From IMG/VR virus record IMGVR_UViG_2706794662_000007: a DNA stretch of 64,000 nucleotides; one strand, 5' to 3'. The notes under the pieces were generated by a model. The model ran no database searches and was not told the DNA's origin. It saw nothing but the letters and a program-made list of their open reading frames with translations. Source of the stretch: a virus (lineage: Duplodnaviria > Heunggongvirae > Uroviricota > Caudoviricetes). Made by a program: the position numbers and the translations under genes. This document shows positions 1-64,000 of this stretch, one piece after another (the stretch's first letter is position 1; the number at the start of each line of letters is the position of its first letter).

Positions 1-319
1 CACCTTTGAGGGCGATCTCCGAACCGTTCTTCAACACGATTGTCATCGTGGTGTCGTTCTTTTTCCTAACCCACTTACGAGGCAGAACTTCCTGTAGATC
101 GTCCCACAAAATCTGGCGAGCCATCTGGTAAGTAGGAGCGACATACCAGACTCTTTGCTTTTTTTCCTTTGCCGCCGCACGAATAATAGTGGAGATCGAC
201 AACCGGGATTTTCCCCAGCGTCGACCAGCACAAACAACTTTAAATCGATGCGGAGACTGGAAGACTTTCATCTGTCCAGAATGCAGTTGCACAAGACTGA
301 GCGAGGACGGGATTGCCAT
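1..319 (-). CDS. terminase large subunit, N-terminal part (runs off window edge)
   Basis: Manual minus-strand translation from ATG at 319-317 gives MAIPSSLSLVQLHSGQMKVFQSPHRFKVVCAGRRWGKS... with a Walker A P-loop; start overlaps stop of upstream small terminase (TAATG). Not in ORF track because truncated. Confidence 0.55.
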   Translation of the reverse strand, partial: MAIPSSLSLVQLHSGQMKVFQSPHRFKVVCAGRRWGKSRLSISTIIRAAAKEKKQRVWYVAPTYQMARQILWDDLQEVLPRKWVRKKNDTTMTIVLKNGSEIALKG

Positions 320-951
320 TATTCGTCCTCCCCTTCACTTCCATCATCTGTCGCATCAAATTCGCTTAGAGCTTCTTCTTCCAACGTCTCAAGCAATTCG
401 TCATCGATGATTTCAGGCTCGTCGTCTTCCTGACGTAATTTCGCCACCTGGGAAGGCGTAAGCTCACCAAATACCAGGTTCGGAATTTCTTCCTCGTCAT
501 TTTCCGCATGATCCATGCCCAATGCTTTGGACGAAACTTCAAAGCATTTTGCAAGAGTATTACTGGCTCTCTGTAAGCTCTTGAGAGAATCCTCAATCGC
601 CCCTAAAGGCTTACCCTCACGTTTGGCCGTAGTGACTTCGACCATCACCATCTGCCCCAACGCATACGCCCAGCCGTCATAACGTGTACGACGTTCTTCT
701 ATCTTTTCCGCACGGGCTTTAGCGCGAAGCTCTGCGTCAGATTTAAGAGACTCACGAACCATCTTCCCAACAGAGTCCGCGCCTTTCTCTAATCCTCGCT
801 TTTTGAAATGTCTGGAGAGTGTTTCACGACGAATGCCGTACTCTTCCTCCAGCTTTGAGAGTGTATATTCGCCTGACGTCCATTTGGCTTCAGCTTCGGC
901 CCACTCCGCTGGTGTCAGGCGAGTTTTTACCTCGTCTTTTTCGACCGTCAT
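319..951 (-). CDS. terminase small subunit (HTH N-terminus, acidic C-terminus)
   Basis: 210 aa; N-terminal HTH-like segment TLSKLEEEYGIRRETLSRHFKKRG, acidic tail; directly upstream of and coupled to the large terminase ORF. Confidence 0.5.
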   Translation of the reverse strand: MTVEKDEVKTRLTPAEWAEAEAKWTSGEYTLSKLEEEYGIRRETLSRHFKKRGLEKGADSVGKMVRESLKSDAELRAKARAEKIEERRTRYDGWAYALGQMVMVEVTTAKREGKPLGAIEDSLKSLQRASNTLAKCFEVSSKALGMDHAENDEEEIPNLVFGELTPSQVAKLRQEDDEPEIIDDELLETLEEEALSEFDATDDGSEGEDE

Positions 952-1066
952 AGATCCCTCTAAAACACACAGAGCGCGTCCATGCGCTCTAAAACAACTT
1001 GTTTACTGCATATGCTAACCAACTTGTTTTCTGGGGTGTTTAATTAGGTCTGGGCATGTCTTACTA

Positions 1067-1123
1067 AGCCTGCTTCTGTATATATTTAATAAGTTACTTA
1101 TTATTTATATATACAGAAGCAGG
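1067..1123. repeat. long nested inverted repeat element, copy 1
   Basis: cctgcttctgtatatat...atatatacagaagcagg with palindromic AT-rich loop aataagttacttatt; flanked by outer inverted repeat ggtctggg/cccagacc. Confidence 0.7.
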
Positions 1124-1147
1124 TCTTTAAATAAGCTCCCAGACCGA

Positions 1148-1414
1148 TTACATCACCAGTAACTTCGCTTTGGCTCGACCTAAAGTGGTTAACCCAAGAG
1201 TCCGGCGGTGATAGCGATTGTCACTGCGTTGGCGCGTATGTCCTTTCTCCACCAGCCCCTTTTTTATCAGAGCGCGAATTGAGAACTGGATGCTTTGCTT
1301 GGTTGTCTTGTACGGCAAAACTTCAAGCAATTCGTCCAGATCAAGTAGATGACCTCGCTCATAACCGAGATTGAGCGTTTTGATGATGTCCTTTTGTTTG
1401 TCGGTTAACGTCAT
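1148..1414 (-). CDS. small winged-helix-like DNA-binding protein (hypothetical)
   Basis: 88 aa ORF, basic, HTH-like segment KQSIQFSIRALIKKGLVEKG; last gene of the leftward operon starting at 4568. Confidence 0.4.
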   Translation of the reverse strand: MTLTDKQKDIIKTLNLGYERGHLLDLDELLEVLPYKTTKQSIQFSIRALIKKGLVEKGHTRQRSDNRYHRRTLGLTTLGRAKAKLLVM

Positions 1415-1423
1415 GGCAAATCC

Positions 1424-2323
1424 TTATGCCGGTAAAGCAATTTCTAACGGTTTATCCAAAGGTTGTTTGTCGAATGCCAGCAGTGGCAGCGTGTCAGGCA
1501 GTCGACGACCAAAGTCAGGGTTTCGGTACACACCATACAACGGAGACGTAAAGCTCAGGTTGTGAATGTCCTTGAGCAGCTTCACAATGCTGGCCTCGTC
1601 CACCAGACTGTCGGCAATGTCCTGAATCGTCGTGCCACGATTCCGCCCAGCTTTTGCCAGGGAACTGTTCTTGTGGTAGTCCGCCACCAGATCACGCAGT
1701 GCACGGCGACGACGAGACTCGCTCATTGCGAACAACTCTTTGACGATCGCCTCGTTATCACCAGGGTCGGAACGGAAATGGCGCTGGAATACACGCAGTG
1801 CACTTTCATAGCTCTTCGGTCGCTCAGGGCGGATGAACTTAAACCCTGCTTTCATGGCGAAGGGATTGTATTTGCTCATCGAGGACTGGATCTCAATGAT
1901 TGGCCGGTCATGCATCCTGCTAACCAGGTTAATCATTCGATAAGAGACGCCTACGCCACGATACTGAGTATCCACAACTGAGCGACTGATCACCGCAAAG
2001 TTGTTATTCACGTACCGACCCCAGTACTGGTTAGCTACGGTGGTATTAGTGGTTGGTTTCAACTTAGGAAACATGCGGTGGCGAGGTGCCAACAGTAGTT
2101 TCGGGTAAGCCATAACCACGACGCCCACCAGACGGTCATCAAGTTCGCAGCGATAGTAAGTTGGCGCGAAAGGTTTGCCGTCTGTTTTGTAGTGAAGCGA
2201 CTTAAGAGCGTGCCAGTCCTCTACAGTTCCCTTTGTGACAGTCATTCGCTCCAGAAAGTCCAGATGACGCGGAAACTCTTCAGGGCGGTAGCGTTTGATG
2301 ATGATATCTGCCATGTCGATCAC
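1424..2323 (-). CDS. hypothetical protein (possible GNAT-like fold)
   Basis: 299 aa ORF; RGVGVS motif resembles acetyltransferase motif A; start overlaps upstream stop. Confidence 0.45.
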   Translation of the reverse strand: MIDMADIIIKRYRPEEFPRHLDFLERMTVTKGTVEDWHALKSLHYKTDGKPFAPTYYRCELDDRLVGVVVMAYPKLLLAPRHRMFPKLKPTTNTTVANQYWGRYVNNNFAVISRSVVDTQYRGVGVSYRMINLVSRMHDRPIIEIQSSMSKYNPFAMKAGFKFIRPERPKSYESALRVFQRHFRSDPGDNEAIVKELFAMSESRRRRALRDLVADYHKNSSLAKAGRNRGTTIQDIADSLVDEASIVKLLKDIHNLSFTSPLYGVYRNPDFGRRLPDTLPLLAFDKQPLDKPLEIALPA

Positions 2324-2574
2324 CTGCGCTCGATATTGGCATTGATGAAATCCAGGCGAAGAGACTCCATCGCCCCTACCATGACATACGGGCGCCCGCC
2401 GTTATGCCAGCAATCAAGAACACTGCCGTCGTTGTTGATCATCAACAGCGCCAGGCTCTGGCTTTTTCCTTCTCTGGCGTGCTGAAGTGCTTCTTCCAGC
2501 AGGCGGATGACTTCCACGTTGTTGTTATCAGTCTCTTTCGATGGCTTCAGCTCTACGATCTTCAAATCAGGCAT
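2320..2574 (-). CDS. hypothetical protein
   Basis: 84 aa ORF, coupled to flanking genes by overlapping start and stop. Confidence 0.4.
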   Translation of the reverse strand: MPDLKIVELKPSKETDNNNVEVIRLLEEALQHAREGKSQSLALLMINNDGSVLDCWHNGGRPYVMVGAMESLRLDFINANIERR

Positions 2575-3205
2575 ATTCCACCTTCACGCGTTCTTTGTAG
2601 TGCTTGGTGATCTGCATATCCGGGCGCAGCGCGTTCTTCAGGTCTTCGTGAGTCGTCGCCACCATTACCGTCGCACCAACCTTTCGAGCGGCACGCTGGA
2701 GGTTAGACGCCACAACCTGAGCGGTTACACGGTCTAGAACAGCGCCGAACTCGTCAGCAGCCCATACTTTAGCGCCTGACTCAATCAGTTTGGCAATCTT
2801 GAGACGATATTTCTGGCCGTCTGACATTTCAGAAGGCTTGCGAACAAACAGATATGCATCGTTCAGACCAGCCATAGATAACAACCCAAGCGCATCACTG
2901 GTCGTTTTGCCCAACTGATCGATGACGTTAACCTCATTATCGAAGGTAAAATCATCGATGGAGGCTACAGACAGCCCTTCATCCTTCATCTGTCGTTGCA
3001 ACTCGCGCAGCACAACGGATTTGCCGGAACCGGATTGGCCGGTGATGTACACCACATCGCCCTGCTTCACTTCCAGCTCCAGATTGTCGTAAAGCGTCCA
3101 CTCTTTTTCGTCCAGGCCAAGCCCGAACGACTCAGCGATTTCCAACGTGCGCGTGGTTTTATTTACGCGTGTCTGAAACGATACGTTGATGATGTATTTG
3201 CTCAT
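2567..3205 (-). CDS. standalone ABC-type ATPase (nucleotide-binding domain only)
   Basis: Walker A GQSGSGKS, ABC signature MSDGQKYR, Walker B VWAADEF, H-loop ATTHE; only 212 aa and no transmembrane partner nearby. Confidence 0.7.
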   Translation of the reverse strand: MSKYIINVSFQTRVNKTTRTLEIAESFGLGLDEKEWTLYDNLELEVKQGDVVYITGQSGSGKSVVLRELQRQMKDEGLSVASIDDFTFDNEVNVIDQLGKTTSDALGLLSMAGLNDAYLFVRKPSEMSDGQKYRLKIAKLIESGAKVWAADEFGAVLDRVTAQVVASNLQRAARKVGATVMVATTHEDLKNALRPDMQITKHYKERVKVEYA

Positions 3206-3870
3206 GCAGCCATCTCCCCGGAAGAGATTTTCTCCGCATATGCCACAAATGCGTCTACCCCGCTTTCTCCCGTCATTTCTTCCATGTGGGCAAGCAAATC
3301 ACCAACAACAATGGCAGAGCCAGCAGGAAGCGTTTTAAAGCCCAATACGTCGACAACACGTACTTCTTCCGCTGCAACTTCACGACTGATCTCGGTGTGT
3401 TCATCCTTCTGTCGTTTAGTTTCTTCGCCAAGATCGATAACTAGCGAGTCGGTGTCCATTTCTTCTGTCATACTGCCAACGAGAACATTCAACTCACGCT
3501 CTTCGAAGCCGAAAACCTCGATATCGTCCAGAACAAGCGACTCAAGCTCTTTCTGTAGCTTAATTGCATCGTAATCAATGCTGGCAAGTCGGTTATCTTC
3601 AAGGCGCTTCGCACGAACCTCGTCATCACTGAGATCATCGCGAACAATAACCGGTACACGCTCAAGTCCAGCAAAAATTGCAGCCTCACGACGGCCGTGG
3701 CCAGTAATAATTACGTCGTTCTTATCGACCGTAATTGGCTGGTCAAATCCGCGCTTTTTAATGGCTGCGGCCAGATCTCTGATCTGCTGTTCATCATGCT
3801 TTTTGGCATTCATCTCATAGGGAATAAGATCTGCCGGGTCGCGATATACGATTTCAAACTTTTTGGTCAT
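3202..3870 (-). CDS. ParB N-terminal domain (ParB/Srx-like nuclease fold) protein
   Basis: ParB-NTD motif ITGHGRREAA; start moved to internal ATG (M12 of track ORF) that overlaps upstream stop as TAATG with GGAG ribosome-binding site. Confidence 0.65.
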   Translation of the reverse strand: MTKKFEIVYRDPADLIPYEMNAKKHDEQQIRDLAAAIKKRGFDQPITVDKNDVIITGHGRREAAIFAGLERVPVIVRDDLSDDEVRAKRLEDNRLASIDYDAIKLQKELESLVLDDIEVFGFEERELNVLVGSMTEEMDTDSLVIDLGEETKRQKDEHTEISREVAAEEVRVVDVLGFKTLPAGSAIVVGDLLAHMEEMTGESGVDAFVAYAEKISSGEMAA

Positions 3871-4568
3871 TACATACGCTCCTTGTAGTAGTCGACCAGC
3901 CACACCAGAGCCTCACCAGCGTTCTCCATTTCATTACCGGTGTTAATAGCCTGCTCTTTGATGATGTTTTTTATGGTTTCTGCAACACGATCTGACGCAT
4001 CGAAAGTTACTTTGAAGCGCATGGTCTGATGTTCCGCCCCCACACGTTCGGTTTTCTCTCGTTTGTCGGTATCGACAGGCTCATCACTACCACGAGACAA
4101 CGCCTCCAGTGCTTCAAGGTCGATTGCCGCCTCTTTTGCTAAAACCATCGAGATTTCGTCGTCATACGGGGCGATTTCAGACAGTTGATAGTCAAGTTCT
4201 GACTGAATTTCTTCAATGAAGCGTTGCAATGCGATTTGGTCGTCTTCACCGTATCGCTCGTTGTCCACCAGTGACATCTGTTTAGCTACGACATCGCTAA
4301 TTTTGCCCACAGAAAGCACTGGAACCGTTGAAATTCCTTGCTCAATAGCGGCACGCCAGCGATGTTCGCCGCCGAGGATTTCAAAAAATCCATCTTCAAG
4401 TTCACGAGCCAAAATTGGCTTAAAAAAGCCCAATTTTTCGATAGAACCTTTCAGTTTTTCGAAATTCTGCGCACCAACCGAATTGGTGTTCCAGGTATTC
4501 GGGCGAAGGTTGGCAACATCAACCTGCAAAATCGTGATTTTTACGTCCATTTTATTGCTACAATCCAC
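3870..4568 (-). CDS. ParB N-terminal domain protein (paralog of neighbour)
   Basis: ParB-NTD motif ILGGEHRWRAA; first gene of leftward operon; motif B upstream at 4567-4589. Confidence 0.65.
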   Translation of the reverse strand: MDCSNKMDVKITILQVDVANLRPNTWNTNSVGAQNFEKLKGSIEKLGFFKPILARELEDGFFEILGGEHRWRAAIEQGISTVPVLSVGKISDVVAKQMSLVDNERYGEDDQIALQRFIEEIQSELDYQLSEIAPYDDEISMVLAKEAAIDLEALEALSRGSDEPVDTDKREKTERVGAEHQTMRFKVTFDASDRVAETIKNIIKEQAINTGNEMENAGEALVWLVDYYKERM

Positions 4569-4632
4569 TAAGTAATCACTTACTTATTATAATAGCCAAA
4601 TAACATACAAAAGGCACTAAGGAAAGAGGTTT

Positions 4633-6192
4633 ATGACTGTTCGGATTGTATCTAACGCAGTAAATGCGCTTATTTCTGGCGCAGATGACAAGGTAAAGCA
4701 ACTGGTGCAGCAAATGTTGAGCTACGAAGTCGAGGCTGGCGACTGGAAGGGCACAAGCACAATGTTCAACTGGAGCAAAAACTCGTTCCCTGCTGGCTTT
4801 GCCAAGCCCGTGGCGGCTAATTTGAACAAGGCGGGCATCAAATGTGTTCATATCCGCAAAGACAAAGCCCCGGCGCTTGGTAAACCAAATCCGGCGGTTA
4901 ACCCATTCCCATACAATCCTGATTATGCGTATCAGGATCAGACTGTGGAAACACTGGTTCGAGAGGGAATGATGATTGCGCAGATCGCTACTGGTGGCGG
5001 GAAATCTAACGTTGCCTGCAAAGCAGCTGCACGTATCGGTCGAATGACATTATTTTTAACAACCCGCTCTGTTCTGATGTTTCAAATGGCCGAAAACTTC
5101 CAGAGATCCATCGACTACCGCGCCAAAAATGGCGAACCGTGGTTAAAAGACCAAAAGGTTGGAGTCATTGGCTCGGGTGAGTTCCAGGTATCACGACATA
5201 TCAACGTCGCTACAGTTCAAACTCTTGCAAGTTTCCTCGAAGAACCACCACGCGATGCAACACCAGATAAGAAAAGCTACCACCTCAAACGTCGGGAGTT
5301 GGTGAAACGCTTCCTTTCAAGTGTCTCTCTTCTTATTCTGGAAGAGGCGCATGAGTCTTCAGGCTCAAATTTCTATGACATCGCCAGATTATGTGTGAAC
5401 GCAGACTATCGTCTGGCGCTTACAGCCACGCCGTTCATGAAGGATTCGACGGAAGCCAACATGCGCCTGATGGCGGTGGCCGGGCGAATTGAAATTAAAG
5501 TCACAGAAAAGTATCTGATTGATCGAGGCATTCTGGCAAAGCCGTACTTCCTTTATCATAAAGTTGCCTACAAGCCAGACGAGGCCAGAATCAAGGCCGA
5601 ACTTGCCAACAAACACCTCAATTTTAGAGTTGGTATGAGCACCGCCTACCAAAAGGCTTATCAGTTGGGGATCGTGTATAATTTGGGACGTAACGAGGCC
5701 ATTGTGCGCGAAGCATTGCTCTATAAGCAACATTCTCTCAATTGTATGACTCTGGTTCGCCTTAAACGCCACGGGCAAATCCTGATGGAAATGATGAAAG
5801 AGTCCGGCCTTAGAGTTGACTTCATCTATGGGGAATCTAACCAGGCGACAAGGCAAGCAAAGCTGAACAGTTTAGCGTCTGGAGAAATAGATGTTTTAAT
5901 AGGCTCGACTATTCTGGATGTCGGTGTTGATGTGCCAAGCGTTGGTGCGGTCATTCTTGCTGGTGGTGGGAAAGCAGAAGTTGAAATGAGGCAGCGTGTC
6001 GGTCGTGGCTTACGAGCCAAGAAGAATCAGGCAAACGTGTGTTTTATCACTGATTTCATTGACATTAGCAACAAATACCTGTTGTCTCACTCTTATGAGC
6101 GAAAACACATCATCGACACCACACCTGGCTTTGCAGAAGGTGTATTGCCTATTGATGGCGCATTCGATTTTGGAGTTCTGAAACGAGATTAG
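4633..6192 (+). CDS. SF2 (DEAD/DEAH-type) helicase
   Basis: Walker A ATGGGKS, Walker B LILEEAHE, motif III TATP, motif VI QRVGRGLR. Confidence 0.8.
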   Translation: MTVRIVSNAVNALISGADDKVKQLVQQMLSYEVEAGDWKGTSTMFNWSKNSFPAGFAKPVAANLNKAGIKCVHIRKDKAPALGKPNPAVNPFPYNPDYAYQDQTVETLVREGMMIAQIATGGGKSNVACKAAARIGRMTLFLTTRSVLMFQMAENFQRSIDYRAKNGEPWLKDQKVGVIGSGEFQVSRHINVATVQTLASFLEEPPRDATPDKKSYHLKRRELVKRFLSSVSLLILEEAHESSGSNFYDIARLCVNADYRLALTATPFMKDSTEANMRLMAVAGRIEIKVTEKYLIDRGILAKPYFLYHKVAYKPDEARIKAELANKHLNFRVGMSTAYQKAYQLGIVYNLGRNEAIVREALLYKQHSLNCMTLVRLKRHGQILMEMMKESGLRVDFIYGESNQATRQAKLNSLASGEIDVLIGSTILDVGVDVPSVGAVILAGGGKAEVEMRQRVGRGLRAKKNQANVCFITDFIDISNKYLLSHSYERKHIIDTTPGFAEGVLPIDGAFDFGVLKRD

Positions 6193-6194
6193 TT

Positions 6195-6473
6195 ATGAGC
6201 GAAAAGAAAACAACTTATTGTCAGGTGGCATTGTCCGATAAGGCCAATGACAAACTTGGAAAGTTTCAAATGAAACTAAAAGAAAAAAACATCAAAATGT
6301 CTAAGGCTGAAGTTATCAATACCATTCTGGAGACGATGACGATGGCTGAATTTGACAAAGTTTCATCTGCCGTTGGAGTCTCTGCTAAGGCTCGTGAGAA
6401 AATCATGCGCATCTATGAGAACTCTAATATGACAAAGGAAGATTTAGAGCAAATTCTAAGCAAACTGCCGTAA
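6195..6473 (+). CDS. hypothetical protein
   Basis: 92 aa ORF 3 nt after helicase stop; followed by hairpin terminator. Confidence 0.45.
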   Translation: MSEKKTTYCQVALSDKANDKLGKFQMKLKEKNIKMSKAEVINTILETMTMAEFDKVSSAVGVSAKAREKIMRIYENSNMTKEDLEQILSKLP

Positions 6474-6528
6474 TATTGGATTCTTAGTCAATTTCAGAAT
6501 TGCCAGACTTGAAGAGCTAATAGACAGA

Positions 6529-6561
6529 GTGCGGCAACAACGCCTTTGCCGCACAGCTTTT
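6529..6561 (+). terminator. rho-independent terminator-like hairpin
   Basis: gtgcggcaa...ttgccgcac stem followed by agctttt. Confidence 0.5.
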
Positions 6562-6654
6562 AGAGAAAACACGTCTGCTATTTACAGTTGAAAACTTATC
6601 GTTTGAGACTATTGGATATTTATAATTCTACTTTGCAATAATCGCTGTATAAAA

Positions 6655-7248
6655 ATGAAACGTTCGTTACTTCTTGCTTGTATATACCTCTCGTCATTTT
6701 CCGCCAATGCGTTGTCAGATATCGTCTCCGACATGCAAAAAACGTACAGCATGTATACTTCTGAAGACGTACTAAAATACGAATCACGAGGTCTGATTCA
6801 ACCAGTCTGGTTCAGATTCTCAGATAACGCAGAAGAAACAATACTTAATGCAGGAAAAGAAAGATTACGGTTGCAAATTAACGGAACCGCTGTACCAGAA
6901 AACGTTAATGTAAGCTCTGACGAAGCCATGAAGCCATCTGGAATTGTTTTGGAAGTTCAAGACGGCACACTTTACTGTGATGAAATGGCTACAACAGGTT
7001 GCCAAGTAAACATTAGGGTTGGCAATGAAGAGCCTATCGTTACTTACGCCAAGGCTGAAGGGAATACAAGTGGAAAGGTATTGTTTATCGATGAAAATAC
7101 CTCAAAACGTATCGTTCGTGACATACAGAAAACAGCGAACTCTAAATCCGTCGATAAAAAAATCTATGTTGAGGTTCCCTTCTTTGTCGTTGGTAACAAA
7201 GAATTTAAATTTGGGTTGCTGAAAACACCTCTAAGAGTATCAGAATGA
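6655..7248 (+). CDS. secreted protein with cleavable signal peptide (hypothetical)
   Basis: N-terminus MKRSLLLACIYLSSFSANA; in AT-rich island; stop overlaps next start (ATGA). Confidence 0.5.
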   Translation: MKRSLLLACIYLSSFSANALSDIVSDMQKTYSMYTSEDVLKYESRGLIQPVWFRFSDNAEETILNAGKERLRLQINGTAVPENVNVSSDEAMKPSGIVLEVQDGTLYCDEMATTGCQVNIRVGNEEPIVTYAKAEGNTSGKVLFIDENTSKRIVRDIQKTANSKSVDKKIYVEVPFFVVGNKEFKFGLLKTPLRVSE

Positions 7249-7766
7249 GAACATTGGACATCACCTACGGCATACCGGCTGAAGTATGGCCGCGAGACTA
7301 CGAACATGCTGAACGTACCTTGCTCTTCTGGCGGAGTGCAAAATTTCCTGTAAGAGTCACTCTCGAAGACGGCCAAGTGTTTTGCATGTATGTCTACGGG
7401 CTATTGAGCGCAAGAAATAAGCTGAACCTCACACCAGATCCGCTTAGCAACACAAATCGTATAAGGCTCCCTCTTGAGCGCATTAGCACAATTGAGTCGG
7501 GCATAGAAGAGGTTGACACTTCATTCACAGGTCGACTAACGCTAAACAATGAACAGATGGTTAATCAGCCATCACGTCGTGACTTTTTTAAGATATGTCG
7601 TCAGGCTTACCAAAACGGCAAATCTATAAGGGTCTACATGGCAGACGGTCGCGAAATTGAGGGAACGTCAGATGGCGTTGACGCCTGTCTAGTCACACTT
7701 AAGTTGGAAGACGGTAGAAAAATACTTATTTTCTTCGATTGGGTTGAACGAATCCTTCCGTTTTAA
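7245..7766 (+). CDS. hypothetical cytoplasmic protein coupled to secreted protein
   Basis: 173 aa ORF overlapping upstream stop. Confidence 0.5.
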   Translation: MRTLDITYGIPAEVWPRDYEHAERTLLFWRSAKFPVRVTLEDGQVFCMYVYGLLSARNKLNLTPDPLSNTNRIRLPLERISTIESGIEEVDTSFTGRLTLNNEQMVNQPSRRDFFKICRQAYQNGKSIRVYMADGREIEGTSDGVDACLVTLKLEDGRKILIFFDWVERILPF

Positions 7767-7780
7767 TTTCTATAAGGGTA

Positions 7781-7808
7781 ATAACCGGCTAAGTCCGGTT
7801 ATTATTTT
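7781..7808 (+). terminator. terminator-like hairpin
   Basis: aaccggctaagtccggtt stem followed by T-rich run. Confidence 0.45.
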
Positions 7809-7959
7809 ACATGCCATTCATTTTATACTCTTTCAATTCTACCCCGTATAAATATATAAGGTCTAAAGCCGGAATCGATTATTTATTTAGGGAACACCCT
7901 CGACGATCTAACATTTATTTCTAGGACTTTCATCCCTGCAAAAAAACTTAAAAAAACAC

Positions 7960-7988
7960 TTGCAATCTTTTTTCGCGTATCGATAATT
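7960..7988 (+). promoter_or_regulatory. candidate sigma70 promoter for 8064 gene
   Basis: TTGCAA, about 17 bp spacer, GATAAT, roughly 75 bp upstream of ATG with AGGA ribosome-binding site. Confidence 0.35.
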
Positions 7989-8063
7989 GAACGCATCAGG
8001 AACGAGTGCAAAACACTTTCTTTCTTGAGTTAAATTTTAATATTTATACTAAGGAATAAAATC

Positions 8064-8714
8064 ATGGCTAACATTATCATTTCTAAAAAGTCCATCATTG
8101 AAGCTGCATCTATTGTATCCGACGAACTGCGCGAAAAAGCAGATCTGGCAACTCAAACATATAACGAACATTATAAAAATGGTACGCACACTAAAGCAGA
8201 CAAAGCAAATATGCAAGCTGCGACCACTAAACTTGCTTACTTCATCAACAACGTCGTAAACGCTGTAGAAGACGAAAAATTATGCTCTGTTTTCTACTAT
8301 GCGATTAAAGCAAGCAAACAAGCGCCAGAAGTATTTTTTCGTGACGCTATGACTAATAGTTATTCACTGGAAAAACTGGTTTATCTGGTTAAATCAATTA
8401 AAGCTGGAAAATGTGTTTATTCCGTCGCTGATATGTCTGGATCTCGTGTATTCGCTTTAATCGATATGATTAACGACGAGATCGACACGTTCACGAATGG
8501 CGCTGTTTTCGATTTAATGAATGAAGCCAAAAAAGCGTGTGAAATTAAATTGGACGCTGGCTATACTCAAGCTAACCAGCTAATCAATCTTTGCGAACGT
8601 CTCGGACTTGTTGAGAAAGTCAAAGGAATGGGAAGCGCCAAAGCTGGTACACAGCAATATCGCTTTATCAAGAATGATTTCTACAATTATCTAGCTGACG
8701 CTTTCAAAGCGTAA
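8064..8714 (+). CDS. hypothetical protein (AT-rich island)
   Basis: 216 aa ORF, low GC codon usage, AAGGA ribosome-binding site. Confidence 0.5.
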   Translation: MANIIISKKSIIEAASIVSDELREKADLATQTYNEHYKNGTHTKADKANMQAATTKLAYFINNVVNAVEDEKLCSVFYYAIKASKQAPEVFFRDAMTNSYSLEKLVYLVKSIKAGKCVYSVADMSGSRVFALIDMINDEIDTFTNGAVFDLMNEAKKACEIKLDAGYTQANQLINLCERLGLVEKVKGMGSAKAGTQQYRFIKNDFYNYLADAFKA

Positions 8715-8763
8715 TTAATGGAATCAAGCGCCCACTATGGGCGCTTTAAAGGAGCTTTAAAAA

Positions 8764-8967
8764 ATGGTCAGCTATGACAAGATCCGCGCGGAATATCGCG
8801 CAAAGTATCGCGCTTATAAACTAGAATTAATCAATGATTTAATCGCGCAACGCGACCAATTAAATTTTACGTTTTCTGATTTGCTTAACAGCAAACGAGA
8901 TTGCAAGCGTAAACGTGAATACTTACGTTTAAGCGCATTAATCGGAAAACTTCATAATTCTATTTAA
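8764..8967 (+). CDS. hypothetical small basic protein
   Basis: 67 aa ORF with AGGAG ribosome-binding site. Confidence 0.4.
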   Translation: MVSYDKIRAEYRAKYRAYKLELINDLIAQRDQLNFTFSDLLNSKRDCKRKREYLRLSALIGKLHNSI

Positions 8968-8987
8968 TTTTTTTAAGGAGCTTAATC

Positions 8988-9215
8988 ATGGTTATTTTCA
9001 TCTCTGGCGTAAATATCAATAATCATACTCTTGTTTATGATATTGCTGGTTTAGCTGGATATGCTCTAAGTTCTGAAGTGGTTGATGAAACAACGTTTAA
9101 AATAAACATCAATGACGTAGAACATAGAGCGCGCGCAGGAATCAATGAAGCAGATGTTACTTTAATGCTTCAAGAATTTTTAAACGCTGGTTTTAATATT
9201 CGCTTAGAAAAATAA
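8988..9215 (+). CDS. hypothetical small protein
   Basis: 75 aa ORF with AAGGAG ribosome-binding site; followed by strong terminator. Confidence 0.4.
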   Translation: MVIFISGVNINNHTLVYDIAGLAGYALSSEVVDETTFKININDVEHRARAGINEADVTLMLQEFLNAGFNIRLEK

Positions 9216-9222
9216 AAACAAT

Positions 9223-9247
9223 AGCGCCCATAGTGGGCGCTTTTTTC
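9223..9247 (+). terminator. rho-independent terminator
   Basis: agcgcccatagtgggcgct stem followed by tttttt. Confidence 0.6.
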
Positions 9248-9579
9248 GTTTCCAATACTCCCACCATAACGCGCCAATGATGGCGCGTTTTTTATTGTCT
9301 TTGACTCACTCCAACAACATAAAAATAAGCGCCAAAATAACGCCATAGACGCGCTTTTATATCCTTGCCAGTACATACCCATTACTTAACACATTAACGC
9401 GCTTAAAACGCGTTATATTGCGCTATAGCGCATAGTTAATCATTGGCTTTTAGTCTTGCTATGTGATCCGCGTTTATTTGTCGGCGCGGATCGGCATTTT
9501 GTTTTGTTCCGTATCCGCTCGCGTATTATGTGCGCGTGATTTTTCACATAATCACACCACTTAATCACGTATGCGATTA

Positions 9580-9843
9580 NNNNNNNNNNNNNNNNNNNNN
9601 NNNNNNNNNNNNNNNNNNNNNNNNNNNNNNNNNNNNNNNNNNNNNNNNNNNNNNNNNNNNNNNNNNNNNNNNNNNNNNNNNNNNNNNNNNNNNNNNNNNN
9701 NNNNNNNNNNNNNNNNNNNNNNNNNNNNNNNNNNNNNNNNNNNNNNNNNNNNNNNNNNNNNNNNNNNNNNNNNNNNNNNNNNNNNNNNNNNNNNNNNNNN
9801 NNNNNNNNNNNNNNNNNNNNNNNNNNNNNNNNNNNNNNNNNNN
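9580..9843. other. N-run (masked or unresolved sequence)
   Basis: 264 consecutive n. Confidence 1.
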
Positions 9844-10324
9844 ACACGCCATCAAGGATGTGGATGCGGTTGCTTGCGTATACATTCAGCATAAAGTTAG
9901 CGCAAAACAGTTTCCATGTATCAACGCCAGCGGTATACGTAATGTTTTTGCATTTAATTGCATTGTTGGCGATCCGCATCCCCTGCGATACTGCTTCATC
10001 GTCGGAAAATTTGAACGACGATTGAGTTTTAATCCAGACAGAAATCTGCGTAGCGAACTCAATCAGCTTGGACTGGCAGAATCGCCCGGAGCGCACCGGA
10101 AAGACGAACGTTCCGAATCCAGAATTTACCACATACGCTTTCTCAAATACCCGCGAGTAACGACGATTGCCAATGATGTCGCGTGCAATAATGCATTTTT
10201 CTTGTGCTGACAGTTCTACCGTCTCATTGTCGCGCCATGCACCAAGTACTCGTTTTTCAATGTCAGAGAACGTTACAGCGATATTGCCATGTGCGGGTGC
10301 GTTTACAGTAGCGATAAAATTCAT
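9844..10324 (-). CDS. hypothetical protein, 3' end lost in N-run
   Basis: ORF starts MNFIATVNAPAHG at 10324; motif A at 10343-10360 upstream; true stop unknown. Confidence 0.4.
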
Positions 10325-10674
10325 GATTAATTCCTTATCGTAAATAACAAATTGTTTTCTTGTTGGCGTTAATTATCGTTGTACGAATAAGGCGTCAAAG
10401 TGGAAAGTTGCGGTAGCCGGACGGGAACAGGTGGGTTTGTCGGTTGCCTGGAGGTAAGAGGTTGGTGTTTTTAGCCTGCGGGAAACAGGATGGTCATTTA
10501 AGGCCACCAGCAGTGGTGGCCTTAATAATTATCGACCGATTACGCTAAGGATCTTTTCCTCAACTGATTTGTTGTTGCGACTAAACTGCCTTGCGTATCT
10601 GATGACAGAAGAGGCGTTTTGCTTTCTGACTATCTCGGCTCTTTCCTTCAGGCGTTTCTTGAAATCGCCCATAT

Positions 10675-11049
10675 TTACCACCAGGCGCAGAAGGTCAGTC
10701 TGTTATTGTGAAAGTCGTGGTTCTTAATCAGCTCTTCCACAAGTTTTTTCAACTCCCCCACGTCATGCCAGTACCCTTCATCGTACTCCTGACTGCCGAA
10801 GAAAAAACCTTCACAGGTAGGTAAGTACTCTTCGCAGTTACTTTCGTTCATGTGCATCAAATGAGCTTTCAGAGCACAAATGTCATTCATCGTTAATTCT
10901 AAAAGCTCACAATTTTTGACTTCACCTACGTTGCGTTCCATCCACCCAAAGAGAGCATTGAACTTACGGAAGTAAGCAACCTTCTTTCTGGATGCATCGT
11001 TATTCAGATCGTTTTTTGGTTGCGTCTCAATGTAGATATCAAGTCCCAT
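10675..11049 (-). CDS. hypothetical protein
   Basis: 124 aa ORF; motif A at 11107-11124 upstream. Confidence 0.45.
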   Translation of the reverse strand: MGLDIYIETQPKNDLNNDASRKKVAYFRKFNALFGWMERNVGEVKNCELLELTMNDICALKAHLMHMNESNCEEYLPTCEGFFFGSQEYDEGYWHDVGELKKLVEELIKNHDFHNNRLTFCAWW

Positions 11050-11126
11050 GATGGTTTCCTTATCAAGTTGCTTTCAGTGAAAGCATTTTCACAAATCAGA
11101 TAAGGCAGAAAACAAATTGTTATCGG

Positions 11127-11147
11127 GCATAAGAAAATGGCGCGGTT
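11127..11147 (-). terminator. terminator hairpin
   Basis: atggcgcggtttacgcgccat followed by T-run on minus strand. Confidence 0.55.
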
Positions 11148-11167
11148 TACGCGCCATTCAAAGAGGA

Positions 11168-11575
11168 TTAAGCGAATACGCTTTCAGGGATTAAGGTGTC
11201 AGCAGGAATGCCGGAGGTAATGCGCAGACCATACTGACCAATCCAGGTAGTGTTAGTGTTCAGACTGGAAGCGAATACGGTGTTAACCATATTCATCATG
11301 GTTTCAAACACCTCTTTATTCACCTTACGGAAGTAACTTTCAATTTTCAACAACAACGGGTCCGTTGCATCAAAAATGGACTGATATTGCGCCTCATATT
11401 CCCCGCCTGATGTATCTCCTTTACGCACAATAGTACTTGCCTGAACTTCAGTTCCAGTTTCGGTGTTGTACGTAACGACGGTGATTTTAGCTACATTCTT
11501 ACCTTCGGCGCTTTCTGAAGCATAGTAGACATCAACTGTCAGGTTTTCTCGTTTAACGCTCATATCACTCTCCAT
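11168..11575 (-). CDS. hypothetical protein
   Basis: 135 aa ORF. Confidence 0.45.
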   Translation of the reverse strand: MESDMSVKRENLTVDVYYASESAEGKNVAKITVVTYNTETGTEVQASTIVRKGDTSGGEYEAQYQSIFDATDPLLLKIESYFRKVNKEVFETMMNMVNTVFASSLNTNTTWIGQYGLRITSGIPADTLIPESVFA

Positions 11576-11632
11576 AGTGTCTTGGTTATTTTTCTATTTT
11601 ATAGACATAGGTATGTACTTACAATACAAAAA

Positions 11633-11651
11633 ACCCCGTAAGGATGGCGGG
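11633..11651 (-). terminator. terminator hairpin
   Basis: ccccgtaaggatggcgggg followed by T6 on minus strand. Confidence 0.55.
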
Positions 11652-11688
11652 GCTGTCGTACTGTCGACTAATTACCACTTGCACATTA

Positions 11689-12000
11689 TCAGGCTATTGC
11701 CATCACTGATGCTCTCTGAATCTCTTGCTGGGCCACGCGGTTAACTTCCATCAAAGCCAGTTCGAGCTGATGTTCCGGCCACATTCTTTGAAATGCCATC
11801 CAGCCTTTTCCACGCTGGCGACGAACATTCATTACATAACGAGTAAAGGTGTTTTTATCGAAAGACACCGCTGTTTCACGGAACAGACGAATAGAGGTTC
11901 CATTGGCAACGATGTCCAGCAAAGTTAATTGAGCAACCAGTGCAGGCTTCTCTTTTCTCTTCTGGTCTTTGTCCAGACCAAGAACCAATGATTTTTTCAT
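11689..12000 (-). CDS. hypothetical protein
   Basis: Start set to internal ATG (MKKSL) with GGAG ribosome-binding site; motif A 13 nt upstream. Confidence 0.45.
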   Translation of the reverse strand: MKKSLVLGLDKDQKRKEKPALVAQLTLLDIVANGTSIRLFRETAVSFDKNTFTRYVMNVRRQRGKGWMAFQRMWPEHQLELALMEVNRVAQQEIQRASVMAIA

Positions 12001-12154
12001 CACAACTCCGTAAACAACTTGTTTTCTCAATGGCGTAAATAATACCAGTAAGAAAACGGCTACAAAGCATATTGATCAGGCGCATGAGCGATATGCAGGT
12101 TCTTCCCTGCGGCTACAGATGAAGTTAAGCCAGCAATGCTGGCTTTGGTTGGGC

Positions 12155-12484
12155 TTACGCGAATATCGCAAGGAAGTCCTGAACGTCCCAATGCTGGACG
12201 AGGTGAAGATAGACCTTAGAAATCACGTCATTTTCGCTATCGCATGTGAAGTAGTACTTCTGGCTGCGGTTGTATGTGTCCACACAAAATTCGCTCATAT
12301 CCATAAAGTCAGCATCTTCACCCATGTCGCAAATCATCAAAGCAGGTGCGTCATCACGAGTCATCAGCTCCAGCACCCATCTTGAATTAATCAGAGTGGA
12401 AGACCAACCTTCCAGCTCATAAAACTGGTCAAACTCTTTTTGAGTCAATTTCTTAATTTGGTTGATGTCGATATTTGCAAACAT
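12155..12484 (-). CDS. hypothetical protein
   Basis: Start set to MFANIDINQ; upstream region is a near-duplicate of that of the 11689-12000 gene. Confidence 0.45.
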   Translation of the reverse strand: MFANIDINQIKKLTQKEFDQFYELEGWSSTLINSRWVLELMTRDDAPALMICDMGEDADFMDMSEFCVDTYNRSQKYYFTCDSENDVISKVYLHLVQHWDVQDFLAIFA

Positions 12485-12622
12485 AAAGCAATCCTTAAAC
12501 ATGTTGTTTTCTGAATTACGTAAACAATACCAGTAAGAAAACGGCCACAAAGTATATCGTTACGGTGCTGCGCTGCCCCGAGGTTAATAGCGACAAAAGC
12601 CACCGTGCTGGTGGCCTCACTC

Positions 12623-12841
12623 TTAATCTTGGTCGTCCGGGAACTCGCTGTGTACCGCGCCCACCAGCTCCCGCTTTTCATCTTCACTCAGCAGGTGCCA
12701 GATATCCTTCCCTTTGGGCGATTCCCCTTCTGCCGGGACGAACGACCACAACTTGCGGTACAACTCCGGCCCCACTGCATCCAGACACTCAGCCAGGGAA
12801 TCCACGCCCCACACCTCAACCGTCACAGGCATCTTAATCAT
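12623..12841 (-). CDS. hypothetical protein
   Basis: 72 aa ORF followed by hairpin. Confidence 0.35.
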   Translation of the reverse strand: MIKMPVTVEVWGVDSLAECLDAVGPELYRKLWSFVPAEGESPKGKDIWHLLSEDEKRELVGAVHSEFPDDQD

Positions 12842-14412
12842 CTCTTCATCCTCACTTCGTTTCTATAACGTCTAAATATGCTGTTTACTTGTTGGTGTTA
12901 TTATCGCAATAAGATAAAGGCGAAAAAGGATTTTATGTCGGGAAAGCCAGGCTGGGCAGTGAATATCCGGGAACGACACGAGAGCCAGTATTTACGATAT
13001 TCTGCTCTACGCGCGCCGCGGGGCTGGTGGGTAGAATAATCCTCTCCCCGAAAACCTACTGAAATCGATTGTGACCCGCTGGCTGTCTGGCACAATTACG
13101 CTGTATCTGGCATTCAGAGGGAATCCAGCGGTAAGCAAGTCAGCCTGCACGTGAGCGCCTCTCTTCTTCCCGCACATTACAGGTGGGTAGCTGCAACTCT
13201 CTCTCTCTCGCTATACCGGTACGCCGCCGTTCCAGAACCGGCATCGAGCCTTTTCCCGAAATCCACACAGGCAACTCGACCGTTTCCCTGAAAATCCCCA
13301 GCCGTTCCCCCGAAGGCAACCCAGCCGTTTCTGTAGCTGGATGCAACCTTTTCCCTGTATGGACCGAAGGCTGACCGTAGGGGGTGTTACGGGGGATAAA
13401 ATCAGGAGTTGAATAAATACGAAAAAGGAGGCGACCCCCCTCCTTCCCTCTCCACTTATACATACCTGGCTTCTTCGCTATACATGTTGTGTTTTATCTG
13501 TCTCAACCTCTCTATAGGCGTTAATGCTCACTCCTTCCAGAATGTTCTATACGGCGACTATTTCTGTTGGTGAATTGGGTGTGTTGTTTTCTCTGTCGGT
13601 GTATGTGGTTTCGTTAGTTTTGCGGTGGTTCTTCTATGGGGGTGTTCTCGTCGTTTTGGTGATTGTTCTTCTCCGTGTATGGAGTAATGGCAGGTGGGCG
13701 ATTGCTTTCGTTATTGTGTTTGAGTTGTTTGTCTGGAGTGTGTGAAGGCTTTTGTAGTTATTCGTGTATTGGGTAATGGCGTTTCCCGTGATTGTTATGT
13801 TTCGTGTCTTTTGGGATTGAGAGAAACCTTGCGGTTACAGGCTTCGTTAGGGTTTCAGCGGTTCAGGTGTTTCTTCGCTGTTTGGGTAATGGCGTGTCGT
13901 GGGTATCGCGCGTATGAATGTTTTCGGATTGCCTGTGAAAGTTAGGTTGGTTGTCCGGTAGCCTGGGGAGAAGAGGTGGGTCTTTTCGGTAGCCTGCCAT
14001 AAAGAGGTTGGTTGTTTTGGGTAATGGCATATGTGTTATTTGGTTGTTTTGTTATGCCTGAAAATAAGTTGTTTATATGGTTGTGTAACGCAACGGGAGC
14101 GATTTTGAGCGTGTGTTTTTGTTGGTAGTGTGTTGAGTCGTCTGTGGTGAAATTTGGACGCTGTGGCGCTATCTGCTGCGTAGAATTACGGGTATAAGAA
14201 GTGATGTGTGATAACGTCAATTTTTTAGACCAAATCGGGAGAAAGCGTTGATGTTTCGTTGATCTGTTATTTAGTTGTTTTCTTATTGGTATAAACAACC
14301 ATAACCTATTGATATTTAATGATGTGATTGCTGGTATGGGAGGGTAGTAGTGGCGATCAACGGGTTCTTATAGAAAAGAATCAAATTGTGACCGCCATTA
14401 TCAACGGTTTGA

Positions 14413-14598
14413 TTAGATGAGATGGTCTAATTCATCATCTATCATGGCTTTGACGCTGGAGTCGTTCACTCCATATTTATTTATGAGCTGTTTCAGCTCT
14501 GTCGAAAACTGAAGGTAGATATCGTGAGCGTTTTTCACTGTAGGTTCAACGCCACTCATTTCAAGCGCCTTTAGTAGATATGAGTCTTCTTTAAGCAT
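14413..14598 (-). CDS. hypothetical protein
   Basis: 61 aa ORF. Confidence 0.35.
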   Translation of the reverse strand: MLKEDSYLLKALEMSGVEPTVKNAHDIYLQFSTELKQLINKYGVNDSSVKAMIDDELDHLI

Positions 14599-14634
14599 AA
14601 ATTCTCCGTTATCTAGTATGAAGCGATTGCCGGA

Positions 14635-14934
14635 TTACCATTGCCAGCACTCAAGCCCTTCAACGACCGGTGCGCCACAATCAAAATGTACAGAGTTAAA
14701 GCCTACATCAAGTACTTTCTGAATGTTCGCAATCGCACCCTCGGATATACCATATCGACGCAACTCATCTTTCCAGTCATCGTCCTGTAACCCGGCGTGG
14801 ACAATGCAACCGTACTCAATTTGTGAAACCCAATCCAGCTCATTGCTTGCGATCATGAATCGGCGAGCATCTTCCTCTGATGTATGAGATGAACTGATCA
14901 ATGCCACCTGGTAGGCTTGGGTAATGTTCAACAT
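14635..14934 (-). CDS. hypothetical protein
   Basis: 99 aa ORF; two motif A copies upstream (14947-14963, 14997-15014). Confidence 0.4.
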   Translation of the reverse strand: MLNITQAYQVALISSSHTSEEDARRFMIASNELDWVSQIEYGCIVHAGLQDDDWKDELRRYGISEGAIANIQKVLDVGFNSVHFDCGAPVVEGLECWQW

Positions 14935-15045
14935 TTCAACTACTCCAAAACAAGTTGTTTTCTTATGTGGCTTATTATCTCAATCAACAAAAGGTAGAAA
15001 ACAAATTGTTTTAGGGCTTGTGTAAATCAGGAGGGATTGTGTCTA

Positions 15046-15076
15046 TATGAAAATGCCCGGCGTGTTGCCGGGCATT
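15046..15076 (-). terminator. metG rho-independent terminator
   Basis: atgcccggcaacacgccgggcat hairpin followed by T-run on minus strand, just after metG stop. Confidence 0.6.
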
Positions 15077-15095
15077 GCGAAGAGAGGTTGTTTAA

Positions 15096-17034
15096 TTACT
15101 TAACCTGGTGGCCAGGTTTAGCACCAGCATCCGGGCTTAACAGGAAGATATCTTTCCCGCCAGGACCGGCAGCCATCACCATGCCTTCAGAGATACCGAA
15201 GCGCATTTTACGTGGTGCCAGGTTAGCCACCATAATGGTGTGACGACCAATCAGTGCCTGTGGATCTGGATAAGCGGAACGGATGCCTGAGAAGACATTA
15301 CGCTTTTCACCACCGAGATCCAGCGTCAGGCGAAGCAGTTTGTCAGAACCTTCGACAAACTCCGCGTTTTCAATCAGCGCCACACGCAGGTCAACTTTGG
15401 CGAAGTCGTCAAAGGTGATGGTTTCCTGAATCGGTTCGTCAGCCAGTGGGCCAGTTACCGGTGCAGCTGTGGCTTTCACTTCTTCTTTGGATGCTTCCAC
15501 CAGTGCTTCCACCTGTTTCATATCGATACGGTTATACAGTGCCTTGAACGGATTCACTTTATGGCCCAGAAGCGGTTGCTGGATACCATCCCAGGTCAGT
15601 TCTGTATTCAGGAATGCTTCTGCACGTTCAGTCAGTTTCGGCAGTACCGGTTTCAGGTACGTCATCAGCACGCGGAACAGGTTAATGCCCATAGAGCAAA
15701 TCGCCTGCAGATCTGCATCGCGACCTTCCTGCTTCGCCACCACCCACGGAGCCTGTTCATCGACATAGCGATTAGCCAGGTCAGCCAATGCCATGATTTC
15801 ACGGATAGCTTTACCAAATTCGCGGCTTTCCCATGCTTCGCCAATCACTTCAGCGGCATCAGTAAAGGTTTTGTACAGTTGCGGGTCAGCCAGTTCGCTT
15901 GTCAGCACGCCGTCAAAACGCTTGTTGATAAAGCCTGCATTACGGGAGGCCAGGTTAACCACTTTGTTCACGATATCGGCATTCACGCGCTGAACGAAAT
16001 CTTCCAGGTTGAGATCGATATCATCAATGCGCGAAGAGAGTTTCGCAGTGTAGTAGTAACGCAGGCTGTCAGCGTCAAAATGATTCAGCCAGGTGCTGGC
16101 TTTAATAAAGGTGCCGCGAGACTTGGACATCTTCGCGCCGTTCACCGTCACATAGCCGTGAACAAACAGGTTGGTCGGCTTGCGGAAGTTGCTGCCTTCC
16201 AGCATGGCAGGCCAGAACAGACTGTGGAAGTAAACGATATCTTTGCCGATGAAGTGGTACAGCTCGGCGGTGGAGTCTTTCTTCCAGTATTCGTCGAAGC
16301 TTACGCTGTCGCCGCGCTTGTCGCACAGATTCTTGAAAGAACCCATGTAGCCAATCGGCGCGTCCAGCCAGACGTAGAAATATTTGCCCGGCGCGTTCGN
16401 NNNNNNNNNNNNNNNNNNNNNNNNNNNNNNNNNNNNNNNNNNNNNNNNNNNNNNNNNNNNNNNNNNNNNNNNNNNNNNNNNNNNNNNNNNNNNNNNNNNN
16501 NNNNNNNNNNNNNNNNNNNNNNNNNNNNNNNNNNNNNNNNNNNNNNNNNNNNNNNNNNNNNNNNNNNNNNNNNNNNNNNNNNNNNNNNNNNNNNNNNNNN
16601 NNNNNNNNNNNNNNNNNNNNNNNNNNNNNNNNNNNNNNNNNNNNNNNNNNNNNNNNNNNNNNNNNNNNNNNNNNNNNNNNNNNNNNNNNNNNNNNNNNNN
16701 NNNNNNNNNNNNNNNNNNNNNNNNNNNNCTCTTCGCTGTGCGTCGAGTGATAGTTGTCATAGCTGATGTTAAAGCCTGCGAAATCAGTCTGATGTTCCTG
16801 ACTCATTTCGCCAATCATCTGTTCCGGTGTGATACCAAGCTGCTGTGCTTTCAGCATGATTGGCGTACCGTGGGCATCGTCGGCACAGATGAAATTAACC
16901 TCGTGGCCGCGCATTCGCTGGTAACGAACCCAGACATCAGCCTGGATGTGCTCCAGCATATGGCCGAGGTGGATTGAGCCGTTAGCGTACGGCAGCGCGC
17001 ACGTCACCAGAATTTTCTTCGCGACTTGGGTCAT
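15096..17034 (-). CDS. metG: methionyl-tRNA synthetase (interrupted by N-run 16400-16728)
   Basis: Start [29 protein letters not shown] (HIGH-type motif) and C-terminus ...[24 protein letters not shown] match E. coli MetG as I recall it; the two flanking ORF fragments are in different frames because of the N-run. Confidence 0.95.
16400..16728. other. N-run inside metG
   Basis: 329 n. Confidence 1.
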
Positions 17035-17191
17035 AGTAGGCATTACTTCTTTGTAGTGAAAAGGGGCTTGATAGTAACAAAATGGCCTTATGTCTGCCAT
17101 GTGATAACAGCATTTCTCATAAATGATTAAATGTCGTAGCTGGAGTACACTACAAGGCGACAATTGCGCAAATTAAAATAAAGGAGACGGG

Positions 17192-18292
17192 ATGAGCGAG
17201 TCCAAATCGCCGGATGCCCTGAGAGCAATGGTAGCCGGTACGCTGGCTAATTTTCAGCACCCAACCCTGAAACACAACTTGACTACGCTTAAAGCGTTAC
17301 ACCATGTTGCGTTGATGGATGACACACTGCATGTCGAACTAATCATGCCTTTCGTGTGGAATAAGCCTTTTGAAGACCTGAAAGAGCAATGTAGTGGTGA
17401 TCTGCTCCGTATCACTGGCGCAAAGGCTATTGACTGGAAGCTGTCGTACAACATTGCCACGCTTAAGCGCGTCAAAAACCAACCAGGCATTAATGGCGTT
17501 AAGAACATTATCGCCGTCAGCTCAGGCAAGGGCGGCGTGGGTAAATCCTCCACAGCAGTAAACTTGGCACTGGCTTTGGCTGCTGAAGGTGCGAAAGTTG
17601 GTATTTTGGATGCCGATATCTATGGTCCATCAATTCCAACCATGCTGGGCGCGGAAAACCAACGTCCAACCTCACCGGACGGTACTCACATGGCACCTAT
17701 CATGTCTCATGGCCTGGCAACCAACTCTATTGGTTATCTGGTCACCGATGACAATGCAATGGTGTGGCGTGGACCGATGGCGAGCAAGGCGCTGATGCAG
17801 ATGTTGCAGGAAACACTGTGGCCTGATCTGGACTATCTCGTTCTCGATATGCCACCGGGCACTGGTGATATTCAATTGACGCTGGCGCAGAACATTCCTG
17901 TAACTGGTGCGGTTGTGGTAACTACGCCGCAAGACATCGCGCTGATCGATGCGAAGAAAGGCATTGTGATGTTCGAAAAAGTCGAAGTGCCGGTACTGGG
18001 TATCGTTGAAAACATGAGTGTGCATATTTGCAGTAACTGCGGTCATCACGAGCCAATTTTTGGCACCGGTGGAGCACAGAAACTGGCCGAGAAATACAAC
18101 ACGCAGTTGTTAGGCCAAATGCCACTTCATATCTCTCTTCGTGAAGATCTGGATAACGGAACACCAACCGTTATTAGTCGTCCAGATAGCGAATTTACGG
18201 CTATTTATCGTGACCTCGCAGATCGCGTTGCTGCCCAAATGTATTGGCAAGGTGAAGTAATACCTGGCGAAATCGCATTCCGCGCAGTGTGA
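17192..18292 (+). CDS. apbC: Mrp/ApbC Fe-S cluster carrier ATPase
   Basis: 366 aa; deviant Walker A AVSSGKGGVGKSST and CxxC (CSNCGH); divergent from metG as in the E. coli chromosome. Confidence 0.95.
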   Translation: MSESKSPDALRAMVAGTLANFQHPTLKHNLTTLKALHHVALMDDTLHVELIMPFVWNKPFEDLKEQCSGDLLRITGAKAIDWKLSYNIATLKRVKNQPGINGVKNIIAVSSGKGGVGKSSTAVNLALALAAEGAKVGILDADIYGPSIPTMLGAENQRPTSPDGTHMAPIMSHGLATNSIGYLVTDDNAMVWRGPMASKALMQMLQETLWPDLDYLVLDMPPGTGDIQLTLAQNIPVTGAVVVTTPQDIALIDAKKGIVMFEKVEVPVLGIVENMSVHICSNCGHHEPIFGTGGAQKLAEKYNTQLLGQMPLHISLREDLDNGTPTVISRPDSEFTAIYRDLADRVAAQMYWQGEVIPGEIAFRAV

Positions 18293-18294
18293 TA

Positions 18295-18319
18295 AAAAGG
18301 CGGTGCATTGCACCGCCTA
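18295..18319 (-). terminator. hairpin terminator (T-run on minus strand)
   Basis: ggcggtgcaatgcaccgcc followed by ttttt on minus strand, between apbC stop and UmuD'-like stop. Confidence 0.5.
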
Positions 18320-18329
18320 ATCAGTTCTC

Positions 18330-18719
18330 CTACATCACAGGACAATCATCAAACTCGCCACTTCTTGCGTCGTTGATAATGTGAGTGATCACACCAAACA
18401 CGGCATTGCTGCCCGTGCATCCATCGTCATCCTTTGGCAATGCTTCCTTCTTACCGGTTCTTAAATCCTCCAGATGCTGACGTGGAGACTTCCGGTATCT
18501 TTTTACGCGATATTCCCCATCCAGAGCGCATACAAGCAGAGAACCATCAACCGGGGTAAGTGAGGAATCAACCACCAGCAATGCACCCTGTAATATTCCC
18601 TCACGATGATGACTATCAGCTGCTCTCATGAAGTAGGTCGCTGAAGGATGTCTAATTATCTGCTGATCAAGAGAAATACGGCTCTCAGCATAATCCGCCG
18701 CAGGAGAAGGGAAGCCCAT
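18330..18719 (-). CDS. UmuD'-like S24 peptidase family protein
   Basis: GFPSPAADYAE...HPSATYF...DS...VKRYRK...VFGVITHIIN aligns with the UmuD C-terminal domain and lacks the N-terminal arm, like processed UmuD'; motif A upstream at 18839-18856. Confidence 0.7.
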   Translation of the reverse strand: MGFPSPAADYAESRISLDQQIIRHPSATYFMRAADSHHREGILQGALLVVDSSLTPVDGSLLVCALDGEYRVKRYRKSPRQHLEDLRTGKKEALPKDDDGCTGSNAVFGVITHIINDARSGEFDDCPVM

Positions 18720-18904
18720 AGCGTTTTGCCCTCAATACTGTTCATTTACACAGTATACATGAAAGAAGCTCACTCAGTGCAACTGATCGGTACATAGCAC
18801 CAGACAAAGGAACGTTATTTTCTCGAACAAGAAAAGGTAGAAAACAAATTGTTTAAGGCCACAACTAGTGGCCTTAATGGAGAAGGGATGCTTATTGGCT
18901 ATGG

Positions 18905-19423
18905 CTAAAAATCAAANNNNNNNNNNNNNNNNNNNNNNNNNNNNNNNNNNNNNNNNNNNNNNNNNNNNNNNNNNNNNNNNNNNNNNNNNNNNNNNNNNNN
19001 NNNNNNNNNNNNNNNNNNNNNNNNNNNNNNNNNNNNNNNNNNNNNNNNNNNNNNNNNNNNNNNNNNNNNNNNNNNNNNNNNNNNNNNNNNNNNNNNNNNN
19101 NNNNNNNNNNNNNNNNNNNNNNNNNNNNNNNNNNNNNNNNNNNNNNNNNNNNNNNNNNNNNNNNNNNNNTTTAAAGGAAGATAGGTTCCCCATAGTAGCT
19201 GTCTGCCGTGCGCTCGTGTGAAATACCGGGCCATCTTCGGATTGCTATGCTGCTTAGGAGCGCCTGGTCTGTATGTCTGATACCCGGCCAACATCCCATC
19301 AAACCTGTATAGAGGGAATGTAACAACTCCTTCGCTTTCATCGATCCACTGTCTATATGGATGCACATCATAGCGGTAGTTACGAGTTAGCAAATGAGCT
19401 TCCAGCTTTCCAAATTTAGTCAT
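18905..19423 (-). CDS. hypothetical protein (interrupted by N-run)
   Basis: Start set to MTKFGKLEAH with GAGGGA ribosome-binding site; C-terminal part and frame uncertain. Confidence 0.35.
   Translation of the reverse strand: MTKFGKLEAHLLTRNYRYDVHPYRQWIDESEGVVTFPLYRFDGMLAGYQTYRPGAPKQHSNPKMARYFTRAHGRQLLWGTYLPLXXXXXXXXXXXXXXXXXXXXXXXXXXXXXXXXXXXXXXXXXXXXXXXXXXXXXXXXXXXXXXXXXXXXXXXXXXXXXXXXXXXXXFDF
18917..19169. other. N-run
   Basis: 253 n. Confidence 1.
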
Positions 19424-19436
19424 AACTTCGCATCCC

Positions 19437-20291
19437 TCATAACACTTCCCATTTATCACCATATTTCTCCATAGCTCTTAGCCAATAAACATGGCCACTA
19501 GGCATAGTGATGTGAGGCTCGCCAAACTCTTCTCCATGTACATCAAAGATGTCCCCAACAGAAAATTGGGGGATTTCTGTTCCGTTTTCACCTATATGTG
19601 TAATTCGTATACGTTTCGGTTGGGATTGTCCACCTTTGAGCGAGTTGTTCACTGCTCTGGCAATTTTCTCCCGCAATTGCTGCGTTCCGTGATACGTAAC
19701 CGCAATATCCCGCAACTCATTCACTAGTTCTCGAATTTGGTGATCTTTAAGCTCATTATTTGGGTGATTGGTAACAACTCTGGTTAATTCCCCATTGTCT
19801 TTTGCTCTTACGTATGCAGCTCTTGTGCATTCGCCCCATGTATTACCGCCTACATTAACTTCGTAGATTAGGCTGGACTTATCTGTCAATTCGGAACAAA
19901 TACGGGCCGTGGTCTGGCAACTAGAGCATTCGCAGTTATCGCGGAAACCGTGGTCTACTGGCTTCGGTTTAACATCATCAACTTTTTCTACCCTATTGGA
20001 ATTTAAATACTTCGAAGCCTTGCTATGCCAATCGCTGGTTTTAGGATCTTGTCCATCCATCAAACGCCAGGCTTCAGCTATTAACTCATAACTAGTGACT
20101 GTAGCTTCCTGCGCATCACCAATAAGTCGTGTAATCTCTCTTTCAAGCCGACCGCCTAACTCCGTTTTAGTGCAATGTTCTGACCAATCGCCAGTCTCAA
20201 GAAGCGCGAGAATGCTTAAAATATCGTCCAATAGAACGGTAGTATTATCGACTTCCTTCTGAAACTCACCGGCTACTGATTTATGCATCAT
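19437..20291 (-). CDS. hypothetical protein
   Basis: 284 aa ORF. Confidence 0.5.
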   Translation of the reverse strand: MMHKSVAGEFQKEVDNTTVLLDDILSILALLETGDWSEHCTKTELGGRLEREITRLIGDAQEATVTSYELIAEAWRLMDGQDPKTSDWHSKASKYLNSNRVEKVDDVKPKPVDHGFRDNCECSSCQTTARICSELTDKSSLIYEVNVGGNTWGECTRAAYVRAKDNGELTRVVTNHPNNELKDHQIRELVNELRDIAVTYHGTQQLREKIARAVNNSLKGGQSQPKRIRITHIGENGTEIPQFSVGDIFDVHGEEFGEPHITMPSGHVYWLRAMEKYGDKWEVL

Positions 20292-20569
20292 TCGTCATCC
20301 TCATCCGAGTCATCCTCATCACAGGATGAGAGTAGTGGGTTAGTCATTCGCCCTACTTGAGTGGCGTAGCAACGCCGACAGAGATTGCGCAGCACACTGT
20401 ATATTTCGAACATCTCGGTTCGTTCATCGCCAACATCAAGCTCAGATGCTATAGCGTGGCATTCAGTCGCGAGAGCCGATATTTTCTGAAATAACTCTGC
20501 TTTATTCACTCTTCGACTCCTGCGGAGGTTCTGGTAGCGGCATCCAGTGAGTTGCTTGCTCAATACCAT
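20288..20569 (-). CDS. hypothetical protein
   Basis: 93 aa ORF; overlaps neighbour 5' region, low certainty. Confidence 0.3.
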   Translation of the reverse strand: MVLSKQLTGCRYQNLRRSRRVNKAELFQKISALATECHAIASELDVGDERTEMFEIYSVLRNLCRRCYATQVGRMTNPLLSSCDEDDSDEDDE

Positions 20570-21077
20570 TACCCGGCTTAATCGTTACATCTCCGCGCCG
20601 AAAGGTGATTCCGGTATAGCGTGCGGAGCATATTAGCGGTTCAACCAGAGAGCTATCGAAATTCACCGAAATAAGCACGTTCTGGCCCTTTTCAGGCATT
20701 CGCTCACTACAGCTTATCCAACCATCCGGAGTTACCGGATGGGGTCCAGCGAACTCGGGAATGTCAGGACCTTTTCTGATAGCTTTAGCCAGATCCAGCG
20801 GGTCATCGTAAAGCCAGTCGCCAGTTTGTGGGTGATTTGCTTCTGCAAGCTGCGCAGCCCATTCAAGACCATCTTTTTGACCTTGGAGATAATCAAGCGG
20901 CAACTCTTCATGATTACTTGCAGGTTCTGCACTATCAGCTTCGCGCCGCTTCTGTAGCTCTGCTGCCATCGCTCTCACGACTTCAACTGGTGCCCTTGCA
21001 GCAAACTCTATGTTGGTGATCAGCTCATTAAGATATTGCTCGCCTGGATACTGTTTCTTATCGGTTATAGTGGTCAT
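20502..21077 (-). CDS. DUF551-like phage protein
   Basis: Start MTTITDKK; C-terminal ...GITFRRGDVTIKPGNG...THWMPLPEPP resembles the DUF551 signature. Confidence 0.5.
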   Translation of the reverse strand: MTTITDKKQYPGEQYLNELITNIEFAARAPVEVVRAMAAELQKRREADSAEPASNHEELPLDYLQGQKDGLEWAAQLAEANHPQTGDWLYDDPLDLAKAIRKGPDIPEFAGPHPVTPDGWISCSERMPEKGQNVLISVNFDSSLVEPLICSARYTGITFRRGDVTIKPGNGIEQATHWMPLPEPPQESKSE

Positions 21078-21078
21078 A

Positions 21079-21465
21079 TCACTCTCCTTTTCCCTGAAGC
21101 ATAGCAGCGCGGCAGGCATTCCAGCCTCTCACCTCTGCAATAGCGGCAACAGCATCAACCGCGTACATGCTAAGAGGATTAGGCATTGGTTTTTCTTCCG
21201 GTACTACTGGAACGGGTGGAGCGGCGTAGACCTCAATAATTCCATTATCAATAGGCCATTCTCCATCCTTGAGGTAGTCACTTGTGCCGTCAACTTGCTG
21301 TTCTGCAATGTGGAATGCACCTATTGGTTTTGCTTCCAGCGATGCCAGAGCAATTCGTGCCAGTTCTTCCGCTTCTTCTGCTGGCAGTACAACGTTGCTA
21401 CCAGGTCCGTATGTTTCGCGCCACTGTTTGATTGTCAGTAGTCGCTCTTTGGTAATAGTGGTCAT
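21079..21465 (-). CDS. hypothetical protein
   Basis: 128 aa ORF starting MTTITKERLL with AAGGAG ribosome-binding site. Confidence 0.5.
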   Translation of the reverse strand: MTTITKERLLTIKQWRETYGPGSNVVLPAEEAEELARIALASLEAKPIGAFHIAEQQVDGTSDYLKDGEWPIDNGIIEVYAAPPVPVVPEEKPMPNPLSMYAVDAVAAIAEVRGWNACRAAMLQGKGE

Positions 21466-21475
21466 GTGTTACTCC

Positions 21476-21748
21476 TTAACCCGCAGTGCNNNNNNNNNNN
21501 NNNNNNNNNNNNNNNNNNNNNNNNNNNNNNNNNNNNNNNNNNNNNNNNNNNNNNNNNNNNNNNNNNNNNNNNNNNNNNNNNNNNNNNNNNNNNNNNNNNN
21601 NNNNNNNNNNNNNNNNNNNNNNNNNNNNNNNNNNNNNNNNNNNNNNNNNNNNNNNNNNNNNNNNNNNNNNNNNNNNNNNNNNNNNNNNNNNNNNNNNNNN
21701 NNNNNNNNNNNNNNNNNNNNNNNNNNNNNNNNNNNNNNNAGTTGCCAT
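21476..21748 (-). CDS. hypothetical protein (mostly masked by N-run)
   Basis: ATG at 21748 preceded by conserved junction GGAGAGTGATATG; body is n. Confidence 0.3.
   Translation of the reverse strand: MATXXXXXXXXXXXXXXXXXXXXXXXXXXXXXXXXXXXXXXXXXXXXXXXXXXXXXXXXXXXXXXXXXXXXXXXXXXXXXXXXXXXXTAG
21490..21739. other. N-run
   Basis: 250 n. Confidence 1.
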
Positions 21749-21749
21749 A

Positions 21750-22271
21750 TCACTCTCCTTTGATGCGAATGCCTGCTGCAATGCTGTTTATGATGCTGTC
21801 AGTGCATGGAGTAGAAAGCTGGGCATCTCCAGCAATTTTCATGACCTCAACATCCGCATATCGAATACCGAGGTGTATCAGACCGGCTATACCTGACTTA
21901 AGTCGAACATTTTCCATAAACAGATCTTTTTCCCGCTGTTTAGCGGCTTCCAACTCCATCGACAATTTTTCCAACTGCTCTTTATGCTTCTTGTATTCCT
22001 GATACGCGTGCCAAGACTGACCTTTGCGCACACTATCAGTGATATCAGCAACCTGCTCCGGTGTTAGCGTGGTCAGTGGCTGTGCTGGAAAAATCATCAC
22101 TTTCCCGGCATCCCAATCAAAACCCGCCTGAATTGACTGAACCTCAACTGATGGTGTTGAACCGATGCGACCAGGCGAATGAACAACGATCGTTACATCC
22201 ATATCGCGACGATGGCTGTGGTTGTTGGACAAAATACGATTCACCAACTCAGAAAATTTGGAAAATTTCAT
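21750..22271 (-). CDS. hypothetical protein
   Basis: Start [10 protein letters not shown]; C-terminus ...AAGIRIKGE encoded by the repeated junction sequence. Confidence 0.5.
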
Positions 22272-22591
22272 GCTGATCCCTCTTTCTCTCCCCGGATAAT
22301 TCTGTTGCACACATCCACACACTCGTCGCAGATGAAAACGGCGTCCCCAGCAATTAACTTTTTGACGGCGTACTGGGATTTGTTGCAGAAGCTGCAACAA
22401 AGTGTTCGCCTGACTGATAAGGATGGAGCGCCAGATGTCAGCCGCTCCATATCGTTCTTGCGACGCAATATCACACGGCTGAACTCAACCAGTTTCTCCG
22501 GGGATATCTCCTCCTCCGTAGCAAGCGCCTCTAATCGTTCGAGTATGTGGAAGGCTTTTTTCTGGGTAATTGCAGAATGCGATGTGGTCAT
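22268..22591 (-). CDS. ClpX zinc-binding-domain-like protein
   Basis: C-terminal [34 protein letters not shown] closely resembles the ClpX N-terminal C4 zinc finger. Confidence 0.55.
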
Positions 22592-22592
22592 C

Positions 22593-23123
22593 TCACTCTC
22601 CTTTGATGCGAATGCCAGCGGCGCGGGAATCATTCCATCGCTTTACTTCTTCACGAATTACGTCAATGCATTCTTTCGAATCCATTAGGTAATCTTCATC
22701 AAAAAGACGTTCCTGTTCGTTTTCTATCGCAACAATGATTGCTTCAACTAACTTTTGTGCCTGAGAATCACTTTCTAACTCTGCTATGCGCTTACTTCCA
22801 TCCGAGATAACGCCCTCGTAATACTCACGCTGCTCGTTGAGTTTTGATTTTGCCAACTCCAGTTGTTTTGTTAGTTCCGCAATACGGCAAACATCGTTGA
22901 TACGCGTTTCCTCTAATGCGTTGATCTCATCCAGTAGTGCCAGCACGGTTTCTGGTCCGGCCAGAAATTTGAAGGCGTTGAGGGCATCAATATCAACACC
23001 GCTATCTTTAAGTTCCTGTTCACTTAACAAGTCATCATCAGCTGGCAACATTAACAGGCGTTCCATTGCTGGAATTGCACGTTCCGCCACCTCACGCAGT
23101 GCCTGGTAATTAATTTCGCTCAC
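22593..23123 (-). CDS. hypothetical protein
   Basis: 176 aa ORF ending ...AAGIRIKGE. Confidence 0.5.
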
Positions 23124-23364
23124 TGGCTGCCTCCTGCTTTTCTGCCTTCAACACCATGCGAGAACCATCATCCAGCTCCCACACTATCTCACCACCTTCA
23201 GCCATGACCAGTTGCCACACCAATTGAGCAGCCTCATTGGTAACATCACGACCTGGATCATTGCCAACGCGCATACGTCCACCTTCAACATCGCGCATTT
23301 TTGCCAGCATGATAGTTTTTGATAGCGGTGAAAAACCAAGCTGTAGTCGTGCTGAATTACTCAC
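23110..23364 (-). CDS. hypothetical protein
   Basis: 84 aa ORF. Confidence 0.4.
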   Translation of the reverse strand: MSNSARLQLGFSPLSKTIMLAKMRDVEGGRMRVGNDPGRDVTNEAAQLVWQLVMAEGGEIVWELDDGSRMVLKAEKQEAASERN

Positions 23365-23903
23365 TGGTTGCCTCCTTTGCGAAGCTGGGCAGCAAAGTCA
23401 ACTAACCACTCAGTCATTTCAACCTTCCCTACCAGGTCTGAACCAGGGTGCATACAGCAATCACTCTGCGCCGCTTTGAAATCCTTATACTCATATTCTT
23501 GGGCCACCAGATTTTTTGCAGCTTCTATAGCAGCATCCACCCCCTGCGCACGTACTTCAGCCAGAAAAGCATCGGTGGCTGGAGTCTCCGTTAATTCGCT
23601 AACCCAATTATCTCCGTGTTCCTCGGCACACATCGCATCGAATGCTCGCTCAGATTCTTTCAGGGCTGCATTCTCCGCCGCTAATGCGTCTCTCTGCGCC
23701 CGCAACTTCTCAATTTCGGCAGCCATGTAGTAACCAACCATAGCGAAGACGGCAAAAGAGTTGTCTGCCTCATCAGGCGACACTGAGGCCATTAGCAGAC
23801 CATCGTAATAATCGTGACTCCCATTGGTGATCGCCACCTCATAGGAGTCGTGGTTCTCACGCTTGTGAATGAGAACTACGGGGTTTTCGATTTTGTTACT
23901 CAT
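23361..23903 (-). CDS. hypothetical protein
   Basis: 180 aa ORF; conserved start context aaaaacacATG. Confidence 0.5.
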   Translation of the reverse strand: MSNKIENPVVLIHKRENHDSYEVAITNGSHDYYDGLLMASVSPDEADNSFAVFAMVGYYMAAEIEKLRAQRDALAAENAALKESERAFDAMCAEEHGDNWVSELTETPATDAFLAEVRAQGVDAAIEAAKNLVAQEYEYKDFKAAQSDCCMHPGSDLVGKVEMTEWLVDFAAQLRKGGNQ

Positions 23904-24041
23904 GTGTTTTTCTCTTCTTTGCTGTTACATAAGCACTACCAAGTGCTGGTTTATTTTCACAAATAAGAAAATGTAGAAAACAATTTATTTAAGGCCACAA
24001 CTTATGGCCTTTATTTATTCATGCCGAAGGATTTGTAGCGT

Positions 24042-24422
24042 CTAATTGCCGTATAAAATGGGGTGAGGTGCTTGCCAGTAGGCTCCACCGGTCCATGTGA
24101 ACCCCATGCGAATAAGAGTGTTTATTGCGGCTTTGGTAGACTCCGATTCGACACTGGCTTTACGAAACTCTTGAACCTCTTTCGCCAACCTGTATGTAAT
24201 TGTGCAGGGGACGATTGCAGCCCAGCCTTTCTCATGACTGTTAATGACCATCTGGATGTGACCATCCAGAATAGGTTGATTAGACATGTTATTGAAAATG
24301 TCTGCCTGTTTTTGAATGTGAAGAAAAAGCCTTGCCAGCTCCATTTGCTCACTACGAGACAAGGGATTATCAAGAGGGCTTTTTGCAAAAGCGGCTATAC
24401 GCTGTGCGTCAATGCCAAACAT
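24042..24422 (-). CDS. hypothetical protein
   Basis: 126 aa ORF. Confidence 0.45.
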   Translation of the reverse strand: MFGIDAQRIAAFAKSPLDNPLSRSEQMELARLFLHIQKQADIFNNMSNQPILDGHIQMVINSHEKGWAAIVPCTITYRLAKEVQEFRKASVESESTKAAINTLIRMGFTWTGGAYWQAPHPILYGN

Positions 24423-25126
24423 CAGCGCACCTCACCATCTTTATGGCTGGAGTTAACTTCCGCCATTAAATGTCTGACGTAATCGACAAGAGAGCCACCT
24501 GGTGGAATCTGGCATTCCTCAACTAACTGGAAGTAGATATCCGCAGCATTACGTGTATTGCTACCCGCGCATATTCTTTCTTCCCGAAGTGCATGAAGCT
24601 CGTTGATCAAACGGTCACACTCTCCGTTACGCTGATCCACAACAGCCTCAAGTTCTGCGACGCGTTCACCTGGCGTCTTACCTTCTTCGCGTTGGATGGT
24701 AACGACGAAATCGCCAATTGCAGGGACGTTGTAATCCAGCTCAAGGTAGTTTTTGGCACCGCTGCGGACGAACTCACCCGCGAACATGGTGGCGAACATC
24801 TCAGAGGCCATTGTGCTGTTGAAAAGTGACTCCAGATCTAACGGAGTCCCGGCAGCCAGAGCCTCTTTTGCTGTATCCATTGTATCCATGAACCGATCAA
24901 ACTCATTAGCGCGCTTTTCCAGGTCTTTCCATTGCTCGCTCCAACGTTTGGCAATGAAGTCTATGAATGTTTTCGCGGATTCATCAAAATCCCCCTCAAA
25001 CTTAACGATGCCTTTATCAATAATGATCTGGCCTACCGCATCCTCTGCATAACCTTTCAATGTAAACTTGAAAGGAAAATCAGAATGGCCTGTGACGTTA
25101 AAATGCTCTAACTGGAGGTTGTTCAT
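24422..25126 (-). CDS. hypothetical protein
   Basis: 234 aa ORF; motif B upstream at 25170-25190. Confidence 0.5.
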   Translation of the reverse strand: MNNLQLEHFNVTGHSDFPFKFTLKGYAEDAVGQIIIDKGIVKFEGDFDESAKTFIDFIAKRWSEQWKDLEKRANEFDRFMDTMDTAKEALAAGTPLDLESLFNSTMASEMFATMFAGEFVRSGAKNYLELDYNVPAIGDFVVTIQREEGKTPGERVAELEAVVDQRNGECDRLINELHALREERICAGSNTRNAADIYFQLVEECQIPPGGSLVDYVRHLMAEVNSSHKDGEVR

Positions 25127-25187
25127 ATGTTTTTCTCTTATCGTTTAGTTATTACATTCTTACACAAATTAAGTAAGTATTTACCTA

Positions 25188-26892
25188 TCATTTAACGCGT
25201 TTGAAAACGTATACGCTGACTGTGATCCCTGTGTCTTCAAACTCGTTGGTAAACGACTTCCCTCTGGCATAAACGTAATTATCCATCGTCATCCAGTCCA
25301 GTATTGGCGCNNNNNNNNNNNNNNNNNNNNNNNNNNNNNNNNNNNNNNNNNNNNNNNNNNNNNNNNNNNNNNNNNNNNNNNNNNNNNNNNNNNNNNNNNN
25401 NNNNNNNNNNNNNNNNNNNNNNNNNNNNNNNNNNNNNNNNNNNNNNNNNNNNNNNNNNNNNNNNNNNNNNNNNNNNNNNNNNNNNNNNNNNNNNNNNNNN
25501 NNNNNNNNNNNNNNNNNNNNNNNNNNNNNNNNNNNNNNNNNNNNNNNNNNNNNNNNNNNNNNNNNCCAGATCGGCGTTAATATAGGCCAGAAGATCCCCA
25601 CGTCCGGCTTGAGGCTCCAACAGCTTCTCACCAGGCTTCAATTCAGTGGCTCTGGCAACGTACTCAGCAATCAAGCGTGGGGTAGGGTAGAACTGGTGTG
25701 ATTTTGTATCCGGTATTAAACCGGTAGCCACAATCGTATTTAGCGTATGGCCGATCTCATACGGGAACTGCCAGTGCTTTTTCTCCTGCACGCCGCCAAT
25801 GAAGCTCAGTGTGCGCTCAAGCTCTTCCACCTGCGACTTCTGGAGAGCTGAATCAGAGAAGTACCATACGCCTTTGTCTTTGCTCAATCGCCCGTCACGA
25901 AGCGCAGTGCGAACCGGCACGGAGATCGTCTTCTGGATTAACCCGAACTGCTTTGGTGCCCGTGTTTTTGGCGCAGTTCGGCATGGCGCGGGGATTGCAG
26001 CAGGCATACTGTAAGCCAGCACCTCATTCAACTTCCAGGCCACGTCAGGATGTATTTCAAAGTGAACGTTGCCGTTCTTGAACATCTTCACGCGCATCAG
26101 ATTTCCATCGACGTTCATCCAGTCACCGGTCTGGCAGTCGTTTGCCCGATACGCAGCTGATAGCACCTCAGCAGTGCGGTTGATGGTAATAAATTCTTTG
26201 TGCGCGAAGAAATGAAGCAAGACACGCAGATCGTCGATGTAGTCCTCTTTGCGATAGTTCACGCTAACGCTGTCACGCCAGAAATCAGAAATGCAGTCAG
26301 CGATTATCAGACGCTCGCTGAAACCGTTTGTCTTATTTGTCTTGTGCGCAGGACTCAGCGCCTTAAACAAGCCATACACGCGCTCAGAGAGATATTTGTG
26401 CCTGTCATTCAGCAAATTAAGCATCGTTGGTATGACCGTTTCTGCTTTGAACTCCGGTACACCAACGAACTCTTTAACCTTCATCTGATAGCCGGTTCTG
26501 TCAGTTTTGATGACTTCCTGCTTGCCCTCGATAAATAGCTCACGCCACTCGTCGCGACGGGAAGCTGGCATGATCAGCAGAACGTTAGTCATATCCGTAA
26601 CCTTCCTCCAGTACTCGGCCCAAATATTCTGTTTCACCCATTCCAGATCGACGTTATCCAGCCAGACTCGATTCAAACGTGAGCGATCTTCATCTGGTCG
26701 GTGGTTTAGTCGAAGCAGGCGATTAATCATGTTGTGGCGTTCATCGCCATAAACGAAGTCGTGTACCTGATACATGAAGGAGATCTCTTTCTCGCACTCG
26801 GCCACAATTTCGTGGATGACGTTCATTTCCTGTCGATAGTCGATAGCAGTGTTTGAGCTGGCATCGCCCATGATGGAAAGGGCTGTATTCAT
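25188..26892 (-). CDS. putative N6-adenine DNA methyltransferase with large N-terminal extension (C-terminal part masked)
   Basis: FYPTPRLIAEYV followed by EPQAGRGDLLAYI (motif X then motif I, gamma-class order) just before the N-run; the catalytic (D/N)PPY region would lie in the masked part. Confidence 0.45.
25311..25565. other. N-run
   Basis: 255 n. Confidence 1.
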
Positions 26893-26995
26893 AATTGCAC
26901 CATTAAGAAATGATTTGTTTAATGATGCAATTATTTCAAAAATAAAAAGGTGCTAAATAGAAATTAACAGGCAATACTTAAAATAAAGGCATTGA

Positions 26996-27670
26996 CTAAT
27001 CATACTTGGATGTATTTATAACCAGGACTTTATTTGTATATAGTTTTTTTACATTCCATGTAACATTACTTGAATACCATTCACCATTATATATTTGGTT
27101 TCCCGTTGCGCCTGTCATTGTTACGTATACAGGTCTGTCGTAAGGTGTTCGTCTATAGTTATATACTCCAACCATTGCAGGCATTATCGCACACGGGTAT
27201 CCCATATTTATGGTAAATTGAGGATTTGTAATAGTGATAATCTCTGCATCAAGGGGCATCATCTCACCGTGATATACCATTTTACCTGCGCTATTATACA
27301 TGGCAATACCATATCCTGAATGTGGTAACACCATATCAGAAAAAGCATAAACTGTTATCGTTCCGGGGTTTCCTCCAACCTGATTCAGTCTGAGAACATT
27401 ATACCCATCTCTAAATTCATGAACGAACATCATATTCGCCTTATTACTGCTTTTTATAAAGAAAAAACATGATTTGTTCGACGGTATTGAAGTCTTAAAA
27501 ACAGAACCTTTAGACGTGGACATTGTCCCCCTATTAATCAAATTTTGCGGTGTAAATTCTGGACTCATCCACACATTACCATTTGACTGAGTAATTGACA
27601 TCCCGAACATTATTGTTATCCCCAATATGTATATATATAAGATCCAAGTCCCTTGTATAAATTTGACCAA
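26996..27670 (-). CDS. membrane-anchored or exported protein (hypothetical)
   Basis: N-terminal hydrophobic segment WILYIYILGITIMFGM; AT-rich region. Confidence 0.45.
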   Translation of the reverse strand: MVKFIQGTWILYIYILGITIMFGMSITQSNGNVWMSPEFTPQNLINRGTMSTSKGSVFKTSIPSNKSCFFFIKSSNKANMMFVHEFRDGYNVLRLNQVGGNPGTITVYAFSDMVLPHSGYGIAMYNSAGKMVYHGEMMPLDAEIITITNPQFTINMGYPCAIMPAMVGVYNYRRTPYDRPVYVTMTGATGNQIYNGEWYSSNVTWNVKKLYTNKVLVINTSKYD

Positions 27671-27897
27671 CTTACTGTATTGCCGTTAATAGTGATAGTT
27701 GGTGTAGGTATATTTACATGGTTATCGTTATTTAAAGGCATCAATGAGCACACAGCATGTAATGATTTGCCAGGTGGTGGATTTGGGTAAGTCTTAGAGC
27801 CTGACGTGGTTGTAAATCGATCAAGAAAAAAAATAGGAGTAAGGAAGCCGGTAACGTTAACTCCCTTATTATTGTAGATCCCTGTACCGTATGCCAT
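27616..27897 (-). CDS. hypothetical ORF overlapping the 5' end of the previous gene in another frame
   Basis: 93 aa ORF; may be the N-terminal part of a frameshifted gene. Confidence 0.3.
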   Translation of the reverse strand: MAYGTGIYNNKGVNVTGFLTPIFFLDRFTTTSGSKTYPNPPPGKSLHAVCSLMPLNNDNHVNIPTPTITINGNTVSWSNLYKGLGSYIYTYWG

Positions 27898-27951
27898 TTT
27901 TCATCCTTGTTTTTATCAACATAATATGGCCGATCATGCGGCCATATCAGA

Positions 27952-28521
27952 TCAATTAGAGCTTTGAAAGGCTTTGTGTGGCTGTGTTGCGAGGTTATGT
28001 CGATGGCTTAACTCACGCATCATGTCTTCAAGGCGACTCTTTGTGTCGTCGAGTTGGTCAGCCATTGCTCCTAAAAGCTGACGAACTACCATCGGATCGT
28101 CGCTGTTTAGTGATGGCATTTTATAACCCGCCTGAGAAGACATCAGATTGAATGCTGACATCAACATCGTTAGAGAGGATTTAAGCCCGGCAATTTCACG
28201 ATCTTTGCTGGCAATAATCGTCTCACTTTTGTTACTGTCATGAGTTCCTTGAGTCTCGATCACCATATCCAAAGTCTCTTGCAACTTATCAGCTCTCTGT
28301 TTTTCAGCAAGATAATGAACACCGAAATGATGTGCTAAAGCTACAACCTGAGTTGGCTCTTCAAAGGTGGACTCAAAATTAAGTGCTGTAACCACTCTCT
28401 CAAAAATGGAAACGTCTTCTATTCCTCGAAGAATGGCTAACATTTTGACAAGTTCATTAGCATCCATTTCTTCGAATAGGGCGTTTTGTTCATCAGCTAT
28501 TGCTTTGCATTTCTCGCACAT
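27952..28521 (-). CDS. hypothetical protein
   Basis: 189 aa ORF; motif A at 28538-28555 upstream. Confidence 0.5.
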   Translation of the reverse strand: MCEKCKAIADEQNALFEEMDANELVKMLAILRGIEDVSIFERVVTALNFESTFEEPTQVVALAHHFGVHYLAEKQRADKLQETLDMVIETQGTHDSNKSETIIASKDREIAGLKSSLTMLMSAFNLMSSQAGYKMPSLNSDDPMVVRQLLGAMADQLDDTKSRLEDMMRELSHRHNLATQPHKAFQSSN

Positions 28522-28660
28522 ATGTTTTCCTTAATGCTTAAACAAGTTGTTTTCTTATTGGCTTTATTGTGATGTGGCATAAAAGGGGAGCAAGCTAAAC
28601 GTAAAGGTGCAAACTCTCTATTTCGGTCAACGAAACACAATGGCCATTTGACCCTTGTCA

Positions 28661-28819
28661 TTAACACGTTGCTTTACGGACTAGCGGATAAGCGAAGTAG
28701 ATCGCCAGACCAATGAGGACGCCATCAGAAATGACAGACATCATCTTTCCCGTAAAATCCACCAACACCGCCATCACCAGAAGAGCAATGACGGTCACAA
28801 GCCGGAATCTCTCAAGCAT
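28661..28819 (-). CDS. small hydrophobic peptide (52 aa), coupled to TerB-like gene
   Basis: Manual translation MLERFRLVTVIALLVMAVLVDFTGKMMSVISDGVLIGLAIYFAYPLVRKATC; ATG overlaps upstream stop as TAATG; below ORF-track size cutoff. Confidence 0.35.
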   Translation of the reverse strand: MLERFRLVTVIALLVMAVLVDFTGKMMSVISDGVLIGLAIYFAYPLVRKATC

Positions 28820-29244
28820 TAGAGATAAGCATCCAGTGACAACTGAAGCGCCTGGGCGATCTTTTTCAGCGCCTGCTCTTCTGGTTCATCAATGCCGTCT
28901 TGGTCGGCAATATCAAGGCACAGACAAAGTACATCTACTGCATCATCAGTCCCGGCCACATCCGCCAGCTCACGTAAAGCCTGGGCATTAGCACGGCGCG
29001 GTGAGGCTTCGTATTGAGCGCGGATATTGGCGCTCATCTGGGCTATCTCACCAGCAAAAGGAGAAAATGCAGGCAGAGCTGCAATTGTTTTCTCAAGAAT
29101 GGAAATTTCTTTTGCATCGCATGTACCGTTGGCATAGGAGATCATGTACCCACCCCACACGGTGGCTTCAACCGCATCACGGTTCTCCATTTTTTTGACT
29201 TCGATAACTGCTTTACGAGTTTTCTTTTTGAAGAAACCTAACAT
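28819..29244 (-). CDS. TerB-like domain protein (hypothetical)
   Basis: 141 aa, all-helical profile reminiscent of TerB; motif A at 29268-29284 upstream. Confidence 0.4.
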   Translation of the reverse strand: MLGFFKKKTRKAVIEVKKMENRDAVEATVWGGYMISYANGTCDAKEISILEKTIAALPAFSPFAGEIAQMSANIRAQYEASPRRANAQALRELADVAGTDDAVDVLCLCLDIADQDGIDEPEEQALKKIAQALQLSLDAYL

Positions 29245-29337
29245 GTGTTTTCCTTTTGTTATTGGTCAAAACAAGTTGTTTTCTAGTTAAATAAATTGCT
29301 TACGCAAAGACGGTCAATGCATATGCACTAACAACCG

Positions 29338-29526
29338 TCAGAAATAACCAAGTACCGAACCGACTGGAAAAATAAAAATCCCAACTACACGAGCCAAGGT
29401 CATGCCAGCCTGAAACTGGAGATCGCCAGAGCAAACAAGTTTTATAATGTTCGATACCCAACCGGCGGCCATGAGGGCAAGAATTGCCAGCCAAATTTTT
29501 CCAAAGTGATTTGAAAACCAGTTCAT
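29338..29526 (-). CDS. small membrane protein
   Basis: 62 aa, hydrophobic segments WLAILALMAAGWV and VVGIFIFPVGSVLGYF. Confidence 0.4.
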   Translation of the reverse strand: MNWFSNHFGKIWLAILALMAAGWVSNIIKLVCSGDLQFQAGMTLARVVGIFIFPVGSVLGYF

Positions 29527-29535
29527 ACAACCGCC

Positions 29536-30051
29536 TTAGTCACAGCATGATCCTGAGTAACTGGATGAACTTGAGGTATCGCATCCACCGTCATCCCATC
29601 CAGAGTGACAGGTCGCTCTACTGGAGTGGTGGTAATTGTCGTCGACGGAGGTGTGGTGATGGATGAATCCGGCATCAAAAGGCTCTGACCGGCTGGAACG
29701 GCTACCGTCGCCAGTGAAACTATAATGAGAACGTAGGCCATTGGTTTCAGCCTCTTTCTTTGAAAATTTTCCATTCGAACTGTCCTTGTTGTTTTTCTCC
29801 TTCACTAAAGGCCGTGCATTTTTCGCTTCGCGTGAAGAACCAGAGGCAACAATCGCCCACACGTTCGCAACAACTGACGCTTGATTATCTAAACGTTCAT
29901 TCAGCAACCGAACGGTAGTCTCTAGTTCATCAAGGCGTGACATAACACGACCGCTAAATAATTCGGCCAAAATTTGACGTAAAGAACGAGGACGTTTAGT
30001 TACAGAAGTGAAATAGGTTTGACGTGCCATGTGGACTCCATCCAGTGTCAT
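29536..30051 (-). CDS. hypothetical protein (3' end ambiguous; overlapping alternative frame 29523-29774)
   Basis: N-terminal part MARQTYFTSV... is plausible; C-terminal low-complexity tail is doubtful. Confidence 0.3.
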   Translation of the reverse strand: MTLDGVHMARQTYFTSVTKRPRSLRQILAELFSGRVMSRLDELETTVRLLNERLDNQASVVANVWAIVASGSSREAKNARPLVKEKNNKDSSNGKFSKKEAETNGLRSHYSFTGDGSRSSRSEPFDAGFIHHHTSVDDNYHHSSRATCHSGWDDGGCDTSSSSSYSGSCCD

Positions 30052-30175
30052 AAAGAGTTGCGGCTGGCAATCGCCAGCCGCCTTTCTCGTTCCATCCTGG
30101 AACTGTGTCTTACCGACACATTGTCATCCTGACGCCGATAAGATACATGATTTATAATGATAGGTAAACACTTAC

Positions 30176-30769
30176 TTACTGTTTGTTATAAACAAAACCA
30201 ATATCTTTCTTGTGAGGCATATCTGCTGCTGAAAAAGCTGCGATCTTCGCGAGTCGATCACATATTTCATTTTCACGATGCCCGGCGTGACCTTTAACCC
30301 ACTTCCAGCGAACATTATGTCGACTTGCGGCCTCATCCAGACGCTTCCACAGATCAACATTCTTTACCGGTTTTTTGTCAGAAGTCATCCATCCATTGCG
30401 TTTCCACCATTTCATCCACTGTGTCATGCCGTTTTTCAGATACTGGCTATCAGAGTGCAAAATAACGTTGCATGGATATTTCAAACGCTCCAGCCCGATA
30501 AGTGCCCCCATCATCTCCATGCGGTTATTGGTGGTGCTATGAAAACCATCTGAGAACTCGCGTTCCTCGCCACGATACTGGAGAACGATACCGTAACCGC
30601 CCGGGCCACCCGGATTTTTAAGGCAAGAGCCATCACTAAAGATTTTCACGGTTTTAAGCTGGGGATTGAACTCTACGACAGGCGTTGTGGGATTGGTGCG
30701 GGGAGAATTTTTGTTTTTGTCTTTTTTGCGAGTTTTTGCTTGCGGTCGGGCTGGTGTCTTCGTTGTCAT
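30176..30769 (-). CDS. rnhA: ribonuclease HI
   Basis: [19 protein letters not shown]...HSDSQY...[16 protein letters not shown] matches the RNase H fold catalytic pattern; start set to MTTKTPAR. Confidence 0.85.
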
Positions 30770-31350
30770 ATAAACTCCTGAATCAAGCGCCGCGCCGATT
30801 TTTCCTCGCGCGTGCGCACACGCGTGCGTGTTAATAATTATTAAAATAAACAAATTACTTCCCAGAACAGGTTTTTATAAACCTGAACTGAACGAACGAA
30901 GTGAGTGAAGTTCACCTCGAACGAAGTGAGAGGTTGTCTTTTCAGGTAATACTCTCCCAGGGAGGTGAGTATAAAATTCCTCACCAACCTGGTCGTTTCA
31001 TAACCTGAAAAGCTATGGTCTAAGTCTACTGCCAGCTTAGACTTGGGAAGTTATGGATGACAGCACCCCAGAACCGAGATCTTCCCACACTTTATGAAGG
31101 GGAGTACTGGATTCAACCTCTCGAAACACCCCAGACTCGACAATCATAAAGTGACCCTTGTCTCCGCTCACTTTGGTTCCCCCTTCCCCGACACCTAAAC
31201 GGCACCGGTTCTACGCTGGTAGTGAGCTTTTTTAAACCTGACGCCAGTGACGCTTACCCCCACCCATCAGGTCGAGTCTCCAGTCTACGACTGGAAACTA
31301 TCAGATCTTAGCACTTACAATTCATCTTATGAATAGTTTGTACTTATCTA

Positions 31351-31581
31351 TCATTTCGATTGATTATTTTCTCGACCATGTAGTTGAACATTCAAGGCAA
31401 ACACCTCGTTGATCAACTCACCTAAAAGCTGTTCAACAAGTTCGCGATGCTCCCCAAGATGCAAGCACTTAATTGCCCACTCGTACAAGTTGAAAGCCTG
31501 CTCACGATCTTTCATCATTTCACGAGCCTGGGCCAGAAAATCGCTGTCTACGAGCGCAACGACATTAGTCGGGTATGACAT
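31351..31581 (-). CDS. hypothetical protein
   Basis: Start MSYPTNVV with AAGGA ribosome-binding site. Confidence 0.4.
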   Translation of the reverse strand: MSYPTNVVALVDSDFLAQAREMMKDREQAFNLYEWAIKCLHLGEHRELVEQLLGELINEVFALNVQLHGRENNQSK

Positions 31582-31689
31582 GTTGGTTTCCTTAAAGTGG
31601 TTCATAAAATCGATTTTAAAGCGTCTGGGAAGGGGGTCTAGTGGATTCTGTAGTGATGTTCAGGTCTGGAGTCTCTGATACAAAACAGC

Positions 31690-31746
31690 CTGCTTCCGTA
31701 TATTAATAATTAATATGTAGTTATTTATATATATACAGAAGCAGGC
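31690..31746. repeat. long nested inverted repeat element, copy 2
   Basis: cctgcttccgtatat...atatatacagaagcagg, same architecture as copy 1. Confidence 0.7.
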
Positions 31747-31768
31747 TAATTACAGACGCCAGAACAAA

Positions 31769-32362
31769 CTAAGCAGCCTTCTTTGATGGTCTTTTTTTCC
31801 TGATCACATTCGCAGGATCATACCCTCCCAGACTTTTCATGACGTCCAAAGGGATCTTGCTTATAGAGTGCCCAGCGTCCTGACAGAATCCTCGAAAAAC
31901 AACGAGCATACTGCCACCGGGGTTGATGTTTACTTCTACCTGACCCAAATTGACGTCAGGCTCGACAAACGCTACGCGGCCACCAGACAGAATAATCGTC
32001 TCATTCGCATACTCTGTTGCACGCTCATACCACTTTGTATCGAGGGATTGAGGAATTAGCATCACTGTAGTAACTCCGCGAGCCTGCTCACGTATAGCAG
32101 CATCAATCCAGGGGGAGATTTTGGAGTAGGGTGGATTGAGGAAGGCAATTGTACCTGGCTGTCCCCATTCAGATTTCAAAGCATCACGCTCAATGCCTAT
32201 GAAATTAGGCAGCTTTGCGTTGTCCTTGTTGCAGGCAACGTCAACATCAAATGTCACTCCAAGATAACGTTGAATGGCAGAAAACAGCCAATCAGGTGTT
32301 CTCCAGAGGTCACGAAGAGAGTTGTCGCGCTTTCGCTGTTTGATTTTTTCGGCTGCAATCAT
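31769..32362 (-). CDS. phage-type N6-adenine DNA methyltransferase (Dam-like)
   Basis: TPDWLF and NPPY motifs; about 197 aa typical of the phage Dam family. Confidence 0.75.
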   Translation of the reverse strand: MIAAEKIKQRKRDNSLRDLWRTPDWLFSAIQRYLGVTFDVDVACNKDNAKLPNFIGIERDALKSEWGQPGTIAFLNPPYSKISPWIDAAIREQARGVTTVMLIPQSLDTKWYERATEYANETIILSGGRVAFVEPDVNLGQVEVNINPGGSMLVVFRGFCQDAGHSISKIPLDVMKSLGGYDPANVIRKKRPSKKAA

Positions 32363-32544
32363 CTTCTTTCTCGATAGGTAAGTAAATACCTATTTTTGCA
32401 TTTGATTTTATGTATGGCAATCAAATAAAACGCGCCAGAAATGCGAACAAGAAGCTCTCTGGCGCGTTTTTTTGGTGCTGGGTATGGGTTATCTTACCCA
32501 GCACTATAAAGCTCTCTATGGGCTTTATTTTCAGTAGGGGAACG

Positions 32545-33354
32545 TCATCCAATAGTGTACTCCGCGACAAACTTCTTAACGATCGGTGATTCTTCGTTCA
32601 ATGTTAGATTTCCACCGTCTCTAACGGCAATTCCTGTAGCTGGAAATACAGCCATCATTTGCCCAGCCTGAGTTGACGCAGTGTTAAGCGGATACGGTTT
32701 TTCTGGATTGCTCATTAAAGCAATCTTAATACTATTACTTGTAGCCTTCTTTTCTGTAAGAAGGTGTCTCATGGAAATTACCGTGTAAACACTAATATCT
32801 GGACCTCCGCTAAACCAATTAAGAAGGTTTAATATCTTATCCTTCGCTTTGACAGGCGCGTTTTCGTAAGCGTCTAAGAAAATATCTTTTTCTAAGCCTG
32901 CTTTATTGAAAAACGAATCATCTTTATCACTTAAAGTAAAACTAGGACCTCTTGCAGCACGAGTTTTTTTATTTGTATTGCTATCATTTGACTGTTGAAC
33001 TTTTAATTCATCATTAACCTCAACACAATCTTCAACCTCAATGATCCCCAACTGTTCTGGCTCATTTTCGGCAGCTTCACCACTTTCAGCGTTAATTACG
33101 TTTATAGGCTCATGCGCTAACTCCAACTCATTTAAAGCAGAGCTGAAATCACCTGCTTTTTCTTCATTGAACAGTTCTTCGGCAACATCATCAGAACTCA
33201 TGGCTACGCCAGCATCGAGGCCGAGAAGCAGATCGTCAATATCATCAGTATTTTCAACCTGTGCAGCTTTTTTTACTGGTTCATCAAGTGATTGCAACAT
33301 GGCTGTCAGCTCATCCAGATCATCATTTGTCATTACATTTTCAACCGAACTCAT
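32545..33354 (-). CDS. hypothetical protein with highly acidic N-terminal half
   Basis: 269 aa; D/E-rich N-terminus. Confidence 0.5.
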   Translation of the reverse strand: MSSVENVMTNDDLDELTAMLQSLDEPVKKAAQVENTDDIDDLLLGLDAGVAMSSDDVAEELFNEEKAGDFSSALNELELAHEPINVINAESGEAAENEPEQLGIIEVEDCVEVNDELKVQQSNDSNTNKKTRAARGPSFTLSDKDDSFFNKAGLEKDIFLDAYENAPVKAKDKILNLLNWFSGGPDISVYTVISMRHLLTEKKATSNSIKIALMSNPEKPYPLNTASTQAGQMMAVFPATGIAVRDGGNLTLNEESPIVKKFVAEYTIG

Positions 33355-33514
33355 GTAAGTCTCCTTCTGTTTAGTTGCATTTGCGTTTCGATGGCTACAT
33401 TTTGACTAAACCTATCAGGCGGAAAAGTATTAAATACAGGCAGGAAATGATTGAAAGGCGACTGTTCTTTAAAAGAAAGCCTGCTTCAAACTCTCTTTAA
33501 AGCAGGCTTTTGTT

Positions 33515-34072
33515 TTACACAATTTCAGAGGGTAATTTAAAAAATCCGTATTTATTACGTGCCTTAAAGAAGCATTGCATCATTAAGTTTGTGTCATATA
33601 AGGCACTATGTGCTTTGGCATGATCGTATATAAAGCCAAGAGAGAAGGCCAATTCTTCAAGGCGAGGACGTTTACCGTCTTCTGTGGCCCACAATCCCGA
33701 TAACATAGTATCTATAACGGGAACGTCTGGCAGTCTTACTCCATACCCTGAAAACTCGTGTCTAATAAATGGTATATCAAACGCTTCGCCGTTATGAGCA
33801 ACCCACGCACTACATGCCTCCATATAAGCGCCAATTTCGCTAGCATGATTTGACAACAAAGGTTCAGCTGCGAGCTGTTCTAATGAAATGCCATGAACGG
33901 CTTGAGCTTTCGGATCTATGTTTCTGCGAGGGTTAAAACGCATCTCCAGACTATCAATATGTCTCTGTGTCTCCAGTTCATAGCGGGTAATTGCGATTTC
34001 AATAATTTTATGACCAGCAAGGAAATCCAGTCCCGTAGACTCGATATCGATGCCTGCAACAATCGTTGTCAT
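33515..34072 (-). CDS. DnaQ-like 3'-5' exonuclease (DEDDh)
   Basis: GIDIESTGL (Exo I), HNGEAFDIPF (Exo II), HSALYDT (Exo III). Confidence 0.8.
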   Translation of the reverse strand: MTTIVAGIDIESTGLDFLAGHKIIEIAITRYELETQRHIDSLEMRFNPRRNIDPKAQAVHGISLEQLAAEPLLSNHASEIGAYMEACSAWVAHNGEAFDIPFIRHEFSGYGVRLPDVPVIDTMLSGLWATEDGKRPRLEELAFSLGFIYDHAKAHSALYDTNLMMQCFFKARNKYGFFKLPSEIV

Positions 34073-34081
34073 CAGAACTCC

Positions 34082-34501
34082 TTACAACTTCTTAGCGCCC
34101 TTAAGTAGTGCGCTACGTACAAATTGAGCCGCTTTTTTCAAAGTTTCTTCACTGGTTTCACAGACAATCGGATCTTTCCACTTACCTGACGCAGTGTTGA
34201 GAATATTGATTTGGTTGCTATCCAGACAAACAGAGATATAAAGCACCGTGCCACCAGCCAGCATCAAATGCATAGGAAACAGAGGCTTTTTACTGTCTTC
34301 ACTGAACTGAGACATGGCGATGTTAATGGCTTCACCTACTTGTGCGCCAACAAGCCCCTGCGCAGTTTCGAATATGGCACGAATAGCCAGACGAGCCTCT
34401 CGATCGCTCATAAGCGACCGGGAATGTTCGTCCGCTACACGAATCAAAGCCTCTGTTGTTTTCCGATCCAGTTCATCTTCAAGCAACATTTCACTAAACA
34501 T
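34082..34501 (-). CDS. hypothetical protein
   Basis: 139 aa ORF. Confidence 0.45.
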   Translation of the reverse strand: MFSEMLLEDELDRKTTEALIRVADEHSRSLMSDREARLAIRAIFETAQGLVGAQVGEAINIAMSQFSEDSKKPLFPMHLMLAGGTVLYISVCLDSNQINILNTASGKWKDPIVCETSEETLKKAAQFVRSALLKGAKKL

Positions 34502-34562
34502 TTTTTATCCTTAACCCATTTTGAGAGTTTTATTGTCGCAATGTCGAAGAGGCGAACAATTT

Positions 34563-35207
34563 CTAATGAACGGTCACTCGACCACAGAACCGGTTTTCTA
34601 TCTTTTCTACAGCGTTATCTAGCATTCTCATCACTGATCTGGCTCTTGCTTCAACCGTGCGATATCGGTTGGAAACGACGAAGGTTTGCAGATCCCCCCT
34701 TTGCGGATGCAGGTGAATTTTTGTCAGTTCCCCGCACATCAACGCATCAATACGAGCGACATACAGACGGTCTAATGATGCTCGTTGTGATCGCAAGTAA
34801 TCTCGCTCTGAGAGAGCGACTCCCGGGCGTAGGCCAGCAATGGCGTTAAAGTTTGAAATAGCAGTTTTGTGGCAAAACTTTTCGATATCGAGGGCTAACT
34901 CAATACATCGATCTTCATTGGTATGGCCGACCAAATCCAACGTGTAGGCCATAACATCAGCAGGTGTGCGATCGATAACAAAGCCTTCAACACCACGCGT
35001 AAGTAGCTCTATATGCTTTGCGATTTCCATTTGAATCTGAAGCCGCTCATATAGAGGCATAGACTCACCTACTCGAACACCGAGTCGGCTCATCAAACTT
35101 CCGACACCAGCATCCACGTAAGGGATTCCGTAATGTTTGTCGATATATTTTGCCAGGGTTGTTTTCCCACTGCCCTGAGCACCAGTGATCCCAATCCGGT
35201 AATCCAT
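34563..35207 (-). CDS. P-loop nucleotide kinase-like protein
   Basis: Walker A GITGAQGSGKTT; sits within nucleotide-metabolism cluster. Confidence 0.5.
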   Translation of the reverse strand: MDYRIGITGAQGSGKTTLAKYIDKHYGIPYVDAGVGSLMSRLGVRVGESMPLYERLQIQMEIAKHIELLTRGVEGFVIDRTPADVMAYTLDLVGHTNEDRCIELALDIEKFCHKTAISNFNAIAGLRPGVALSERDYLRSQRASLDRLYVARIDALMCGELTKIHLHPQRGDLQTFVVSNRYRTVEARARSVMRMLDNAVEKIENRFCGRVTVH

Positions 35208-35683
35208 TACGACCTTCTGTATACGATCTGCGAAAAGCCAGGCTCTTCCTCGCTGGCTCGTTGGGTAAAAACTGTTTCAACAGGCACAAAGCCTAAATTA
35301 CGCATCATGCTTGCCGGGAAGAATGCATCGGCGTTTGGCACATCAACGCCGATGTGGGAGAGCCAAATCTCTTCAACATGCGGCATGAATAGCGAGTAAA
35401 TTTGTTCCCCGCCAATCACCCACACAGGCTCTGGTAATCGCAACACATCATCCACACCAGCAGGGTAGAATCCATTTGGTACAAAGCCATGAGAGCGCGT
35501 CAAAACGAGGTTATGACGCTCTGGAAGAGGGCGTTTGAGACTTTCCATCGTTTTACGCCCCATAACGACAGTGGCGTTTTTGGTGAGTCTCTTAAATAGC
35601 TTCAGATCGGTAGAACAACGCCAGGGCAGTTCGTTCGCTATGCCGATCTCATAGTTACGGCCAACAGCAGCTATCATCTTCAT
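35207..35683 (-). CDS. dihydrofolate reductase
   Basis: IAAVGRNYEIG...LPW...VVMGRKT...LPER...VIGG matches DHFR motifs. Confidence 0.85.
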   Translation of the reverse strand: MKMIAAVGRNYEIGIANELPWRCSTDLKLFKRLTKNATVVMGRKTMESLKRPLPERHNLVLTRSHGFVPNGFYPAGVDDVLRLPEPVWVIGGEQIYSLFMPHVEEIWLSHIGVDVPNADAFFPASMMRNLGFVPVETVFTQRASEEEPGFSQIVYRRS

Positions 35684-36093
35684 TTGCTCACCTCATAGAT
35701 GACCGGTCTATGATGAGAGTCAGCTAAAGCGGCACGGAGTCGAGGATCGTGCACCAGCGCAGCGATAAGCAGATCGCCTTTATGCTCCGCTAATGTGCGC
35801 TTAATATGCTTCTCATAACTGGTGCCATTCGGTACGAGATGAAGCCAGTCGTAATCAACGCCAAAATCTTTCAGCCATCGTTTAGTGGGCGCTTCAAGAG
35901 TTTCAGAGCGGCTACTGATAAGCACCACTTCAGCCCCTGAGCGAGCAAAACCACGCAACATACGGCTGGTGGGGAAAATGAGTTCATCACCGGCAATGAG
36001 CTGGCCTGCATCCGTGTCAGGTACAGATTTACGATGGCTGGTATTTGCCAGCACACCTTCAATTTCGCATAAGACATACATACCTCTTGCCAT
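35680..36093 (-). CDS. HAD-like (5'(3')-deoxyribonucleotidase-like) protein with non-canonical motif I
   Basis: MYVLCEIEGVLANT aligns to the HAD motif hhhDxDGVLAD but with C and E at the aspartate positions; start ATG 4 nt after thyA stop. Confidence 0.4.
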   Translation of the reverse strand: MARGMYVLCEIEGVLANTSHRKSVPDTDAGQLIAGDELIFPTSRMLRGFARSGAEVVLISSRSETLEAPTKRWLKDFGVDYDWLHLVPNGTSYEKHIKRTLAEHKGDLLIAALVHDPRLRAALADSHHRPVIYEVSK

Positions 36094-36094
36094 A

Positions 36095-37198
36095 TCACAC
36101 CGCCACTGGAACCTTGATCCACGGTAGAGGGTCATAGCCAAGAATCAGAATATCGTCCCATTTGAAATCATCCAGCTCAGACCATTCATGAGGGAAAATA
36201 ACGACCGGATCTGAATGCTCTGGAGCCTGTCGTTTCATTAGCTCACACACACCTTCCATGTGGTTGTTGTACAAATGCACGTCAAAGCCAAAATGCACAA
36301 ATGCACCGGCCATGTGACCCGTAATCTTCGCGAGAAAATGAGTGAGAATGCCATAGCCAGCAATATTGAATGGCATACCAACAAAAGTGTCTACGCTACG
36401 CTGTACGAGGCAGGAGTTGAGGATGCGTTTGGGGATTCCAAGTTCATCCAGTTCAGTTTCAGTAACACTGCCGTCCATCTCCAGATCGTATAGCATCTTG
36501 GTGTAGATAGACTCATAACCGAAGCGACTGTGTTGAAGACCAATGTCAGTTGCCATCGTTAAACGGGTTTCAAAATCAAGCTCACGACTCCACAAAGAGA
36601 AGACAAAGTGGCAAGGTGGCAGTTTCATATCCTCAAGCTCGCCTACGTTCCATGCGTTAAGCATGATGCGACGATCGGTAGGGTTCGTGCGCAGTGTGTC
36701 GACAATACGCTGTAGCTGATCGATTTCACGGGACAGCACTACGCGATCTTCACTGATACCCAGGTATCCCTCGACTTTGTACCCGCGTTCACGGAAAGTA
36801 GCGATCTTGCTCAGATATTCACTATGGCTCACGATGCGGGTATCTTCCCATCGACGCCACTGCTTACCGTAAACCGGCCCCAAATCGCCATTCTCATCGG
36901 CCCATGCATCCCAAATCTTAACGCCGTTATCCTTAAGAAATTGGATGTTGCCCGTGCCTTTCAGATACCACTCAAGTTCGACAAGCAGTGGCTTAAGATT
37001 TACCGCCTTTCCAGAAATAAGCGGCACAGTCCCACCAGTAAGCATGTAGTAAGAGGGAACGTAGCAGGTGCTTAAAGTACCAGTGCCTGTGCGATCATCA
37101 GTCTGCACGCCGCTTTTAAGCACCGTCTCAATAACTTTTGCATACGATGCGTTTGTTACCTGACCGTTCGTATGCTCACGATTCAAAAGGAGTGACAT
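36095..37198 (-). CDS. thyA: thymidylate synthase family protein (ThyA-like, with insertions)
   Basis: DRTGTGT, GPVYGKQWR, RRIMLNAWN, LPPCH, QRSVD, PFNIA, DVHLY, C-terminal IKVPVAV; 367 aa with an insertion of about 50 aa after the PCH motif. Confidence 0.85.
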   Translation of the reverse strand: MSLLLNREHTNGQVTNASYAKVIETVLKSGVQTDDRTGTGTLSTCYVPSYYMLTGGTVPLISGKAVNLKPLLVELEWYLKGTGNIQFLKDNGVKIWDAWADENGDLGPVYGKQWRRWEDTRIVSHSEYLSKIATFRERGYKVEGYLGISEDRVVLSREIDQLQRIVDTLRTNPTDRRIMLNAWNVGELEDMKLPPCHFVFSLWSRELDFETRLTMATDIGLQHSRFGYESIYTKMLYDLEMDGSVTETELDELGIPKRILNSCLVQRSVDTFVGMPFNIAGYGILTHFLAKITGHMAGAFVHFGFDVHLYNNHMEGVCELMKRQAPEHSDPVVIFPHEWSELDDFKWDDILILGYDPLPWIKVPVAV

Positions 37199-37279
37199 AA
37201 AACCTCACGAAGATAAGTAATCAATTATTTATCACGTGAGTTTACATTCATTGATAAAACAAGACCAGATAGATAAAAA

Positions 37280-37298
37280 ATGGTGGCCATAGGCCACC
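37280..37298 (-). terminator. terminator hairpin
   Basis: tggtggccataggccacca flanked by A/T runs. Confidence 0.5.
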
Positions 37299-37365
37299 AA
37301 AAAGAATAGTCGTTCCAGAGTTTTATACGCAAATCAAATATACATTAGTAGATAATCACCTACAA

Positions 37366-38235
37366 TTATTTTTTGATCATTCCGTACATTGCTGAGGCTT
37401 TAGCTTGCTCAACAAAGGAGGATAAATCGACATCACTATAGGTTGGAGACTTCAGAATCTTTCCATCGGAAATTCGAAAACCGATCATCTTATCGGTGCC
37501 ATCAGCATGGCGAAATCCCAGGTCTGAAGAGTCGTATTTGCAGTTGGCCACAGCCTGGCGACGTTCCTCTACATCAGCAGGCCATAATTTTGTCATGTTA
37601 GACCGATGAATTTCGCCAACCAGCTCGACTACATTGATACCGAGGAAATCAGCCAGTCGATAGGTCATCATGCACGCCACATAGATTTTGTTCATGACAC
37701 GGCGCAGTTCCTGAATCAGCTCAGAATCCTTAACAGTCTTGTTCTCAAGTTTATCTGCCAGCTCTTCGAGCATACATGACGCCTCACGAGCTTCCTGAAA
37801 TGGCATTGCCATATCATCGAAAACAGTGTTACCGGGCACAAAAATTGTCTGCATAAAGCGATCAATGCTCTGTTCCTGCGTGTAATAGGTCATGCCGGTA
37901 GAAATACCACCTTTGATGGCGACCATCGTACCAACACCAACGTATAAAAAGTCGGCCATTGCATCCAGCAGTTGCTCAATATCCCCATTCATTGCAGCTG
38001 GAATACCTTCCACTACAGCTTCTTCATGAATCAGGCTTGCACGGAGACGAAGCAGCTCTGGTGTCGGCATAACGCGTCTCGGATGCTGGAAGAGTTCATG
38101 AAACTGATCGACCATCTTGTAAATACTTTCAGTAGCTACACCATGACCTTCATGCAACTCATATGGTTCTGGCTTAAATCCAATGAGACGATCGGTGGCA
38201 AGTTTCAGGTGGTCAGTCAGTTTGGTAAAGTTCAT
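37366..38235 (-). CDS. hypothetical protein (possibly nucleotide metabolism)
   Basis: Start set to MNFTKLTDH; helical, with several ExxE-type acidic pairs; function not recognised. Confidence 0.45.
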   Translation of the reverse strand: MNFTKLTDHLKLATDRLIGFKPEPYELHEGHGVATESIYKMVDQFHELFQHPRRVMPTPELLRLRASLIHEEAVVEGIPAAMNGDIEQLLDAMADFLYVGVGTMVAIKGGISTGMTYYTQEQSIDRFMQTIFVPGNTVFDDMAMPFQEAREASCMLEELADKLENKTVKDSELIQELRRVMNKIYVACMMTYRLADFLGINVVELVGEIHRSNMTKLWPADVEERRQAVANCKYDSSDLGFRHADGTDKMIGFRISDGKILKSPTYSDVDLSSFVEQAKASAMYGMIKK

Positions 38236-38312
38236 GCTAGTTTTGTTCCTTCTTAATTCTTGTGATCCATTGTGGCCCAGCGTTGCCAGGTTACATAATG
38301 CTTTGTATCGGT

Positions 38313-39455
38313 TCACAGGTCTGCAAACTGGCTTAGAGAAGCCTTGTCCACGGTAGAATCGATCTGACCTACCAGATATGTGCTTTGCTCTGCCTCTTGT
38401 GGTGCAATTTGCAGTGTGTCGGTTAACAACCACTTGTTCATCCAGACCAGCGGATCGGTGGTAACCTCTGGAAATAAAGCCTTCAGGCCAAGACGATTCA
38501 TAGCCAGATTGGTGCGGTATTTTACATAGGTCTTCAAAATATCCGCGTTTAAACCAATCATCGAACCGTCTTTGAAGAGATACTCGGCCCAGTTCATTTC
38601 TTGTTCGGCGACTGATTTCATGGTGTCGTAAATGACGTTTTCTTCATCAGCAGCAATCTCTTTCCACAATAAACCTTCGCGACCGGTACGCATGAAGCGG
38701 ATCATGCGTTCAGTTCCTTCGCAATGCAGAGCTTCATCACGGGCAATAAAGCGCATAATTTTGGTGTTACCCTCAAGCAACTTCCGTTCGCCAAAGGCAA
38801 ACGTACATGCAAAACTTACATAGAAACGGATCGCCTCAAGCGCATTAATGGACACCAACGTGCGGAAAAGCTGACGGTGCAAAGGATATGGCTCCCAGCC
38901 ATATTCATTTACGTACAGACGCTCAAATTCCTTCTCGCCTAACGACTGGCGCTCGCAGGTCATCCCATAAAGCCTGTCATATTCAGCAGAGATACTGATC
39001 GCTCGGTTGATGATTTCTTCATCCGTAACAATACCGTCAAAAACAATGCTCGGATCGTCCACCATGCCACGAATAATGTGGGTGTAGCTGCGGCTATGGA
39101 TAGTCTCAGAGAAAGACCATGTTTCAACCCACGTTTCCAGTTCAGGAATAGAGATAAGCGGCAGCAGCGTTGCATTTGGGCTACGTCCCTGAACTGAATC
39201 GAGTAACGTTTGATAACGGAGATTGCTCAGAAAAATGTGACGTTCGTGGTCCCGCAGCTTCGTGTTGAAGTCGATACGATCGCTCGAAATATCAACTTCT
39301 TCCGGCCGCCAGAAGAAAGACAATTGACGTTCAATCAACTTTTCAAAATCACGGTATTTTTGCTGATCGTAACGTGCCACGTTGACAGATTGTCCGAGGA
39401 ACATAGGCTCTTTGGTTGCATCATTAGCACCCAAACGGAACGTTGAATATGACAT
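38313..39455 (-). CDS. nrdB: ribonucleotide reductase class Ia beta subunit
   Basis: Near-colinear with E. coli NrdB as I recall it ([38 protein letters not shown]-terminal YLVGQIDS...); start set to MSYSTFRLG. Confidence 0.95.
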
Positions 39456-39536
39456 GTGTTTTTCCTTTTGCTTTTTGATGTGTTTAAACAAGTTGTTATC
39501 CTATTTGTTTAAACAAGGCTTACAAATCAAAGAGAA

Positions 39537-39555
39537 GGTGGGGATACACCCCACC
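39537..39555 (-). terminator. terminator hairpin after nrdA
   Basis: ggtggggatacaccccacc followed by T-rich run on minus strand. Confidence 0.55.
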
Positions 39556-39560
39556 ATATG

Positions 39561-41876
39561 TCAGATTTTGCAGGCTCCGTCGCACTCATCTTCTGGCTCG
39601 ACGGCTACAGCTTGCGTCAGTGGATTCTGCGGTTCGTCGTCATCACGCTTTCCTGCCCCATCTCTGGTGTTGTGGTAGTAAAGCGTTTTAACTCCCATCT
39701 TGTAGGCGAGAAGCAAATCTGACAGTAGCGTCATCATTGGGACTTTATCGCCTTCAAAGCGAGAAGGGTCATAGTTGGTATTGGCCGAAATAGCCTGGTC
39801 AAAGAACTTCTGGATGATCGCCACCTTTGTCAGATAGCCGCGGTTGTCCGGCATATCCCACAGGTATTCATACTGTTCCTTCAGTTTTTCAATCTCAGGC
39901 ACGACCATCTTAACGATGCCGTCCTTAGAAGATTTCACCGACACCGGTCCACGAGGCGGTTCGATGCCGTTTGTGGAATTAGTGATCTGGCTGGAAGTCT
40001 CGCATGGCATTTGTGCCGTCAGTGTGGAGTTGCGAAGACCGTATTTTGCAATACGTTCACGCAGTTCTTCCCACGGCATCTTTAACTCAAAGTTGGTTTC
40101 GCCACTTTCGTCTAATGAAGAACGGTAATGGTCGATCGGCAACTGACCAATTGCGTACTTGGTCTGCTCAAACCAGTCACACTCACCTTTTGCTTCAGCA
40201 AGTTGGCAGCTGGCATCAAGAAGGTAATACTGGATAGCTTCGAACGTTTCATGCACCAGTTTATTACCAGCGGTATCAGAATAACGAATGCCATTCTTTG
40301 CCAGGTAATAAGCAAAGTTGGTTACACCGATCCCCAGGCTACGACGAGCTTTGGCAGGCACTTCGGCTGCCTCCATCGGATAGTCTTGATAATCCAGTAA
40401 CGAATCCAGTGCAGCAACGGCATAGAACGCCACCTCTTTAAGAGACTCCAGTGAACGGATGGCTCCGAGGTTAAAAGCGGATAAAGTGCATAGCGCGATC
40501 TCACCGTTCGGGTCGTCGGTAAATGCCAGTGGACGGGTAGGTAGGGTGATCTCCATACACAGGTTTGACTGGCGGACAGGTGCAAGAGCAGGAATGAAAG
40601 CGCCATGCTCATTAATATGATCGACGTTCGCAATATAAATTCGGCCCGTGGACGCTCGTTCCTGCATCAGAGATGAGAACAGCTCAATGGCAGGTACTGA
40701 CTTCTTGCGAATTGAATCATCGGCTTCGTATTTATGGTACAGCTTTTCAAACAGCTCCTGGTCTGTGAAGAAGGCTTCGTACATATCAGGCACATCATGC
40801 GGGCTGAACAGAGTGATGTTCTCGCTTCTGACGAGTCGACGGTACATTAGACGGTTACTCATGACGCCGTAATCAAGATGGCGAACGCGGTTTTCATCAA
40901 TACCACGGTTATTTTTCACCACCAGCAGACTTTCAACTTCAAGATGCCAGATCGGGTAAAACGCTGTTGCTGCGCCACCACGAACACCACCTTGCGAACA
41001 AGATTTAACAGCCGTCTGGAAATGCTTCAGGAATGGAATAACTCCGGTATGGGTGGCTTCACCATTGCGGATCTCGCTGCCCAGCGCACGGATACGGCCA
41101 AAACCAATACCAATTCCAGCACGACGTGAAACGTAGTCGATAATTGCGGCTGAAGCTGCACTAATCCCTTTCAGACTATCGCCAGACTCAATCAGCACAC
41201 AACTGGAGAACTGACGGGTTGGAGTACGGACGCCGGCCATGATTGGTGTGGGCAGAGACAGTTTGAACGTACTTGTAACGTCATAGAAACCTTTGACCAT
41301 CTCCATACGTGTTTTGCCAGCGCAGTCGTCTTCCCAATTCTGGAACAGACACATGCCTACCAGCATATAGATATGTTGCGGCCCCTCATGAATCTCACCA
41401 GTAACACGGTTTTGAACGAGGTATTTGCTTTGCAACTGCACCGTAGCTGCATAGCCAAAAAGATCGTCACGTTTCGGCTTAATGTAATTACCGAGTTCTT
41501 CGATCTCTTCAAACGAATAATGTGTCAGCAAATCCTTGTCATAAACGCCCTTGTTAACGTTCTTGACAATGTGTTGGTAGAAGTTCGGATAGTCGTAACG
41601 ACCGAAGGCATCTTTGCGGATTTTAAAAATGTTCAGGCGGGCAGCCACCTGTGAGTAATTTGGTGCTTCTGGTGAGATCAAATCAGCGGCAGATTTAACC
41701 AAAGCCTCATGCAACTGGCTGGTGGTCATCCCATCAAAAATGCTGGCCGCAGCTCCCATTGCTACAGCGGATGCGCTTACACCACGAATGCCTTCTACGC
41801 CATACATTACGACGCGGTTGTATTTTTCTTCGGATAACGGCTCTGTTTGGCCGTTACGTTTTACGATGCTTATCAT
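39561..41876 (-). CDS. nrdA: ribonucleotide reductase class Ia alpha subunit
   Basis: 771 aa; SLPTPIMAGVRTPTRQFSSCVLIE, NLCMEI, C-terminal ...TLYYHNTRDGA...DECDGACKI with CxxC tail. Confidence 0.95.
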   Translation of the reverse strand: MISIVKRNGQTEPLSEEKYNRVVMYGVEGIRGVSASAVAMGAAASIFDGMTTSQLHEALVKSAADLISPEAPNYSQVAARLNIFKIRKDAFGRYDYPNFYQHIVKNVNKGVYDKDLLTHYSFEEIEELGNYIKPKRDDLFGYAATVQLQSKYLVQNRVTGEIHEGPQHIYMLVGMCLFQNWEDDCAGKTRMEMVKGFYDVTSTFKLSLPTPIMAGVRTPTRQFSSCVLIESGDSLKGISAASAAIIDYVSRRAGIGIGFGRIRALGSEIRNGEATHTGVIPFLKHFQTAVKSCSQGGVRGGAATAFYPIWHLEVESLLVVKNNRGIDENRVRHLDYGVMSNRLMYRRLVRSENITLFSPHDVPDMYEAFFTDQELFEKLYHKYEADDSIRKKSVPAIELFSSLMQERASTGRIYIANVDHINEHGAFIPALAPVRQSNLCMEITLPTRPLAFTDDPNGEIALCTLSAFNLGAIRSLESLKEVAFYAVAALDSLLDYQDYPMEAAEVPAKARRSLGIGVTNFAYYLAKNGIRYSDTAGNKLVHETFEAIQYYLLDASCQLAEAKGECDWFEQTKYAIGQLPIDHYRSSLDESGETNFELKMPWEELRERIAKYGLRNSTLTAQMPCETSSQITNSTNGIEPPRGPVSVKSSKDGIVKMVVPEIEKLKEQYEYLWDMPDNRGYLTKVAIIQKFFDQAISANTNYDPSRFEGDKVPMMTLLSDLLLAYKMGVKTLYYHNTRDGAGKRDDDEPQNPLTQAVAVEPEDECDGACKI

Positions 41877-41894
41877 GTATCACCAAATAAAGAG

Positions 41895-41916
41895 GGCCAC
41901 TAAATATAGTGGCCCA
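41895..41916 (-). terminator. terminator hairpin
   Basis: gggccactatatttagtggccc followed by T-rich run on minus strand. Confidence 0.5.
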
Positions 41917-41949
41917 TGTTAATAGATAAGCACTTACCTATCAATGAAA

Positions 41950-42519
41950 TCAAATGAGAGACTTAAGAACATCGCGCACCTGGCGGAACTGATCTGTTTG
42001 CATACCGGTATGGATGGCAGCCACCGCATCAGCCAAATGTTCGTTTTTGTTCACGAGAACATCCTGTCCAGATTGCTTACGACGCAGCCACGGTGCTTTA
42101 GAGTGTTTTTTCGTAGCCCACTGGATAATCTCTTCTTTCGATGTAGTAAGTTTATTGCCGACAAAATGCTTGATTTCGTTTGGAGTAACCTGGATCAATG
42201 GCTTATCCACACACGCAAGTACACCGATACAAATACCGTAAGACGTCTGCGAACGAGAGTTTTGGCTCCCAACCGGTAGCTCACAAAAAACCATATTTGC
42301 CTTATCAATGATTGGCTTCGCAACACGCCATATTTCACTGGCTCGGCGCAGATCGTCACTGTTCACACGAACGGTCTTTTTGTTACTCCCCGCTTTAGTC
42401 TCAACAAGAGTAAGGTCGTGAATCTCAAGTTCGTCCGTTTCAAGGTCTAAAGTGCCCACAGCAAGCCCAAAGTTGCTCATTGAGGGATCAACACCAACTA
42501 CGCTGATTTTTTTACTCAT
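41950..42519 (-). CDS. RuvC-like Holliday junction resolvase
   Basis: VVGVDPSMSNFG (catalytic D), CELPVG (E), EHLADAVAAIH (H/D) spacing typical of the RuvC fold. Confidence 0.65.
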   Translation of the reverse strand: MSKKISVVGVDPSMSNFGLAVGTLDLETDELEIHDLTLVETKAGSNKKTVRVNSDDLRRASEIWRVAKPIIDKANMVFCELPVGSQNSRSQTSYGICIGVLACVDKPLIQVTPNEIKHFVGNKLTTSKEEIIQWATKKHSKAPWLRRKQSGQDVLVNKNEHLADAVAAIHTGMQTDQFRQVRDVLKSLI

Positions 42520-42528
42520 ATAGTCTCC

Positions 42529-43272
42529 TTACCATGTTCCCCATATAGGGTTTTCCAATAATCTCGCCTCCAACGAATTGGTTACTATTGCCGTTTGCAA
42601 CGTTGGTTGGGGAGAGTTTGCAAAGTCTGAATACTCATTTTCCTGCGTGACACGTTTATCTACGGCATGTTTAACGCCACTTGCTATGAAATGACGCATG
42701 ATGCCCAACAGCCTCCGACTGTCTGCACTATCGTTTGCTAAAACATGCGGGAGCTGAAGTTCGATTTCTACCATTTCTCCATACTTACCAACAAACTGTA
42801 GTTTGTCCGCACTGTACTTTTTATCCCTCCTTTGGATAAGGAAACCAGTAAAAGCATCACCTGGCGATGCCAAACTATCCACCCGCTTATTGGCAAGTCG
42901 AATAAGGTTGGTGAAAGCCATACAGTGATGCGCACCCATTCCCCCAAAGAACCCTTCGCTATTAATGTTAAGATCTTCATTTTCATGGGATGCAATAAAC
43001 CCAGGCCCGACGTTGGGAAGATATCCCCCCTCAACAAAAGGATTAATCAGGATCGGCGCAATACATCCAGGTGGTAGTGATTTCAAACTTTGCATCAATG
43101 GCGTCTCGGATATTAGACCAAGCAACGCGGCAAATTGTACTCCGTCAATATTGTTGCTGCCCCACAGAATACGTGGAGCCGCACCATTGGAAGTATGCCC
43201 ATTGATCAGTTTTATCGACTGCATCACTGCAAATACCTGCAAAAACTGCGAGCGGCTTAATTTAAACGACAT
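42529..43272 (-). CDS. hypothetical protein
   Basis: 247 aa ORF. Confidence 0.5.
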   Translation of the reverse strand: MSFKLSRSQFLQVFAVMQSIKLINGHTSNGAAPRILWGSNNIDGVQFAALLGLISETPLMQSLKSLPPGCIAPILINPFVEGGYLPNVGPGFIASHENEDLNINSEGFFGGMGAHHCMAFTNLIRLANKRVDSLASPGDAFTGFLIQRRDKKYSADKLQFVGKYGEMVEIELQLPHVLANDSADSRRLLGIMRHFIASGVKHAVDKRVTQENEYSDFANSPQPTLQTAIVTNSLEARLLENPIWGTW

Positions 43273-45195
43273 AGCTGCGCCCCTCTTTAACTTCCAGCGT
43301 AATAGTTTCCCGGAACCATGACTTCATCTCTTTATGGGAGATAATCAGCACAGTACCTCGCTCGCGAGCTTTGGACTCCAGAATACCCATGAGGCGTTCA
43401 AGACCGGCTGTATCGAGTGCATCGTCAATTTCGTCGCCGATAAACAAATCGATGTTTTTACTCGCCCGGTTACTAACCAGATCCTGCAATGCCAAAGAAC
43501 ACGCAATGCGAACCTTCCGCTTCTCACCACCAGAGAGGGTCTGGAACGACTTACTTGAACCTTTCTTCTGCACACTAATGTTGAATTTGTCGCGATACTC
43601 ACCTTTTTTGGTGACATCCATCGTCGACCACTCAGCAGTAATATTCCCGTCAGACAACGTATTGAGATACTCGGCAGTGCGTGTATTCAGGAAAGGCGTA
43701 ACAGACGTCAAAATATGAGAACGCACCCCGGCAGGAGAGTAGACCTGACGAGCTTTTTCCAATAGCAACGTTTGTTCCTGAATAGCCTTCAACTCATCTT
43801 TTAAGGACTTGAAGGTAGACTTACTGGATACCAGGTTATCTTCGTGTCTGGCGATAAGAGCAATAAACGGATTAATCTCTTTTGATATACGATCGACCTC
43901 AGTACGAGCACGAGTCACAAGAGACTCAATAGCAACAATCTCCTTCTCACGATGACGCAAAGATGAGAGTTGTTTCGTAAGCTCTTCAATCCGGGCAATG
44001 ATAGCCGTTACATCAGGTGTCGTTTTAACAAGGGCAGACTCAATGCTTAACGCTTTCTCAAGATTCGTTTTGTGTTTAGCCATTGCCTCTGCAAGTGTCT
44101 TCGCCTGACCAATTTCCTGACGTGCTTGTTCAATGAAATTCTCCTTCACCGTTGATAGATCTTCTTCGCAGTAGGCTTTGCCACAAGTAGGGCATGGTGA
44201 TCCCACTTTAGTACCAACCTCTTCTGCTTTGGTCTTAAAATTACGCGCGCGGTTCATTGCATCAGCCTGACTATTTTCTGTAGCTTTGATGCTTGCCCGA
44301 ATATCAGTTATCGCACCACGAACNNNNNNNNNNNNNNNNNNNNNNNNNNNNNNNNNNNNNNNNNNNNNNNNNNNNNNNNNNNNNNNNNNNNNNNNNNNNN
44401 NNNNNNNNNNNNNNNNNNNNNNNNNNNNNNNNNNNNNNNNNNNNNNNNNNNNNNNNNNNNNNNNNNNNNNNNNNNNNNNNNNNNNNNNNNNNNNNNNNNN
44501 NNNNNNNNNNNNNNNNNNNNNNNNNNNNNNNNNNNNNNNNNNNNNNNNNNNNNNNNNNNNNNNNNNNNNNNNNNNNNNNNNNNNNNGATTGTCGACTCCA
44601 ATTTGGTTTTAACCACATCCATACGTGCGGCAGCTGCATTAGCTCGCTCACGAGCAATAGCGTAGGCGCGTGTCAGTCTGTCAACGCCAGCGGCTTCTTC
44701 TACGATGGTTTTGAGGTTTTTGTCGGACATTCCAGGTAAATCTGGCATAGCTTCTTGGCTCGCATAGATGGAAGCCATGAAAACCTCTTTAGATGCACCG
44801 ATCAGACGCTCGACGAACTCTTGCGTCAGCGCATCTTTGCCTTTCGTCATATCGCCGTCTTCACCACGAACGATAAGCCGATTTTTGAACTCTTTGTGTT
44901 TACGGTGACGAATGATCGCATATCTCTTGCCTTCATCCTCGATGGTTACTGCAACACGACAGTTCTTTTCATGGTCGGTAGACAACACATCGTCACCCTT
45001 CACACCATGAGCTGTTTCGCCATAAAGACACCACATCAGGCTATTCATTAGCGTTGACTTTCCAGAGCCATTACTTGATGCGGAACTATCATCACTATTA
45101 ACACCCTGAATGAGCACTAAACCACGCTGATCTAACTCGACCTCCGCGCTGGCGATAGCCATAAAATTCTCAACCTGGAGCTTTAAAAACTTCAT
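43262..45195 (-). CDS. SbcC/Rad50-like ATPase (gp46-like), interrupted by N-run 44324-44586
   Basis: N-terminal Walker A GSNGSGKST; C-terminal signature LSGGEKRK and Walker B LFIGDEID; coiled-coil middle. Confidence 0.8.
44324..44586. other. N-run
   Basis: 263 n. Confidence 1.
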
Positions 45196-45424
45196 ATAAC
45201 ACCTTTGATACCGTGTGTTAGCTTTTGACCTTCTTTCAATCTGAACTCCGTATGCGCCGGGAAGGATCTGCGCCTCAATACGCCTTTTCTGGTTAACCTT
45301 CCAAGATAAAACGCTACGGGATTTCCTTGTGGCGGGTAGGGCTTGTGAAACATCACCGTCTGGCCTCGTTCAAGTCTTTTCATCGTGATGGCAAAGTCTC
45401 GAAAGCTCCCATAACGACTTTGTC

Positions 45425-46510
45425 TCACACAGCCTCCGAACTCTCCGCTTCGGTGAGGATTTCCTGACACAAAATATCCAACTTGCTCAGATCAAATCCG
45501 CCGTCAGTATCGTGGACAATCTTGCAATAAGCAGATACCGACTCTCCCAGGCTATCGATTTTGCTGGTTTCAGTTGTGCTGGCTGTCCCTTCCATCATTG
45601 ATGACTTACGGATGAAGTTGCACACGACACCTTTTGCGCCCATTGTTTTGAGGATGTTCTGGTACTTAATGCCTTCTTCATCGTTCTCAATTACGGCGCG
45701 GAAACGCACGTAGTTGCCGCGAATTTGGTCATCAGCAACATCATCTTCCAGGTTAATGAATTTAGGCGCACTGGTTTCGTAGTGACTGAAACTGCCGTCC
45801 GGGTTTACGATCATGTAACCAGCCAGAGATCCAACATCTCCCCAATTTTGATGGGTCAGTGCACCGACACTGATAACTCCAGGAATGACCTCTTTGTGGT
45901 TGTGGTAATGCCCACTAAGCACGAGACGAAAGCCGATATCCTTTAACTCCTGCGCATCGATACCGACGTCAGGCATTGTTGGAATGGCTTTGTTAATGGA
46001 TGTATGGATAACAACGTCATGATTATCACCTTCTACGCTCTTACGTAATGCTTTCAGATCGCTGATAAGCTCCGCATGATTGTTACGCCAGCTAATCAGG
46101 TGGACAGTCACATCACCAATTTTTATTGAGTGTGGGCGTTTGCCACATACGATTACCACGCCGATAGAACTCAGCGATGCTGCTGCGTTGGCGCTATATA
46201 CTGAATCGTTGGTTTCAAGATCGTGATTACCGGCCAGCATTACTACTGTCAGATCAAGCTCGTTGATAATCCACTTGTACGTTTCAGTTACGTAATGCAA
46301 AACAGAAGGGGACACAGTTCCTCGGACGTGAAATGTATCACCGGCAACCAACATGTACTTACAACCGGCCTTCTTCATGGCGATGGCTGCTTCTTTCGTT
46401 GCTTCCAACTGTATTTCAAGTCTGGAGTTAAGCCCCTCTGCGTTCGTCGTGGAGAACGCATCCCATTTGTGGTAGTGGCAGTCAGAAATGACGCCGTATG
46501 GCAAAGTCAT
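45425..46510 (-). CDS. SbcD/Mre11-like nuclease (gp47-like)
   Basis: Calcineurin-like phosphoesterase motifs DCHYH, GDTFH, GNHD, GHYH. Confidence 0.85.
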   Translation of the reverse strand: MTLPYGVISDCHYHKWDAFSTTNAEGLNSRLEIQLEATKEAAIAMKKAGCKYMLVAGDTFHVRGTVSPSVLHYVTETYKWIINELDLTVVMLAGNHDLETNDSVYSANAAASLSSIGVVIVCGKRPHSIKIGDVTVHLISWRNNHAELISDLKALRKSVEGDNHDVVIHTSINKAIPTMPDVGIDAQELKDIGFRLVLSGHYHNHKEVIPGVISVGALTHQNWGDVGSLAGYMIVNPDGSFSHYETSAPKFINLEDDVADDQIRGNYVRFRAVIENDEEGIKYQNILKTMGAKGVVCNFIRKSSMMEGTASTTETSKIDSLGESVSAYCKIVHDTDGGFDLSKLDILCQEILTEAESSEAV

Positions 46511-46764
46511 GTGTTTTTCCTTTGTGGTTATTTTGATACAAATTTTAAGAGCAATGAGAAGGTAAACAACTATGCATAACGGTATGTTAGGAATGAAACG
46601 AGCGTCTTAATATACAAAATTTATAAGTAAGTATATACCTATTTGTTGTGGCGCAACTTTGCTTGTCTGTATGACTAAAAATAAGACAGGATCACTGTAG
46701 AACGCTATGAGAGCTATTTTGAGGAGGCGTAGATTCTATCTACGCCAATATACGATCTGGAGGG

Positions 46765-47409
46765 TTACAGCGCGTCAGTGGGCTTTTTACGCGCTGCGTT
46801 TATGCTTATGACGCCAGCTTTTGGACGTGGGTCAACAAGGTTAAGCTCTTCTTCGCTGTGGTATTCGAGGTCGAACTCACGTTTTACATGTCTGATGTAG
46901 ATTGCGGTGAGCAGGCTATCTTTGGTCAGAAAGTGTCCGTAGGATTTGCGGATCACTTCTTCTACCTTCTCGATTTTCTCACCACCCATACAGAGATGAT
47001 TAAACCGGCTGTGTTTCCGCAACATTTCGTCTACTGGGCCTGAGTAAACCTTGTCTACTTTCCCAAAACGGATGATTTTTCCTGTGTCTGCGGATACGAG
47101 GCAAATCAGCTTGTCTGGTGATAAACGATCTCGCCACGTCACACCTGAACGGAGTGTGTTGAAGTAGGGGGCATCCAATCCGATGATCGGTTTACGAAAT
47201 GCGAGTAATGGAACGTACCTGATGCAACTGTTTAAATGAAAATTCACACCAGCCTTATCAAGTTTAATTCTGGTTTCGTAGATCGGGCACTTCGCCGCTA
47301 TACCGCAGATGTCACAAAGCAACTTCTGCTTATTCAGGTTGGAATTTGATTCGATAGTGTAGGAGCCGTCTTCAAGACGACGAACCCAGCGCGTGCGTTT
47401 TAGATCCAT
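46765..47409 (-). CDS. hypothetical protein (Cys-containing)
   Basis: 214 aa ORF. Confidence 0.5.
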   Translation of the reverse strand: MDLKRTRWVRRLEDGSYTIESNSNLNKQKLLCDICGIAAKCPIYETRIKLDKAGVNFHLNSCIRYVPLLAFRKPIIGLDAPYFNTLRSGVTWRDRLSPDKLICLVSADTGKIIRFGKVDKVYSGPVDEMLRKHSRFNHLCMGGEKIEKVEEVIRKSYGHFLTKDSLLTAIYIRHVKREFDLEYHSEEELNLVDPRPKAGVISINAARKKPTDAL

Positions 47410-47495
47410 ATGTCATTTTTCTGTGATTGTTAGCCGAGGCAACGATAACCCACCAGGTGCGCCGAAGGTAGTAAATGCCTGTTTTAATTATTCAC

Positions 47496-47570
47496 ATATC
47501 CACAGGATAGATCCTAATAAAGAGATCCATAGATAGATCCTTATATAGATCAAATAAGATCCCCGATCGC
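47496..47570. promoter_or_regulatory. origin elements: DnaA-box-like site plus cluster of GATC-containing heptamers
   Basis: atatccaca (8/9 match to TTATCCACA) followed by five AGATCC/AGATCA repeats and cgatcg, immediately upstream of the iterons. Confidence 0.6.
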
Positions 47571-47608
47571 TGTAAGCCGCGCCACGACTGGTCTGAAGTC
47601 ATGTTCAT

Positions 47609-47710
47609 GTATGCTGTCAGCGGTAATTGATAGTCTGTCAGCGGTTCACCGTATGCTGCCAACTGTTTTTGGTATTCTGTCAGCGGCAAATCAAGTATGC
47701 TGTCAGCGGT
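47609..47710 (+). repeat. five upstream iterons, consensus (g)tatgctgtcagcggt
   Basis: Copies at about 47609, 47632, 47651, 47674, 47695, ending 21 nt before the repA ATG. Confidence 0.85.
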
Positions 47711-47730
47711 TGAATGACAAAGGTGTCCAC

Positions 47731-48825
47731 ATGTCCACAAAAAATAAAAAAGGTAAAAATAACAAAGAAGTAGAAGATAACATCGACAACTTTGAAGAAG
47801 GTTCCCTTGAATTGTACACAGGGGAACTTGTCCCTAATAGCAACAATACAGTCCAACCAATTGCGTTGATGCGACTGGGGTTGTTCGTCCCCACGCTTAA
47901 GGGAACAAAATACAGTAAACGTAACAAGCCAAATGAGATCGATGCTTCAAAGGAGCTTGTCCAGCTCGAAGTAGCCCGTTCTGAAGGCTATTCCGATATC
48001 AAGATAACCGGTCCTCGTCTCGACATGGATCATGATTTCAAAACGTGGGTGGGCGTTGTGCGTTCGCTGGCAGAATACGGCGAACCTAACGGTCGTGTCG
48101 AGTTAAGCATCACGAAATTTGCTAAGTTTTGTGGCTATCCATCGTCACAGATCCGCAAAACACTCCGCGACCGGCTTACAAACAGTCTTTTGAAGATCAT
48201 GCGTACAACTCTGTCTTTCCAGAGAACGTATGAAGAAAAGAACGTCGACGGCTCTAACAAGATCTCGCTTCTGATGGTGCACCTCATCAATAGCGTGGAC
48301 TACAACGAGCAGAAAGATACGGTGGTGTTCTATGCAGAACCGAAGCTGGCCGAACTATATCGCTTTGACCATAAGGTTCTTTTGCAGTTAAAGGTTATCA
48401 ATAAGCTACCACGCAAAGAAACAGCACAGGCTCTGTACACCTTCATCGAAAGTCTTCCAACCAAGCCTGCGCCGGTATCGCTTGCTCGATTGCGTGCGCG
48501 ACTCAATTTGAGTAGCAGGAATGTCAGCTCGCAGAATCAGACTATACGTAACGGCTTAAAAGCTCTCCAAGATTTGGGCTATCTCGAATACAGCGAGATT
48601 AAGCGTGGGCGGTCGATCTATATCCAGATTCACAGCCGCAATCCAAAACTCAAAGTCGCACCGCCAAAACCTGAAGACATCGAACCCAAAAAACCAGATG
48701 AGAAAGCTGGGGAAATTGATGCCAAACAGAACATTATCAACAAGATAACCGAACTTTCGCAGAATTTGACGCCTGAAAATATCAAGATGATTGAGATCCT
48801 TTCCAATAGTCTCAAACTGCTTTGA
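47731..48825 (+). CDS. repA: iteron-binding replication initiator RepA (P1-type)
   Basis: NSNNTVQPIALMRLGLFVP...GYSDIKITGPRLDMDHDFKTW...ALYTFIESLP...IHSRNPKLK resembles P1-family RepA as I recall it; start set to MSTKNKK (M41 of track ORF). Confidence 0.85.
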   Translation: MSTKNKKGKNNKEVEDNIDNFEEGSLELYTGELVPNSNNTVQPIALMRLGLFVPTLKGTKYSKRNKPNEIDASKELVQLEVARSEGYSDIKITGPRLDMDHDFKTWVGVVRSLAEYGEPNGRVELSITKFAKFCGYPSSQIRKTLRDRLTNSLLKIMRTTLSFQRTYEEKNVDGSNKISLLMVHLINSVDYNEQKDTVVFYAEPKLAELYRFDHKVLLQLKVINKLPRKETAQALYTFIESLPTKPAPVSLARLRARLNLSSRNVSSQNQTIRNGLKALQDLGYLEYSEIKRGRSIYIQIHSRNPKLKVAPPKPEDIEPKKPDEKAGEIDAKQNIINKITELSQNLTPENIKMIEILSNSLKLL

Positions 48826-49357
48826 TATGCTGTCAGCGGTGAAATGTATGCTATCAGCGGCTATTTTTCTGAAAAGTATGCTGTGAACGGTTAAAGATAT
48901 GCTACCAGCGGTATAGTGAGATGAACGTATGCTGTGAGCGGTAAATCATCTATCACCACTCAATGCTCTGTCATACCTCCCCAGTGGTTACTAACCTCGA
49001 AGAGTGCATTCCATATAGGTTTGCGCTCACTAACATTCTATTGCTATTGCGCTGATTGCTTGTAGTGAAAGGCATTTATTGCCTGCTACTCCCTGATAGA
49101 ACGTATGCTGTCAGCGGTGTTTTATTGAGGAATTTTTGTTTGGATATGCTATCAGCGGTAATTAATGGCATATGTCAGACATTCGTATGCTGCCAGCGGT
49201 AATTTTGTTCTGGTTATACCCATACCGGTACACATTATTCATGCAATGTCTTAAGTATGCTGTCAGCGGTAAAAAATCGAGTAAAGTATGCTGTGAGCGG
49301 TGAGATAGACTCTCGATATGCTATCAGCGGTAGTTGATTGTGTATGCTGTCAGCGGT
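48824..49357 (+). repeat. downstream iteron array (12 copies in two groups)
   Basis: tatgctNNcagcggt copies at about 48824, 48846, 48876, 48896, 48926, then 49103, 49143, 49184, 49254, 49285, 49315, 49341; all same orientation. Confidence 0.85.
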
Positions 49358-49404
49358 GACGACTATGAAATATGACTGCGGAACGTGCCGCAGTCAGTTT
49401 GCAT

Positions 49405-49617
49405 TTAGTGTATTTTCTTTAACAGACCCCAAAGTGTACCGGCTTTTGTAGTCAGTTTTCCTGTTTCTGGATCGTACATACGCCATTCACGCCGCTGGTG
49501 GACGATATACCCATCTTCACGTTCCAGACGCTCAAGAATGCCAGGCTGCTTGAAACCCTTAGCACGCCAGTAGCCGCTTGTTTTCTCGATTTCCAGACCT
49601 GCCAGTGTTAATGCCAT
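49405..49617 (-). CDS. hypothetical protein
   Basis: 70 aa ORF; hairpin 49373-49394 downstream. Confidence 0.4.
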   Translation of the reverse strand: MALTLAGLEIEKTSGYWRAKGFKQPGILERLEREDGYIVHQRREWRMYDPETGKLTTKAGTLWGLLKKIH

Positions 49618-49952
49618 TACCCAACCTCCTTGCAGTCATCGAAAAGGTAGCTTTGCTGAGAAGCGTGAACGCCATAGAAGCCCTTGTATTTGTTGTATAC
49701 GAAGTGGTCTTCTCCGACGCCGGTTAATTTGCCATTACGATTTGTGAGATATGGGGATGACAACACTCGATCGTCACGCACAACATAGAACTGGTCGCCG
49801 CTGTCTACGACCATCGCTCCATATGGTGCTTTTATGACGTCGGTAAGAGCGCCATTCTTAACGTCGGCTACAGACATTTCACACTGATAAACAGTGGTGT
49901 CGGCCACAACGATCGAAGAAAGAAACAACAGCGCGAATGGGATGGTCTTCAT
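49617..49952 (-). CDS. secreted protein with signal peptide (hypothetical)
   Basis: MKTIPFALLFLSSIVVA N-terminus. Confidence 0.45.
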   Translation of the reverse strand: MKTIPFALLFLSSIVVADTTVYQCEMSVADVKNGALTDVIKAPYGAMVVDSGDQFYVVRDDRVLSSPYLTNRNGKLTGVGEDHFVYNKYKGFYGVHASQQSYLFDDCKEVG

Positions 49953-50128
49953 GCTGCCACCTCTTTGATTACATCAAATGCTGAATTAAATACGAGCACG
50001 ATAGCCAAAGCGTTTATGACTACGTCGTGCACCGGGGAAAAGACTTTACGAATGACACCAGTGAAAATGCAGTCGATGACAAAAGCTATTGAAACGATGA
50101 GTAACAAGTATTCAATAAAAATCTTCAT
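49949..50128 (-). CDS. small membrane protein (59 aa)
   Basis: Manual translation MKIFIEYLLLIVSIAFVIDCIFTGVIRKVFSPVHDVVINALAIVLVFNSAFDVIKEVAA; stop overlaps next ATG (ATGA); motif B upstream. Confidence 0.35.
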   Translation of the reverse strand: MKIFIEYLLLIVSIAFVIDCIFTGVIRKVFSPVHDVVINALAIVLVFNSAFDVIKEVAA

Positions 50129-50167
50129 GATAGGTAGATACTAACTTATATAAACTTTACTGTAAAC

Positions 50168-50443
50168 TCACTCAAAAGTGCTGATGCTTAAAATACGCTC
50201 AAGATGTTCAGCATCTTCATTACTGATTTGTTGAGTCTCTTCTACGTACCAACAGTTGCCGTTATGCCAACAAACACCATCATCATCAACCATCACTGAA
50301 TCAGCGTCATGACCTGTATATTCAACAAGAGTACGCTGGATCAGCGCGTCAGTTTCTTCATCGTTAAGGCCATCGACTTTGACCATAAAAAGCGGAAACA
50401 CGTCATAGACAGTGCTGGTAACGATTCGAACTAAAACTCTCAT
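50168..50443 (-). CDS. hypothetical protein
   Basis: 91 aa ORF with conserved start context. Confidence 0.45.
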   Translation of the reverse strand: MRVLVRIVTSTVYDVFPLFMVKVDGLNDEETDALIQRTLVEYTGHDADSVMVDDDGVCWHNGNCWYVEETQQISNEDAEHLERILSISTFE

Positions 50444-50498
50444 GTGTTTTTCCTTTTGTGGTTAGTGTTTACTTATTTTGTTAGTTATGAATAGGCGA

Positions 50499-50924
50499 TC
50501 AATCTTCTTGGTTAGGGAAAAACTGTTCAATAACTCTGTCAACGGCTGTGTCTATATGGAGTAGATGCCACACAACCATATCTTTGCTTCCCATGCCTTG
50601 TGTGAATATCACGTCATACTTACGCCATGCGCAGTGGAACCAATATGCTGAGTCATCAATTGGTAAATCCTCTCCCGCCTCTTTGAAGTATTTCAGCAGC
50701 ATTGCCTGCTCTGCCGTTGGCGTTGGACCTATTTCCTGAGCGTACATACGGATGAATCGCTGCCAGTCTGTCTCGTCGGGGGTTGGATCTGGTGGGGTCA
50801 TTTCTGCGATAGCGTTTCGTAGCTGATGCGCCCAATCAGGTTCAGGAAAGCCTTTTGCTACTTCATCATCAATAACATCCAGAGCCACGTTTGCGGCATC
50901 GTAGAGTTTCTTAATTGCTGCCAT
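50499..50924 (-). CDS. hypothetical protein
   Basis: 141 aa ORF. Confidence 0.45.
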   Translation of the reverse strand: MAAIKKLYDAANVALDVIDDEVAKGFPEPDWAHQLRNAIAEMTPPDPTPDETDWQRFIRMYAQEIGPTPTAEQAMLLKYFKEAGEDLPIDDSAYWFHCAWRKYDVIFTQGMGSKDMVVWHLLHIDTAVDRVIEQFFPNQED

Positions 50925-50985
50925 GTTTACTTCTCCTTATAAATAGGAAAATAATCACCTTTGAAAAAATAAAGCAAAGATATAT

Positions 50986-51375
50986 TCACTCCGATACAAG
51001 ACGTTTATATGCTTCGATGTCTCGACGTGCTTCACCGAGTTTTCTTCTTAGGTCCATATTTTCTGATTCAAGTTTTTCAATGTTTTTTTGGTATCGGCCA
51101 CGATGTTCTTCCCAGGCATCCTGATATGCCTTCATATATGTCGTATTAGCCTTTCTTTTTGCCTGACGAACCGCGTGGTGATTTTCTACAAACCAGTCAG
51201 GGTCGTTAAATGCTGCTCTTGCGCATTTATACCAATAATCGGTTGACTCTCTGTTTAACCAATGAATGGTGATAAATGGTAATCGAATAGACAGAATTTT
51301 TCGTTTGGAATCTCGCTCACCAAACATATGCCCTTTTTTTATCTTTAAACCGAACCCAGGTTGAATTAAAAGCAT
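50986..51375 (-). CDS. hypothetical protein
   Basis: 129 aa ORF. Confidence 0.45.
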   Translation of the reverse strand: MLLIQPGFGLKIKKGHMFGERDSKRKILSIRLPFITIHWLNRESTDYWYKCARAAFNDPDWFVENHHAVRQAKRKANTTYMKAYQDAWEEHRGRYQKNIEKLESENMDLRRKLGEARRDIEAYKRLVSE

Positions 51376-51395
51376 TGTCAGTACCTCAGATGCAT

Positions 51396-52136
51396 TTATG
51401 GCAGTAATTCTTTACCGCTTTCCATTTTGGTGATAGAGACAGTAGGATCATCGTTAATGCATGATTCTGTGCCTAATGCTGCTAACCCTTTACGCATAAC
51501 CGTGCCCGCAACATACGCCTCAATCTCCGCCTTTCCAGATGAGACAATTTCATCCATTTGTTCCTGCATTAATTCGGTAGCAAAGCACAGATTTTCAGGA
51601 AGGTTAGCTACAGCAGATGCTAGTTTTCTATATAGTTCTTCAAGGTCACGTTTTCCAGCTCTTCCTTTTTTCACAAGTTCACCTAGCTCTGAAACTTGCT
51701 GATTAAGTCGATCAATCTCACTATTCGTAGCGGCCTTTATTTGATCGTTGAATTTTTGCCGAATACTTTTTTGCTCGGCAATATCATGAACTCTAATTGA
51801 GTCTCCAATGGTTTTATATGAAATAGTGCATGGCACACCTTCGCCCACTCCAAAACTGCTAACCATAGCAGCCCATTGTGCCTGGCTAAGTCTAATTTCA
51901 ACTAAAGGCCGTCTATTGCAACTTCTTTGTGGGCGGGTTCGTTCATTGTCTAAGGACAGTTCCGCCTCGTAAACGCCTATTTCAATATAGTCTCTATGTT
52001 CCAGTTCTGAATCAAATAGGCGAATGCCAGTTGTGCTAACACGGCTTGTTTTCACAAGACCGAACGCTGGATGTGTTTGAATTTTTTCCCCATGTTTATT
52101 AAGGGTCGTTTTTGGTTCTTCAATTTTTCTTTTCAT
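51396..52136 (-). CDS. hypothetical protein
   Basis: 246 aa ORF. Confidence 0.5.
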   Translation of the reverse strand: MKRKIEEPKTTLNKHGEKIQTHPAFGLVKTSRVSTTGIRLFDSELEHRDYIEIGVYEAELSLDNERTRPQRSCNRRPLVEIRLSQAQWAAMVSSFGVGEGVPCTISYKTIGDSIRVHDIAEQKSIRQKFNDQIKAATNSEIDRLNQQVSELGELVKKGRAGKRDLEELYRKLASAVANLPENLCFATELMQEQMDEIVSSGKAEIEAYVAGTVMRKGLAALGTESCINDDPTVSITKMESGKELLP

Positions 52137-52183
52137 CTTATTAACCTCTATGCTTCATGCGTAAAGCTAAATGACAATTTTTT

Positions 52184-53008
52184 TTAATATCCGGCGTATT
52201 CGTATTCTTCATTTAGACCGTATTCTTGTGGAGTGATACCAGGACAACATAACTCAAAGGCGAACTTGCGCCATTTGATTTTTTCTTCTGACGATTGTTT
52301 GTTATTCGCCGGTGCAATGTAGTCATATTCCCATTTGCCGTTGCGAAGTAAAATGAATCCGCAGTTATTGCCGAAGTCTTCGTCTGCATAACGTATTACA
52401 AACTCAAGGTGCGGGAACTTTCTAGCCATCGCTTGATAAATTGGTTTTGGCATAGACCAGGCTGTTTCAAAGCGAATCACCAACTCACCACCAGTTGCGG
52501 CATGTCTTGCAAGACGTTTTTTATAGATTCGTTTTGCATATGCTCGAACGTGTGTATGGCGGAAATTATGGCCGTACTTAATACGTGTAGGGATACGTTT
52601 TACGGGCATTTCGATGTTGTAGGCATTCCATTTTGTTCCCCAATTAGCTCGCGACCAGTCAAACCATGAGTAATAGCCATAGCGACGATAATTCTCAAGC
52701 CGCATAAGAGCCTGCTCTTTGATTTTGCGAATTTCCTTGCGTGTCATTCCTGATTCACGCATAGCTAATTCGACCTGTTCTGGAGTCTTTAATTCACCGA
52801 ACATGTGGTCGTAAACTGTTTCGCCCGCCATTGCAGAGGCCATGCGCCTGATATGATTGTTTTCTTCCATTTCTATACTTTTCGGACGTCTGCAAATGGT
52901 ATTAAAGTCAATTAGACCTTTTTTGTTAGTTATGGCACGTATGAAATCTAAGCGTTGTTTATTTGTACCACCTATGACTCGGATTTCGTTTGTAATGTGG
53001 TTGGGCAT
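52184..53008 (-). CDS. hypothetical conserved phage/plasmid protein
   Basis: 274 aa; YGYYSWFDWSRANWGTKWNA motif; motif A at 53013-53031 upstream. Confidence 0.5.
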   Translation of the reverse strand: MPNHITNEIRVIGGTNKQRLDFIRAITNKKGLIDFNTICRRPKSIEMEENNHIRRMASAMAGETVYDHMFGELKTPEQVELAMRESGMTRKEIRKIKEQALMRLENYRRYGYYSWFDWSRANWGTKWNAYNIEMPVKRIPTRIKYGHNFRHTHVRAYAKRIYKKRLARHAATGGELVIRFETAWSMPKPIYQAMARKFPHLEFVIRYADEDFGNNCGFILLRNGKWEYDYIAPANNKQSSEEKIKWRKFAFELCCPGITPQEYGLNEEYEYAGY

Positions 53009-53067
53009 AATTAACTTAACCTTTTAACAAATTGTTTTCTTGTGTGTGATAATAACGAGAATAAAAC

Positions 53068-53086
53068 GGCGTCCAACTGGACGCCT
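53068..53086 (-). terminator. terminator hairpin
   Basis: ggcgtccagttggacgcc followed by T-run on minus strand. Confidence 0.55.
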
Positions 53087-53103
53087 GATCTTCTTAATGA
53101 GAG

Positions 53104-53934
53104 TTATTTCACTGTAATGAAAGGAGTGTTAGCCCCTTGAGTCATGTACTGCGGTAACTGGCCATTCCATTTATTGATGGCTTCCAGTTCCATAACGTTC
53201 GGGTTTTGACGCAGAGCTTCACCGCGCAGACGAATGGCGTCTGCTTCTGCTTGCGCACGAGCACGGATAGCATCAGCTTCACCATTAGCCTGTTCACGTA
53301 GCATATTCGCCTCAGCTTTACGTTGTTCAACTTCCTGCTGACGTTGCAGAGTACGCTGGTTAGCCGTTACTTTGGCGTTGATAGATTCAATGACGGTTTT
53401 TGGGTAATCAGGCTTTCCAACCCATGACAGGCTCAGTACCTCAATACCAACCGGAGACATCTCTTTCTGAATATCTTTCAGTGCGTTGTCCAGCAATTGC
53501 GCCTTACCACCGTCGATAAATGAGTCAGTGGTCATACGGCTGGCCAAACGGTTTAGAGAGTCGGCAATTTTCTGACGCAGATCTGATTCGGTGATATCGT
53601 CTACGCCTTTGCGATAGGTCTGGAACACCGTCGTTACCTTGTCACGATTAACCAGATACGCAACGCCAATTTTGTGACCAATAGCAGTACCGTCACTCAT
53701 CTGGAATGTGAACGGTTCGTCGTAGGTCTTCATTTGTTTGAAGGTCGGGAATACGTAAAGTTCGGTGTTAAGACCTGTCCATTGGCGACCAACGCCAACC
53801 ACTTCACCGATCCCTTTGTCTTCACCTAATTTGTTTACTTTGATGCCAACGTATCCAGGCTCCACGCGATCACAGCCAGTAAGACCCATTGTGCAAATAG
53901 CCGCCAGAGCAACTGCAAGTAAACCTTTCTTCAT
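53104..53934 (-). CDS. SPFH/band-7 domain lipoprotein
   Basis: Lipobox-like MGLTGC at N-terminus; SPFH-type body with coiled-coil A/E/R-rich C-terminal region. Confidence 0.7.
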   Translation of the reverse strand: MKKGLLAVALAAICTMGLTGCDRVEPGYVGIKVNKLGEDKGIGEVVGVGRQWTGLNTELYVFPTFKQMKTYDEPFTFQMSDGTAIGHKIGVAYLVNRDKVTTVFQTYRKGVDDITESDLRQKIADSLNRLASRMTTDSFIDGGKAQLLDNALKDIQKEMSPVGIEVLSLSWVGKPDYPKTVIESINAKVTANQRTLQRQQEVEQRKAEANMLREQANGEADAIRARAQAEADAIRLRGEALRQNPNVMELEAINKWNGQLPQYMTQGANTPFITVK

Positions 53935-53937
53935 TAC

Positions 53938-54138
53938 TTATTTCCCCTTTGCTTTGATTAATGAGTTGATAAACTTACGACCAGCAATAAGACCGATTAC
54001 AGGAGCACCAAAACCAACGATAACTCCAAACATGACGGCTAAATCACTCTTGGTAGAAATCAGCGACGGAACCAGTAAACCGTAGATGAGAGCCACTGAA
54101 ACGCCTGTGGCTACTGCCAATAGATAGATTTTGATCAT
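53938..54138 (-). CDS. small two-helix membrane protein upstream of SPFH gene
   Basis: 66 aa, IYLLAVATGVSVALIYGLLV and VMFGVIVGFGAPVIGLIAG; 3 nt from SPFH start. Confidence 0.45.
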   Translation of the reverse strand: MIKIYLLAVATGVSVALIYGLLVPSLISTKSDLAVMFGVIVGFGAPVIGLIAGRKFINSLIKAKGK

Positions 54139-54205
54139 GTGTTTTCCTATGTGGTTGTTATGCGAAAATAATAAGTAAGTACTTATATATTTTCAAGAGA
54201 TAAAA

Positions 54206-54226
54206 AAGGCGTCCTGTGGACGCCTT
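54206..54226 (-). terminator. terminator hairpin
   Basis: aaggcgtccacaggacgcctt followed by T6 on minus strand. Confidence 0.6.
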
Positions 54227-54230
54227 GTGT

Positions 54231-55321
54231 TTACTCTTCTACTGACTCGGTGGGGTTGTCTTTTGCTCTTCGGTCGTCGATTGCCTGCAAAGCCGCAATG
54301 ATTTCAGCCAGTGGCTTCTCCCGATACATCTCGACGATCTGCGATTTGGTGTATTTCTTGTCACCAATTTCAACTCGCCCGCTGGCGTTCTTTGGCAGGT
54401 ATCCTTCTTCCAGCATGTACTCGACGAGCGATTCGATAACGTCGAGGCCACGAGTAGGATCGAAGTAGAATTTCCAGGTGCATTTGCCATACGGTGGTGC
54501 AACTTTGTTTTTGATGCATTCTGCGCCTACGTCCTGGCCGATCTTCTCTTTACCATCCTTCATCACCGATGCACCAAGACGGATACGTACAGAAGCGTAG
54601 AACTTCGGTGAATCTCCACCTGGAGACGTAGTAGGGTCGCCAAACATTACACCGATTTTTGTGCGAACCTGATTCAAGAAGATGATGCAGGCGTTGTATT
54701 TGCGTGCCCACAAAGCCAGAGTAGGGAAGTTCGCACTTGTCGCACGAGCCAGTGCCGTATTGTCGTTCATGTTTAGCTGATCTTTGTCTTTGGCAGTGCC
54801 TTCAGCCATCTTTTCGAACTTCTCGGCTTTGGAGTTCGGAACCATAGACGCAAGTGAGTCAGCCACGATACAGATAGGTGCTGATTCAGGAATAAGCTCT
54901 TCATCACGTACCAATTTAAGAATTGTGCCGATCAACTCTACAGAGTCTTCGAAGGTATCAGGCTGCTTGTATACCCACTGACCGTCATCCTCATCTGCAT
55001 TCAAACCATTGGCTACAGCCAGGCCAACGTCAAAACTGTTCTCATGATCGAGGANNNNNNNNNNNNNNNNNNNNNNNNNNNNNNNNNNNNNNNNNNNNNN
55101 NNNNNNNNNNNNNNNNNNNNNNNNNNNNNNNNNNNNNNNNNNNNNNNNNNNNNNNNNNNNNNNNNNNNNNNNNNNNNNNNNNNNNNNNNNNNNNNNNNNN
55201 NNNNNNNNNNNNNNNNNNNNNNNNNNNNNNNNNNNNNNNNNNNNNNNNNNNNNNNNNNNNNNNNNNNNNNNNNNNNNNNNNNNNNNNNNNNNNNNNNNNN
55301 NNNNNNNNNNNNTTTTGCCAT
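54231..55321 (-). CDS. RecA-family recombinase (UvsX/RecA-like), interrupted by N-run 55055-55312
   Basis: C-terminal part ...IIFLNQVRTKIGVMFGDPTTSPGGDSPKFYASVRIRLG matches the RecA core (loop L2 region); N-terminal ATG at 55321; Walker motifs presumably masked. Confidence 0.8.
55055..55312. other. N-run
   Basis: 258 n. Confidence 1.
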
Positions 55322-55323
55322 GA

Positions 55324-55596
55324 TCAGGCTCCTTTTGTTTCGTTGATTCGTTTTAAAGCGGCGGATTCGTCGAATACAATCGCATCGTGGTTAAGGAGTC
55401 TGGATACACGAGCGAGGATTTTTACGACCTGCTCGCTGACTAATCCAAACTCGCGATCTGTCGCTTTCATTCCGGCAGCGCCTAGAATTGACGGCAGTGC
55501 GATGACAGCGTACTCACCGTGATAAAAGACAATCTCTTTTGCCAGTTGGGTAGGGGTGGTTGTAGCGCCATTAATAATCGATTTAAGCATTAGCAA
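55324..55596 (-). CDS. hypothetical protein
   Basis: 90 aa ORF. Confidence 0.4.
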   Translation of the reverse strand: MLMLKSIINGATTTPTQLAKEIVFYHGEYAVIALPSILGAAGMKATDREFGLVSEQVVKILARVSRLLNHDAIVFDESAALKRINETKGA

Positions 55597-56534
55597 TACC
55601 TTTCGAATGGAAGAACAAACACTTCAAGGTCTTCAAGGAACGAACGGAAATTCAGCTCGTAGCACAGTTGCTCGAATGCTTTCACGTCACGATTGCCTTT
55701 GATTGTTTCGATTTCGGTAGGCGGAAACTTCGTCTCAATCAGGTTCATTAGCGTGATGTTTCTCTTGAACGCTTCGAGCATTCGACAGCCTGTTTTCTCG
55801 TTGAAGGCATTCTTCGCTAGTTTGTTGAAGGCGGTCTTATGGCGTCCTTTGTCAACCACGATTGAGCCGTCGTTGATGCCGCGTACCATCGTTGCGACAC
55901 TTCCCCATTCATGCAGCAGCTCTTTCGCACCGCCAGCACCAATGCCACCAACACCGCTAATGTTGTCCGATTTATCGCCTTGTAATGCTTTTGCTTCCAA
56001 AAATGCGCGAGGAGTAGCGAATCCTGTCAGCTCCGCAAATTGCTCAAAATTAACCTGCTTGTTTTTGGCGTCTTCGCGCAGGCTTACCCAGCTTACGTTT
56101 TCGCGAACTAACTGAAGCCAGTCGCTATCGCCTGTTAACAGATAGATGTGTTCAACAATTGGCTGCGGTGCAATGCTGGCTACCAGCAGCCCGGCCAGAT
56201 CATCCGCTTCTGCATCTTTTGCAATGAGTTGGGTAACTCCAAGCGCGGTCATCATTTTGAGGATGTATGGCTTCTGGATAGCAAAGCCTTCCTTCATCTT
56301 TTTCATATCAGGATCGTCGTCGCGATTTGCTTTGTAGTCCGGGTAAAAGTCGCGACGCTTGTCACTAAATCCATCCCAAAGAATCATAGGTCGGGCATGG
56401 AGGATGGAGGCATAACGACGGACGTTCTTAACAAAGCCGAAAGCAGCCTGTACTTCCATTTCGCCGTTGTGCAATTTGTCAGATTGTTGGTGGTAATAAC
56501 CCAGGCTATTGCCATCTACGAAGAGATAATTCAC
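55590..56534 (-). CDS. 5'-3' exonuclease / flap endonuclease (FEN family)
   Basis: NYLFVDGNSLGYY, EADDLAG, LLTGDSDWLQL, GDKSDNISGVGGIG; start set to GTG after GGAAGGA ribosome-binding site, because the longer track ORF runs through the ssb terminator hairpin. Confidence 0.8.
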   Translation of the reverse strand: MNYLFVDGNSLGYYHQQSDKLHNGEMEVQAAFGFVKNVRRYASILHARPMILWDGFSDKRRDFYPDYKANRDDDPDMKKMKEGFAIQKPYILKMMTALGVTQLIAKDAEADDLAGLLVASIAPQPIVEHIYLLTGDSDWLQLVRENVSWVSLREDAKNKQVNFEQFAELTGFATPRAFLEAKALQGDKSDNISGVGGIGAGGAKELLHEWGSVATMVRGINDGSIVVDKGRHKTAFNKLAKNAFNEKTGCRMLEAFKRNITLMNLIETKFPPTEIETIKGNRDVKAFEQLCYELNFRSFLEDLEVFVLPFERYC

Positions 56535-56552
56535 CGGTACATTCCTTCCAAA

Positions 56553-56578
56553 AAGTAAGGCGTCCGTAGACGCCTTAC
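56553..56578 (-). terminator. terminator hairpin after ssb
   Basis: aaggcgtctacggacgcctt followed by T-run on minus strand. Confidence 0.5.
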
Positions 56579-56594
56579 TGGTCACGTAATGGGA

Positions 56595-57623
56595 TTACAG
56601 AGAGTCCAGCTCTCTCAGTAGGTCATCCAGACCTTCATCTTCCGTCGCAGATGCGGCTGCTACAGATGTCGCTGCGACTGCTTCAGACTCTTTGACTGAT
56701 ACGGCAACGGCAGCGGAACTTGCCTCTGGTTTAAATTCAGTTTCAACGGCACGGAGGATTTCTTCATCAACCAGACTGGTTGGTTCAGAAGCCGGTGTGT
56801 GCGCGGTTGCTACAGCCGTCGCTCCTTCTGTATGACCAGTGACAGAGCCAAATCCAGGTAGTGCCGCAGCCGATGTTTTCGCGGTTGAGGAAATTGCTGG
56901 TGCAGATGCTGCGGCAGTTGGTGCAGCGATGCCAATCAGACGACCCATAGTGCGAACTGTCGACAGAAGACGAGTTTCATCAGCCTGATTTGCGTATGCG
57001 ATCAGATCATGCTGGGTGTTCCAGAATTTATCTTCGATATCGCCTTTGTAGACTTTACGCTTAGGCGAGACGTCATATTTGGTATCGCGACCAGAGCCAG
57101 TACGTTTAATCAGGAATGCGTAGCCTTCCTCTTTGCTCAGTGGATTGCCGATATCATCAGCGATGTCTTCGGTGATTGCTTTGCAGATATCATCGAATAC
57201 AGTAGACGGCAGCTCGATTAATTGGCATTTCTCAGCATCTGCGAAATCCTCACGAGCAGAAAGAATGCCGTTGACCAGGTAGCGAGGAGTGGCACGCATT
57301 TGACCGATGCGTTCTTCCATTGCTTTGTTACCCTTGTGACGAGCGCGACCTTCCATCACCATTTCGCATAGCTGACAAGCGCGACCGTGAGTATGTTGCT
57401 CACAAATATAAGCGTTGGTTGCTTCTTTACCTTCCTCGTTCTGATACTTAACGTAGTGCATACCGAAAGTCTGGAAGAACTTACCGTTTGGGTCGTCTTT
57501 ATTCGGGAAGATGCGGATATAGTTGACGCCGTCTTTTAAGCGAGTCAGATCAACGTTGTTGCCACGTTTGGCGGCAATGTCTTCACGAGTTTTGTTAAGC
57601 AAATCAAGTAATGTCTTAGACAT
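56595..57623 (-). CDS. single-stranded DNA-binding protein (gp32-like)
   Basis: Zn-ligand-like C/H cluster YICEQHTHGRACQLCE, A/S/T-rich linker, acidic tail DEGLDDLLRELDSL. Confidence 0.6.
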   Translation of the reverse strand: MSKTLLDLLNKTREDIAAKRGNNVDLTRLKDGVNYIRIFPNKDDPNGKFFQTFGMHYVKYQNEEGKEATNAYICEQHTHGRACQLCEMVMEGRARHKGNKAMEERIGQMRATPRYLVNGILSAREDFADAEKCQLIELPSTVFDDICKAITEDIADDIGNPLSKEEGYAFLIKRTGSGRDTKYDVSPKRKVYKGDIEDKFWNTQHDLIAYANQADETRLLSTVRTMGRLIGIAAPTAAASAPAISSTAKTSAAALPGFGSVTGHTEGATAVATAHTPASEPTSLVDEEILRAVETEFKPEASSAAVAVSVKESEAVAATSVAAASATEDEGLDDLLRELDSL

Positions 57624-57740
57624 GTGTTTCTCCTTGTTGTGATTTGGCCGATGGCGCTATGCGCGTTGGGCTTTCGTTCATTCGTGGCTCTTTCGAGCTG
57701 TTAAATGATAGATCAGTACTTACTTATTATCTATCAAAAA

Positions 57741-58172
57741 TCAACGGGGAGTAATAAAGCGTTCAGAGCCTAATCGCTCTAATTCAACGATGGCCATCTT
57801 TGACGCCTGAACGATCATGTCTCGGCGATGCGAAAAGGCGGCGACAGCATGTTTGTATATGTCTGCTATGTGCCGTGCGTCATCCAACTTCTGACGTTTA
57901 GATAGATACTGTGGGTTCGTTTTAACCTTAGCGTCCAGTACAGACTCGTTGAACTTAATGCCGTTCATACTCAAGTTCTTACGCTCTGTGTCGTATAGCT
58001 TTGCTTCAACAGCTTCAAGGTTAAGTTTTGCCTCTGCGACACTTCTTTCTGCATGAGCGAGTTTTGAGCCATACTCCATTAAAAGGCGGGGTTGTCTACG
58101 CCAGACTTCCTCCAGATTGTCTCGGTCAAACTCGAGATCAGACATTATTTTCTCGTAAATATCGGTGATCAT
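57741..58172 (-). CDS. hypothetical protein (helical; possible recombination mediator)
   Basis: 143 aa ORF between ssb and dnaE; function not recognised. Confidence 0.45.
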   Translation of the reverse strand: MITDIYEKIMSDLEFDRDNLEEVWRRQPRLLMEYGSKLAHAERSVAEAKLNLEAVEAKLYDTERKNLSMNGIKFNESVLDAKVKTNPQYLSKRQKLDDARHIADIYKHAVAAFSHRRDMIVQASKMAIVELERLGSERFITPR

Positions 58173-58267
58173 GTGCTTTCCTTTTTACTTATCATCTTAT
58201 ATTGATTATATCATTGTGATGATAAGGCAAGGAGTTCGAGGATAGGGGATATGAGGGGATAAGAGAA

Positions 58268-58290
58268 AACATGGCCATAGAGGCCATGTT
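58268..58290 (-). terminator. terminator hairpin after dnaE
   Basis: aacatggcctctatggccatgtt followed by T-rich run. Confidence 0.55.
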
Positions 58291-58297
58291 TATTGGA

Positions 58298-61200
58298 TCA
58301 CGACTTAATAGTTTCTGCTACGTCGGCTAATATCGCTTCTAGTCGTTCTCCCTCTTCAGGTCTGAAGTAAAGAATGTTGGGGTTAAACCCGTAAAAGACT
58401 GTAACGTCAAGGTCTGGAAGATACTCCTTCCTACCGACTAAATCGGATGGCTTGTTTTTGTTGTTAAACAATGCCGTTGCCCGACTGCCACACGTCAGCA
58501 CATAGGTCGGACGTACCAGATTGATCTCTTCACGCATAAAGTCGGTGAACTGGCCGATCTCGTCTTTGGTGTAGTCCTTTTCTTTGTCTTTCACCTTTTT
58601 GCAAACGCCTGTGACATAGAGATCGCCCATGCGCAAATCTCCAGCCGTCAACAGCTTGGCCTTAAAATCGTCGTATCCGTTCTCCATGAAGTAACCGGTT
58701 CGAGCATCATTGCCGTTTGCATTGTCCAGAATGATCATGATTTTCGGCTTAATACCAATGCTGGGGCGGATTAGTTCATCACCTAAGCCCATTTCAGCCG
58801 CCATCCGCGTCATAAGTACGTTAATTTCAGCCGAACGTTTGGAGTTCATCTCAAACGGACGTGAGGCTTTAACTGCGTCTATGACAAGATTTCCCATCAA
58901 TTCCGCTTGGTCGCGGAGACGTTCTGGATCAGTTGCTGGCAGACTGCCTGGCTCGATGGATGCAAACGCCCCTACTTTTTGCAGTGATTCGCGCACTCGA
59001 CTATTACAGGCACGTTTCTCGACAGCTTCTTCGAATTGCGCCAGTGACTCGAATTTGCCGCCAACTTTTTCTCGCGCTCTCATGATGGCCTGGCAGCCAT
59101 TCTCAGAACAACCTTTCACAGCAGAGAAGGGCGCATACAGCACCTGGCTGCCATCTTCAAGCGTGCGGATCTCAATTCGGTTAGATGACACGTTAACGTC
59201 TGGTGGCAATACGCGAATACCATAGGTCAGCGCATCTTTAACCAGCCCCTGGTGTTTATCTTCGCCAAGAATAGTGAGAGCAGCAGCGAAAAACTCTGCG
59301 GGATAATGAGTTTTCAACCACATAGATTGATAACTGATTAAGGAGTAAGCAACAGAGTGTGATTTGTTGAACTGGTAGGCACCATTCTTTTCGAATGCGG
59401 TCCAGATCTCCTTCGCTTTCATCTCTGATAGCCCTGGATGTGACGCTGTAACGCGTACTGCGTTTATAGGTAGTTTTGCGCCGTACTCAAGTGCCTCTTC
59501 GACAGTTTTCATAGTTCCGTCTTCGCATTTAAAATGTTCCGCACGGTGAATGCGCTGTGTAGTGCCATCTTCCAGCTCAACGTCTATCCAGCCAGCTTGA
59601 GCCTGAACGATGAACTTCTCGCCCATGCTCTTCATTTTTTCCATGTCTTTTTTGCCTATCGCTTTACGAACGCCGTCAGCTTCAGCCATTGTGAAGCCAG
59701 CAAGCAATCGAGTCGCGTTCATCGTCTGTTCCTGATAGAGAATCACGCCATTTGTTTCTGCGGTAAGTTCATCAAGAACGGGGTGTAATGATTCCGGCGT
59801 CATAAAGCCTTTGGCGACAGAAACATAATCATCCAACATGCCTGACTGAATTGGTCCCGGCCGGAAGAGCGCAGTCGTGGCGACAACGGTTTTAAAGCTC
59901 ATTGGCTCAATGCCACCGCCCAGATCTTTAAGCAGCTTGCGCATTGGGCCTGATTCAAGCTGGAAAACACCTTGAGTGTACCCAGCAGCAAAACCATCCA
60001 GCACCTTGCGATCTTCAAGAGAAATGGTATCAAGATTGATATCTTCACCTGTGTTCTCTTTAATGTAGCGTTTTGCACTATCGAGCAAATCGAGAGTTGC
60101 CAGGCCAAGCACGTCCAGCTTAATTAGGCCCATAGCCTCGCAGTAACGCTTGTCAAATGCGATACAACGCGCGTCACCACGGCGCTCAACCGGTGTACGT
60201 TCTGTCAGAGGAACACCTGCTACGATCATCCCTGCCGCATGTCTACCAAAGCCACGCATAAGGCTTTGTAACTTGCAGGCTGCATTGAATGCATCAGGAT
60301 ATTTTGTTGCGTATTTGTCGAGACTTGCCAGTTGTTCGCGCAGCTCTTCCAATGGAAGGCTATCATCCTCGACGTTCTTCAGTTCTTTTGATACCGCCAT
60401 ATCTGCGGACTCCACACCATAAATACGAGCGGTATCACGTAGTGCAGAGGCTGCGCCCAGGTAGGTGAAGTTCGGAATGCCTGCAACGTAATCTTCGCCG
60501 TAGCGTTCATTCAGATACTCGATCACTTCATGGCGACGTGCCTGGCTGAAGTCCAAATCCGCATCCGGCAAGTCGAGACGCTCAGGGTTGATGAAACGTT
60601 CAAACAGAAGACCGTGACGGATTGGGTCGACGTTGGTTATGCCTATGCACCATGCCACCAGAGATCCAGCGGAGGAACCACGACCAGGCCCGACAGGAAT
60701 GCCAGTTTCACGACTATGATTCATCAGATCGCGCACCATCAGGAAGTAACCACAGAATCCCAGGCGAGTCAGCGTGTCCATTTCGTACTTTAGCCGCTCA
60801 ACATAAACCCTGTTCTCAGAAGCAGGTGGTGTGTATCCAAACTCTTTTGTGGTAAGACGTTTACGCAGCCCTGCAACAGCCAGTTTCATCAGCGTTGCAG
60901 GTTCGTCGTCTGCCATCTTGGGCAGTGCTGGTGGCAATTCATGCCAGCGCCATGTGCAGGCATCGATAATGGTATCCTGCGTTGTTGAGGCCATTGCAGC
61001 TGTTACCGGCACATCCATGCGAACGGAGAAGGCTTTAAGCGCCTCAAGGAGATGGCGGCGACCATTGACGGCGTTATCTCGCTGGTGGGGGATACGCAGA
61101 CGATGCGGCTGGTCGATTTTTATGTTGTTCGTAACCATGTGCGCAATGTCTTTAATGTCTGCATCGTCGATCGATTCGTAATAAGCGGGATAGAACGCCA

Positions 61201-61816
61201 CTGGCTCTATTTTCAATGCGCTGGCGACTTTCATCGCCCGGACGTTAATCTGGTCGTAGAATGGGGTAGGGTGCGGATAAACCACACTATAGAAGTTGTC
61301 TTTTCCACCCGGTGTAATCAGTGTGCTTATGATTTTTGCAAAATCGTTGCGTTGGAACACGCTACCGATGTCGGAAGTGAGCAGGATGATGTTGCCTTTG
61401 GCATATGTAGAAACCAACTGTTCGAGCGAGAGACGCGGTACAAAGTAGAACTGTTCTCGTGTGTTGGCCACCGTCATTAGTTCGCAGATGTCGCGATATC
61501 CTTGCTCATTTTTAATTAGAGCGGTAAACGAGTAGTTACGTCCTCGCTCTAATGATTCCATACATCCCTTAGATTCTTTAGCAAGTTTATCCCGGTGCTC
61601 GTATGTGGGATCATCAACGATGTTTAGTTTCACACCACAAATAACCGCCATGTCGTCACCAGCGGCACGTTGTAGTGGAATAACACTCGCAATATTCATG
61701 CTATCTGCTGAAATTACAGCGGTGTAGCCAGCTTCTCTGGCAATCTTCACCGCGTTTTCTGCTTTTAGAGCCGACTCCCCAAGTGAGAAGTCAGTTCGAA
61801 CCATCAGTGCCTTCAT
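58298..61816 (-). CDS. dnaE: DNA polymerase III alpha-type replicative polymerase (PHP domain N-terminus)
   Basis: 1172 aa; N-terminal PHP-like region, GFCGYFLMVRDLMNHSRETGIPVGPGRGSSAGSLVAWCIGITNVDP palm/fingers signature. Confidence 0.9.
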   Translation of the reverse strand: MKALMVRTDFSLGESALKAENAVKIAREAGYTAVISADSMNIASVIPLQRAAGDDMAVICGVKLNIVDDPTYEHRDKLAKESKGCMESLERGRNYSFTALIKNEQGYRDICELMTVANTREQFYFVPRLSLEQLVSTYAKGNIILLTSDIGSVFQRNDFAKIISTLITPGGKDNFYSVVYPHPTPFYDQINVRAMKVASALKIEPVAFYPAYYESIDDADIKDIAHMVTNNIKIDQPHRLRIPHQRDNAVNGRRHLLEALKAFSVRMDVPVTAAMASTTQDTIIDACTWRWHELPPALPKMADDEPATLMKLAVAGLRKRLTTKEFGYTPPASENRVYVERLKYEMDTLTRLGFCGYFLMVRDLMNHSRETGIPVGPGRGSSAGSLVAWCIGITNVDPIRHGLLFERFINPERLDLPDADLDFSQARRHEVIEYLNERYGEDYVAGIPNFTYLGAASALRDTARIYGVESADMAVSKELKNVEDDSLPLEELREQLASLDKYATKYPDAFNAACKLQSLMRGFGRHAAGMIVAGVPLTERTPVERRGDARCIAFDKRYCEAMGLIKLDVLGLATLDLLDSAKRYIKENTGEDINLDTISLEDRKVLDGFAAGYTQGVFQLESGPMRKLLKDLGGGIEPMSFKTVVATTALFRPGPIQSGMLDDYVSVAKGFMTPESLHPVLDELTAETNGVILYQEQTMNATRLLAGFTMAEADGVRKAIGKKDMEKMKSMGEKFIVQAQAGWIDVELEDGTTQRIHRAEHFKCEDGTMKTVEEALEYGAKLPINAVRVTASHPGLSEMKAKEIWTAFEKNGAYQFNKSHSVAYSLISYQSMWLKTHYPAEFFAAALTILGEDKHQGLVKDALTYGIRVLPPDVNVSSNRIEIRTLEDGSQVLYAPFSAVKGCSENGCQAIMRAREKVGGKFESLAQFEEAVEKRACNSRVRESLQKVGAFASIEPGSLPATDPERLRDQAELMGNLVIDAVKASRPFEMNSKRSAEINVLMTRMAAEMGLGDELIRPSIGIKPKIMIILDNANGNDARTGYFMENGYDDFKAKLLTAGDLRMGDLYVTGVCKKVKDKEKDYTKDEIGQFTDFMREEINLVRPTYVLTCGSRATALFNNKNKPSDLVGRKEYLPDLDVTVFYGFNPNILYFRPEEGERLEAILADVAETIKS

Positions 61817-61996
61817 GTGTTTTTACCTTTCTGGTTTTTTTGATTTTGTCATTTGGGAAGCCTACGAACTTCCCATGCATCGAAATCGCAACTTCTTTTG
61901 CTGATTGGTGACAATAAGGCTTGTCTGGACACTCCAGACAAGCCTTACCAGTTTCAGAAGCAGCGATAAGAGAGCCGAAACATCCTTTACGCACGA

Positions 61997-63232
61997 TCAA
62001 CCAAATATTTTTTGAACAACTTCACGAGCCGCTTGTGCAGAAGCTGAAGGGAGTTTGTTAATGAAAGAACGCTCAATACCTGTCACAAAATCGCCTCGCA
62101 TCATTCCAATCTTGGCCGACAACAAAAGCTCACGAGGCCCAATCGGTTGGCTGATATTGTGTTCTTCGTATCCATCGCGAACGATACCGGCAAACTTAAC
62201 CATCTTTTCAGCGTATTCATCCACGATGCCTGCATTTGTCAACATGTTGATCTCTGCGTCTTTGCTCATGTATTTCACATTCGAAACGATGCCAAAACGC
62301 GAAAAGTTCGCGGCGTTCTGGATGTTTGTACCCTGGTACAAGCCGGTTTCATCACCAGATCCGTTCGTGTTGCCAGTGCCAATGAAAGCAAACCGTTCAT
62401 GCGGAGTAATGCGACGCCATTCTGGAGTTGCCTCTTTGATGACCAACGCTTCACCTTCCAGCACTGGCTGATACACGCCAAGAATTTGTGGAAACGCAAA
62501 GTCGTATTCATCCGCGAGGTAAACCCAGCCATGCTTCATTGCGAGCGCAAGCAAGCCAGGTTCGAAATACGTAGAGCCATCACGCGCCAGAATTTGCCCC
62601 GTAACATGTGCCTCTTCCATTGATGCTGTATGTTGGGCACGGATCAACGGACGATTGAGCAAAGCACATAGCTGTGTAGGCAATGACGATTTGCCTGTTC
62701 CTGCATGACCCCACAAATAGCCAGGTATGCCAAGTTCAAGCATCATGAAAATATCTTTGATCAGTTCGAAGTCGCCATATACGTAGCCTTTCTTCACTTC
62801 GGGAACGAACTCTGGATACGGCGTATTGACGTTGACGCTAACCATGAGCGGCGTCCCACGTTTTGTTCCGAGTTCTTCCACCGTTACGTTTAGCAGTTCG
62901 TGAGCTGCGACCAGATCTGTCTTGTACTCAACTGTGCCTGTGTAGCCAGGGCTACTGGTCAAGCCAGAAGATTTGGCCATTTCGCTTTTTTGCTCGGCAC
63001 GTTTAGCTTGAATTGCATCAAGTGCCTTTTTCGATAGCGTTGGCTCATCTGGAAACTGTGTTGTGTACATTTTCAGTACGGTGTCAGGATCGGCATCTTT
63101 TACTGACTCAGGAATGCCCTCGCAATTACCATTGGCTACATGGGACTTAAAATAGTGAAATGATTTTCCGCACCACTTGCAAACAAGGTAATCAGAAGGA
63201 TTTTTTTCATTTTGCAGTGCAGTAGTAGTCAT
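61997..63232 (-). CDS. MoxR/CobS-like AAA+ ATPase
   Basis: Walker A GHAGTGKSS, Walker B VYLADEYD; N-terminal C4-like cluster CKWCGK...C. Confidence 0.65.
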   Translation of the reverse strand: MTTTALQNEKNPSDYLVCKWCGKSFHYFKSHVANGNCEGIPESVKDADPDTVLKMYTTQFPDEPTLSKKALDAIQAKRAEQKSEMAKSSGLTSSPGYTGTVEYKTDLVAAHELLNVTVEELGTKRGTPLMVSVNVNTPYPEFVPEVKKGYVYGDFELIKDIFMMLELGIPGYLWGHAGTGKSSLPTQLCALLNRPLIRAQHTASMEEAHVTGQILARDGSTYFEPGLLALAMKHGWVYLADEYDFAFPQILGVYQPVLEGEALVIKEATPEWRRITPHERFAFIGTGNTNGSGDETGLYQGTNIQNAANFSRFGIVSNVKYMSKDAEINMLTNAGIVDEYAEKMVKFAGIVRDGYEEHNISQPIGPRELLLSAKIGMMRGDFVTGIERSFINKLPSASAQAAREVVQKIFG

Positions 63233-63327
63233 GCGTTTTTCCTTTGTTTTCTAATGAGCTTTCAACTTCTTATATAAATATACCATCAAATATCGTAAGT
63301 GATTACTTATCATTAAGGCTATTCTAA

Positions 63328-64000
63328 TCACTTCAAAATGATACGAGATAGTTCAGTAACTACAGATGAACCAAGACTATCAACGCTCGTTACCAGGGCA
63401 TGATTTGAGTAAAATCTCTCCGGTGCGTCAGTCATGATGCCAATTGCCATCAAATCAATGTCAGTCTGCGTTTCAATTTGCTTCGCAACCGAACGCAAAT
63501 GAGCGTCAAAACCTCTCCCAACAGCCCACGGCGCGCCATCACTCAGAACAAGCATGATCTTCCTGTCCTCCATGCGACCGGAAAATAACGATGCAAGGCT
63601 GGCTATGCTTTCACCATCCACGTTATTAAGAAGTGGGAATGTGTAGCCTACGCACCCCATACGTGAGCGAACTTCGCGAGAACTTACCTTTTCATTCCAA
63701 TTTTTGATGATAGGTAGCATTAAAGATTCAAAGCGAGAGAACTCATACTTGACAGCCTTAAGTTCTCCTGCCGCCATATGACTACCAAATGTAGTGAAGC
63801 CGGTGATAATGTTGGGAACATTTATTCGATCAAGGGCATCGGCGATGGTATATGAACTTGCAAGAGCCAATTGTATCGTTATACCACTCATTGAACCTGA
63901 TAAATCAATCACTTGTTGAACACAGGCGTTAACGGCTTTAGATTCTTCTTTTTTACGAAACACGCGATCATCATTCATTGCTAATCTGTAGATACTAGAA
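63328..64000 (-). CDS. vWA (MIDAS) domain protein, CobT-like; N-terminus beyond window
   Basis: MIDAS motif DLSGSM; no in-frame stop between listed ATG (63978) and window end, so likely longer. Confidence 0.6.
   Translation of the reverse strand, partial: SSIYRLAMNDDRVFRKKEESKAVNACVQQVIDLSGSMSGITIQLALASSYTIADALDRINVPNIITGFTTFGSHMAAGELKAVKYEFSRFESLMLPIIKNWNEKVSSREVRSRMGCVGYTFPLLNNVDGESIASLASLFSGRMEDRKIMLVLSDGAPWAVGRGFDAHLRSVAKQIETQTDIDLMAIGIMTDAPERFYSNHALVTSVDSLGSSVVTELSRIILK

Follow-up and report, generated by a model that had tools for sequence, protein, structure and literature searches.

A two-gene cassette of an SPFH lipoprotein and a small two-helix membrane protein in an SSU5-like phage-plasmid: a possible periplasm-facing membrane scaffold

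The DNA analysed here (64,000 nucleotides, called the window below) is an SSU5-like phage-plasmid of E. coli. The original prediction, made from the letters and the open reading frames alone, had described a 66-aa membrane protein gene lying 3 nt upstream of the gene of a lipobox-containing SPFH (band-7) protein, and had placed the two on a mobile element. Both open reading frames were recovered as described, on the minus strand (Table 1), and the mobile-element location was borne out by the phage-plasmid nature of the window and by the plasmids of about 110 kb on which the pair is found in E. coli. The junction of the two reading frames is TAA-GTA-ATG, that is a 3-nt gap, and in relatives the partner and SPFH genes are likewise separated by 3 nt or another small gap, or overlap by 4 nt. 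The ribosome binding site located inside the end of the small gene is read as a sign of translational coupling between the two genes. Among SSU5-like haplotypes the dN/dS value is 0.11-0.24 for the small gene and 0.02-0.07 for the SPFH gene, and such low values, which indicate purifying selection, show that both reading frames are real genes. A RecA/UvsX-like recombinase, a 5'-3' exonuclease and a gp32-like SSB are encoded in the neighbourhood; the pair itself is an accessory cassette with no core phage function.

Table 1. Features of the two-gene cassette, in the order of transcription (positions are those of the window)
Feature	Position	Strand	Basis
Upstream hairpin terminator, left border, ends the RecA-like gene; stem GGCGTCC/GGACGCC followed by a T-run	54206..54226	minus	terminator scan
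Predicted sigma-70-type promoter, TTGAAA-17 nt-TATTAT	54168..54196	minus	promoter scan, 10/12 consensus matches
Ribosome binding site of the small gene, AGGAAA, 4 nt before the ATG	54143..54148	minus	read from sequence; kept in relatives
Small membrane-protein gene, 66 aa	53938..54138	minus	ORF; phrog_1130 'membrane protein', E 9e-26
Ribosome binding site of the SPFH gene, AAGGGG, in the final codons of the small gene	53944..53949	minus	read from sequence
SPFH/Band-7 lipoprotein gene, 276 aa	53104..53934	minus	ORF; PF01145, E 2.6e-30; phrog_200 'lipoprotein', E 3e-108
Lipoprotein signal peptide, aa 1-20, and Cys21 (codon 53872-53874)	53872..53934	minus	sequence; Cys conservation
Downstream hairpin terminator, right border; identical stem, then GTTTTATT	53068..53085	minus	terminator scan

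The region of the pair is 100% identical to that of Escherichia phage CMS-2020a and 79% identical to that of Salmonella phage SSU5. In E. coli the pair was detected in 283 of 5,426 complete genomes (about 5%): the full-length copies (n=195) reside on the plasmids mentioned above, and the chromosomes contain about 100 partial matches with 75% identity. PLSDB holds 179 plasmids with the pair, 176 of which are classified as non-mobilizable, and the SSU5-like elements carrying it come from E. coli, Shigella, Salmonella and, in the case of one contig, Yersinia pestis.

By the promoter and terminator scans the pair forms an autonomous unit from promoter to terminator. The hairpin motif GGCGTCC/GGACGCC occurs twice in the 64 kb, both times at a border of the cassette, where zero occurrences would be expected. 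SSU5, Cyrano and the majority of the fetched SSU5-like loci likewise have the pair bracketed by the two hairpins; the exact motif is left in the downstream copy only in four of these loci and in neither copy in one. Similarity to the closest relatives ends just past the downstream terminator, at about position 53015. The promoter hexamers and nearly the entire spacer are kept across SSU5-like lineages with saturated synonymous sites (dS >1.3). The spacer contains a near-palindrome, ATAAGTACTTAC, and elements related to it were recognized upstream of other early genes (an nrdA-like gene, the SSB gene and a gene of 234 aa), which suggests a shared regulator. A binding site for a host stress regulator of the CpxR, PhoP or RcsB type was looked for in the promoter by eye and rejected, since the palindrome recurs at phage early promoters. 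No Rfam family matched the region 52000-55000.

Expression of the unit could be followed in the close relative Cyrano, whose SPFH protein is identical to that of the window and where the pair corresponds to CYRAN_56/57. According to the published RNA-seq data the two genes are at background level in overnight LB culture (log2 2.3-4.3) and rise to log2 7.3-7.7 after 6 h inside macrophages, an increase of about 10- to 40-fold, while the adjacent recA and exonuclease genes stay at log2 2.4-4.2 in macrophages (PMC9928086, S1 Table). The induction of the pair next to silent neighbours indicates that the unit is transcribed on its own and conditionally; since several further Cyrano genes are likewise up in macrophages (PMC9928086, S1 Table), this response is not unique to the pair. 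A promoter and a terminator of its own, together with transcription independent of the neighbouring genes, are the hallmarks of a moron, and the pair possesses all of them; the Cyrano morons as listed by the authors do not include it (PMC9928086). In the CRISPRi-ART supplements searched there was no result for the pair.

The assignment of the larger product to the SPFH (band-7) proteins was confirmed by the Pfam family Band_7, PF01145, which covers residues 23-209 with 106.2 bits against a cut-off of 23.6 (E 2.6e-30). Band_7 is the sole domain present, and the labels 'serine protease' and 'transposase' found in some phage records were therefore rejected. The N-terminus, MKKGLLAVALAAICTMGLTGC-DR, is composed of a basic n-region (MKK), a hydrophobic core and a lipobox, L18-T19-G20-C21, in agreement with the consensus [LVI][ASTVI][GAS]C; Asp stands at the +2 and Arg at the +3 position. 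The lipobox had also been noticed originally; of 15 diverse homologues in an alignment, 14 have its Cys. The residue at +2 is Ser, Glu or Asn in many homologues. The protein is thus predicted to be made as a lipoprotein precursor. In the AlphaFold2 monomer model (pLDDT 76.6, from a shallow structure alignment; a homologue search with the diverse SPFH alignment gave mostly enterobacterial proteins again) strands at 20-95 are followed by helices and a strand at 97-176 and by a helix at 179-243. These elements correspond to a beta-rich SPFH1 and an alpha/beta SPFH2 domain (about aa 20-176) and to a 65-residue helix, so that the model contains the SPFH1/2 core and the long coiled-coil helix of the cage-forming members of the superfamily. 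The C-terminus (253-276) is of low confidence in the model and carries the motif KWNGxLP...PFxxVK; W256, G258 and P261 are invariant and would fit an inter-subunit element.

When the model was compared with known structures by Foldseek, the best matches over nearly the whole chain were HflK (7vhq_E, E 7.9e-13), erlin1/2, prohibitin and HflC, the alignments to HflK/C, erlin, prohibitin and stomatin spanning 234-287 columns with E values of 1e-12 to 1e-10; weaker matches were stomatin (3e-10), flotillin (1e-8) and QmcA of the QmcA-YbbJ complex (5.7e-7). The sequence search of the PDB found HflK alone (7vhq_E, E 0.007). Nevertheless, identity to HflK/C is 17-19%, and the NCBIfam equivalog models gave 30.2 bits against a cut-off of 134.4 for HflC (TIGR01932) and 18.7 bits against 159.4 for HflK (TIGR01933). 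The protein was rejected as an HflK or HflC equivalog on account of these scores, its lipobox anchor and the lack of a retained transmembrane helix. With HflK as the sole sequence match in the PDB and with family scores so far under the cut-offs, it thus represents a subfamily of its own within the SPFH superfamily, nearest in shape and orientation, as judged from the model, to the cage formers of non-cytoplasmic compartments.

The 66-aa product contains two hydrophobic stretches and a basic C-terminus, and AlphaFold2 gave helices at 2-28 and 32-65 (pLDDT 71.6), in line with the small two-helix membrane protein originally proposed. It is therefore modelled as an inner-membrane hairpin whose short turn is periplasmic. 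Helix 1 ends with the motif P24-S-L-I-S28; Pro24 is the only invariant residue in an alignment of 24 diverse partners, Ser28 is conserved in about 90% of them, and a turn of the form P-x-[LM]-[IV]-S-x-x-[DS] after helix 1 is common to the partners in the fetched loci. Searches with the single sequence were nearly empty because the protein is too short and too divergent: tblastn against the phage collection gave SSU5-like relatives only (6 records), the word-indexed protein search gave close E. coli relatives only and no Pfam domain, and phmmer, run exhaustively against 1.84 billion representatives, gave 7 matches. Distant partners were recovered by their position and by a profile built from such neighbours.

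The pair had been likened to SPFH/NfeD-type arrangements. This likeness holds for the gene order and the membrane location, since a membrane-embedded protein is encoded in one operon with the SPFH gene, but it does not extend to the NfeD domain or to a sequence match. NfeD (PF01957) matched none of the 24 diverse partners at E<=1, no NfeD/YbbJ chain appeared in the PDB profile search with the partner at E<=10, and the 66 residues are filled by the two helices, which leaves no room for an OB-fold of the NfeD type. An identity of the partner as an NfeD protein was accordingly rejected.

Conservation of the pair in relatives, proposed at the outset as a check, was examined, and the pair turned out to be kept far beyond close relatives. 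The SPFH protein was detected by tblastn in 413 of 50,697 phage records (about 0.8%), in lineages as different as lambdoid phiP27, Stx, P2-like P88, P1-like, N4-like, rV5-like, LUZ24-like, T7-like, Felix-O1-like and phiCbK-like phages. Fourteen of these loci were fetched: a two-helix ORF of 49-78 aa immediately precedes the SPFH gene in 9 and lies 150-450 nt further up in 4 (4MG, phiM6, Pseudomonas TL and Erwinia FIfi106), and phiCbK has no recognisable partner ORF. The set was enlarged to 174 loci (these 14, 80 viral and 80 genomic), whose SPFH proteins form 33 clusters at 70% identity. A partner ORF is present within 700 nt upstream in 23 clusters, directly adjacent in 19 of them, and a detectable partner is absent from 10. 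A profile of the partner matched 160 of the 21,673 six-frame ORFs of the 174 loci at E<=1e-3; as it was built from 23 partners of the same loci, its sensitivity is circular, and the real control is whether it matches elsewhere. It found 154 of the 160 upstream of an SPFH gene on the same strand, and the other 6 are upstream as well, in an ORF that overlaps an SPFH start which was mis-set or that is continuous with SPFH by fusion; outside this position there was no match among the 21,673 ORFs. It follows that the pairing is not a matter of chance, and the linkage of the two genes extends across phyla. The matched loci include P2-, P1-, N4-, rV5- and T7-like phages as well as chromosomal loci of Dyella, Leptospira and Xenorhabdus.

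Additional support was provided by natural gene fusions. In three independent cases the partner and the SPFH precursor are joined in frame, namely in an Iamiaceae MAG (L153), in a gammaproteobacterial MAG (L170) and in a P1-like enterobacterial protein (P0049, 8 member sequences). The fusions match the canonical order, an N-terminal membrane segment and then SPFH, and in them helix 2 is connected to the signal peptide by a linker of basic character. The basic linker and the basic ends of the partners together indicate that both ends of the hairpin are cytoplasmic and the conserved turn is periplasmic. On the other hand, partner alleles recombine independently of the SPFH allele, so tight co-evolution of the two is not seen.

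Outside phages the pair occupies one syntenic chromosomal site in about 25 species of Dyella/Rhodanobacteraceae, with a divergent pair of a BlaI/BlaR1-type repressor and an M56 membrane protease on one side and two large uncharacterised genes on the other. It adjoins the succinate dehydrogenase genes in Leptospira; in Xenorhabdus it has an MFS transporter on one side and genes for flagellar export on the other, and a Sutterella contig has it in prophage-like surroundings. The chromosomal copies in Dyella, Leptospira and Xenorhabdus speak for a role in general physiology rather than for one confined to phages.

Taking these data together, we favour a model in which an SPFH scaffold formed by the pair on the inner membrane faces the periplasm and serves stress buffering or quality control. 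The lipidated SPFH protein would stay on the outer leaflet of the inner membrane and oligomerise into a ring or dome, in the manner of HflK/C, prohibitin and erlin. Translational coupling would yield about as much of the small protein, and this protein would be the transmembrane part supplied in trans, a 'split anchor' taking the role of the canonical SPFH N-terminus, and its P-x-L-I-S turn might contact the membrane-proximal SPFH1 domain. The membrane patch fenced in this way could buffer inner-membrane stress or control the quality and turnover of membrane proteins, to the benefit of the lysogen under envelope stress and of the phage during infection. The split anchor is favoured because the gene order is colinear with that of anchor and SPFH domain in one chain, because the genes seem to be coupled and are naturally fused in some genomes, and because conservation within the partner falls precisely on the periplasmic turn. 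The stress or quality-control role is suggested by the chromosomal contexts, by the stress-linked induction in Cyrano and by what is known of HflK/C, FloA-NfeD and prohibitin. We regard the architectural part of the model as probable, with good confidence, while the probability of the model as a whole, function included, falls slightly short of even.

Concerning the location of the SPFH protein, by the E. coli +2 rule an Asp at this position fits the retention of lipoproteins in the inner membrane. Such retention is suggested here by the Asp at +2 together with the absence of a tether, as the first SPFH strand starts right after Cys21. Arg at +3 may weaken this signal, however, and with the varied +2 residues of the homologues and the report of a Pasteurella multocida prophage SPFH protein in outer-membrane vesicles (PMC9872710), the signal for sorting between inner and outer membrane is ambiguous.

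The role of the phage SPFH family has been called unclear (PMC8540360, PMC13239085), and several other functions have to be weighed against the scaffold; three of them, modulation of membrane proteases, exclusion and lysis timing, had been put forward in the original prediction. The periplasmic SPFH ring might enclose or restrain a host membrane protease (FtsH, HtpX or another) and thereby change how membrane proteins or regulators of the phage or the host are turned over, lysis-lysogeny factors for instance. HflK/C, prohibitin and erlin, the nearest folds, are scaffolds for membrane-protein degradation, HflC and HflK are the best, even if weak, NCBIfam similarities, and the syntenic site in Dyella also includes a BlaR1-type M56 membrane metalloprotease. 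These same NCBIfam scores are, however, far under the family cut-offs, the 17-19% identity makes co-assembly with HflK/C unlikely, and the conserved partner which the family brings along suggests a self-contained system. Furthermore, the family is common in strictly virulent phages, which have no lysogeny decision to influence (PMC8540360). On balance we consider modulation of a protease unlikely, though worth keeping in mind.

A role in exclusion or membrane defence was also considered, where the pair would alter the periplasmic face of the inner membrane and bar the DNA of other phages as T4 Imm and Sp do, or would protect the membrane against abortive-infection effectors. Many exclusion factors are small inner-membrane proteins or lipoproteins (T4 Imm, Sp, P22 SieA, T5 Llp and Cor), a resemblance which counts in favour of this role, as does the fact that the pair is a moron-like cassette of a temperate element and mobile across phage lineages. 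Against it stand the PADLOC search, where neither protein matched any of 5,027 defence models at E<=0.1, the background transcript level of the LB-grown Cyrano lysogen, not what one usually sees for an exclusion gene of a prophage, and the vertically inherited chromosomal copies in housekeeping contexts. The literature searched for SPFH in connection with exclusion, anti-phage activity or lysis contained no functional study, hence no link of SPFH to exclusion came from that side either, and we judge this role rather improbable. A bolder version, to which we also give a low probability, takes the pair for a widespread and previously unrecognised membrane-protection device of phages, in which the split SPFH fences inner-membrane patches from the periplasmic side. 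Such a device could block the entry of DNA from competing phages, or keep the membrane energised against abortive-infection effectors or premature holin firing, and the 66-aa hairpin would be a transmembrane fence or a gated pore inside the cage.

The macrophage data raise the question of a cargo gene which benefits the host, where the lipoprotein would serve the lysogen in animal hosts, either in tolerance of intramacrophage stress or as a TLR2-active molecule. The roughly 10- to 40-fold induction of the Cyrano pair at 6 h in macrophages with silent lytic neighbours is consistent with this, and so is the occurrence of SSU5-like carriers in E. coli, Shigella, Salmonella and a Yersinia pestis contig. 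In Pasteurella multocida, an SPFH lipoprotein encoded by a prophage, a possible relative of the present family, takes part in virulence (PMC9872710). The wide distribution of the family in virulent phages and in phages of Caulobacter, Desulfovibrio and Phaeobacter, where host virulence is irrelevant, leaves this explanation a slim chance. Finally, although its size, two helices and basic C-terminus are typical of class II holins, a small protein acting in lysis timing as a holin-like pore former restrained by the SPFH lipoprotein is very improbable and the least likely rival, because the pair is never part of a lysis cassette (endolysin, holin and spanin genes are not adjacent to it in any of 16 annotated phage loci, and the holin-endolysin-spanin cassette of Cyrano is about 30 kb away), because it also occupies non-phage chromosomal loci, and because no holin family significantly matched the 24 partners, the best being one of the 24 at E 0.055.

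SPFH proteins are universal membrane organisers, and their bacterial roles are debated. Phage genome papers repeatedly mention an SPFH 'lipoprotein' without explanation. The pair described here, a lipid-anchored SPFH protein read as periplasm-facing throughout the family and its hairpin partner of 60-75 aa, is a minimal and genetically tractable SPFH system of two proteins, which extends from enterobacterial phage-plasmids to the chromosomes of Leptospira. If the split anchor is true, this system could reveal in what way membrane microdomains are defined by SPFH rings and of what use such rings are to phages.

Small phage-encoded proteins that face the periplasm include T4 Imm/Sp and T5 Llp, exclusion proteins of the inner membrane or with a lipid anchor; they differ from the pair in having no SPFH domain and no relation to it in sequence or fold. 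PM0222 of Pasteurella multocida, a possible relative of the present family, is a prophage-borne, HflK/C-like SPFH protein with a host phenotype, which contributes to virulence and signals through TLR1/2; that study addressed innate immune signalling and not a bacterial or phage function (PMC9872710).

In the SPFH-NfeD operons (QmcA-YbbJ of E. coli, 8Z5G; PH1511-PH1510; FloA-NfeD of S. aureus) an SPFH gene is likewise co-transcribed with that of a membrane-embedded partner, and the NfeD-type partner is proposed to help the SPFH oligomer or to become part of it (PMC13086221). QmcA-YbbJ faces the cytoplasm and its partner has an OB-fold, whereas the pair of the window is read as periplasm-facing and its partner is devoid of this fold. 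Prohibitin and erlin (8RRH, 9O9Z, 9VVG, 9O9U) share with the window protein the near-full-length fold and the orientation to a non-cytoplasmic compartment. Their complexes are ring or cage scaffolds fencing a membrane patch, an assembly which the SPFH protein of the window may form as well; they differ as eukaryotic hetero-oligomers which have N-terminal anchors and lack both a lipid modification and a small hairpin partner. In HflK/HflC-FtsH of E. coli (7VHQ, 7WI3, 9CZ2) the SPFH1/2 domains and the long coiled-coil helix are alike and the bulk of the assembly is periplasmic on the inner membrane, but HflK and HflC have an N-terminal transmembrane helix, form a hetero-pair and enclose FtsH, while the protein of the window is lipid-anchored and its gene is the one SPFH gene of the pair, next to that of the 66-aa partner.

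It should be emphasized that SPFH 'lipoproteins' have already been annotated in phages and occasionally remarked upon, while the conserved hairpin partner, the fusions and the chromosomal counterparts were absent from the literature searched. The new feature of this system in comparison with the known ones is therefore an SPFH operon which combines a mini partner of non-NfeD type with a lipid anchor.

A recombination breakpoint lies within the cassette when the window is compared with Cyrano (locus L175), a related phage-plasmid, and with the SPFH loci L047 and L032: the gene of the SPFH lipoprotein is near-identical in these pairs (dS 0.03-0.11), and that of the small two-helix membrane protein is strongly diverged (dS 0.63, dN 0.15). 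The DNA directly 3' of the cassette differs between relatives as well. It carries a gene for a 274-aa protein with a DUF1281_C domain, which among the records is found only in CP054387, the one identical to the window; in the other close relatives the similarity begins at about 53015, directly past the terminator hairpin, and SSU5 (another related phage-plasmid) and Cyrano have different genes in this slot. The junction near 53015 is a mosaic junction or a variable slot. Additionally, a 303-aa protein from a Logan assembly (P0046) was recognized as a chimera of SPFH residues 1-227 and the C-terminus of the DUF7238 protein of the window, which implies that in one assembly a deletion of about 2.6 kb has removed the end of the cassette and the genes up to the DUF7238 gene.

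Each border of the cassette carries a copy of the hairpin GGCGTCC N3-4 GGACGCC, which occurs nowhere else in the 64 kb window and is kept in most SSU5-like loci. The two copies have the look of a terminator that was duplicated and marks an inserted module; a recombination boundary is the other reading.

Features of the window (coordinates in nt)
Feature	Position	Strand	Remarks
DUF7238 protein gene	50499-50924		
274-aa protein gene	52184-53008	minus	'Api92-like' ferredoxin-like domain (DUF1281_C), phrog_12644
SPFH lipoprotein gene	53104-53934	minus	cassette
Small membrane protein gene	53938-54138	minus	cassette
Border hairpins	53068-53085, 54208-54224		two copies
Promoter/operator-like element	25166-25194, 41916-41944, 54168-54196, 57702-57733		core palindrome GTAAGTACTTAC
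Weaker copies of the element	11611-11622, 31336-31347		
Long hairpins	1067-1125, 31688-31747		about 30 kb apart; AT-rich loop
RecA ORF	54231-55004		looks truncated
Masked sequence (N runs)	~25300-25590, ~55013-55321		

The palindrome of the promoter/operator-like element is often flanked by GATAG...CTATC, and the element stands upstream of the SPFH pair, a gene for a 234-aa protein, an nrdA-like gene and the SSB gene. When up to 2 mismatches were allowed, 15 matches were obtained against 3.8 expected; a phage regulator possibly binds to the element. Both long hairpins have the arms CCTGCTTC(T/C)GTATATA ... TATATACAGAAGCAGG; they may act as strong terminators, in regulation or in plasmid maintenance.

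The masked stretches break up the RecA/UvsX-like gene (in its N-terminal half) and a gene for a 537-aa protein, and the RecA ORF looks truncated because an N run interrupts it. The length of RecA, 779 aa in Cyrano versus 358 aa in SSU5, hints at an insertion or an intein in some relatives.

In public phage records the homologues of the SPFH protein go by various names: 'serine protease', 'SPFH serine protease', 'transposase' or 'transposase fusion protein'. Since Band_7 is the only domain detectable in the SPFH protein, these labels look like propagated mis-annotations.

In Dyella and relatives (L111-L138 and L147; about 4500-6900 of each locus) the chromosomal pair is syntenic with divergently transcribed genes of a BlaI-type repressor and a BlaR1-type M56 membrane metalloprotease, and this synteny makes a regulatory or functional link between the SPFH family of the cassette and a membrane protease sensor possible. 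In phiCbK (L012, 2495-4887) an RtcB-like gene is located two genes away from the band-7 lipoprotein gene, and in Pseudomonas aeruginosa the SPFH gene PaFlo8 is reported to lie inside the rtc RNA-repair locus (2026 paper, PMC13086221); the proximity of SPFH and rtc genes in these two cases may be a coincidence or a recurring association.

Follow-up and report, generated by a model that had tools for sequence, protein, structure and literature searches.

In phage P1, the plasmid prophage is silenced by one repressor, C1, which acts at many scattered operators of 17 bp that are asymmetric in sequence and lie across the -35, the -10 or the +1 of sigma-70 promoters (ssb, dam/ban-type and replication units), and the late genes are placed under the separate control of Lpa. 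Mycobacteriophage L5 and Cluster A phages employ the repressor gp71 and 24-30 stoperators, 13-bp asymmetric and orientation-dependent sites that occupy short intergenic gaps at early as well as late genes; many of the L5 stoperators stand apart from any promoter, with a presumed action on elongation, which they would block. On plasmid RK2, KorB binds 12 dispersed palindromes and silences promoters, and in the bacterial host the nucleoid-occlusion protein SlmA, a member of the TetR family, binds as a dimer of dimers.

The window analysed here, a stretch of 64,000 nucleotides, corresponds to an SSU5-like phage-plasmid and is 100% identical to Shigella sonnei pAUSMDU00010534_01, the differences from this closest record being N-masked runs and not biology. 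Phage-plasmids of the SSU5-like type occur commonly in E. coli, Shigella, Klebsiella, Salmonella, Yersinia and Enterobacter, and their lysis-lysogeny control is essentially unstudied; searches of the accessible literature returned nothing on SSU5 operators and no published description of the sequence examined here, a 20-bp palindrome termed motif B. Motif B is real, and it is probably the operator of a symmetric helix-turn-helix protein that negatively controls most lytic units of the SSU5-type phage-plasmid. From the sequence we infer the binding of a protein, its repressive effect and the identity of the candidate binders discussed below.

The proposed role of motif B is close to that of the P1 C1 operators, since in both cases a plasmid prophage would be silenced by one repressor at many scattered sites placed over core elements (-35, -10 or +1) of sigma-70 promoters; it differs from them in being a 20-bp perfect palindrome and in preceding structural genes as well. 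The initial annotation had proposed a comparison with repressor operators of related phage-plasmids, which yielded no relation to P1 at the sequence or protein level: no homologue of C1, Coi or Lpa was detected at E<0.1 (phmmer against the 1175 ORFs of the element), and motif B has no match in the first 50 kb of P1, the segment scanned. P1-type systems were rejected on these grounds. As with the KorB operators (OB) of RK2, a dozen or more identical palindromes lie on a plasmid on which one protein would exert global silencing, and ParB-family proteins are encoded here too; the sequences are unrelated, however, and to our knowledge neither parS nor the KorB operator resembles motif B. With the stoperators of L5 (Cluster A immunity is treated in PMC6550527) motif B shares the large number of sites and their location in short intergenic gaps across modules, namely replication, metabolism and structural genes, but motif B and its flanks are symmetric, host and phage lineage are unrelated, and a roadblock action at motif B is presumed.

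Sequence, enrichment and placement of motif B

The consensus of motif B is a perfect 20-bp palindrome composed of the half-sites ATARGTAAGT and ACTTACYTAT. A search with the degenerate palindrome ATARGTAAGTACTTACYTAT at no more than four mismatches identifies 10 non-overlapping copies in the window, to which others may have to be added, as seven N-masked runs, mainly inside annotated or predicted ORFs, possibly hide further copies. These ten and the weaker matches of interest are given without a strand:

4568..4587, copy with 3 mismatches, in the divergent ParB-like / DEAD-helicase region
25169..25188, copy with 2 mismatches to the degenerate consensus, located 42 nt ahead of gene 24422-25126, the head of an Ea22-like operon
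30160..30179, copy with 3 mismatches, overlapping the rnhA stop codon, 129 nt upstream of 29536-30030
32374..32393, copy with 2 mismatches, 11 nt before the start of dam, at about +1 of a predicted TTGCCA-17-(TG)AAAAAT promoter (dam)
37213..37232, copy with 4 mismatches, 14 nt before the start of the thymidylate synthase gene
41922..41941, copy with 2 mismatches, upstream of nrdA, flanked by the stop of the RuvC-like gene and a terminator hairpin, overlapping TTGATA-17-TAACAT
46623..46642, copy with 2 mismatches, 112 nt upstream of sbcD
50130..50149, copy with 3 mismatches, upstream of 49617-49952 and a Cra-like gene, overlapping TTTATA-16-TATCAT
54171..54190, focal copy with 2 mismatches, reading ATAAGTAAGTACTTATATAT on the plus strand
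57708..57727, copy with 2 mismatches, 84 nt upstream of a T4 gp32-like SSB gene (56595-57623), overlapping TAGATA-17-TATCAT
11607..11626, weak copy with 5 mismatches, directly after a terminator, upstream of 11168-11563
31332..31351, weak copy with 5 mismatches
50943..50962, weak copy with 5 mismatches, 18 nt upstream of 50499-50924
63291..63310, weak copy with 6 mismatches (1 to the SlmA core rule), upstream of a cobS-like gene

The chance level at four mismatches, estimated from 100 dinucleotide-preserving shuffles of the window, averages 0.02 copies and never exceeds 1, and at five mismatches 15 copies are found in the window versus 0.50 expected. Every one of the copies is intergenic (10/10 at four mismatches, 15/15 at five) in a window of which intergenic DNA makes up 13.5%. 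The shuffle of intergenic sequence alone, set beforehand as the refuting test, leaves the enrichment in place, with 9 copies observed versus 0.03 expected; these enrichment figures are somewhat circular because the consensus was built from the same copies, but the margin is very large. The AT-rich dyad that the initial annotation had described as repeated upstream of many genes is in this way confirmed. The interval then assigned to it at the focal site, 54170-54188, is displaced by 1-2 nt from the actual 54171-54190, and among the copies then listed those at 4567, 25170, 32376, 37212, 41924, 46623, 50130, 54170 and 57704 are strong, whereas those at 63295 and 11607 are weak. Additional copies had been placed in the loops of nested inverted repeats (1082/1089 and 31709/31713), where the matches reach the five-mismatch level only and show a different arrangement, ATAAGT-T-ACTTAT. 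The distinction from motif A stands, as a second palindrome, AGAAAACAAnTTGTTT, presumably motif A, marks other intergenic regions, and the sole gap with both palindromes is 952-1147, whose B match (5 mismatches, in an inverted-repeat loop) is doubtful.

At the level of the whole 108-kb element, motif B is present in 27 copies, 26 of them intergenic, which fall in 25 of the 72 intergenic gaps. Throughout the element, the palindrome precedes or flanks tail-fibre, minor-tail, tail-tube, capsid, scaffold, portal and replication genes, and units of the membrane/SPFH, Ea22-like and ParB-like kinds have it at their head in the window as well, so that the regulon of DNA-metabolism genes originally suggested does not hold. 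Since the same site stands before early-type genes (nucleotide metabolism, recombination) and late genes (capsid, tail), it is not a temporal-class promoter signal. A single 20-bp site marking about 25 lytic transcription units would define a regulon, predict the promoters that are silenced in the plasmid state and offer targets for mutation. Conservation extends to individual copies: the one in front of the gp32-like gene at 57708 is kept in 42 distinct relatives, and the same palindrome-promoter cassette as at 54171, located inside the portal coding region, is kept in 50 distinct relatives, among them a clade whose protein identity is 60%.

The focal site and its promoter

The focal copy lies within a promoter of the form TTGAAA-N17-TATTAT, where it takes up the spacer together with the first 3 nt of the -10; the elements of this promoter are the following:

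54206..54226, minus strand, intrinsic terminator of the upstream RecA-like gene, directly before the promoter/operator cassette
54191..54196, minus strand, -35 hexamer TTGAAA, invariant in 25/25 distinct relatives
54168..54173, minus strand, -10 hexamer TATTAT (TATCAT in relatives), its first 3 nt being the last 3 of the palindrome

This promoter (minus strand, 54196-54168), which serves the operon of a 66-aa membrane protein and the SPFH protein, matches the sigma-70 consensus at 10/12 positions and is the best minus-strand match between 44 and 64 kb. Accordingly, the earlier statement that the dyad lies over the spacer and -10 of a good sigma-70 promoter, in the position expected for a repressor operator, is supported. 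The 6-kb query around the focal site (window 52000-58000) is matched by 791 plasmid records. Among 25 distinct relatives, a 30-bp block, CTTGAAAATATATAAGYACTTACTTATYAT, comprising TTGAAA, the palindrome and TATYAT, is near-invariant, while in the same relatives the downstream protein is only 56-74% identical and the flanks of the block have diverged. The terminator stem at 54206..54226 shows compensatory changes among relatives. It has been reported for Cyrano, a 97%-identical phage-plasmid, that CYRAN_56/57, the genes behind the focal promoter, are absent from the genes expressed in the lysogen, and that ciprofloxacin induces this element 39-fold (PMC9928086). That the genes behind a promoter with 10/12 identity to the sigma-70 consensus are not among the lysogen-expressed ones counts in favor of the operator model.

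Geometry of the sites and nature of the signal

The arrangement found at the focal site is not general. The initial annotation could be read as giving motif B a fixed position over spacer and -10, a geometry that applies to only about 4 of 23 sites; elsewhere the palindrome lies in the spacer shifted by 3, at +1 (dam), immediately ahead of a terminator (nrdA, capsid) or at a distance of 2-18 nt from the ATG. Overlap with a core promoter is observed at 54171, 57708, 50130, 41922 and 32374, at the portal-internal cassette, which is outside the window, and at the repressor-gene promoter, and it is not evident elsewhere. The -35 match is poor at most sites, with a mean of 3.1/6, and only 4/23 sites reach 9/12. 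Matches to the -10 in the flanks of 23 sites, scored in both directions, amount to 3.70 on the gene side and 3.83 on the other side, with no directional asymmetry. The symmetrised matrix of the 23 sites contains about 21 bits and is palindromic, with two independently conserved half-sites about one helical turn apart, a property shared, like the overlap with core promoters, with Cro/CI-type (Xre HTH) operators of temperate phages. As the geometry is variable and the flanks are symmetric, the sites suit repressor operators or roadblocks and not an activator box.

This bears on the idea that motif B is an activator-dependent promoter element that replaces the -35, on the model of the 9-bp '-22 box' of P1 Lpa, with a phage-encoded activator, made after induction, that would turn on every B unit. 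The lack of a good -35 at most sites is what such an element would show, and the TAT at the end of the palindrome often has YAT after it, which creates a -10-like TATYAT with the dyad centre near -19.5. P1 late promoters, in which AAGTKACTT is followed by 4 nt and a -10, likewise have a short AAGT/ACTT palindrome shortly before a -10-like hexamer, a -35 that is weak or missing and a place before many operons, and the centre of motif B, AAGTACTT, is similar to the P1 box; sigma-70-like matches are moreover depleted in the element (17 versus 29.6 and 24 versus 31.6 expected). However, the P1 late box has 9 bp and a fixed 4-nt gap to the -10, whereas the flanks of motif B are symmetric, which makes the 'YAT' a part of the palindrome and not a directional -10, and its geometry relative to predicted promoters is variable. 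Seven sites lie 2-18 nt from the start codon, with no space for a transcript with a ribosome-binding site, two family-conserved sites already have a near-consensus -35 and -10, early-type and late genes share the same site, and no Lpa homologue was found on the element. Activation through motif B is consequently considered unlikely.

The perfect symmetry of motif B also raises the question of whether it operates in RNA, or as a passive signal. Folding of the palindrome would give a hairpin, which could act in processing or stability of intergenic RNA, and position 4, being A or G, yields TAA or TAG, so that the motif could provide stop codons in two frames per strand. Nevertheless, departures from the consensus in the arms are one-sided in 60 cases and compensated in 1, variation at position 4 is independent of that at position 17, A.C mismatches occur as often as G.U, and the predicted hairpins are weak, from -2 to -7 kcal/mol. 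The independent conservation of the arms, with no compensatory pattern, favors a site of protein-DNA contact over a hairpin in RNA. No Rfam family and no tRNA was found in the window, and a hairpin or cruciform was rejected in view of the one-sided changes, the weak folding energies and the absence of an Rfam match. Stop codons do not explain the conservation of G5, T10/A11 and C16. In favor of an RNA-level or passive role, unrelated contigs of Acinetobacter, Pelagibacter-type and cyanophage origin also carry the exact core (TAAG)2TA(CTTA)2 in intergenic DNA; but the exact motif search, which in 2.9 million viral contigs gave 75 stretches, 47 of them SSU5-like, assigns the other 28 to 9 clusters (Acinetobacter temperate phages, Pelagibacter-type podophages, cyanomyophages and singletons), approximately the number due to chance, estimated at about 8 in AT-rich DNA. 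An RNA-level or passive role is hardly credible.

The operator model leads to the following proposal. Where the palindrome occupies the spacer, -10 or +1 of a sigma-70 promoter, as at the five window sites named above and the portal-internal cassette, a bound protein would exclude RNA polymerase; where it lies just after a stop codon or 2-18 nt before a start codon, the protein may act as a roadblock to read-through, as modelled on the dispersed P1 C1 operators and the L5 'stoperators'. Through some 27 sites in 108 kb, silencing of the plasmid prophage would proceed unit by unit, and loss or titration of the protein, for instance by genome amplification after induction, would release all units. 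Not all of the sites show an obvious promoter that could be repressed, an observation that speaks against the operator model. At 41922, G 87542, G 94439 and G 103557, a GC hairpin or terminator follows 4-9 nt after the site, a feature for which the operator model does not account.

Candidate binding proteins

The leading candidate for the protein that binds motif B, with a likelihood put at somewhat under even, is the 128-aa Xre-type repressor of the element (WP_014962299.1), a homologue of CYRAN_45 of Cyrano encoded just outside the window. A core dyad, GGTAAGYRCTTACC, is located at about +1 of the TTTACA-16-TAATAT promoter of the repressor gene, in a site that reads ATCGGTAAGCACTTACCAGA; this dyad shows no change among 8 divergent relatives, and 93 viral-contig stretches contain the block, the contigs of the 60%-identity clade not being among the loci recovered. 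Missing from the site at the repressor promoter are the outer TA/TA positions, the most conserved part of motif B. In the protein, homologues of 55-77% identity all keep the predicted recognition helix, NNLSLIKSGK, unchanged, and 55 homologues were found, all from SSU5-like elements at >=54% identity. The structural model has an HTH of the Cro/C1 type, with C-proteins, Stl, HigA and the 434 repressor as nearest folds, all of them weak (none at E<=0.001), and a PDB sequence search with the repressor gave nothing useful. The 247-bp switch region contains one core dyad only, with no clustered multiple operators as in Cro/CI-type phage, and the divergent promoter beside the repressor gene has no full B site but other conserved repeats, TGATAT...TTGATAYAA. 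These repeats could be the real operators of the repressor. If the Xre repressor were the binder, the SSU5 group would represent a third independent case of genome-wide silencing through operators or stoperators, after P1 and the L5 cluster, and one with a symmetric site.

Other proteins have been considered. Two ParB-N-domain proteins (3202-3870 and 3870-4550) are encoded beside a B site, and the sites are numerous, dispersed and palindromic, as would be expected if they served for loading or nucleation of these proteins in a KorB-like manner, or as dispersed centromere or DNA-organisation sites. In these proteins, however, no HTH domain was detected beyond ParB_N, and nothing ties them specifically to motif B, which makes this a very improbable explanation. 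Regarding LexA, motif B does not match the box CTGT-N8-ACAG, and the only canonical box, at 18738-18757, is upstream of a UmuD-like gene; LexA control was rejected for this reason.

A different kind of candidate is provided by the host. It has been demonstrated that the 12-bp core recognized by SlmA is GTGAGTACTCAC, in which G, T, A and G are required at positions 1, 2, 4 and 5, position 3 takes any purine (a change of G to A moves the Kd from ~50 to ~60 nM) and position 6 any pyrimidine (PMC3020112). The 20-bp consensus is GTAAGTGAGCGCTCACTTAC (PMC4423959), and SlmA bound at a site within a promoter represses reporters (PMC3573117, PMC5519180). Motif B could then consist of SlmA sites, forming a dense array on the phage-plasmid through which the host protein would act as a silencer that is titrated on amplification, and/or would block the FtsZ ring; we regard this as a serious alternative, though one less likely than not. 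Aligned centre to centre, the consensus of motif B, ATAAGTAAGTACTTACTTAT, is identical to that of SlmA at 14/20 positions, the differences being the outermost pair and two tolerant pairs, and both share the skeleton N-YR-AG-YR-AG-YR-CT-YR-CT-YR-N. The core of motif B, GTAAGTACTTAC, is an exact fit to the SlmA rule GTRAGY/RCTYAC, and the probability that a half-site fits all 9 specified SlmA positions by chance is estimated at ~1.5e-5 to 4e-5. The consensus fits the specificity of host SlmA completely, and the binder may for this reason be other than a phage protein. The B matrix scores 11.7 bits on the SlmA consensus (p=6.5e-6) and 6.7 bits on the natural site SBS17 (p=8e-5), in the correct register in both cases. 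At no more than 2 mismatches to the SlmA core rule, the level of the natural SBS17 and SBS12, there are 18 of 28 B-like sites, and at no more than 1 mismatch 12 sites are found versus 2.5 expected, with no such excess in P1. The slmA gene is encoded by the hosts (it is present in E. coli K-12), no SlmA/TetR homologue was found on the element, and the 4-bp-phased sub-repeats TAAG-TAAG suit a complex with four HTHs.

Against SlmA as the binder, motif B is tighter than SlmA tolerance, with A:G 38:2 at position 7, T:C 41:5 at position 10 and A in 37/46 at position 1, and the 'critical' position 5 of the SlmA core (position 9 of motif B) is the least conserved, with G in 61%. On the B matrix, B sites score 16-29 bits among themselves versus <=12 bits for SlmA sites, and no paper on SlmA sites on a phage or plasmid was found in the searchable literature. 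The hosts of the nine unrelated clusters give no help on the SlmA question. If the SlmA reading were true, SlmA would be a silencer titratable by copy number, and its dilution by amplification would couple metabolism, recombination and virion genes to replication; as a second or additional use, activated SlmA might block the Z-ring until plasmids have segregated, or throughout lytic growth. This would be the first mobile element to exploit nucleoid occlusion, and would link phage gene timing, plasmid copy number and division.

Compared with the SlmA sites (SBS) of the E. coli chromosome, motif B is likewise a 20-bp palindrome with the skeleton TAAG-TRAG-YR-CTYA-CTTA, and its half-sites are near-identical to those of SBS17. 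In the central pyrimidine-purine steps 6-7, 10-11 and 14-15, motif B prefers TA whereas the SlmA consensus has TG, CG and CA, and at its ends motif B prefers A/T, unlike that consensus. Placement also differs, given that chromosomal SBS are outside promoters and mostly inside genes (2/24 intergenic) and B sites are promoter-associated and intergenic (26/27). SSU5-family phage-plasmids might, on a tentative reading, carry a conserved array of about 27 candidate SlmA sites, which at ~5 copies per cell would exceed the chromosome's own sites. The density of motif B, ~250 per Mb, is 25-50 times that of chromosomal SBS, ~5-11 per Mb.

Distribution of motif B across the phage-plasmid

Motif B, the repeated site described in the initial annotation, is a perfect 20-bp palindrome, ATARGTAAGT|ACTTACYTAT, present in the window in 10 copies at up to 4 mismatches (0.02 expected) and in 15 copies at up to 5 (0.50 expected). 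All copies at both thresholds are intergenic, with intergenic DNA making up 13.5% of the window. The enrichment over shuffled intergenic DNA that had been proposed as a check was confirmed, with 9 copies versus 0.03. Concerning the copies originally listed, the repeated palindrome is real, with 10 strong representatives in the window, but those at 63291 and 11607 are weak. A symmetrised matrix built from 23 B sites contains ~21 bits, being strongest at T2, A3, T6, T10 and their mirror positions, with A or G at position 4, R/Y directly outside the palindrome and merely AT-rich sequence beyond.

The window comprises 64 kb out of a 108-kb SSU5-type phage-plasmid, with nearly all its genes on the minus strand. 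These include, in order, a terminase and ParB-like region, accessory genes, nucleotide metabolism, plasmid repA, recombination genes, dnaE and cobS/cobT, while the immunity region, replication genes and virion genes occupy the other 44 kb. Outside seven N-masked runs, the sequence matches Shigella sonnei plasmid pAUSMDU00010534_01 (NZ_CP045933.1) at 100% identity; identity is 97-99% with E. coli phage-plasmids, among them p2009EL-2050 and phage Cyrano, and ~80% with Salmonella phage SSU5. The runs stand in for sequence found in the identical public plasmid and are masking, not biology; they break up metG, sbcC and a RecA-like gene in ORF lists.

9580-9843, 16400-16728, 18917-19169, 21490-21739, 25311-25565, 44324-44586, 55055-55312: N runs (250-329 nt)

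Scanning the whole assembled element (window plus the other 44 kb) yielded 27 motif B copies at up to 5 mismatches, 26 of them intergenic, and the motif is present in 25 of the 72 intergenic gaps that measure 25 bp or more. Outside the window, it precedes or flanks tail-fibre, minor-tail, tail-tube, post-capsid, scaffold and portal genes, as well as ligase and primase-region genes and the gene upstream of a DnaB-like helicase. The earlier designation as a DNA-metabolism regulon is therefore too narrow: motif B marks most lytic transcription units, early-type and late alike. The motif is mentioned in no paper of the literature searched. Its exact 18-mer occurs in 75 viral-contig stretches, 47 of them SSU5-like; the other 28 fall into nine clusters, comprising temperate phages of Acinetobacter, podophages of Pelagibacter type, cyanomyophages and singletons, roughly as many as expected by chance. 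In one Acinetobacter group a cro-like gene has the palindrome 20 nt upstream, and another copy is 47 bp away, which shows that a site of this kind can be used by an HTH protein of a phage.

Promoter placement, conservation and the sign of control

At several B sites, sigma-70 consensus matches on the gene strand place the palindrome differently relative to the promoter.

54171 (focal site): TTGAAA-17-TATTAT, 10/12 consensus matches
57708 and 50130: palindrome within the spacer
41922: palindrome shifted by 3
32374: palindrome over +1

No fixed promoter architecture was found over the 23 B sites. The -10 matches come to 3.70 on the gene side versus 3.83 on the other, and the apparent TATYAT belongs to the palindrome itself; -35 matches have a mean of only 3.1, and only 4 of the 23 reach 9/12 promoter matches. 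The next start codon is 2-18 nt away at seven sites, the preceding stop is 4-20 nt back at many, and a GC hairpin or terminator follows four sites at 4-9 nt and precedes two. This variable placement, together with the symmetry of the site and its use by early-type and late genes, argues for a repressor acting by promoter occlusion or roadblock and against an activator box. The best-known activator analogue, the -22 box of the P1 late activator Lpa (AAGTKACTT-N4-TANNNT), has a centre resembling AAGTACTT of motif B, but its fixed geometry is not found at B sites, and no Lpa homologue was found in the element. Cyrano, 97% identical to the window element, is induced 39-fold by ciprofloxacin, and CYRAN_56/57, which lie behind the near-consensus focal promoter, are missing from the set of genes that its lysogen expresses (PMC9928086), which lends independent support to repression. 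The best-supported mechanism, and a reasonably probable one, is that a symmetric HTH protein would exert negative control at promoter-embedded and roadblock sites. The operator-like reading of the initial annotation thus stands, but genome-wide and not specifically for DNA metabolism. Silencing of a plasmid prophage through dispersed operators or stoperators is a known type of control, of which motif B would be a new form.

Of the departures from the consensus, 60 affect one arm only, 1 is compensated and 3 affect both arms without being complementary; at positions 4 and 17, A.C combinations are as many as G.U. The one-sided departures and the weakness of the predicted hairpins argue against RNA pairing as the basis of the motif, and Rfam returned no family match. 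What is conserved in the arms is sequence, not pairing, as is characteristic of sites for a symmetric DNA-binding protein.

In the intergenic region ahead of the gp32-like SSB gene, conservation across 42 distinct relatives (77-100% protein identity) peaks at the site TAAGTAAGTACTGATCTAT. The focal 30-bp block CTTGAAAATATATAAGYACTTACTTATYAT stays near-invariant among 25 distinct relatives with a downstream protein at only 56-74% identity; the sequence on either side of it is divergent, and stem changes in the upstream terminator are compensatory. A second copy of this cassette, CCTTGAAAATAAGTCAGTACTTACTTATGAT, within the 3' end of the portal gene, is kept in 50 distinct relatives, a 60%-identity clade among them, against a background of changing neighbouring codons. 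Retention of the cassette amid changing flanks and codons indicates that -35, 17-bp palindrome-filled spacer and -10 are selected as a unit.

The gp32-like SSB leader (57624-57707, 85 nt) is itself highly conserved in 42 relatives and holds small hairpins, GCTCgaaaGAGC and GCGCatagCGC; by analogy with T4 gene 32, it may be a translational autoregulation operator. Across 24001-64000, sigma-70 consensus matches are rarer than in shuffles (17 vs 29.6 and 24 vs 31.6) and terminator-like hairpins commoner (26 vs 18 in both halves).

Candidate binding proteins

The two main candidates for the binder are the Xre repressor encoded by the element and SlmA, a nucleoid-occlusion factor of the E. coli host. 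A phage-encoded protein is tentatively put first, at somewhat under an even chance. The element encodes a 128-aa Xre-type protein just outside the window, beside the integrase, whose Cyrano homologue is annotated as putative repressor and expressed in lysogens (PMC9928086). Its promoter, TTTACA-16-TAATAT, carries the 14-bp core of motif B, GGTAAGCACTTACC, at ~+1. Eight divergent relatives have this block unchanged, and it occurs in 93 viral-contig stretches. Homologues of the protein are found only in SSU5-like elements, and its predicted recognition helix, NNLSLIKSGK, is invariant across 55-77% identity. The model combines a Cro/C1-type HTH with C-terminal helices, its nearest folds being C-proteins, Stl, HigA and 434 repressor, none at E<=0.001. 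These features fit a candidate autoregulated repressor with a 14-bp core operator, RGTAAG-YR-CTTACY, common to all B sites. However, the site at its promoter is devoid of the outer TA positions, the most conserved in B, and the divergent promoter next to its gene has other conserved repeats and no B site. At this divergent promoter (L003 1700-1950, the immunity region, outside the window), TGATAT-N14-TTGATAYAA repeats and a TAGTAGTAY -10 region are present in all relatives; the repeats may be operators with another specificity.

Binding of B sites by SlmA, whose published site the B consensus matches, is a serious but somewhat less likely alternative, and the remaining explanations together are less likely still. 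SlmA recognizes GTGAGTACTCAC, requiring G, T, A and G at 1, 2, 4 and 5 and tolerating any purine at 3 and any pyrimidine at 6 (PMC3020112); its consensus over 20 bp reads GTAAGTGAGCGCTCACTTAC, and the natural site SBS17 reads GTAAGTAAATGGTCACTAAC (PMC4423959). Aligned centre to centre, motif B and the SlmA consensus are identical at 14/20 positions, differing only at the outermost pair and two tolerant pairs, with the common skeleton N-YR-AG-YR-AG-YR-CT-YR-CT-YR-N. The B matrix scores published SlmA sites in the right register (consensus p=6.5e-6, SBS17 p=8e-5), 18 of 28 B-like sites are as near the SlmA core rule as natural SBS17 and SBS12, and P1 has no excess of SlmA-rule sites. Moreover, SlmA at a promoter-embedded site represses reporters (PMC3573117, PMC5519180). 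The element encodes no SlmA-like protein, and its only perfect SlmA core lies at the Xre repressor promoter. Nevertheless, motif B is tighter than SlmA tolerance predicts (A >> G at 7, T >> C at 10, A preferred at 1), the critical G at core position 5 is its least conserved position, and chromosomal SlmA sites avoid promoters, lying mostly within genes. No paper in the literature searched links SlmA sites to phages or plasmids. Were this less likely assignment true, a mobile element would be built around the host nucleoid-occlusion system, a much less expected situation. A MinD/ApbC-like ATPase gene (17192-18292, opposite strand), which may bear on any cell-division link, has a Cyrano homologue belonging to the small set of genes that lysogens express (PMC9928086).

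Other repeated and regulatory sites

A second palindrome, AGAAAACAAnTTGTTT, probably the motif A of the initial annotation, has ~16 copies in gaps other than those of motif B.

10345-10360, 11107-11122, 12012-12027, 12497-12512, 14948-14963, 14996-15011: AGAAAACAAnTTGTTT copies in the window
18839-18854, 23975-23990, 28540-28555, 29269-29284, 53025-53040: further AGAAAACAAnTTGTTT copies in the window

Most are in the accessory-gene region; outside the window, the palindrome also precedes cobT, the DnaB-like helicase and the parA region. It usually lies 10-30 nt ahead of a start codon, and four copies are reversed, in a common 45-bp promoter-like cassette. The distinction drawn between the two motifs holds, both occurring only in gap 952-1147, where the B match is doubtful (5 mismatches, in an inverted-repeat loop).

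1066-1125 and 31690-31750 (window), ~14215-14275 (L003): ~56-bp inverted-repeat element, three copies

The arms of this element are GCCTGCTTCTGTATAT...ATATACAGAAGCAGG. The motif B copies formerly assigned to its AT-rich loops are another arrangement, ATAAGT-T-ACTTAT, with the outer B half-sites 1 bp apart and not 8.

LexA boxes turned up at no antirepressor-like gene. A canonical one lies upstream of a UmuD-like gene, in parallel to humD of P1.

18738-18757: LexA box TACTGTTCATTTACACAGTA, 19 nt upstream of the UmuD-like S24 peptidase gene (18330-18719)

Follow-up and report, generated by a model that had tools for sequence, protein, structure and literature searches.

A phage-type CobS/CobT-like ATPase and vWA adaptor encoded upstream of dnaE in an SSU5/pHCM2-type phage-plasmid

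The stretch of DNA analyzed here (64,000 nucleotides, hereafter the window) belongs to an SSU5/pHCM2-type phage-plasmid and carries a cobT-like/cobS-like gene pair that almost certainly does another job than the cobalt-inserting enzyme it resembles. The pair is proposed, with a probability of about 0.55, to be a phage-type CobS/CobT motor-adaptor (PHROG 249 and PHROG 1576) that forms a core early-lytic pair of SSU5-like phage-plasmids and is not a cobalt chelatase. Its function is most likely that of a MoxR/vWA-type remodeling machine, possibly proteolytic, of the early lytic program. This reading is directly supported as to homology and domain architecture, motif conservation, gene neighborhood, purifying selection and lysogenic silence. 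The gene pair as an object is already known: phage CobS/CobT-like pairs are real, widespread and already annotated, and virome surveys routinely count phage 'cobS/cobT' as B12 auxiliary metabolic genes (PMC8651126; PMC11705849). Searches of the accessible literature turned up no functional study of, or experiment on, a phage CobS/CobT pair. The present pair had been noted in a preliminary description of this DNA.

Results

The element and its distribution

The window was 100% identical to Shigella sonnei phage-plasmids and 75% identical to phage SSU5. The 109-kb S. sonnei plasmid NZ_CP053753.1, 100% identical to the window and with 123 annotated genes, was used as the reference and is referred to as the twin plasmid. 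The cobT-like/cobS-like pair is a core gene pair of the SSU5/pHCM2-type lineage, which is represented by 455 plasmids and was found in 219 of 5426 complete E. coli genomes (about 4%). Plasmids with CobT-like genes numbered about 1000 and came from Klebsiella, Escherichia, Acinetobacter, Enterobacter and Yersinia, an ATPase homologue was present in 801 phage records, and the pair occurs in many other phages, including the strictly lytic ICP2 and T4-like cyanophages. The features discussed below are collected in Table 1.

Table 1. Features of the cobT-like/cobS-like pair and its neighborhood, in window coordinates
Feature	Position	Strand	Basis
CobT-like adaptor, 3' part (codons 480-702 of 702): end of the 'shaft' and complete vWA/MIDAS domain	63328..64000	-	Pfam, twin plasmid
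MIDAS D511-L-S513-G-S515 (DLSGS)	63892..63906	-	alignment
MIDAS T548/T549 (GFTT)	within 63790-63801	-	alignment
MIDAS D633 (LSDG)	within 63535-63546	-	alignment
Adaptor-ATPase spacer, 95 bp; AGGA ribosome-binding site 9 nt before ATG	63233..63327	-	sequence scan
CobS-like ATPase (MoxR-type, AAA_5), 411 aa	61997..63232	-	ORF list, Pfam, PHROG, PDB
ATPase layout: phage-specific N-terminal extension, AAA+ large and small subdomains	61997..63232	-	sequence comparison
C18-x2-C21-x4-H26-x4-H31 motif, ATPase N-terminal extension	63140..63181	-	alignment
Nucleotide-binding core (span of Walker A and Walker B)	62507..62710	-	alignment
Walker A GHAGTGKS	62687-62710	-	alignment
Walker B VYLADE	62507-62524	-	alignment
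Sensor-1 N288	62366-62377	-	alignment
Arg finger R312	62294-62305	-	alignment
Sensor-2 R367	62129-62140	-	alignment
Small ORF (orf69), 67-69 aa, cysteines C7, C21, C24, C30	61791..62000	-	PHROG 6337
dnaE (DNA polymerase III alpha-like), 1172 aa; follows orf69 in the apparent transcription unit	58298..61816	-	Pfam
Terminator-like hairpin, 10-bp stem and T-rich tail, directly after dnaE	58267..58291	-	consensus scan only

The ATPase

The AAA+ ATPase gene proposed in the preliminary description was confirmed as a minus-strand ORF, and its product matched Pfam AAA_5 at 57.4 bits (cut-off 22). Residues 11-410 matched PHROG 249 (E 6.8e-107), and a PDB search returned Brucella CobS as the closest solved relative (E 2.4e-26), with further matches to CbbQ, NorQ and the midasin/Rea1 AAA_5 domain (the last at E 1e-11). 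Every AAA+ catalytic residue is intact and shared with CobS, corresponding to the residues named for that protein (10.64898/2026.07.21.739949).

The ATPase differs from canonical CobS at both ends. The N-terminal extension of about 100-140 aa, absent from canonical CobS, carries a CCHH motif that was retained in six of seven full-length phage-type ATPases (39-81% identity). This motif, likewise absent from canonical CobS, has the spacing of a zinc knuckle but CCHH residues, a pattern from which zinc binding is suspected. At the C terminus, all seven phage-type ATPases stop within about 5 residues after Q(R/K)xF(G/S/E), whereas canonical CobS runs 10-16 residues further. The present ATPase ends after QRxFG without the C-terminal helix alpha10 of CobS (A322-V326). 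Since that helix docks CobT_N in the solved complex (10.64898/2026.07.21.739949), the docking geometry of the phage pair may differ.

Relative to SSU5, the dN/dS of the ATPase gene was 0.05, compared with 0.04 for dnaE, and the ATPase is under strong purifying selection in enterobacterial hosts. The dS of the adaptor gene relative to SSU5 was saturated, so that no dN/dS was obtained for it.

The vWA adaptor

On the same strand, next to the ATPase gene, lies the gene for the MIDAS-containing vWA protein that had been noted earlier; the MIDAS (DxSxS…T…D) is complete, with the motifs DLSGS, GFTT and LSDG. Its placement after the ATPase gene was correct in plus-strand coordinates only; in the direction of transcription the vWA (cobT-like) gene comes first and the cobS-like gene follows. 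The N terminus was correctly placed beyond the window, because no stop interrupts the frame up to the window edge, the seven codons that precede the ATG at 63978 in frame reading SSIYRLA. The window carries the last 223 codons, while the 5' two thirds, encoding the zincin-like N-domain with HEVAH and the acidic disordered linker, lie outside. The full gene (2109 bp, 702 aa) was read from NZ_CP053753.1 and lies at 9629-11737 of the 100% identical locus. The vWA ORF is not short, and the full protein includes a conserved zincin-like N-domain.

Pfam CobT_C matched the adaptor at 276.5 bits (E 2e-82, profile positions 1-219 of 220), and for the full-length protein both CobT and CobT_C exceeded their cut-offs. 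Residues 5-702 matched PHROG 1576 (E 1.9e-298), and the best PDB match was CobT (E 2e-16); by E-value, the ATPase and vWA profile matches are far beyond chance. Across 147 diverse relatives, D511, S513, S515 and D633 were invariant and T548/T549 near-invariant, and all align with the MIDAS of canonical CobT. Near-invariant residues were also found in the segment preceding the vWA domain (K454, E457, R458, G471, G475 and L482). The AlphaFold2 (AF2) model of the adaptor (pLDDT 85) is predicted to comprise alpha1, a three-stranded sheet, a helical N-domain, a disordered linker (243-337) and the vWA domain, the top structural matches of which were NorD (E 7e-9) and the MIDAS domain of midasin (E 7e-8). 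The two genes together have the features of a MoxR/vWA pair: an AAA_5 ATPase in which both Walker motifs, both sensors and the Arg finger are intact, and an adjacent MIDAS vWA protein.

The N-domain of the adaptor, encoded beyond the window, combines an HExxH motif on a helix with a conserved downstream acidic residue as putative third ligand, which is the pattern of a zincin. In the AF2 model, HExxH sits in helix 62-81, after the three-stranded sheet. Among the 147 relatives, H74, E75, H78, N103, E106 and D107 were near-invariant and D73 and E111 were invariant. The motif was kept in 142 of 146 full-length diverse representatives and occurs in ICP2, a Rhizobium phage, P-SSM2 and a roseophage, whereas four canonical CobT sequences read D-S-M-A-L-R at its position. 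The pattern is suggestive of peptidase activity in the adaptor; HExxH was absent from 4 of the 146 representatives, and therefore catalysis may be dispensable. Comparison of the N-domain with PDB sequences (phmmer and a 4-sequence profile) gave no CobT_N or peptidase match, and homology to canonical CobT_N was recovered only by profile-profile comparison. The same fold was also found at the N terminus of 600-800 aa vWA proteins from very diverse tailed viruses. The M48/M56 zinc metalloproteases (Ste24, HtpX and BlaR1) were among the known systems considered for comparison.

Comparison with cobaltochelatase

The pairing of a CobS-like with a CobT-like protein, as first described, was borne out by the PDB matches and by hhalign, in which the 147 relatives aligned with the four canonical CobT sequences over the full length (probability 100%, E 2.4e-45). 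Judged by sequence, homology to cobaltochelatase CobS/CobT spans the entire length of the pair. The closest solved relatives by sequence are CobS/CobT of Brucella melitensis (PDB 9uka series; 10.64898/2026.07.21.739949), and the adaptor shares with CobT an alpha/beta zincin-like N-domain, a long acidic disordered linker, a conserved pre-vWA segment and a MIDAS vWA domain (10.64898/2026.07.21.739949).

Despite this likeness, both proteins fell 6-12 times under the equivalog cut-offs. The ATPase reached 88.9 bits against NCBIfam TIGR01650 (CobS; cut-off 558.55), and the full 702-aa adaptor reached 65.2 bits against TIGR01651 (CobT; cut-off 759.05). Neither cobN nor any other cob gene was found among the 123 annotated genes of the twin plasmid, so that both the CobN partner and the corrin pathway of CobNST are missing. 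These data agree with the earlier suggestion of a remodeling system rather than a cobalt chelatase. Both CobN and the corrin substrate HBAD are lacking in E. coli, where B12 production needs about 30 heterologous genes, including cobN/S/T (PMC6249242); for the host, the lack of CobN is taken from the literature. The phage pair also differs from canonical cobaltochelatase in gene order (T then S, compared with S then T) and in its linkage to dnaE.

Gene context and expression

The pair appears, by consensus scans only, to be co-transcribed with a small four-cysteine ORF and dnaE. On the minus strand, the spacer between the adaptor and ATPase genes was free of terminator-like and promoter-like sites, and a consensus scan of that strand from the adaptor gene to dnaE likewise found none; terminator-like sites were absent as far as the dnaE stop. 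The hairpin directly after dnaE is the probable end of the cobT-cobS-orf69-dnaE unit. In the twin plasmid, consensus scans of the region before the operon found no minus-strand sigma-70 promoter. The small ORF, orf69, overlaps with the ATPase stop codon at one end and with the start of dnaE at the other and is unannotated in the RefSeq twin plasmid; it matched PHROG 6337 (E 1e-44) and has 88% amino acid identity to SSU5_051, with a dN/dS of 0.17. Its cysteine motif corresponds to the start of 165-171 aa proteins that occupy the same slot in distant relatives. The idea that orf69 is a truncated sigma-70-like gene was rejected, as it aligns with the Cys-rich N termini of other occupants of the slot and not with sigma proteins.

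In relatives at about 30% identity, the order is small ORF, CobT, AAA_5, a Cys4 or sigma-like ORF, DnaE, gp32, FEN and, in some cases, RecA, and some of these relatives have a divergent HTH regulator upstream of the unit. Not all phages link the pair to replication genes: roseophage CRP-810 has it elsewhere, in the order cobS then cobT.

Expression data were available for the relative Cyrano, a phage-plasmid of 98% identity, in lysogeny only. In RNA-seq of the Cyrano lysogen, the pair gave 7.8 and 6.7 normalized reads, compared with 7-8 for the terminase and 96 for the repressor. The pair was at the level of the capsid genes (background), whereas the repressor and toxin-antitoxin genes were well expressed; the pair is silent in lysogeny in this relative. 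Cyrano is inducible by ciprofloxacin.

Discussion

From these data, we infer a ring-adaptor geometry, a peptidase activity, a timing and a protein client as follows. Six ATPase subunits would build a ring, on which the 702-aa adaptor would dock via its N-terminal zincin-like domain, and the conserved segment before the vWA domain would enter the pore, like the 'shaft' of CobT in the solved CobST structure. The vWA domain would grip an acidic residue of the client protein with its MIDAS face, and ATP hydrolysis would shift the adaptor and remodel the client. The adaptor would probably also cleave the client, since the HExxH…E signature is kept here and lost in the true chelatase subunit. Against this stands the solved CobST structure, which is not a classical unfoldase-protease: its ring pore is occupied by the adaptor's own shaft and not by substrate. 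The client would not be CobN. As the pair stands at the head of the DnaE operon and is off in the plasmid state, it is proposed to act when lytic replication starts.

A bolder form of this proposal, that the pair is a previously unrecognized ATP-dependent protease, was considered tentative and, on balance, unlikely. The zinc peptidase would be on the MIDAS adaptor and not on the AAA+ ring, the ATPase would contribute the zinc-knuckle-like CCHH motif, and a specific host or replisome protein would be removed or processed as phage DNA replication starts; in that case, the cobaltochelatase subunit CobT would descend from such a machine as a derived pseudo-peptidase. A pure chaperone or remodeler, in which HExxH would bind metal only for structure or regulation or would belong to the docking surface for the ATPase, was judged equally unlikely. 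Such a role is in keeping with the canonical CobT helix region equivalent to the motif, where R76 and D80 touch the CobS small subdomain (10.64898/2026.07.21.739949), with the invariant D73 immediately before HExxH, with the loss of the motif in 4 of the 146 relatives and with the non-proteolytic nature of known MoxR/vWA systems (PMC7159879). It is opposed by the conservation of both histidines, the catalytic Glu and the downstream acidic residues in 97% of relatives (30-57% identity), which amounts to the full pattern of an active zincin, one that canonical CobT dispenses with. A metal-cofactor insertase like NorQ/NorD, CoxD/CoxE or CobST, loading metal into a co-made phage enzyme, was rated slightly less likely again. 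The candidate recipients are the PHP domain of the element's DnaE, encoded in the same operon, and the di-iron site of NrdB, as nrdAB and the Fe-S carrier gene apbC are on the twin plasmid. Characterized MoxR/vWA pairs are often metal-insertion chaperones (10.64898/2026.07.21.739949), and no structure matched the vWA domain more closely than NorD, but polymerases of unrelated types serve the phages that bear the pair (Pol I type in ICP2, T4-type in cyanophages), and the conservation of HExxH has no tie to metal delivery.

The two remaining explanations concern host metabolism and the plasmid state. The usual reading in virome papers, proposed for archaeal viruses, cyanophages, ICP2 and alterophages (PMC8651126; PMC3037004; PMC11705849), is that of an auxiliary metabolic gene: by its homology to CobS/CobT, the phage pair would join host CobN and raise cobalt insertion and cobalamin supply. 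This was judged highly improbable in view of the scores far under the equivalog cut-offs, the element's want of cobN and other cob genes, hosts (E. coli and Shigella) without CobN or HBAD (PMC6249242), purifying selection that is strong in spite of these enterobacterial hosts, and an adaptor zincin motif missing from true CobT. The element's own ribonucleotide reductase, moreover, is class Ia and B12-independent. A part in maintaining, replicating or partitioning the element, at which the plasmid maintenance assays proposed in the preliminary description had hinted, would suit an element that is a plasmid in lysogeny. It is nevertheless very unlikely and that hint is not favored, because the pair is at background in Cyrano lysogens, like the structural genes, because it also occurs in strictly lytic phages, and because the twin plasmid has its own RepB and ParB genes away from the pair.

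The remodeling machine preferred here has several known counterparts. Both proteins match over their full length the viral 'cobST' cluster (PHROG 249 'porphyrin biosynthesis' and PHROG 1576) described in PMC8651126, the family to which the pair belongs. Its members include cyanophage CobS with a 'peptidase', ICP2 ORF41/42 and haloarchaeal tailed viruses, and nothing essential differs; the SSU5/Rhizobium-phage branch adds the CCHH extension of the ATPase and the fixed place upstream of dnaE. NorQ/NorD, CbbQ/CbbO and RavA/ViaA likewise combine an AAA_5/MoxR-type hexameric motor with one MIDAS-vWA adaptor bridging to the client, but adaptors of these types have no zincin-like HExxH domain, and none of their clients (NorB, Rubisco and others) is present here. 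Midasin/Rea1 shares the AAA_5 and MIDAS similarity and the same logic, ATP-driven removal or remodeling of a MIDAS-held client; it differs as a eukaryotic single-chain giant that has the AAA_5 ring and MIDAS in one polypeptide, targets pre-ribosomes and has no peptidase domain.

The B12 auxiliary reading cannot hold in this element, though the genes are as conserved as the replicative polymerase. Should the pair be a replication-linked remodeler or protease, many metabolic inferences drawn from viromes would be wrong, and a very widespread phage pair would gain a real role. The E. coli/Shigella phage-plasmid offers a convenient study system, with a tractable host that has no CobN and a presence in about 4% of complete E. 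coli genomes. An intact zincin motif in the phage adaptor, compared with its loss in canonical CobT, also bears on the evolution of the class I chelatase motor.

Several other candidate relationships were considered. An anti-phage defense system was rejected, as a PADLOC scan of both proteins and two small flanking ORFs gave nothing meaningful: the ATPase had no match, and the adaptor had only a chance-level match to DrmE (E 0.0026) in its low-complexity linker. The P-SSM2 'peptidase' had no Pfam match and was taken as CobT-like on the basis of alignment motifs and PMC8651126. Staphylococcus phage 812 ORF 055 (682 aa) was rejected as a CobT-like partner, since it gave no alignment and has neither HExxH nor MIDAS. 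In Herelleviridae, the gene adjoining that of the ATPase encodes DUF7192 and not a vWA protein, and these phages were therefore regarded as only distant AAA_5 relatives.

Gene pair and full-length adaptor

The AAA+ ATPase and the MIDAS-containing vWA protein named in the preliminary description are both present at the right end of the window, as judged from their Pfam matches (see table) and complete motifs, and every gene from 58.3 kb to this end lies on the minus strand. The ATPase carries Walker A (GHAGTGKS), Walker B (VYLADE), sensor-1 (N288), Arg finger (R312) and sensor-2 (R367), and in an alignment these catalytic motifs match one to one the residues named for Brucella CobS. The MIDAS residues of the vWA protein are likewise complete (DLSGS at 63892-63906, GFTT, and LSDG at 63535-63546). 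Direct reading of the DNA revealed no stop in the seven in-frame codons 5' of the vWA ORF ATG, to base 64000, and it was therefore deduced that the gene extends past the window edge, as had been proposed. The sole correction concerns order: the vWA gene follows the ATPase in plus-strand coordinates, but leads in transcription.

The full adaptor gene, sought beyond the window as previously suggested, was found in the Shigella sonnei plasmid NZ_CP053753.1 (2109 bp, 702 aa), so the window carries codons 480 to 702. The protein has both Pfam CobT and CobT_C domains, which contradicts the possibility that the vWA ORF is short and unrelated. In its N-domain, residues 74-78 read HEVAH, and N103-x-x-E106-D107-x-x-x-E111 lies further on. 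In an alignment of 147 relatives with only ~26 to 61% identity, D73 and E111 are invariant and H74, E75, H78, N103, E106 and D107 near-invariant; HExxH is kept in 142 of the 146 full-length cluster representatives, and the adaptors from Vibrio phage ICP2, Rhizobium phage RHph_X66, roseophage CRP-810 and P-SSM2 (its "peptidase") have it too. An AF2 model of the N-domain (pLDDT 91) shows the zincin element order of helix, three-stranded sheet and HExxH helix. [quoted passage not shown]

Features of the pair, its apparent operon and related genes (window coordinates, or residues of the 702-aa adaptor)
Feature	Position	Strand	Remarks
apbC/Mrp-type iron-sulfur cluster carrier gene	~17192-18292	+	mapped from NZ_CP053753.1 annotation
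Class Ia nrdA/nrdB	~38313-41876	-	mapped from NZ_CP053753.1 annotation
RecA-like ORF	from 54231	-	
5'-3' exonuclease/FEN	55590-56585	-	
gp32-like SSB	56595-57623	-	
UvsY-like gene	57741-58172	-	name from Cyrano; directly downstream of dnaE
dnaE	58298-61816	-	~200 C-terminal residues past HHH_6 without Pfam match at E<=0.01
orf69 (Cys4 ORF)	61791-62000	-	67-69 aa; Cys 7, 21, 24, 30; overlaps ATPase stop codon and dnaE start
ATPase gene	61997-63232	-	411 aa; Pfam AAA_5, 57.4 bits, sole above-threshold Pfam match
vWA ORF, window part	63328-63978	-	216-aa ORF as listed; PF11775 CobT vWA domain end to end, 276.5 bits, E 2e-82
Adaptor N-domain	residues 9-294		Pfam CobT
Adaptor linker	residues 243-337		acidic, serine-rich; disordered in AlphaFold model
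Adaptor conserved segment	between linker and vWA domain		
Adaptor vWA domain	residues 492-701		CobT_C

Occurrence and previous annotation

Four S. sonnei plasmids of 107 to 109 kb carry the pair region at 100% identity. Identity is 97 to 99% in ~190 plasmids of E. coli and in phage-plasmids, among them Cyrano, and 75% in the Salmonella phage SSU5. PLSDB holds 455 plasmids with the pair, and among 5426 complete E. coli genomes it occurs in 219, plasmid-borne in all cases. The window is collinear with NZ_CP053753.1 and 100% identical except for one IS2 copy, present in the plasmid at 102117-103438 (2117-3438 of stretch L009) and absent from the window, and seven N-runs of ~250 to 330 bases (9580-9843, 16400-16728, 18917-19169, 21490-21739, 25311-25565, 44324-44586 and 55055-55312). 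The N-runs are masked stretches rather than assembly gaps, since the identical plasmid has those bases.

The pair was already known: the genes match annotated entries exactly, PMC8651126 describes the viral cobST cluster, and in cyanophages "peptidase" is a long-standing label for the adaptor. It would not surprise a specialist. Current PGAP names are "AAA family ATPase" and "cobaltochelatase CobT-related protein." In Cyrano (OV696614.1; stretch L002, 8298-11737) the genes are called "cobalamin synthetase" and "dimethylbenzimidazole phosphoribosyltransferase," a name collision, since such functions belong to the unrelated CobS and CobT of Salmonella. Added here are an explicit negative outcome of the tests for chelatase membership, the conservation of HExxH in phage adaptors versus its absence from canonical CobT, the CCHH extension of the ATPase, the Cys4 ORF, and the apparent operon with dnaE. 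In the searchable literature, no functional work on the phage CobS/CobT pair was found; this very common phage gene pair has a function testable in E. coli.

Comparison with cobaltochelatase

By sequence, the nearest solved relatives were CobS (E 2.4e-26) and CobT (E 2e-16) of Brucella; midasin, CbbQ and NorQ came next. A profile of the 147 adaptor relatives matched four canonical CobT proteins, each adjoining cobS (Sinorhizobium, Sphingomonas, Cereibacter and Pandoraea), over the full length (probability 100%, E 2.4e-45), so homology to CobT is not in doubt. The adaptor layout also agrees with the CobST cryo-EM structure, in which CobS is a hexamer and CobT has an N-domain with an M48-like fold, a ~90-residue linker, a "shaft" inside the pore of the ring and a MIDAS oriented to CobN (10.64898/2026.07.21.739949).

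The phage type also shows differences. HExxH is absent from all four canonical CobT proteins, where D-S-M-A-L-R stands opposite the phage D-H-E-V-A-H in the profile alignment. The phage ATPase has an N-terminal extension of ~100 residues that is missing from canonical CobS; six of seven relatives retain its C-x2-C-x4-H-x4-H motif, and the protein ends ahead of the canonical last helix. The gene order, adaptor then ATPase, is inverted relative to bacterial cobS-cobT. Against the NCBIfam equivalog cut-offs, the ATPase scored 88.9 versus 558.55 bits (CobS) and the adaptor 65.2 versus 759.05 bits (CobT). The phage pair is thus not a member of the cobaltochelatase. Nor are the genes decaying: dN/dS against SSU5 is 0.05 for the ATPase, of the same order as dnaE (0.04), indicating strong purifying selection in hosts unable to use a cobalt chelatase.

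Apparent operon and expression

On the minus strand, the consensus scan found no terminator-like or promoter-like site from the adaptor gene to dnaE; directly 3' of dnaE it found a hairpin with a 10-bp stem and a T-rich tail. Between ATPase and dnaE lies orf69, which is absent from the RefSeq annotation of NZ_CP053753.1, is 88% identical to SSU5_051, and has a Cys motif that also heads proteins of 165 to 171 aa encoded at this position in distant relatives. The string small ORF, CobT, AAA_5, Cys4 or sigma-like ORF, and DnaE recurs in four metagenomic relatives (~30% identity) and in RHph_X66; gp32 and FEN follow DnaE where contigs reach, and RecA once. In ICP2 the primase, helicase and polymerase come after the pair, and in P-SSM2 the pair lies between gp46 and gp45/gp44. 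Linkage to replication genes is frequent but not universal, since the CRP-810 pair sits near the genome end with no replication genes adjoining. The T4-style recombination module at 54231-58172 suggests that replication is recombination-dependent in this phage, which uses DnaE. Among metagenomic relatives, a uracil-DNA glycosylase-like (UDG) domain was seen at the position of the DnaE C-terminal stretch, and one dnaE is interrupted by an HNH endonuclease gene.

Upstream of the adaptor, outside the window (L001 of NZ_CP053753.1, 11836-12682), are a 70-aa ORF (PHROG 2627), for which no sigma-70 consensus promoter was found in the scan, and a divergent HTH regulator that adjoins an integrase gene. 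Together they resemble an immunity switch that would govern the cobT-cobS-dnaE unit. In RNA-seq of lysogens of Cyrano (98% identical), normalised reads were 7.8 and 6.7 for the pair, 10.1 for dnaE, 7 to 8 for terminase, 96 for the repressor and 141 for HicB (PMC9928086, S1 Table); the HTH regulator had 96. As the pair is read at the terminase level, it was deduced to be off in the plasmid state. Ciprofloxacin induces Cyrano. In the Cyrano macrophage samples the 70-aa ORF was ~90-fold up (log2 4.3 to 10.8), and the cobT/cobS genes were nearly flat.

Proposed function and alternatives

The pair combines an intact MoxR-type motor with an adaptor whose MIDAS is intact and whose pre-vWA segment and zincin signature are conserved; it sits with dnaE at the head of an apparent replication operon and is silent in lysogeny. 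By analogy with CobST, NorQD and CbbQO, the ATPase ring would hold the adaptor, the adaptor MIDAS would bind a client protein, and the client would be remodelled through ATP hydrolysis. The adaptor would probably also cut the client, since the zinc-peptidase catalytic pattern is kept. We give this account as a whole, a MoxR-type motor and adaptor remodelling and probably cleaving a client, a probability of about 0.55; the proteolytic step is tentative, at less than half of that.

A chaperone acting without proteolysis is an unlikely alternative, and a metal insertase serving DnaE-PHP or NrdB is slightly less likely again; the element also encodes an apbC/Mrp-type Fe-S carrier and nrdA/nrdB, which matters only insofar as it may bear on the latter. 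A role in plasmid maintenance is highly improbable given that the pair is off in the plasmid state of Cyrano lysogens. The standard reading as a B12 auxiliary gene is the least credible. Besides the missed equivalog cut-offs, neither cobN nor another cob gene was found among the 123 genes of NZ_CP053753.1, whose ribonucleotide reductase is class Ia and B12-independent; moreover, B12 production in E. coli needs ~30 foreign genes including cobN/S/T, and the substrate is not made by E. coli (PMC6249242). Distant AAA_5 homologues occur in Herelleviridae (Staphylococcus, L005 5938-7679; Listeria, L021 4758-6606), and the neighbour shown for the Staphylococcus phage is a DUF7192 protein, not a vWA protein. 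The "porphyrin biosynthesis" label on these homologues is even less justified.
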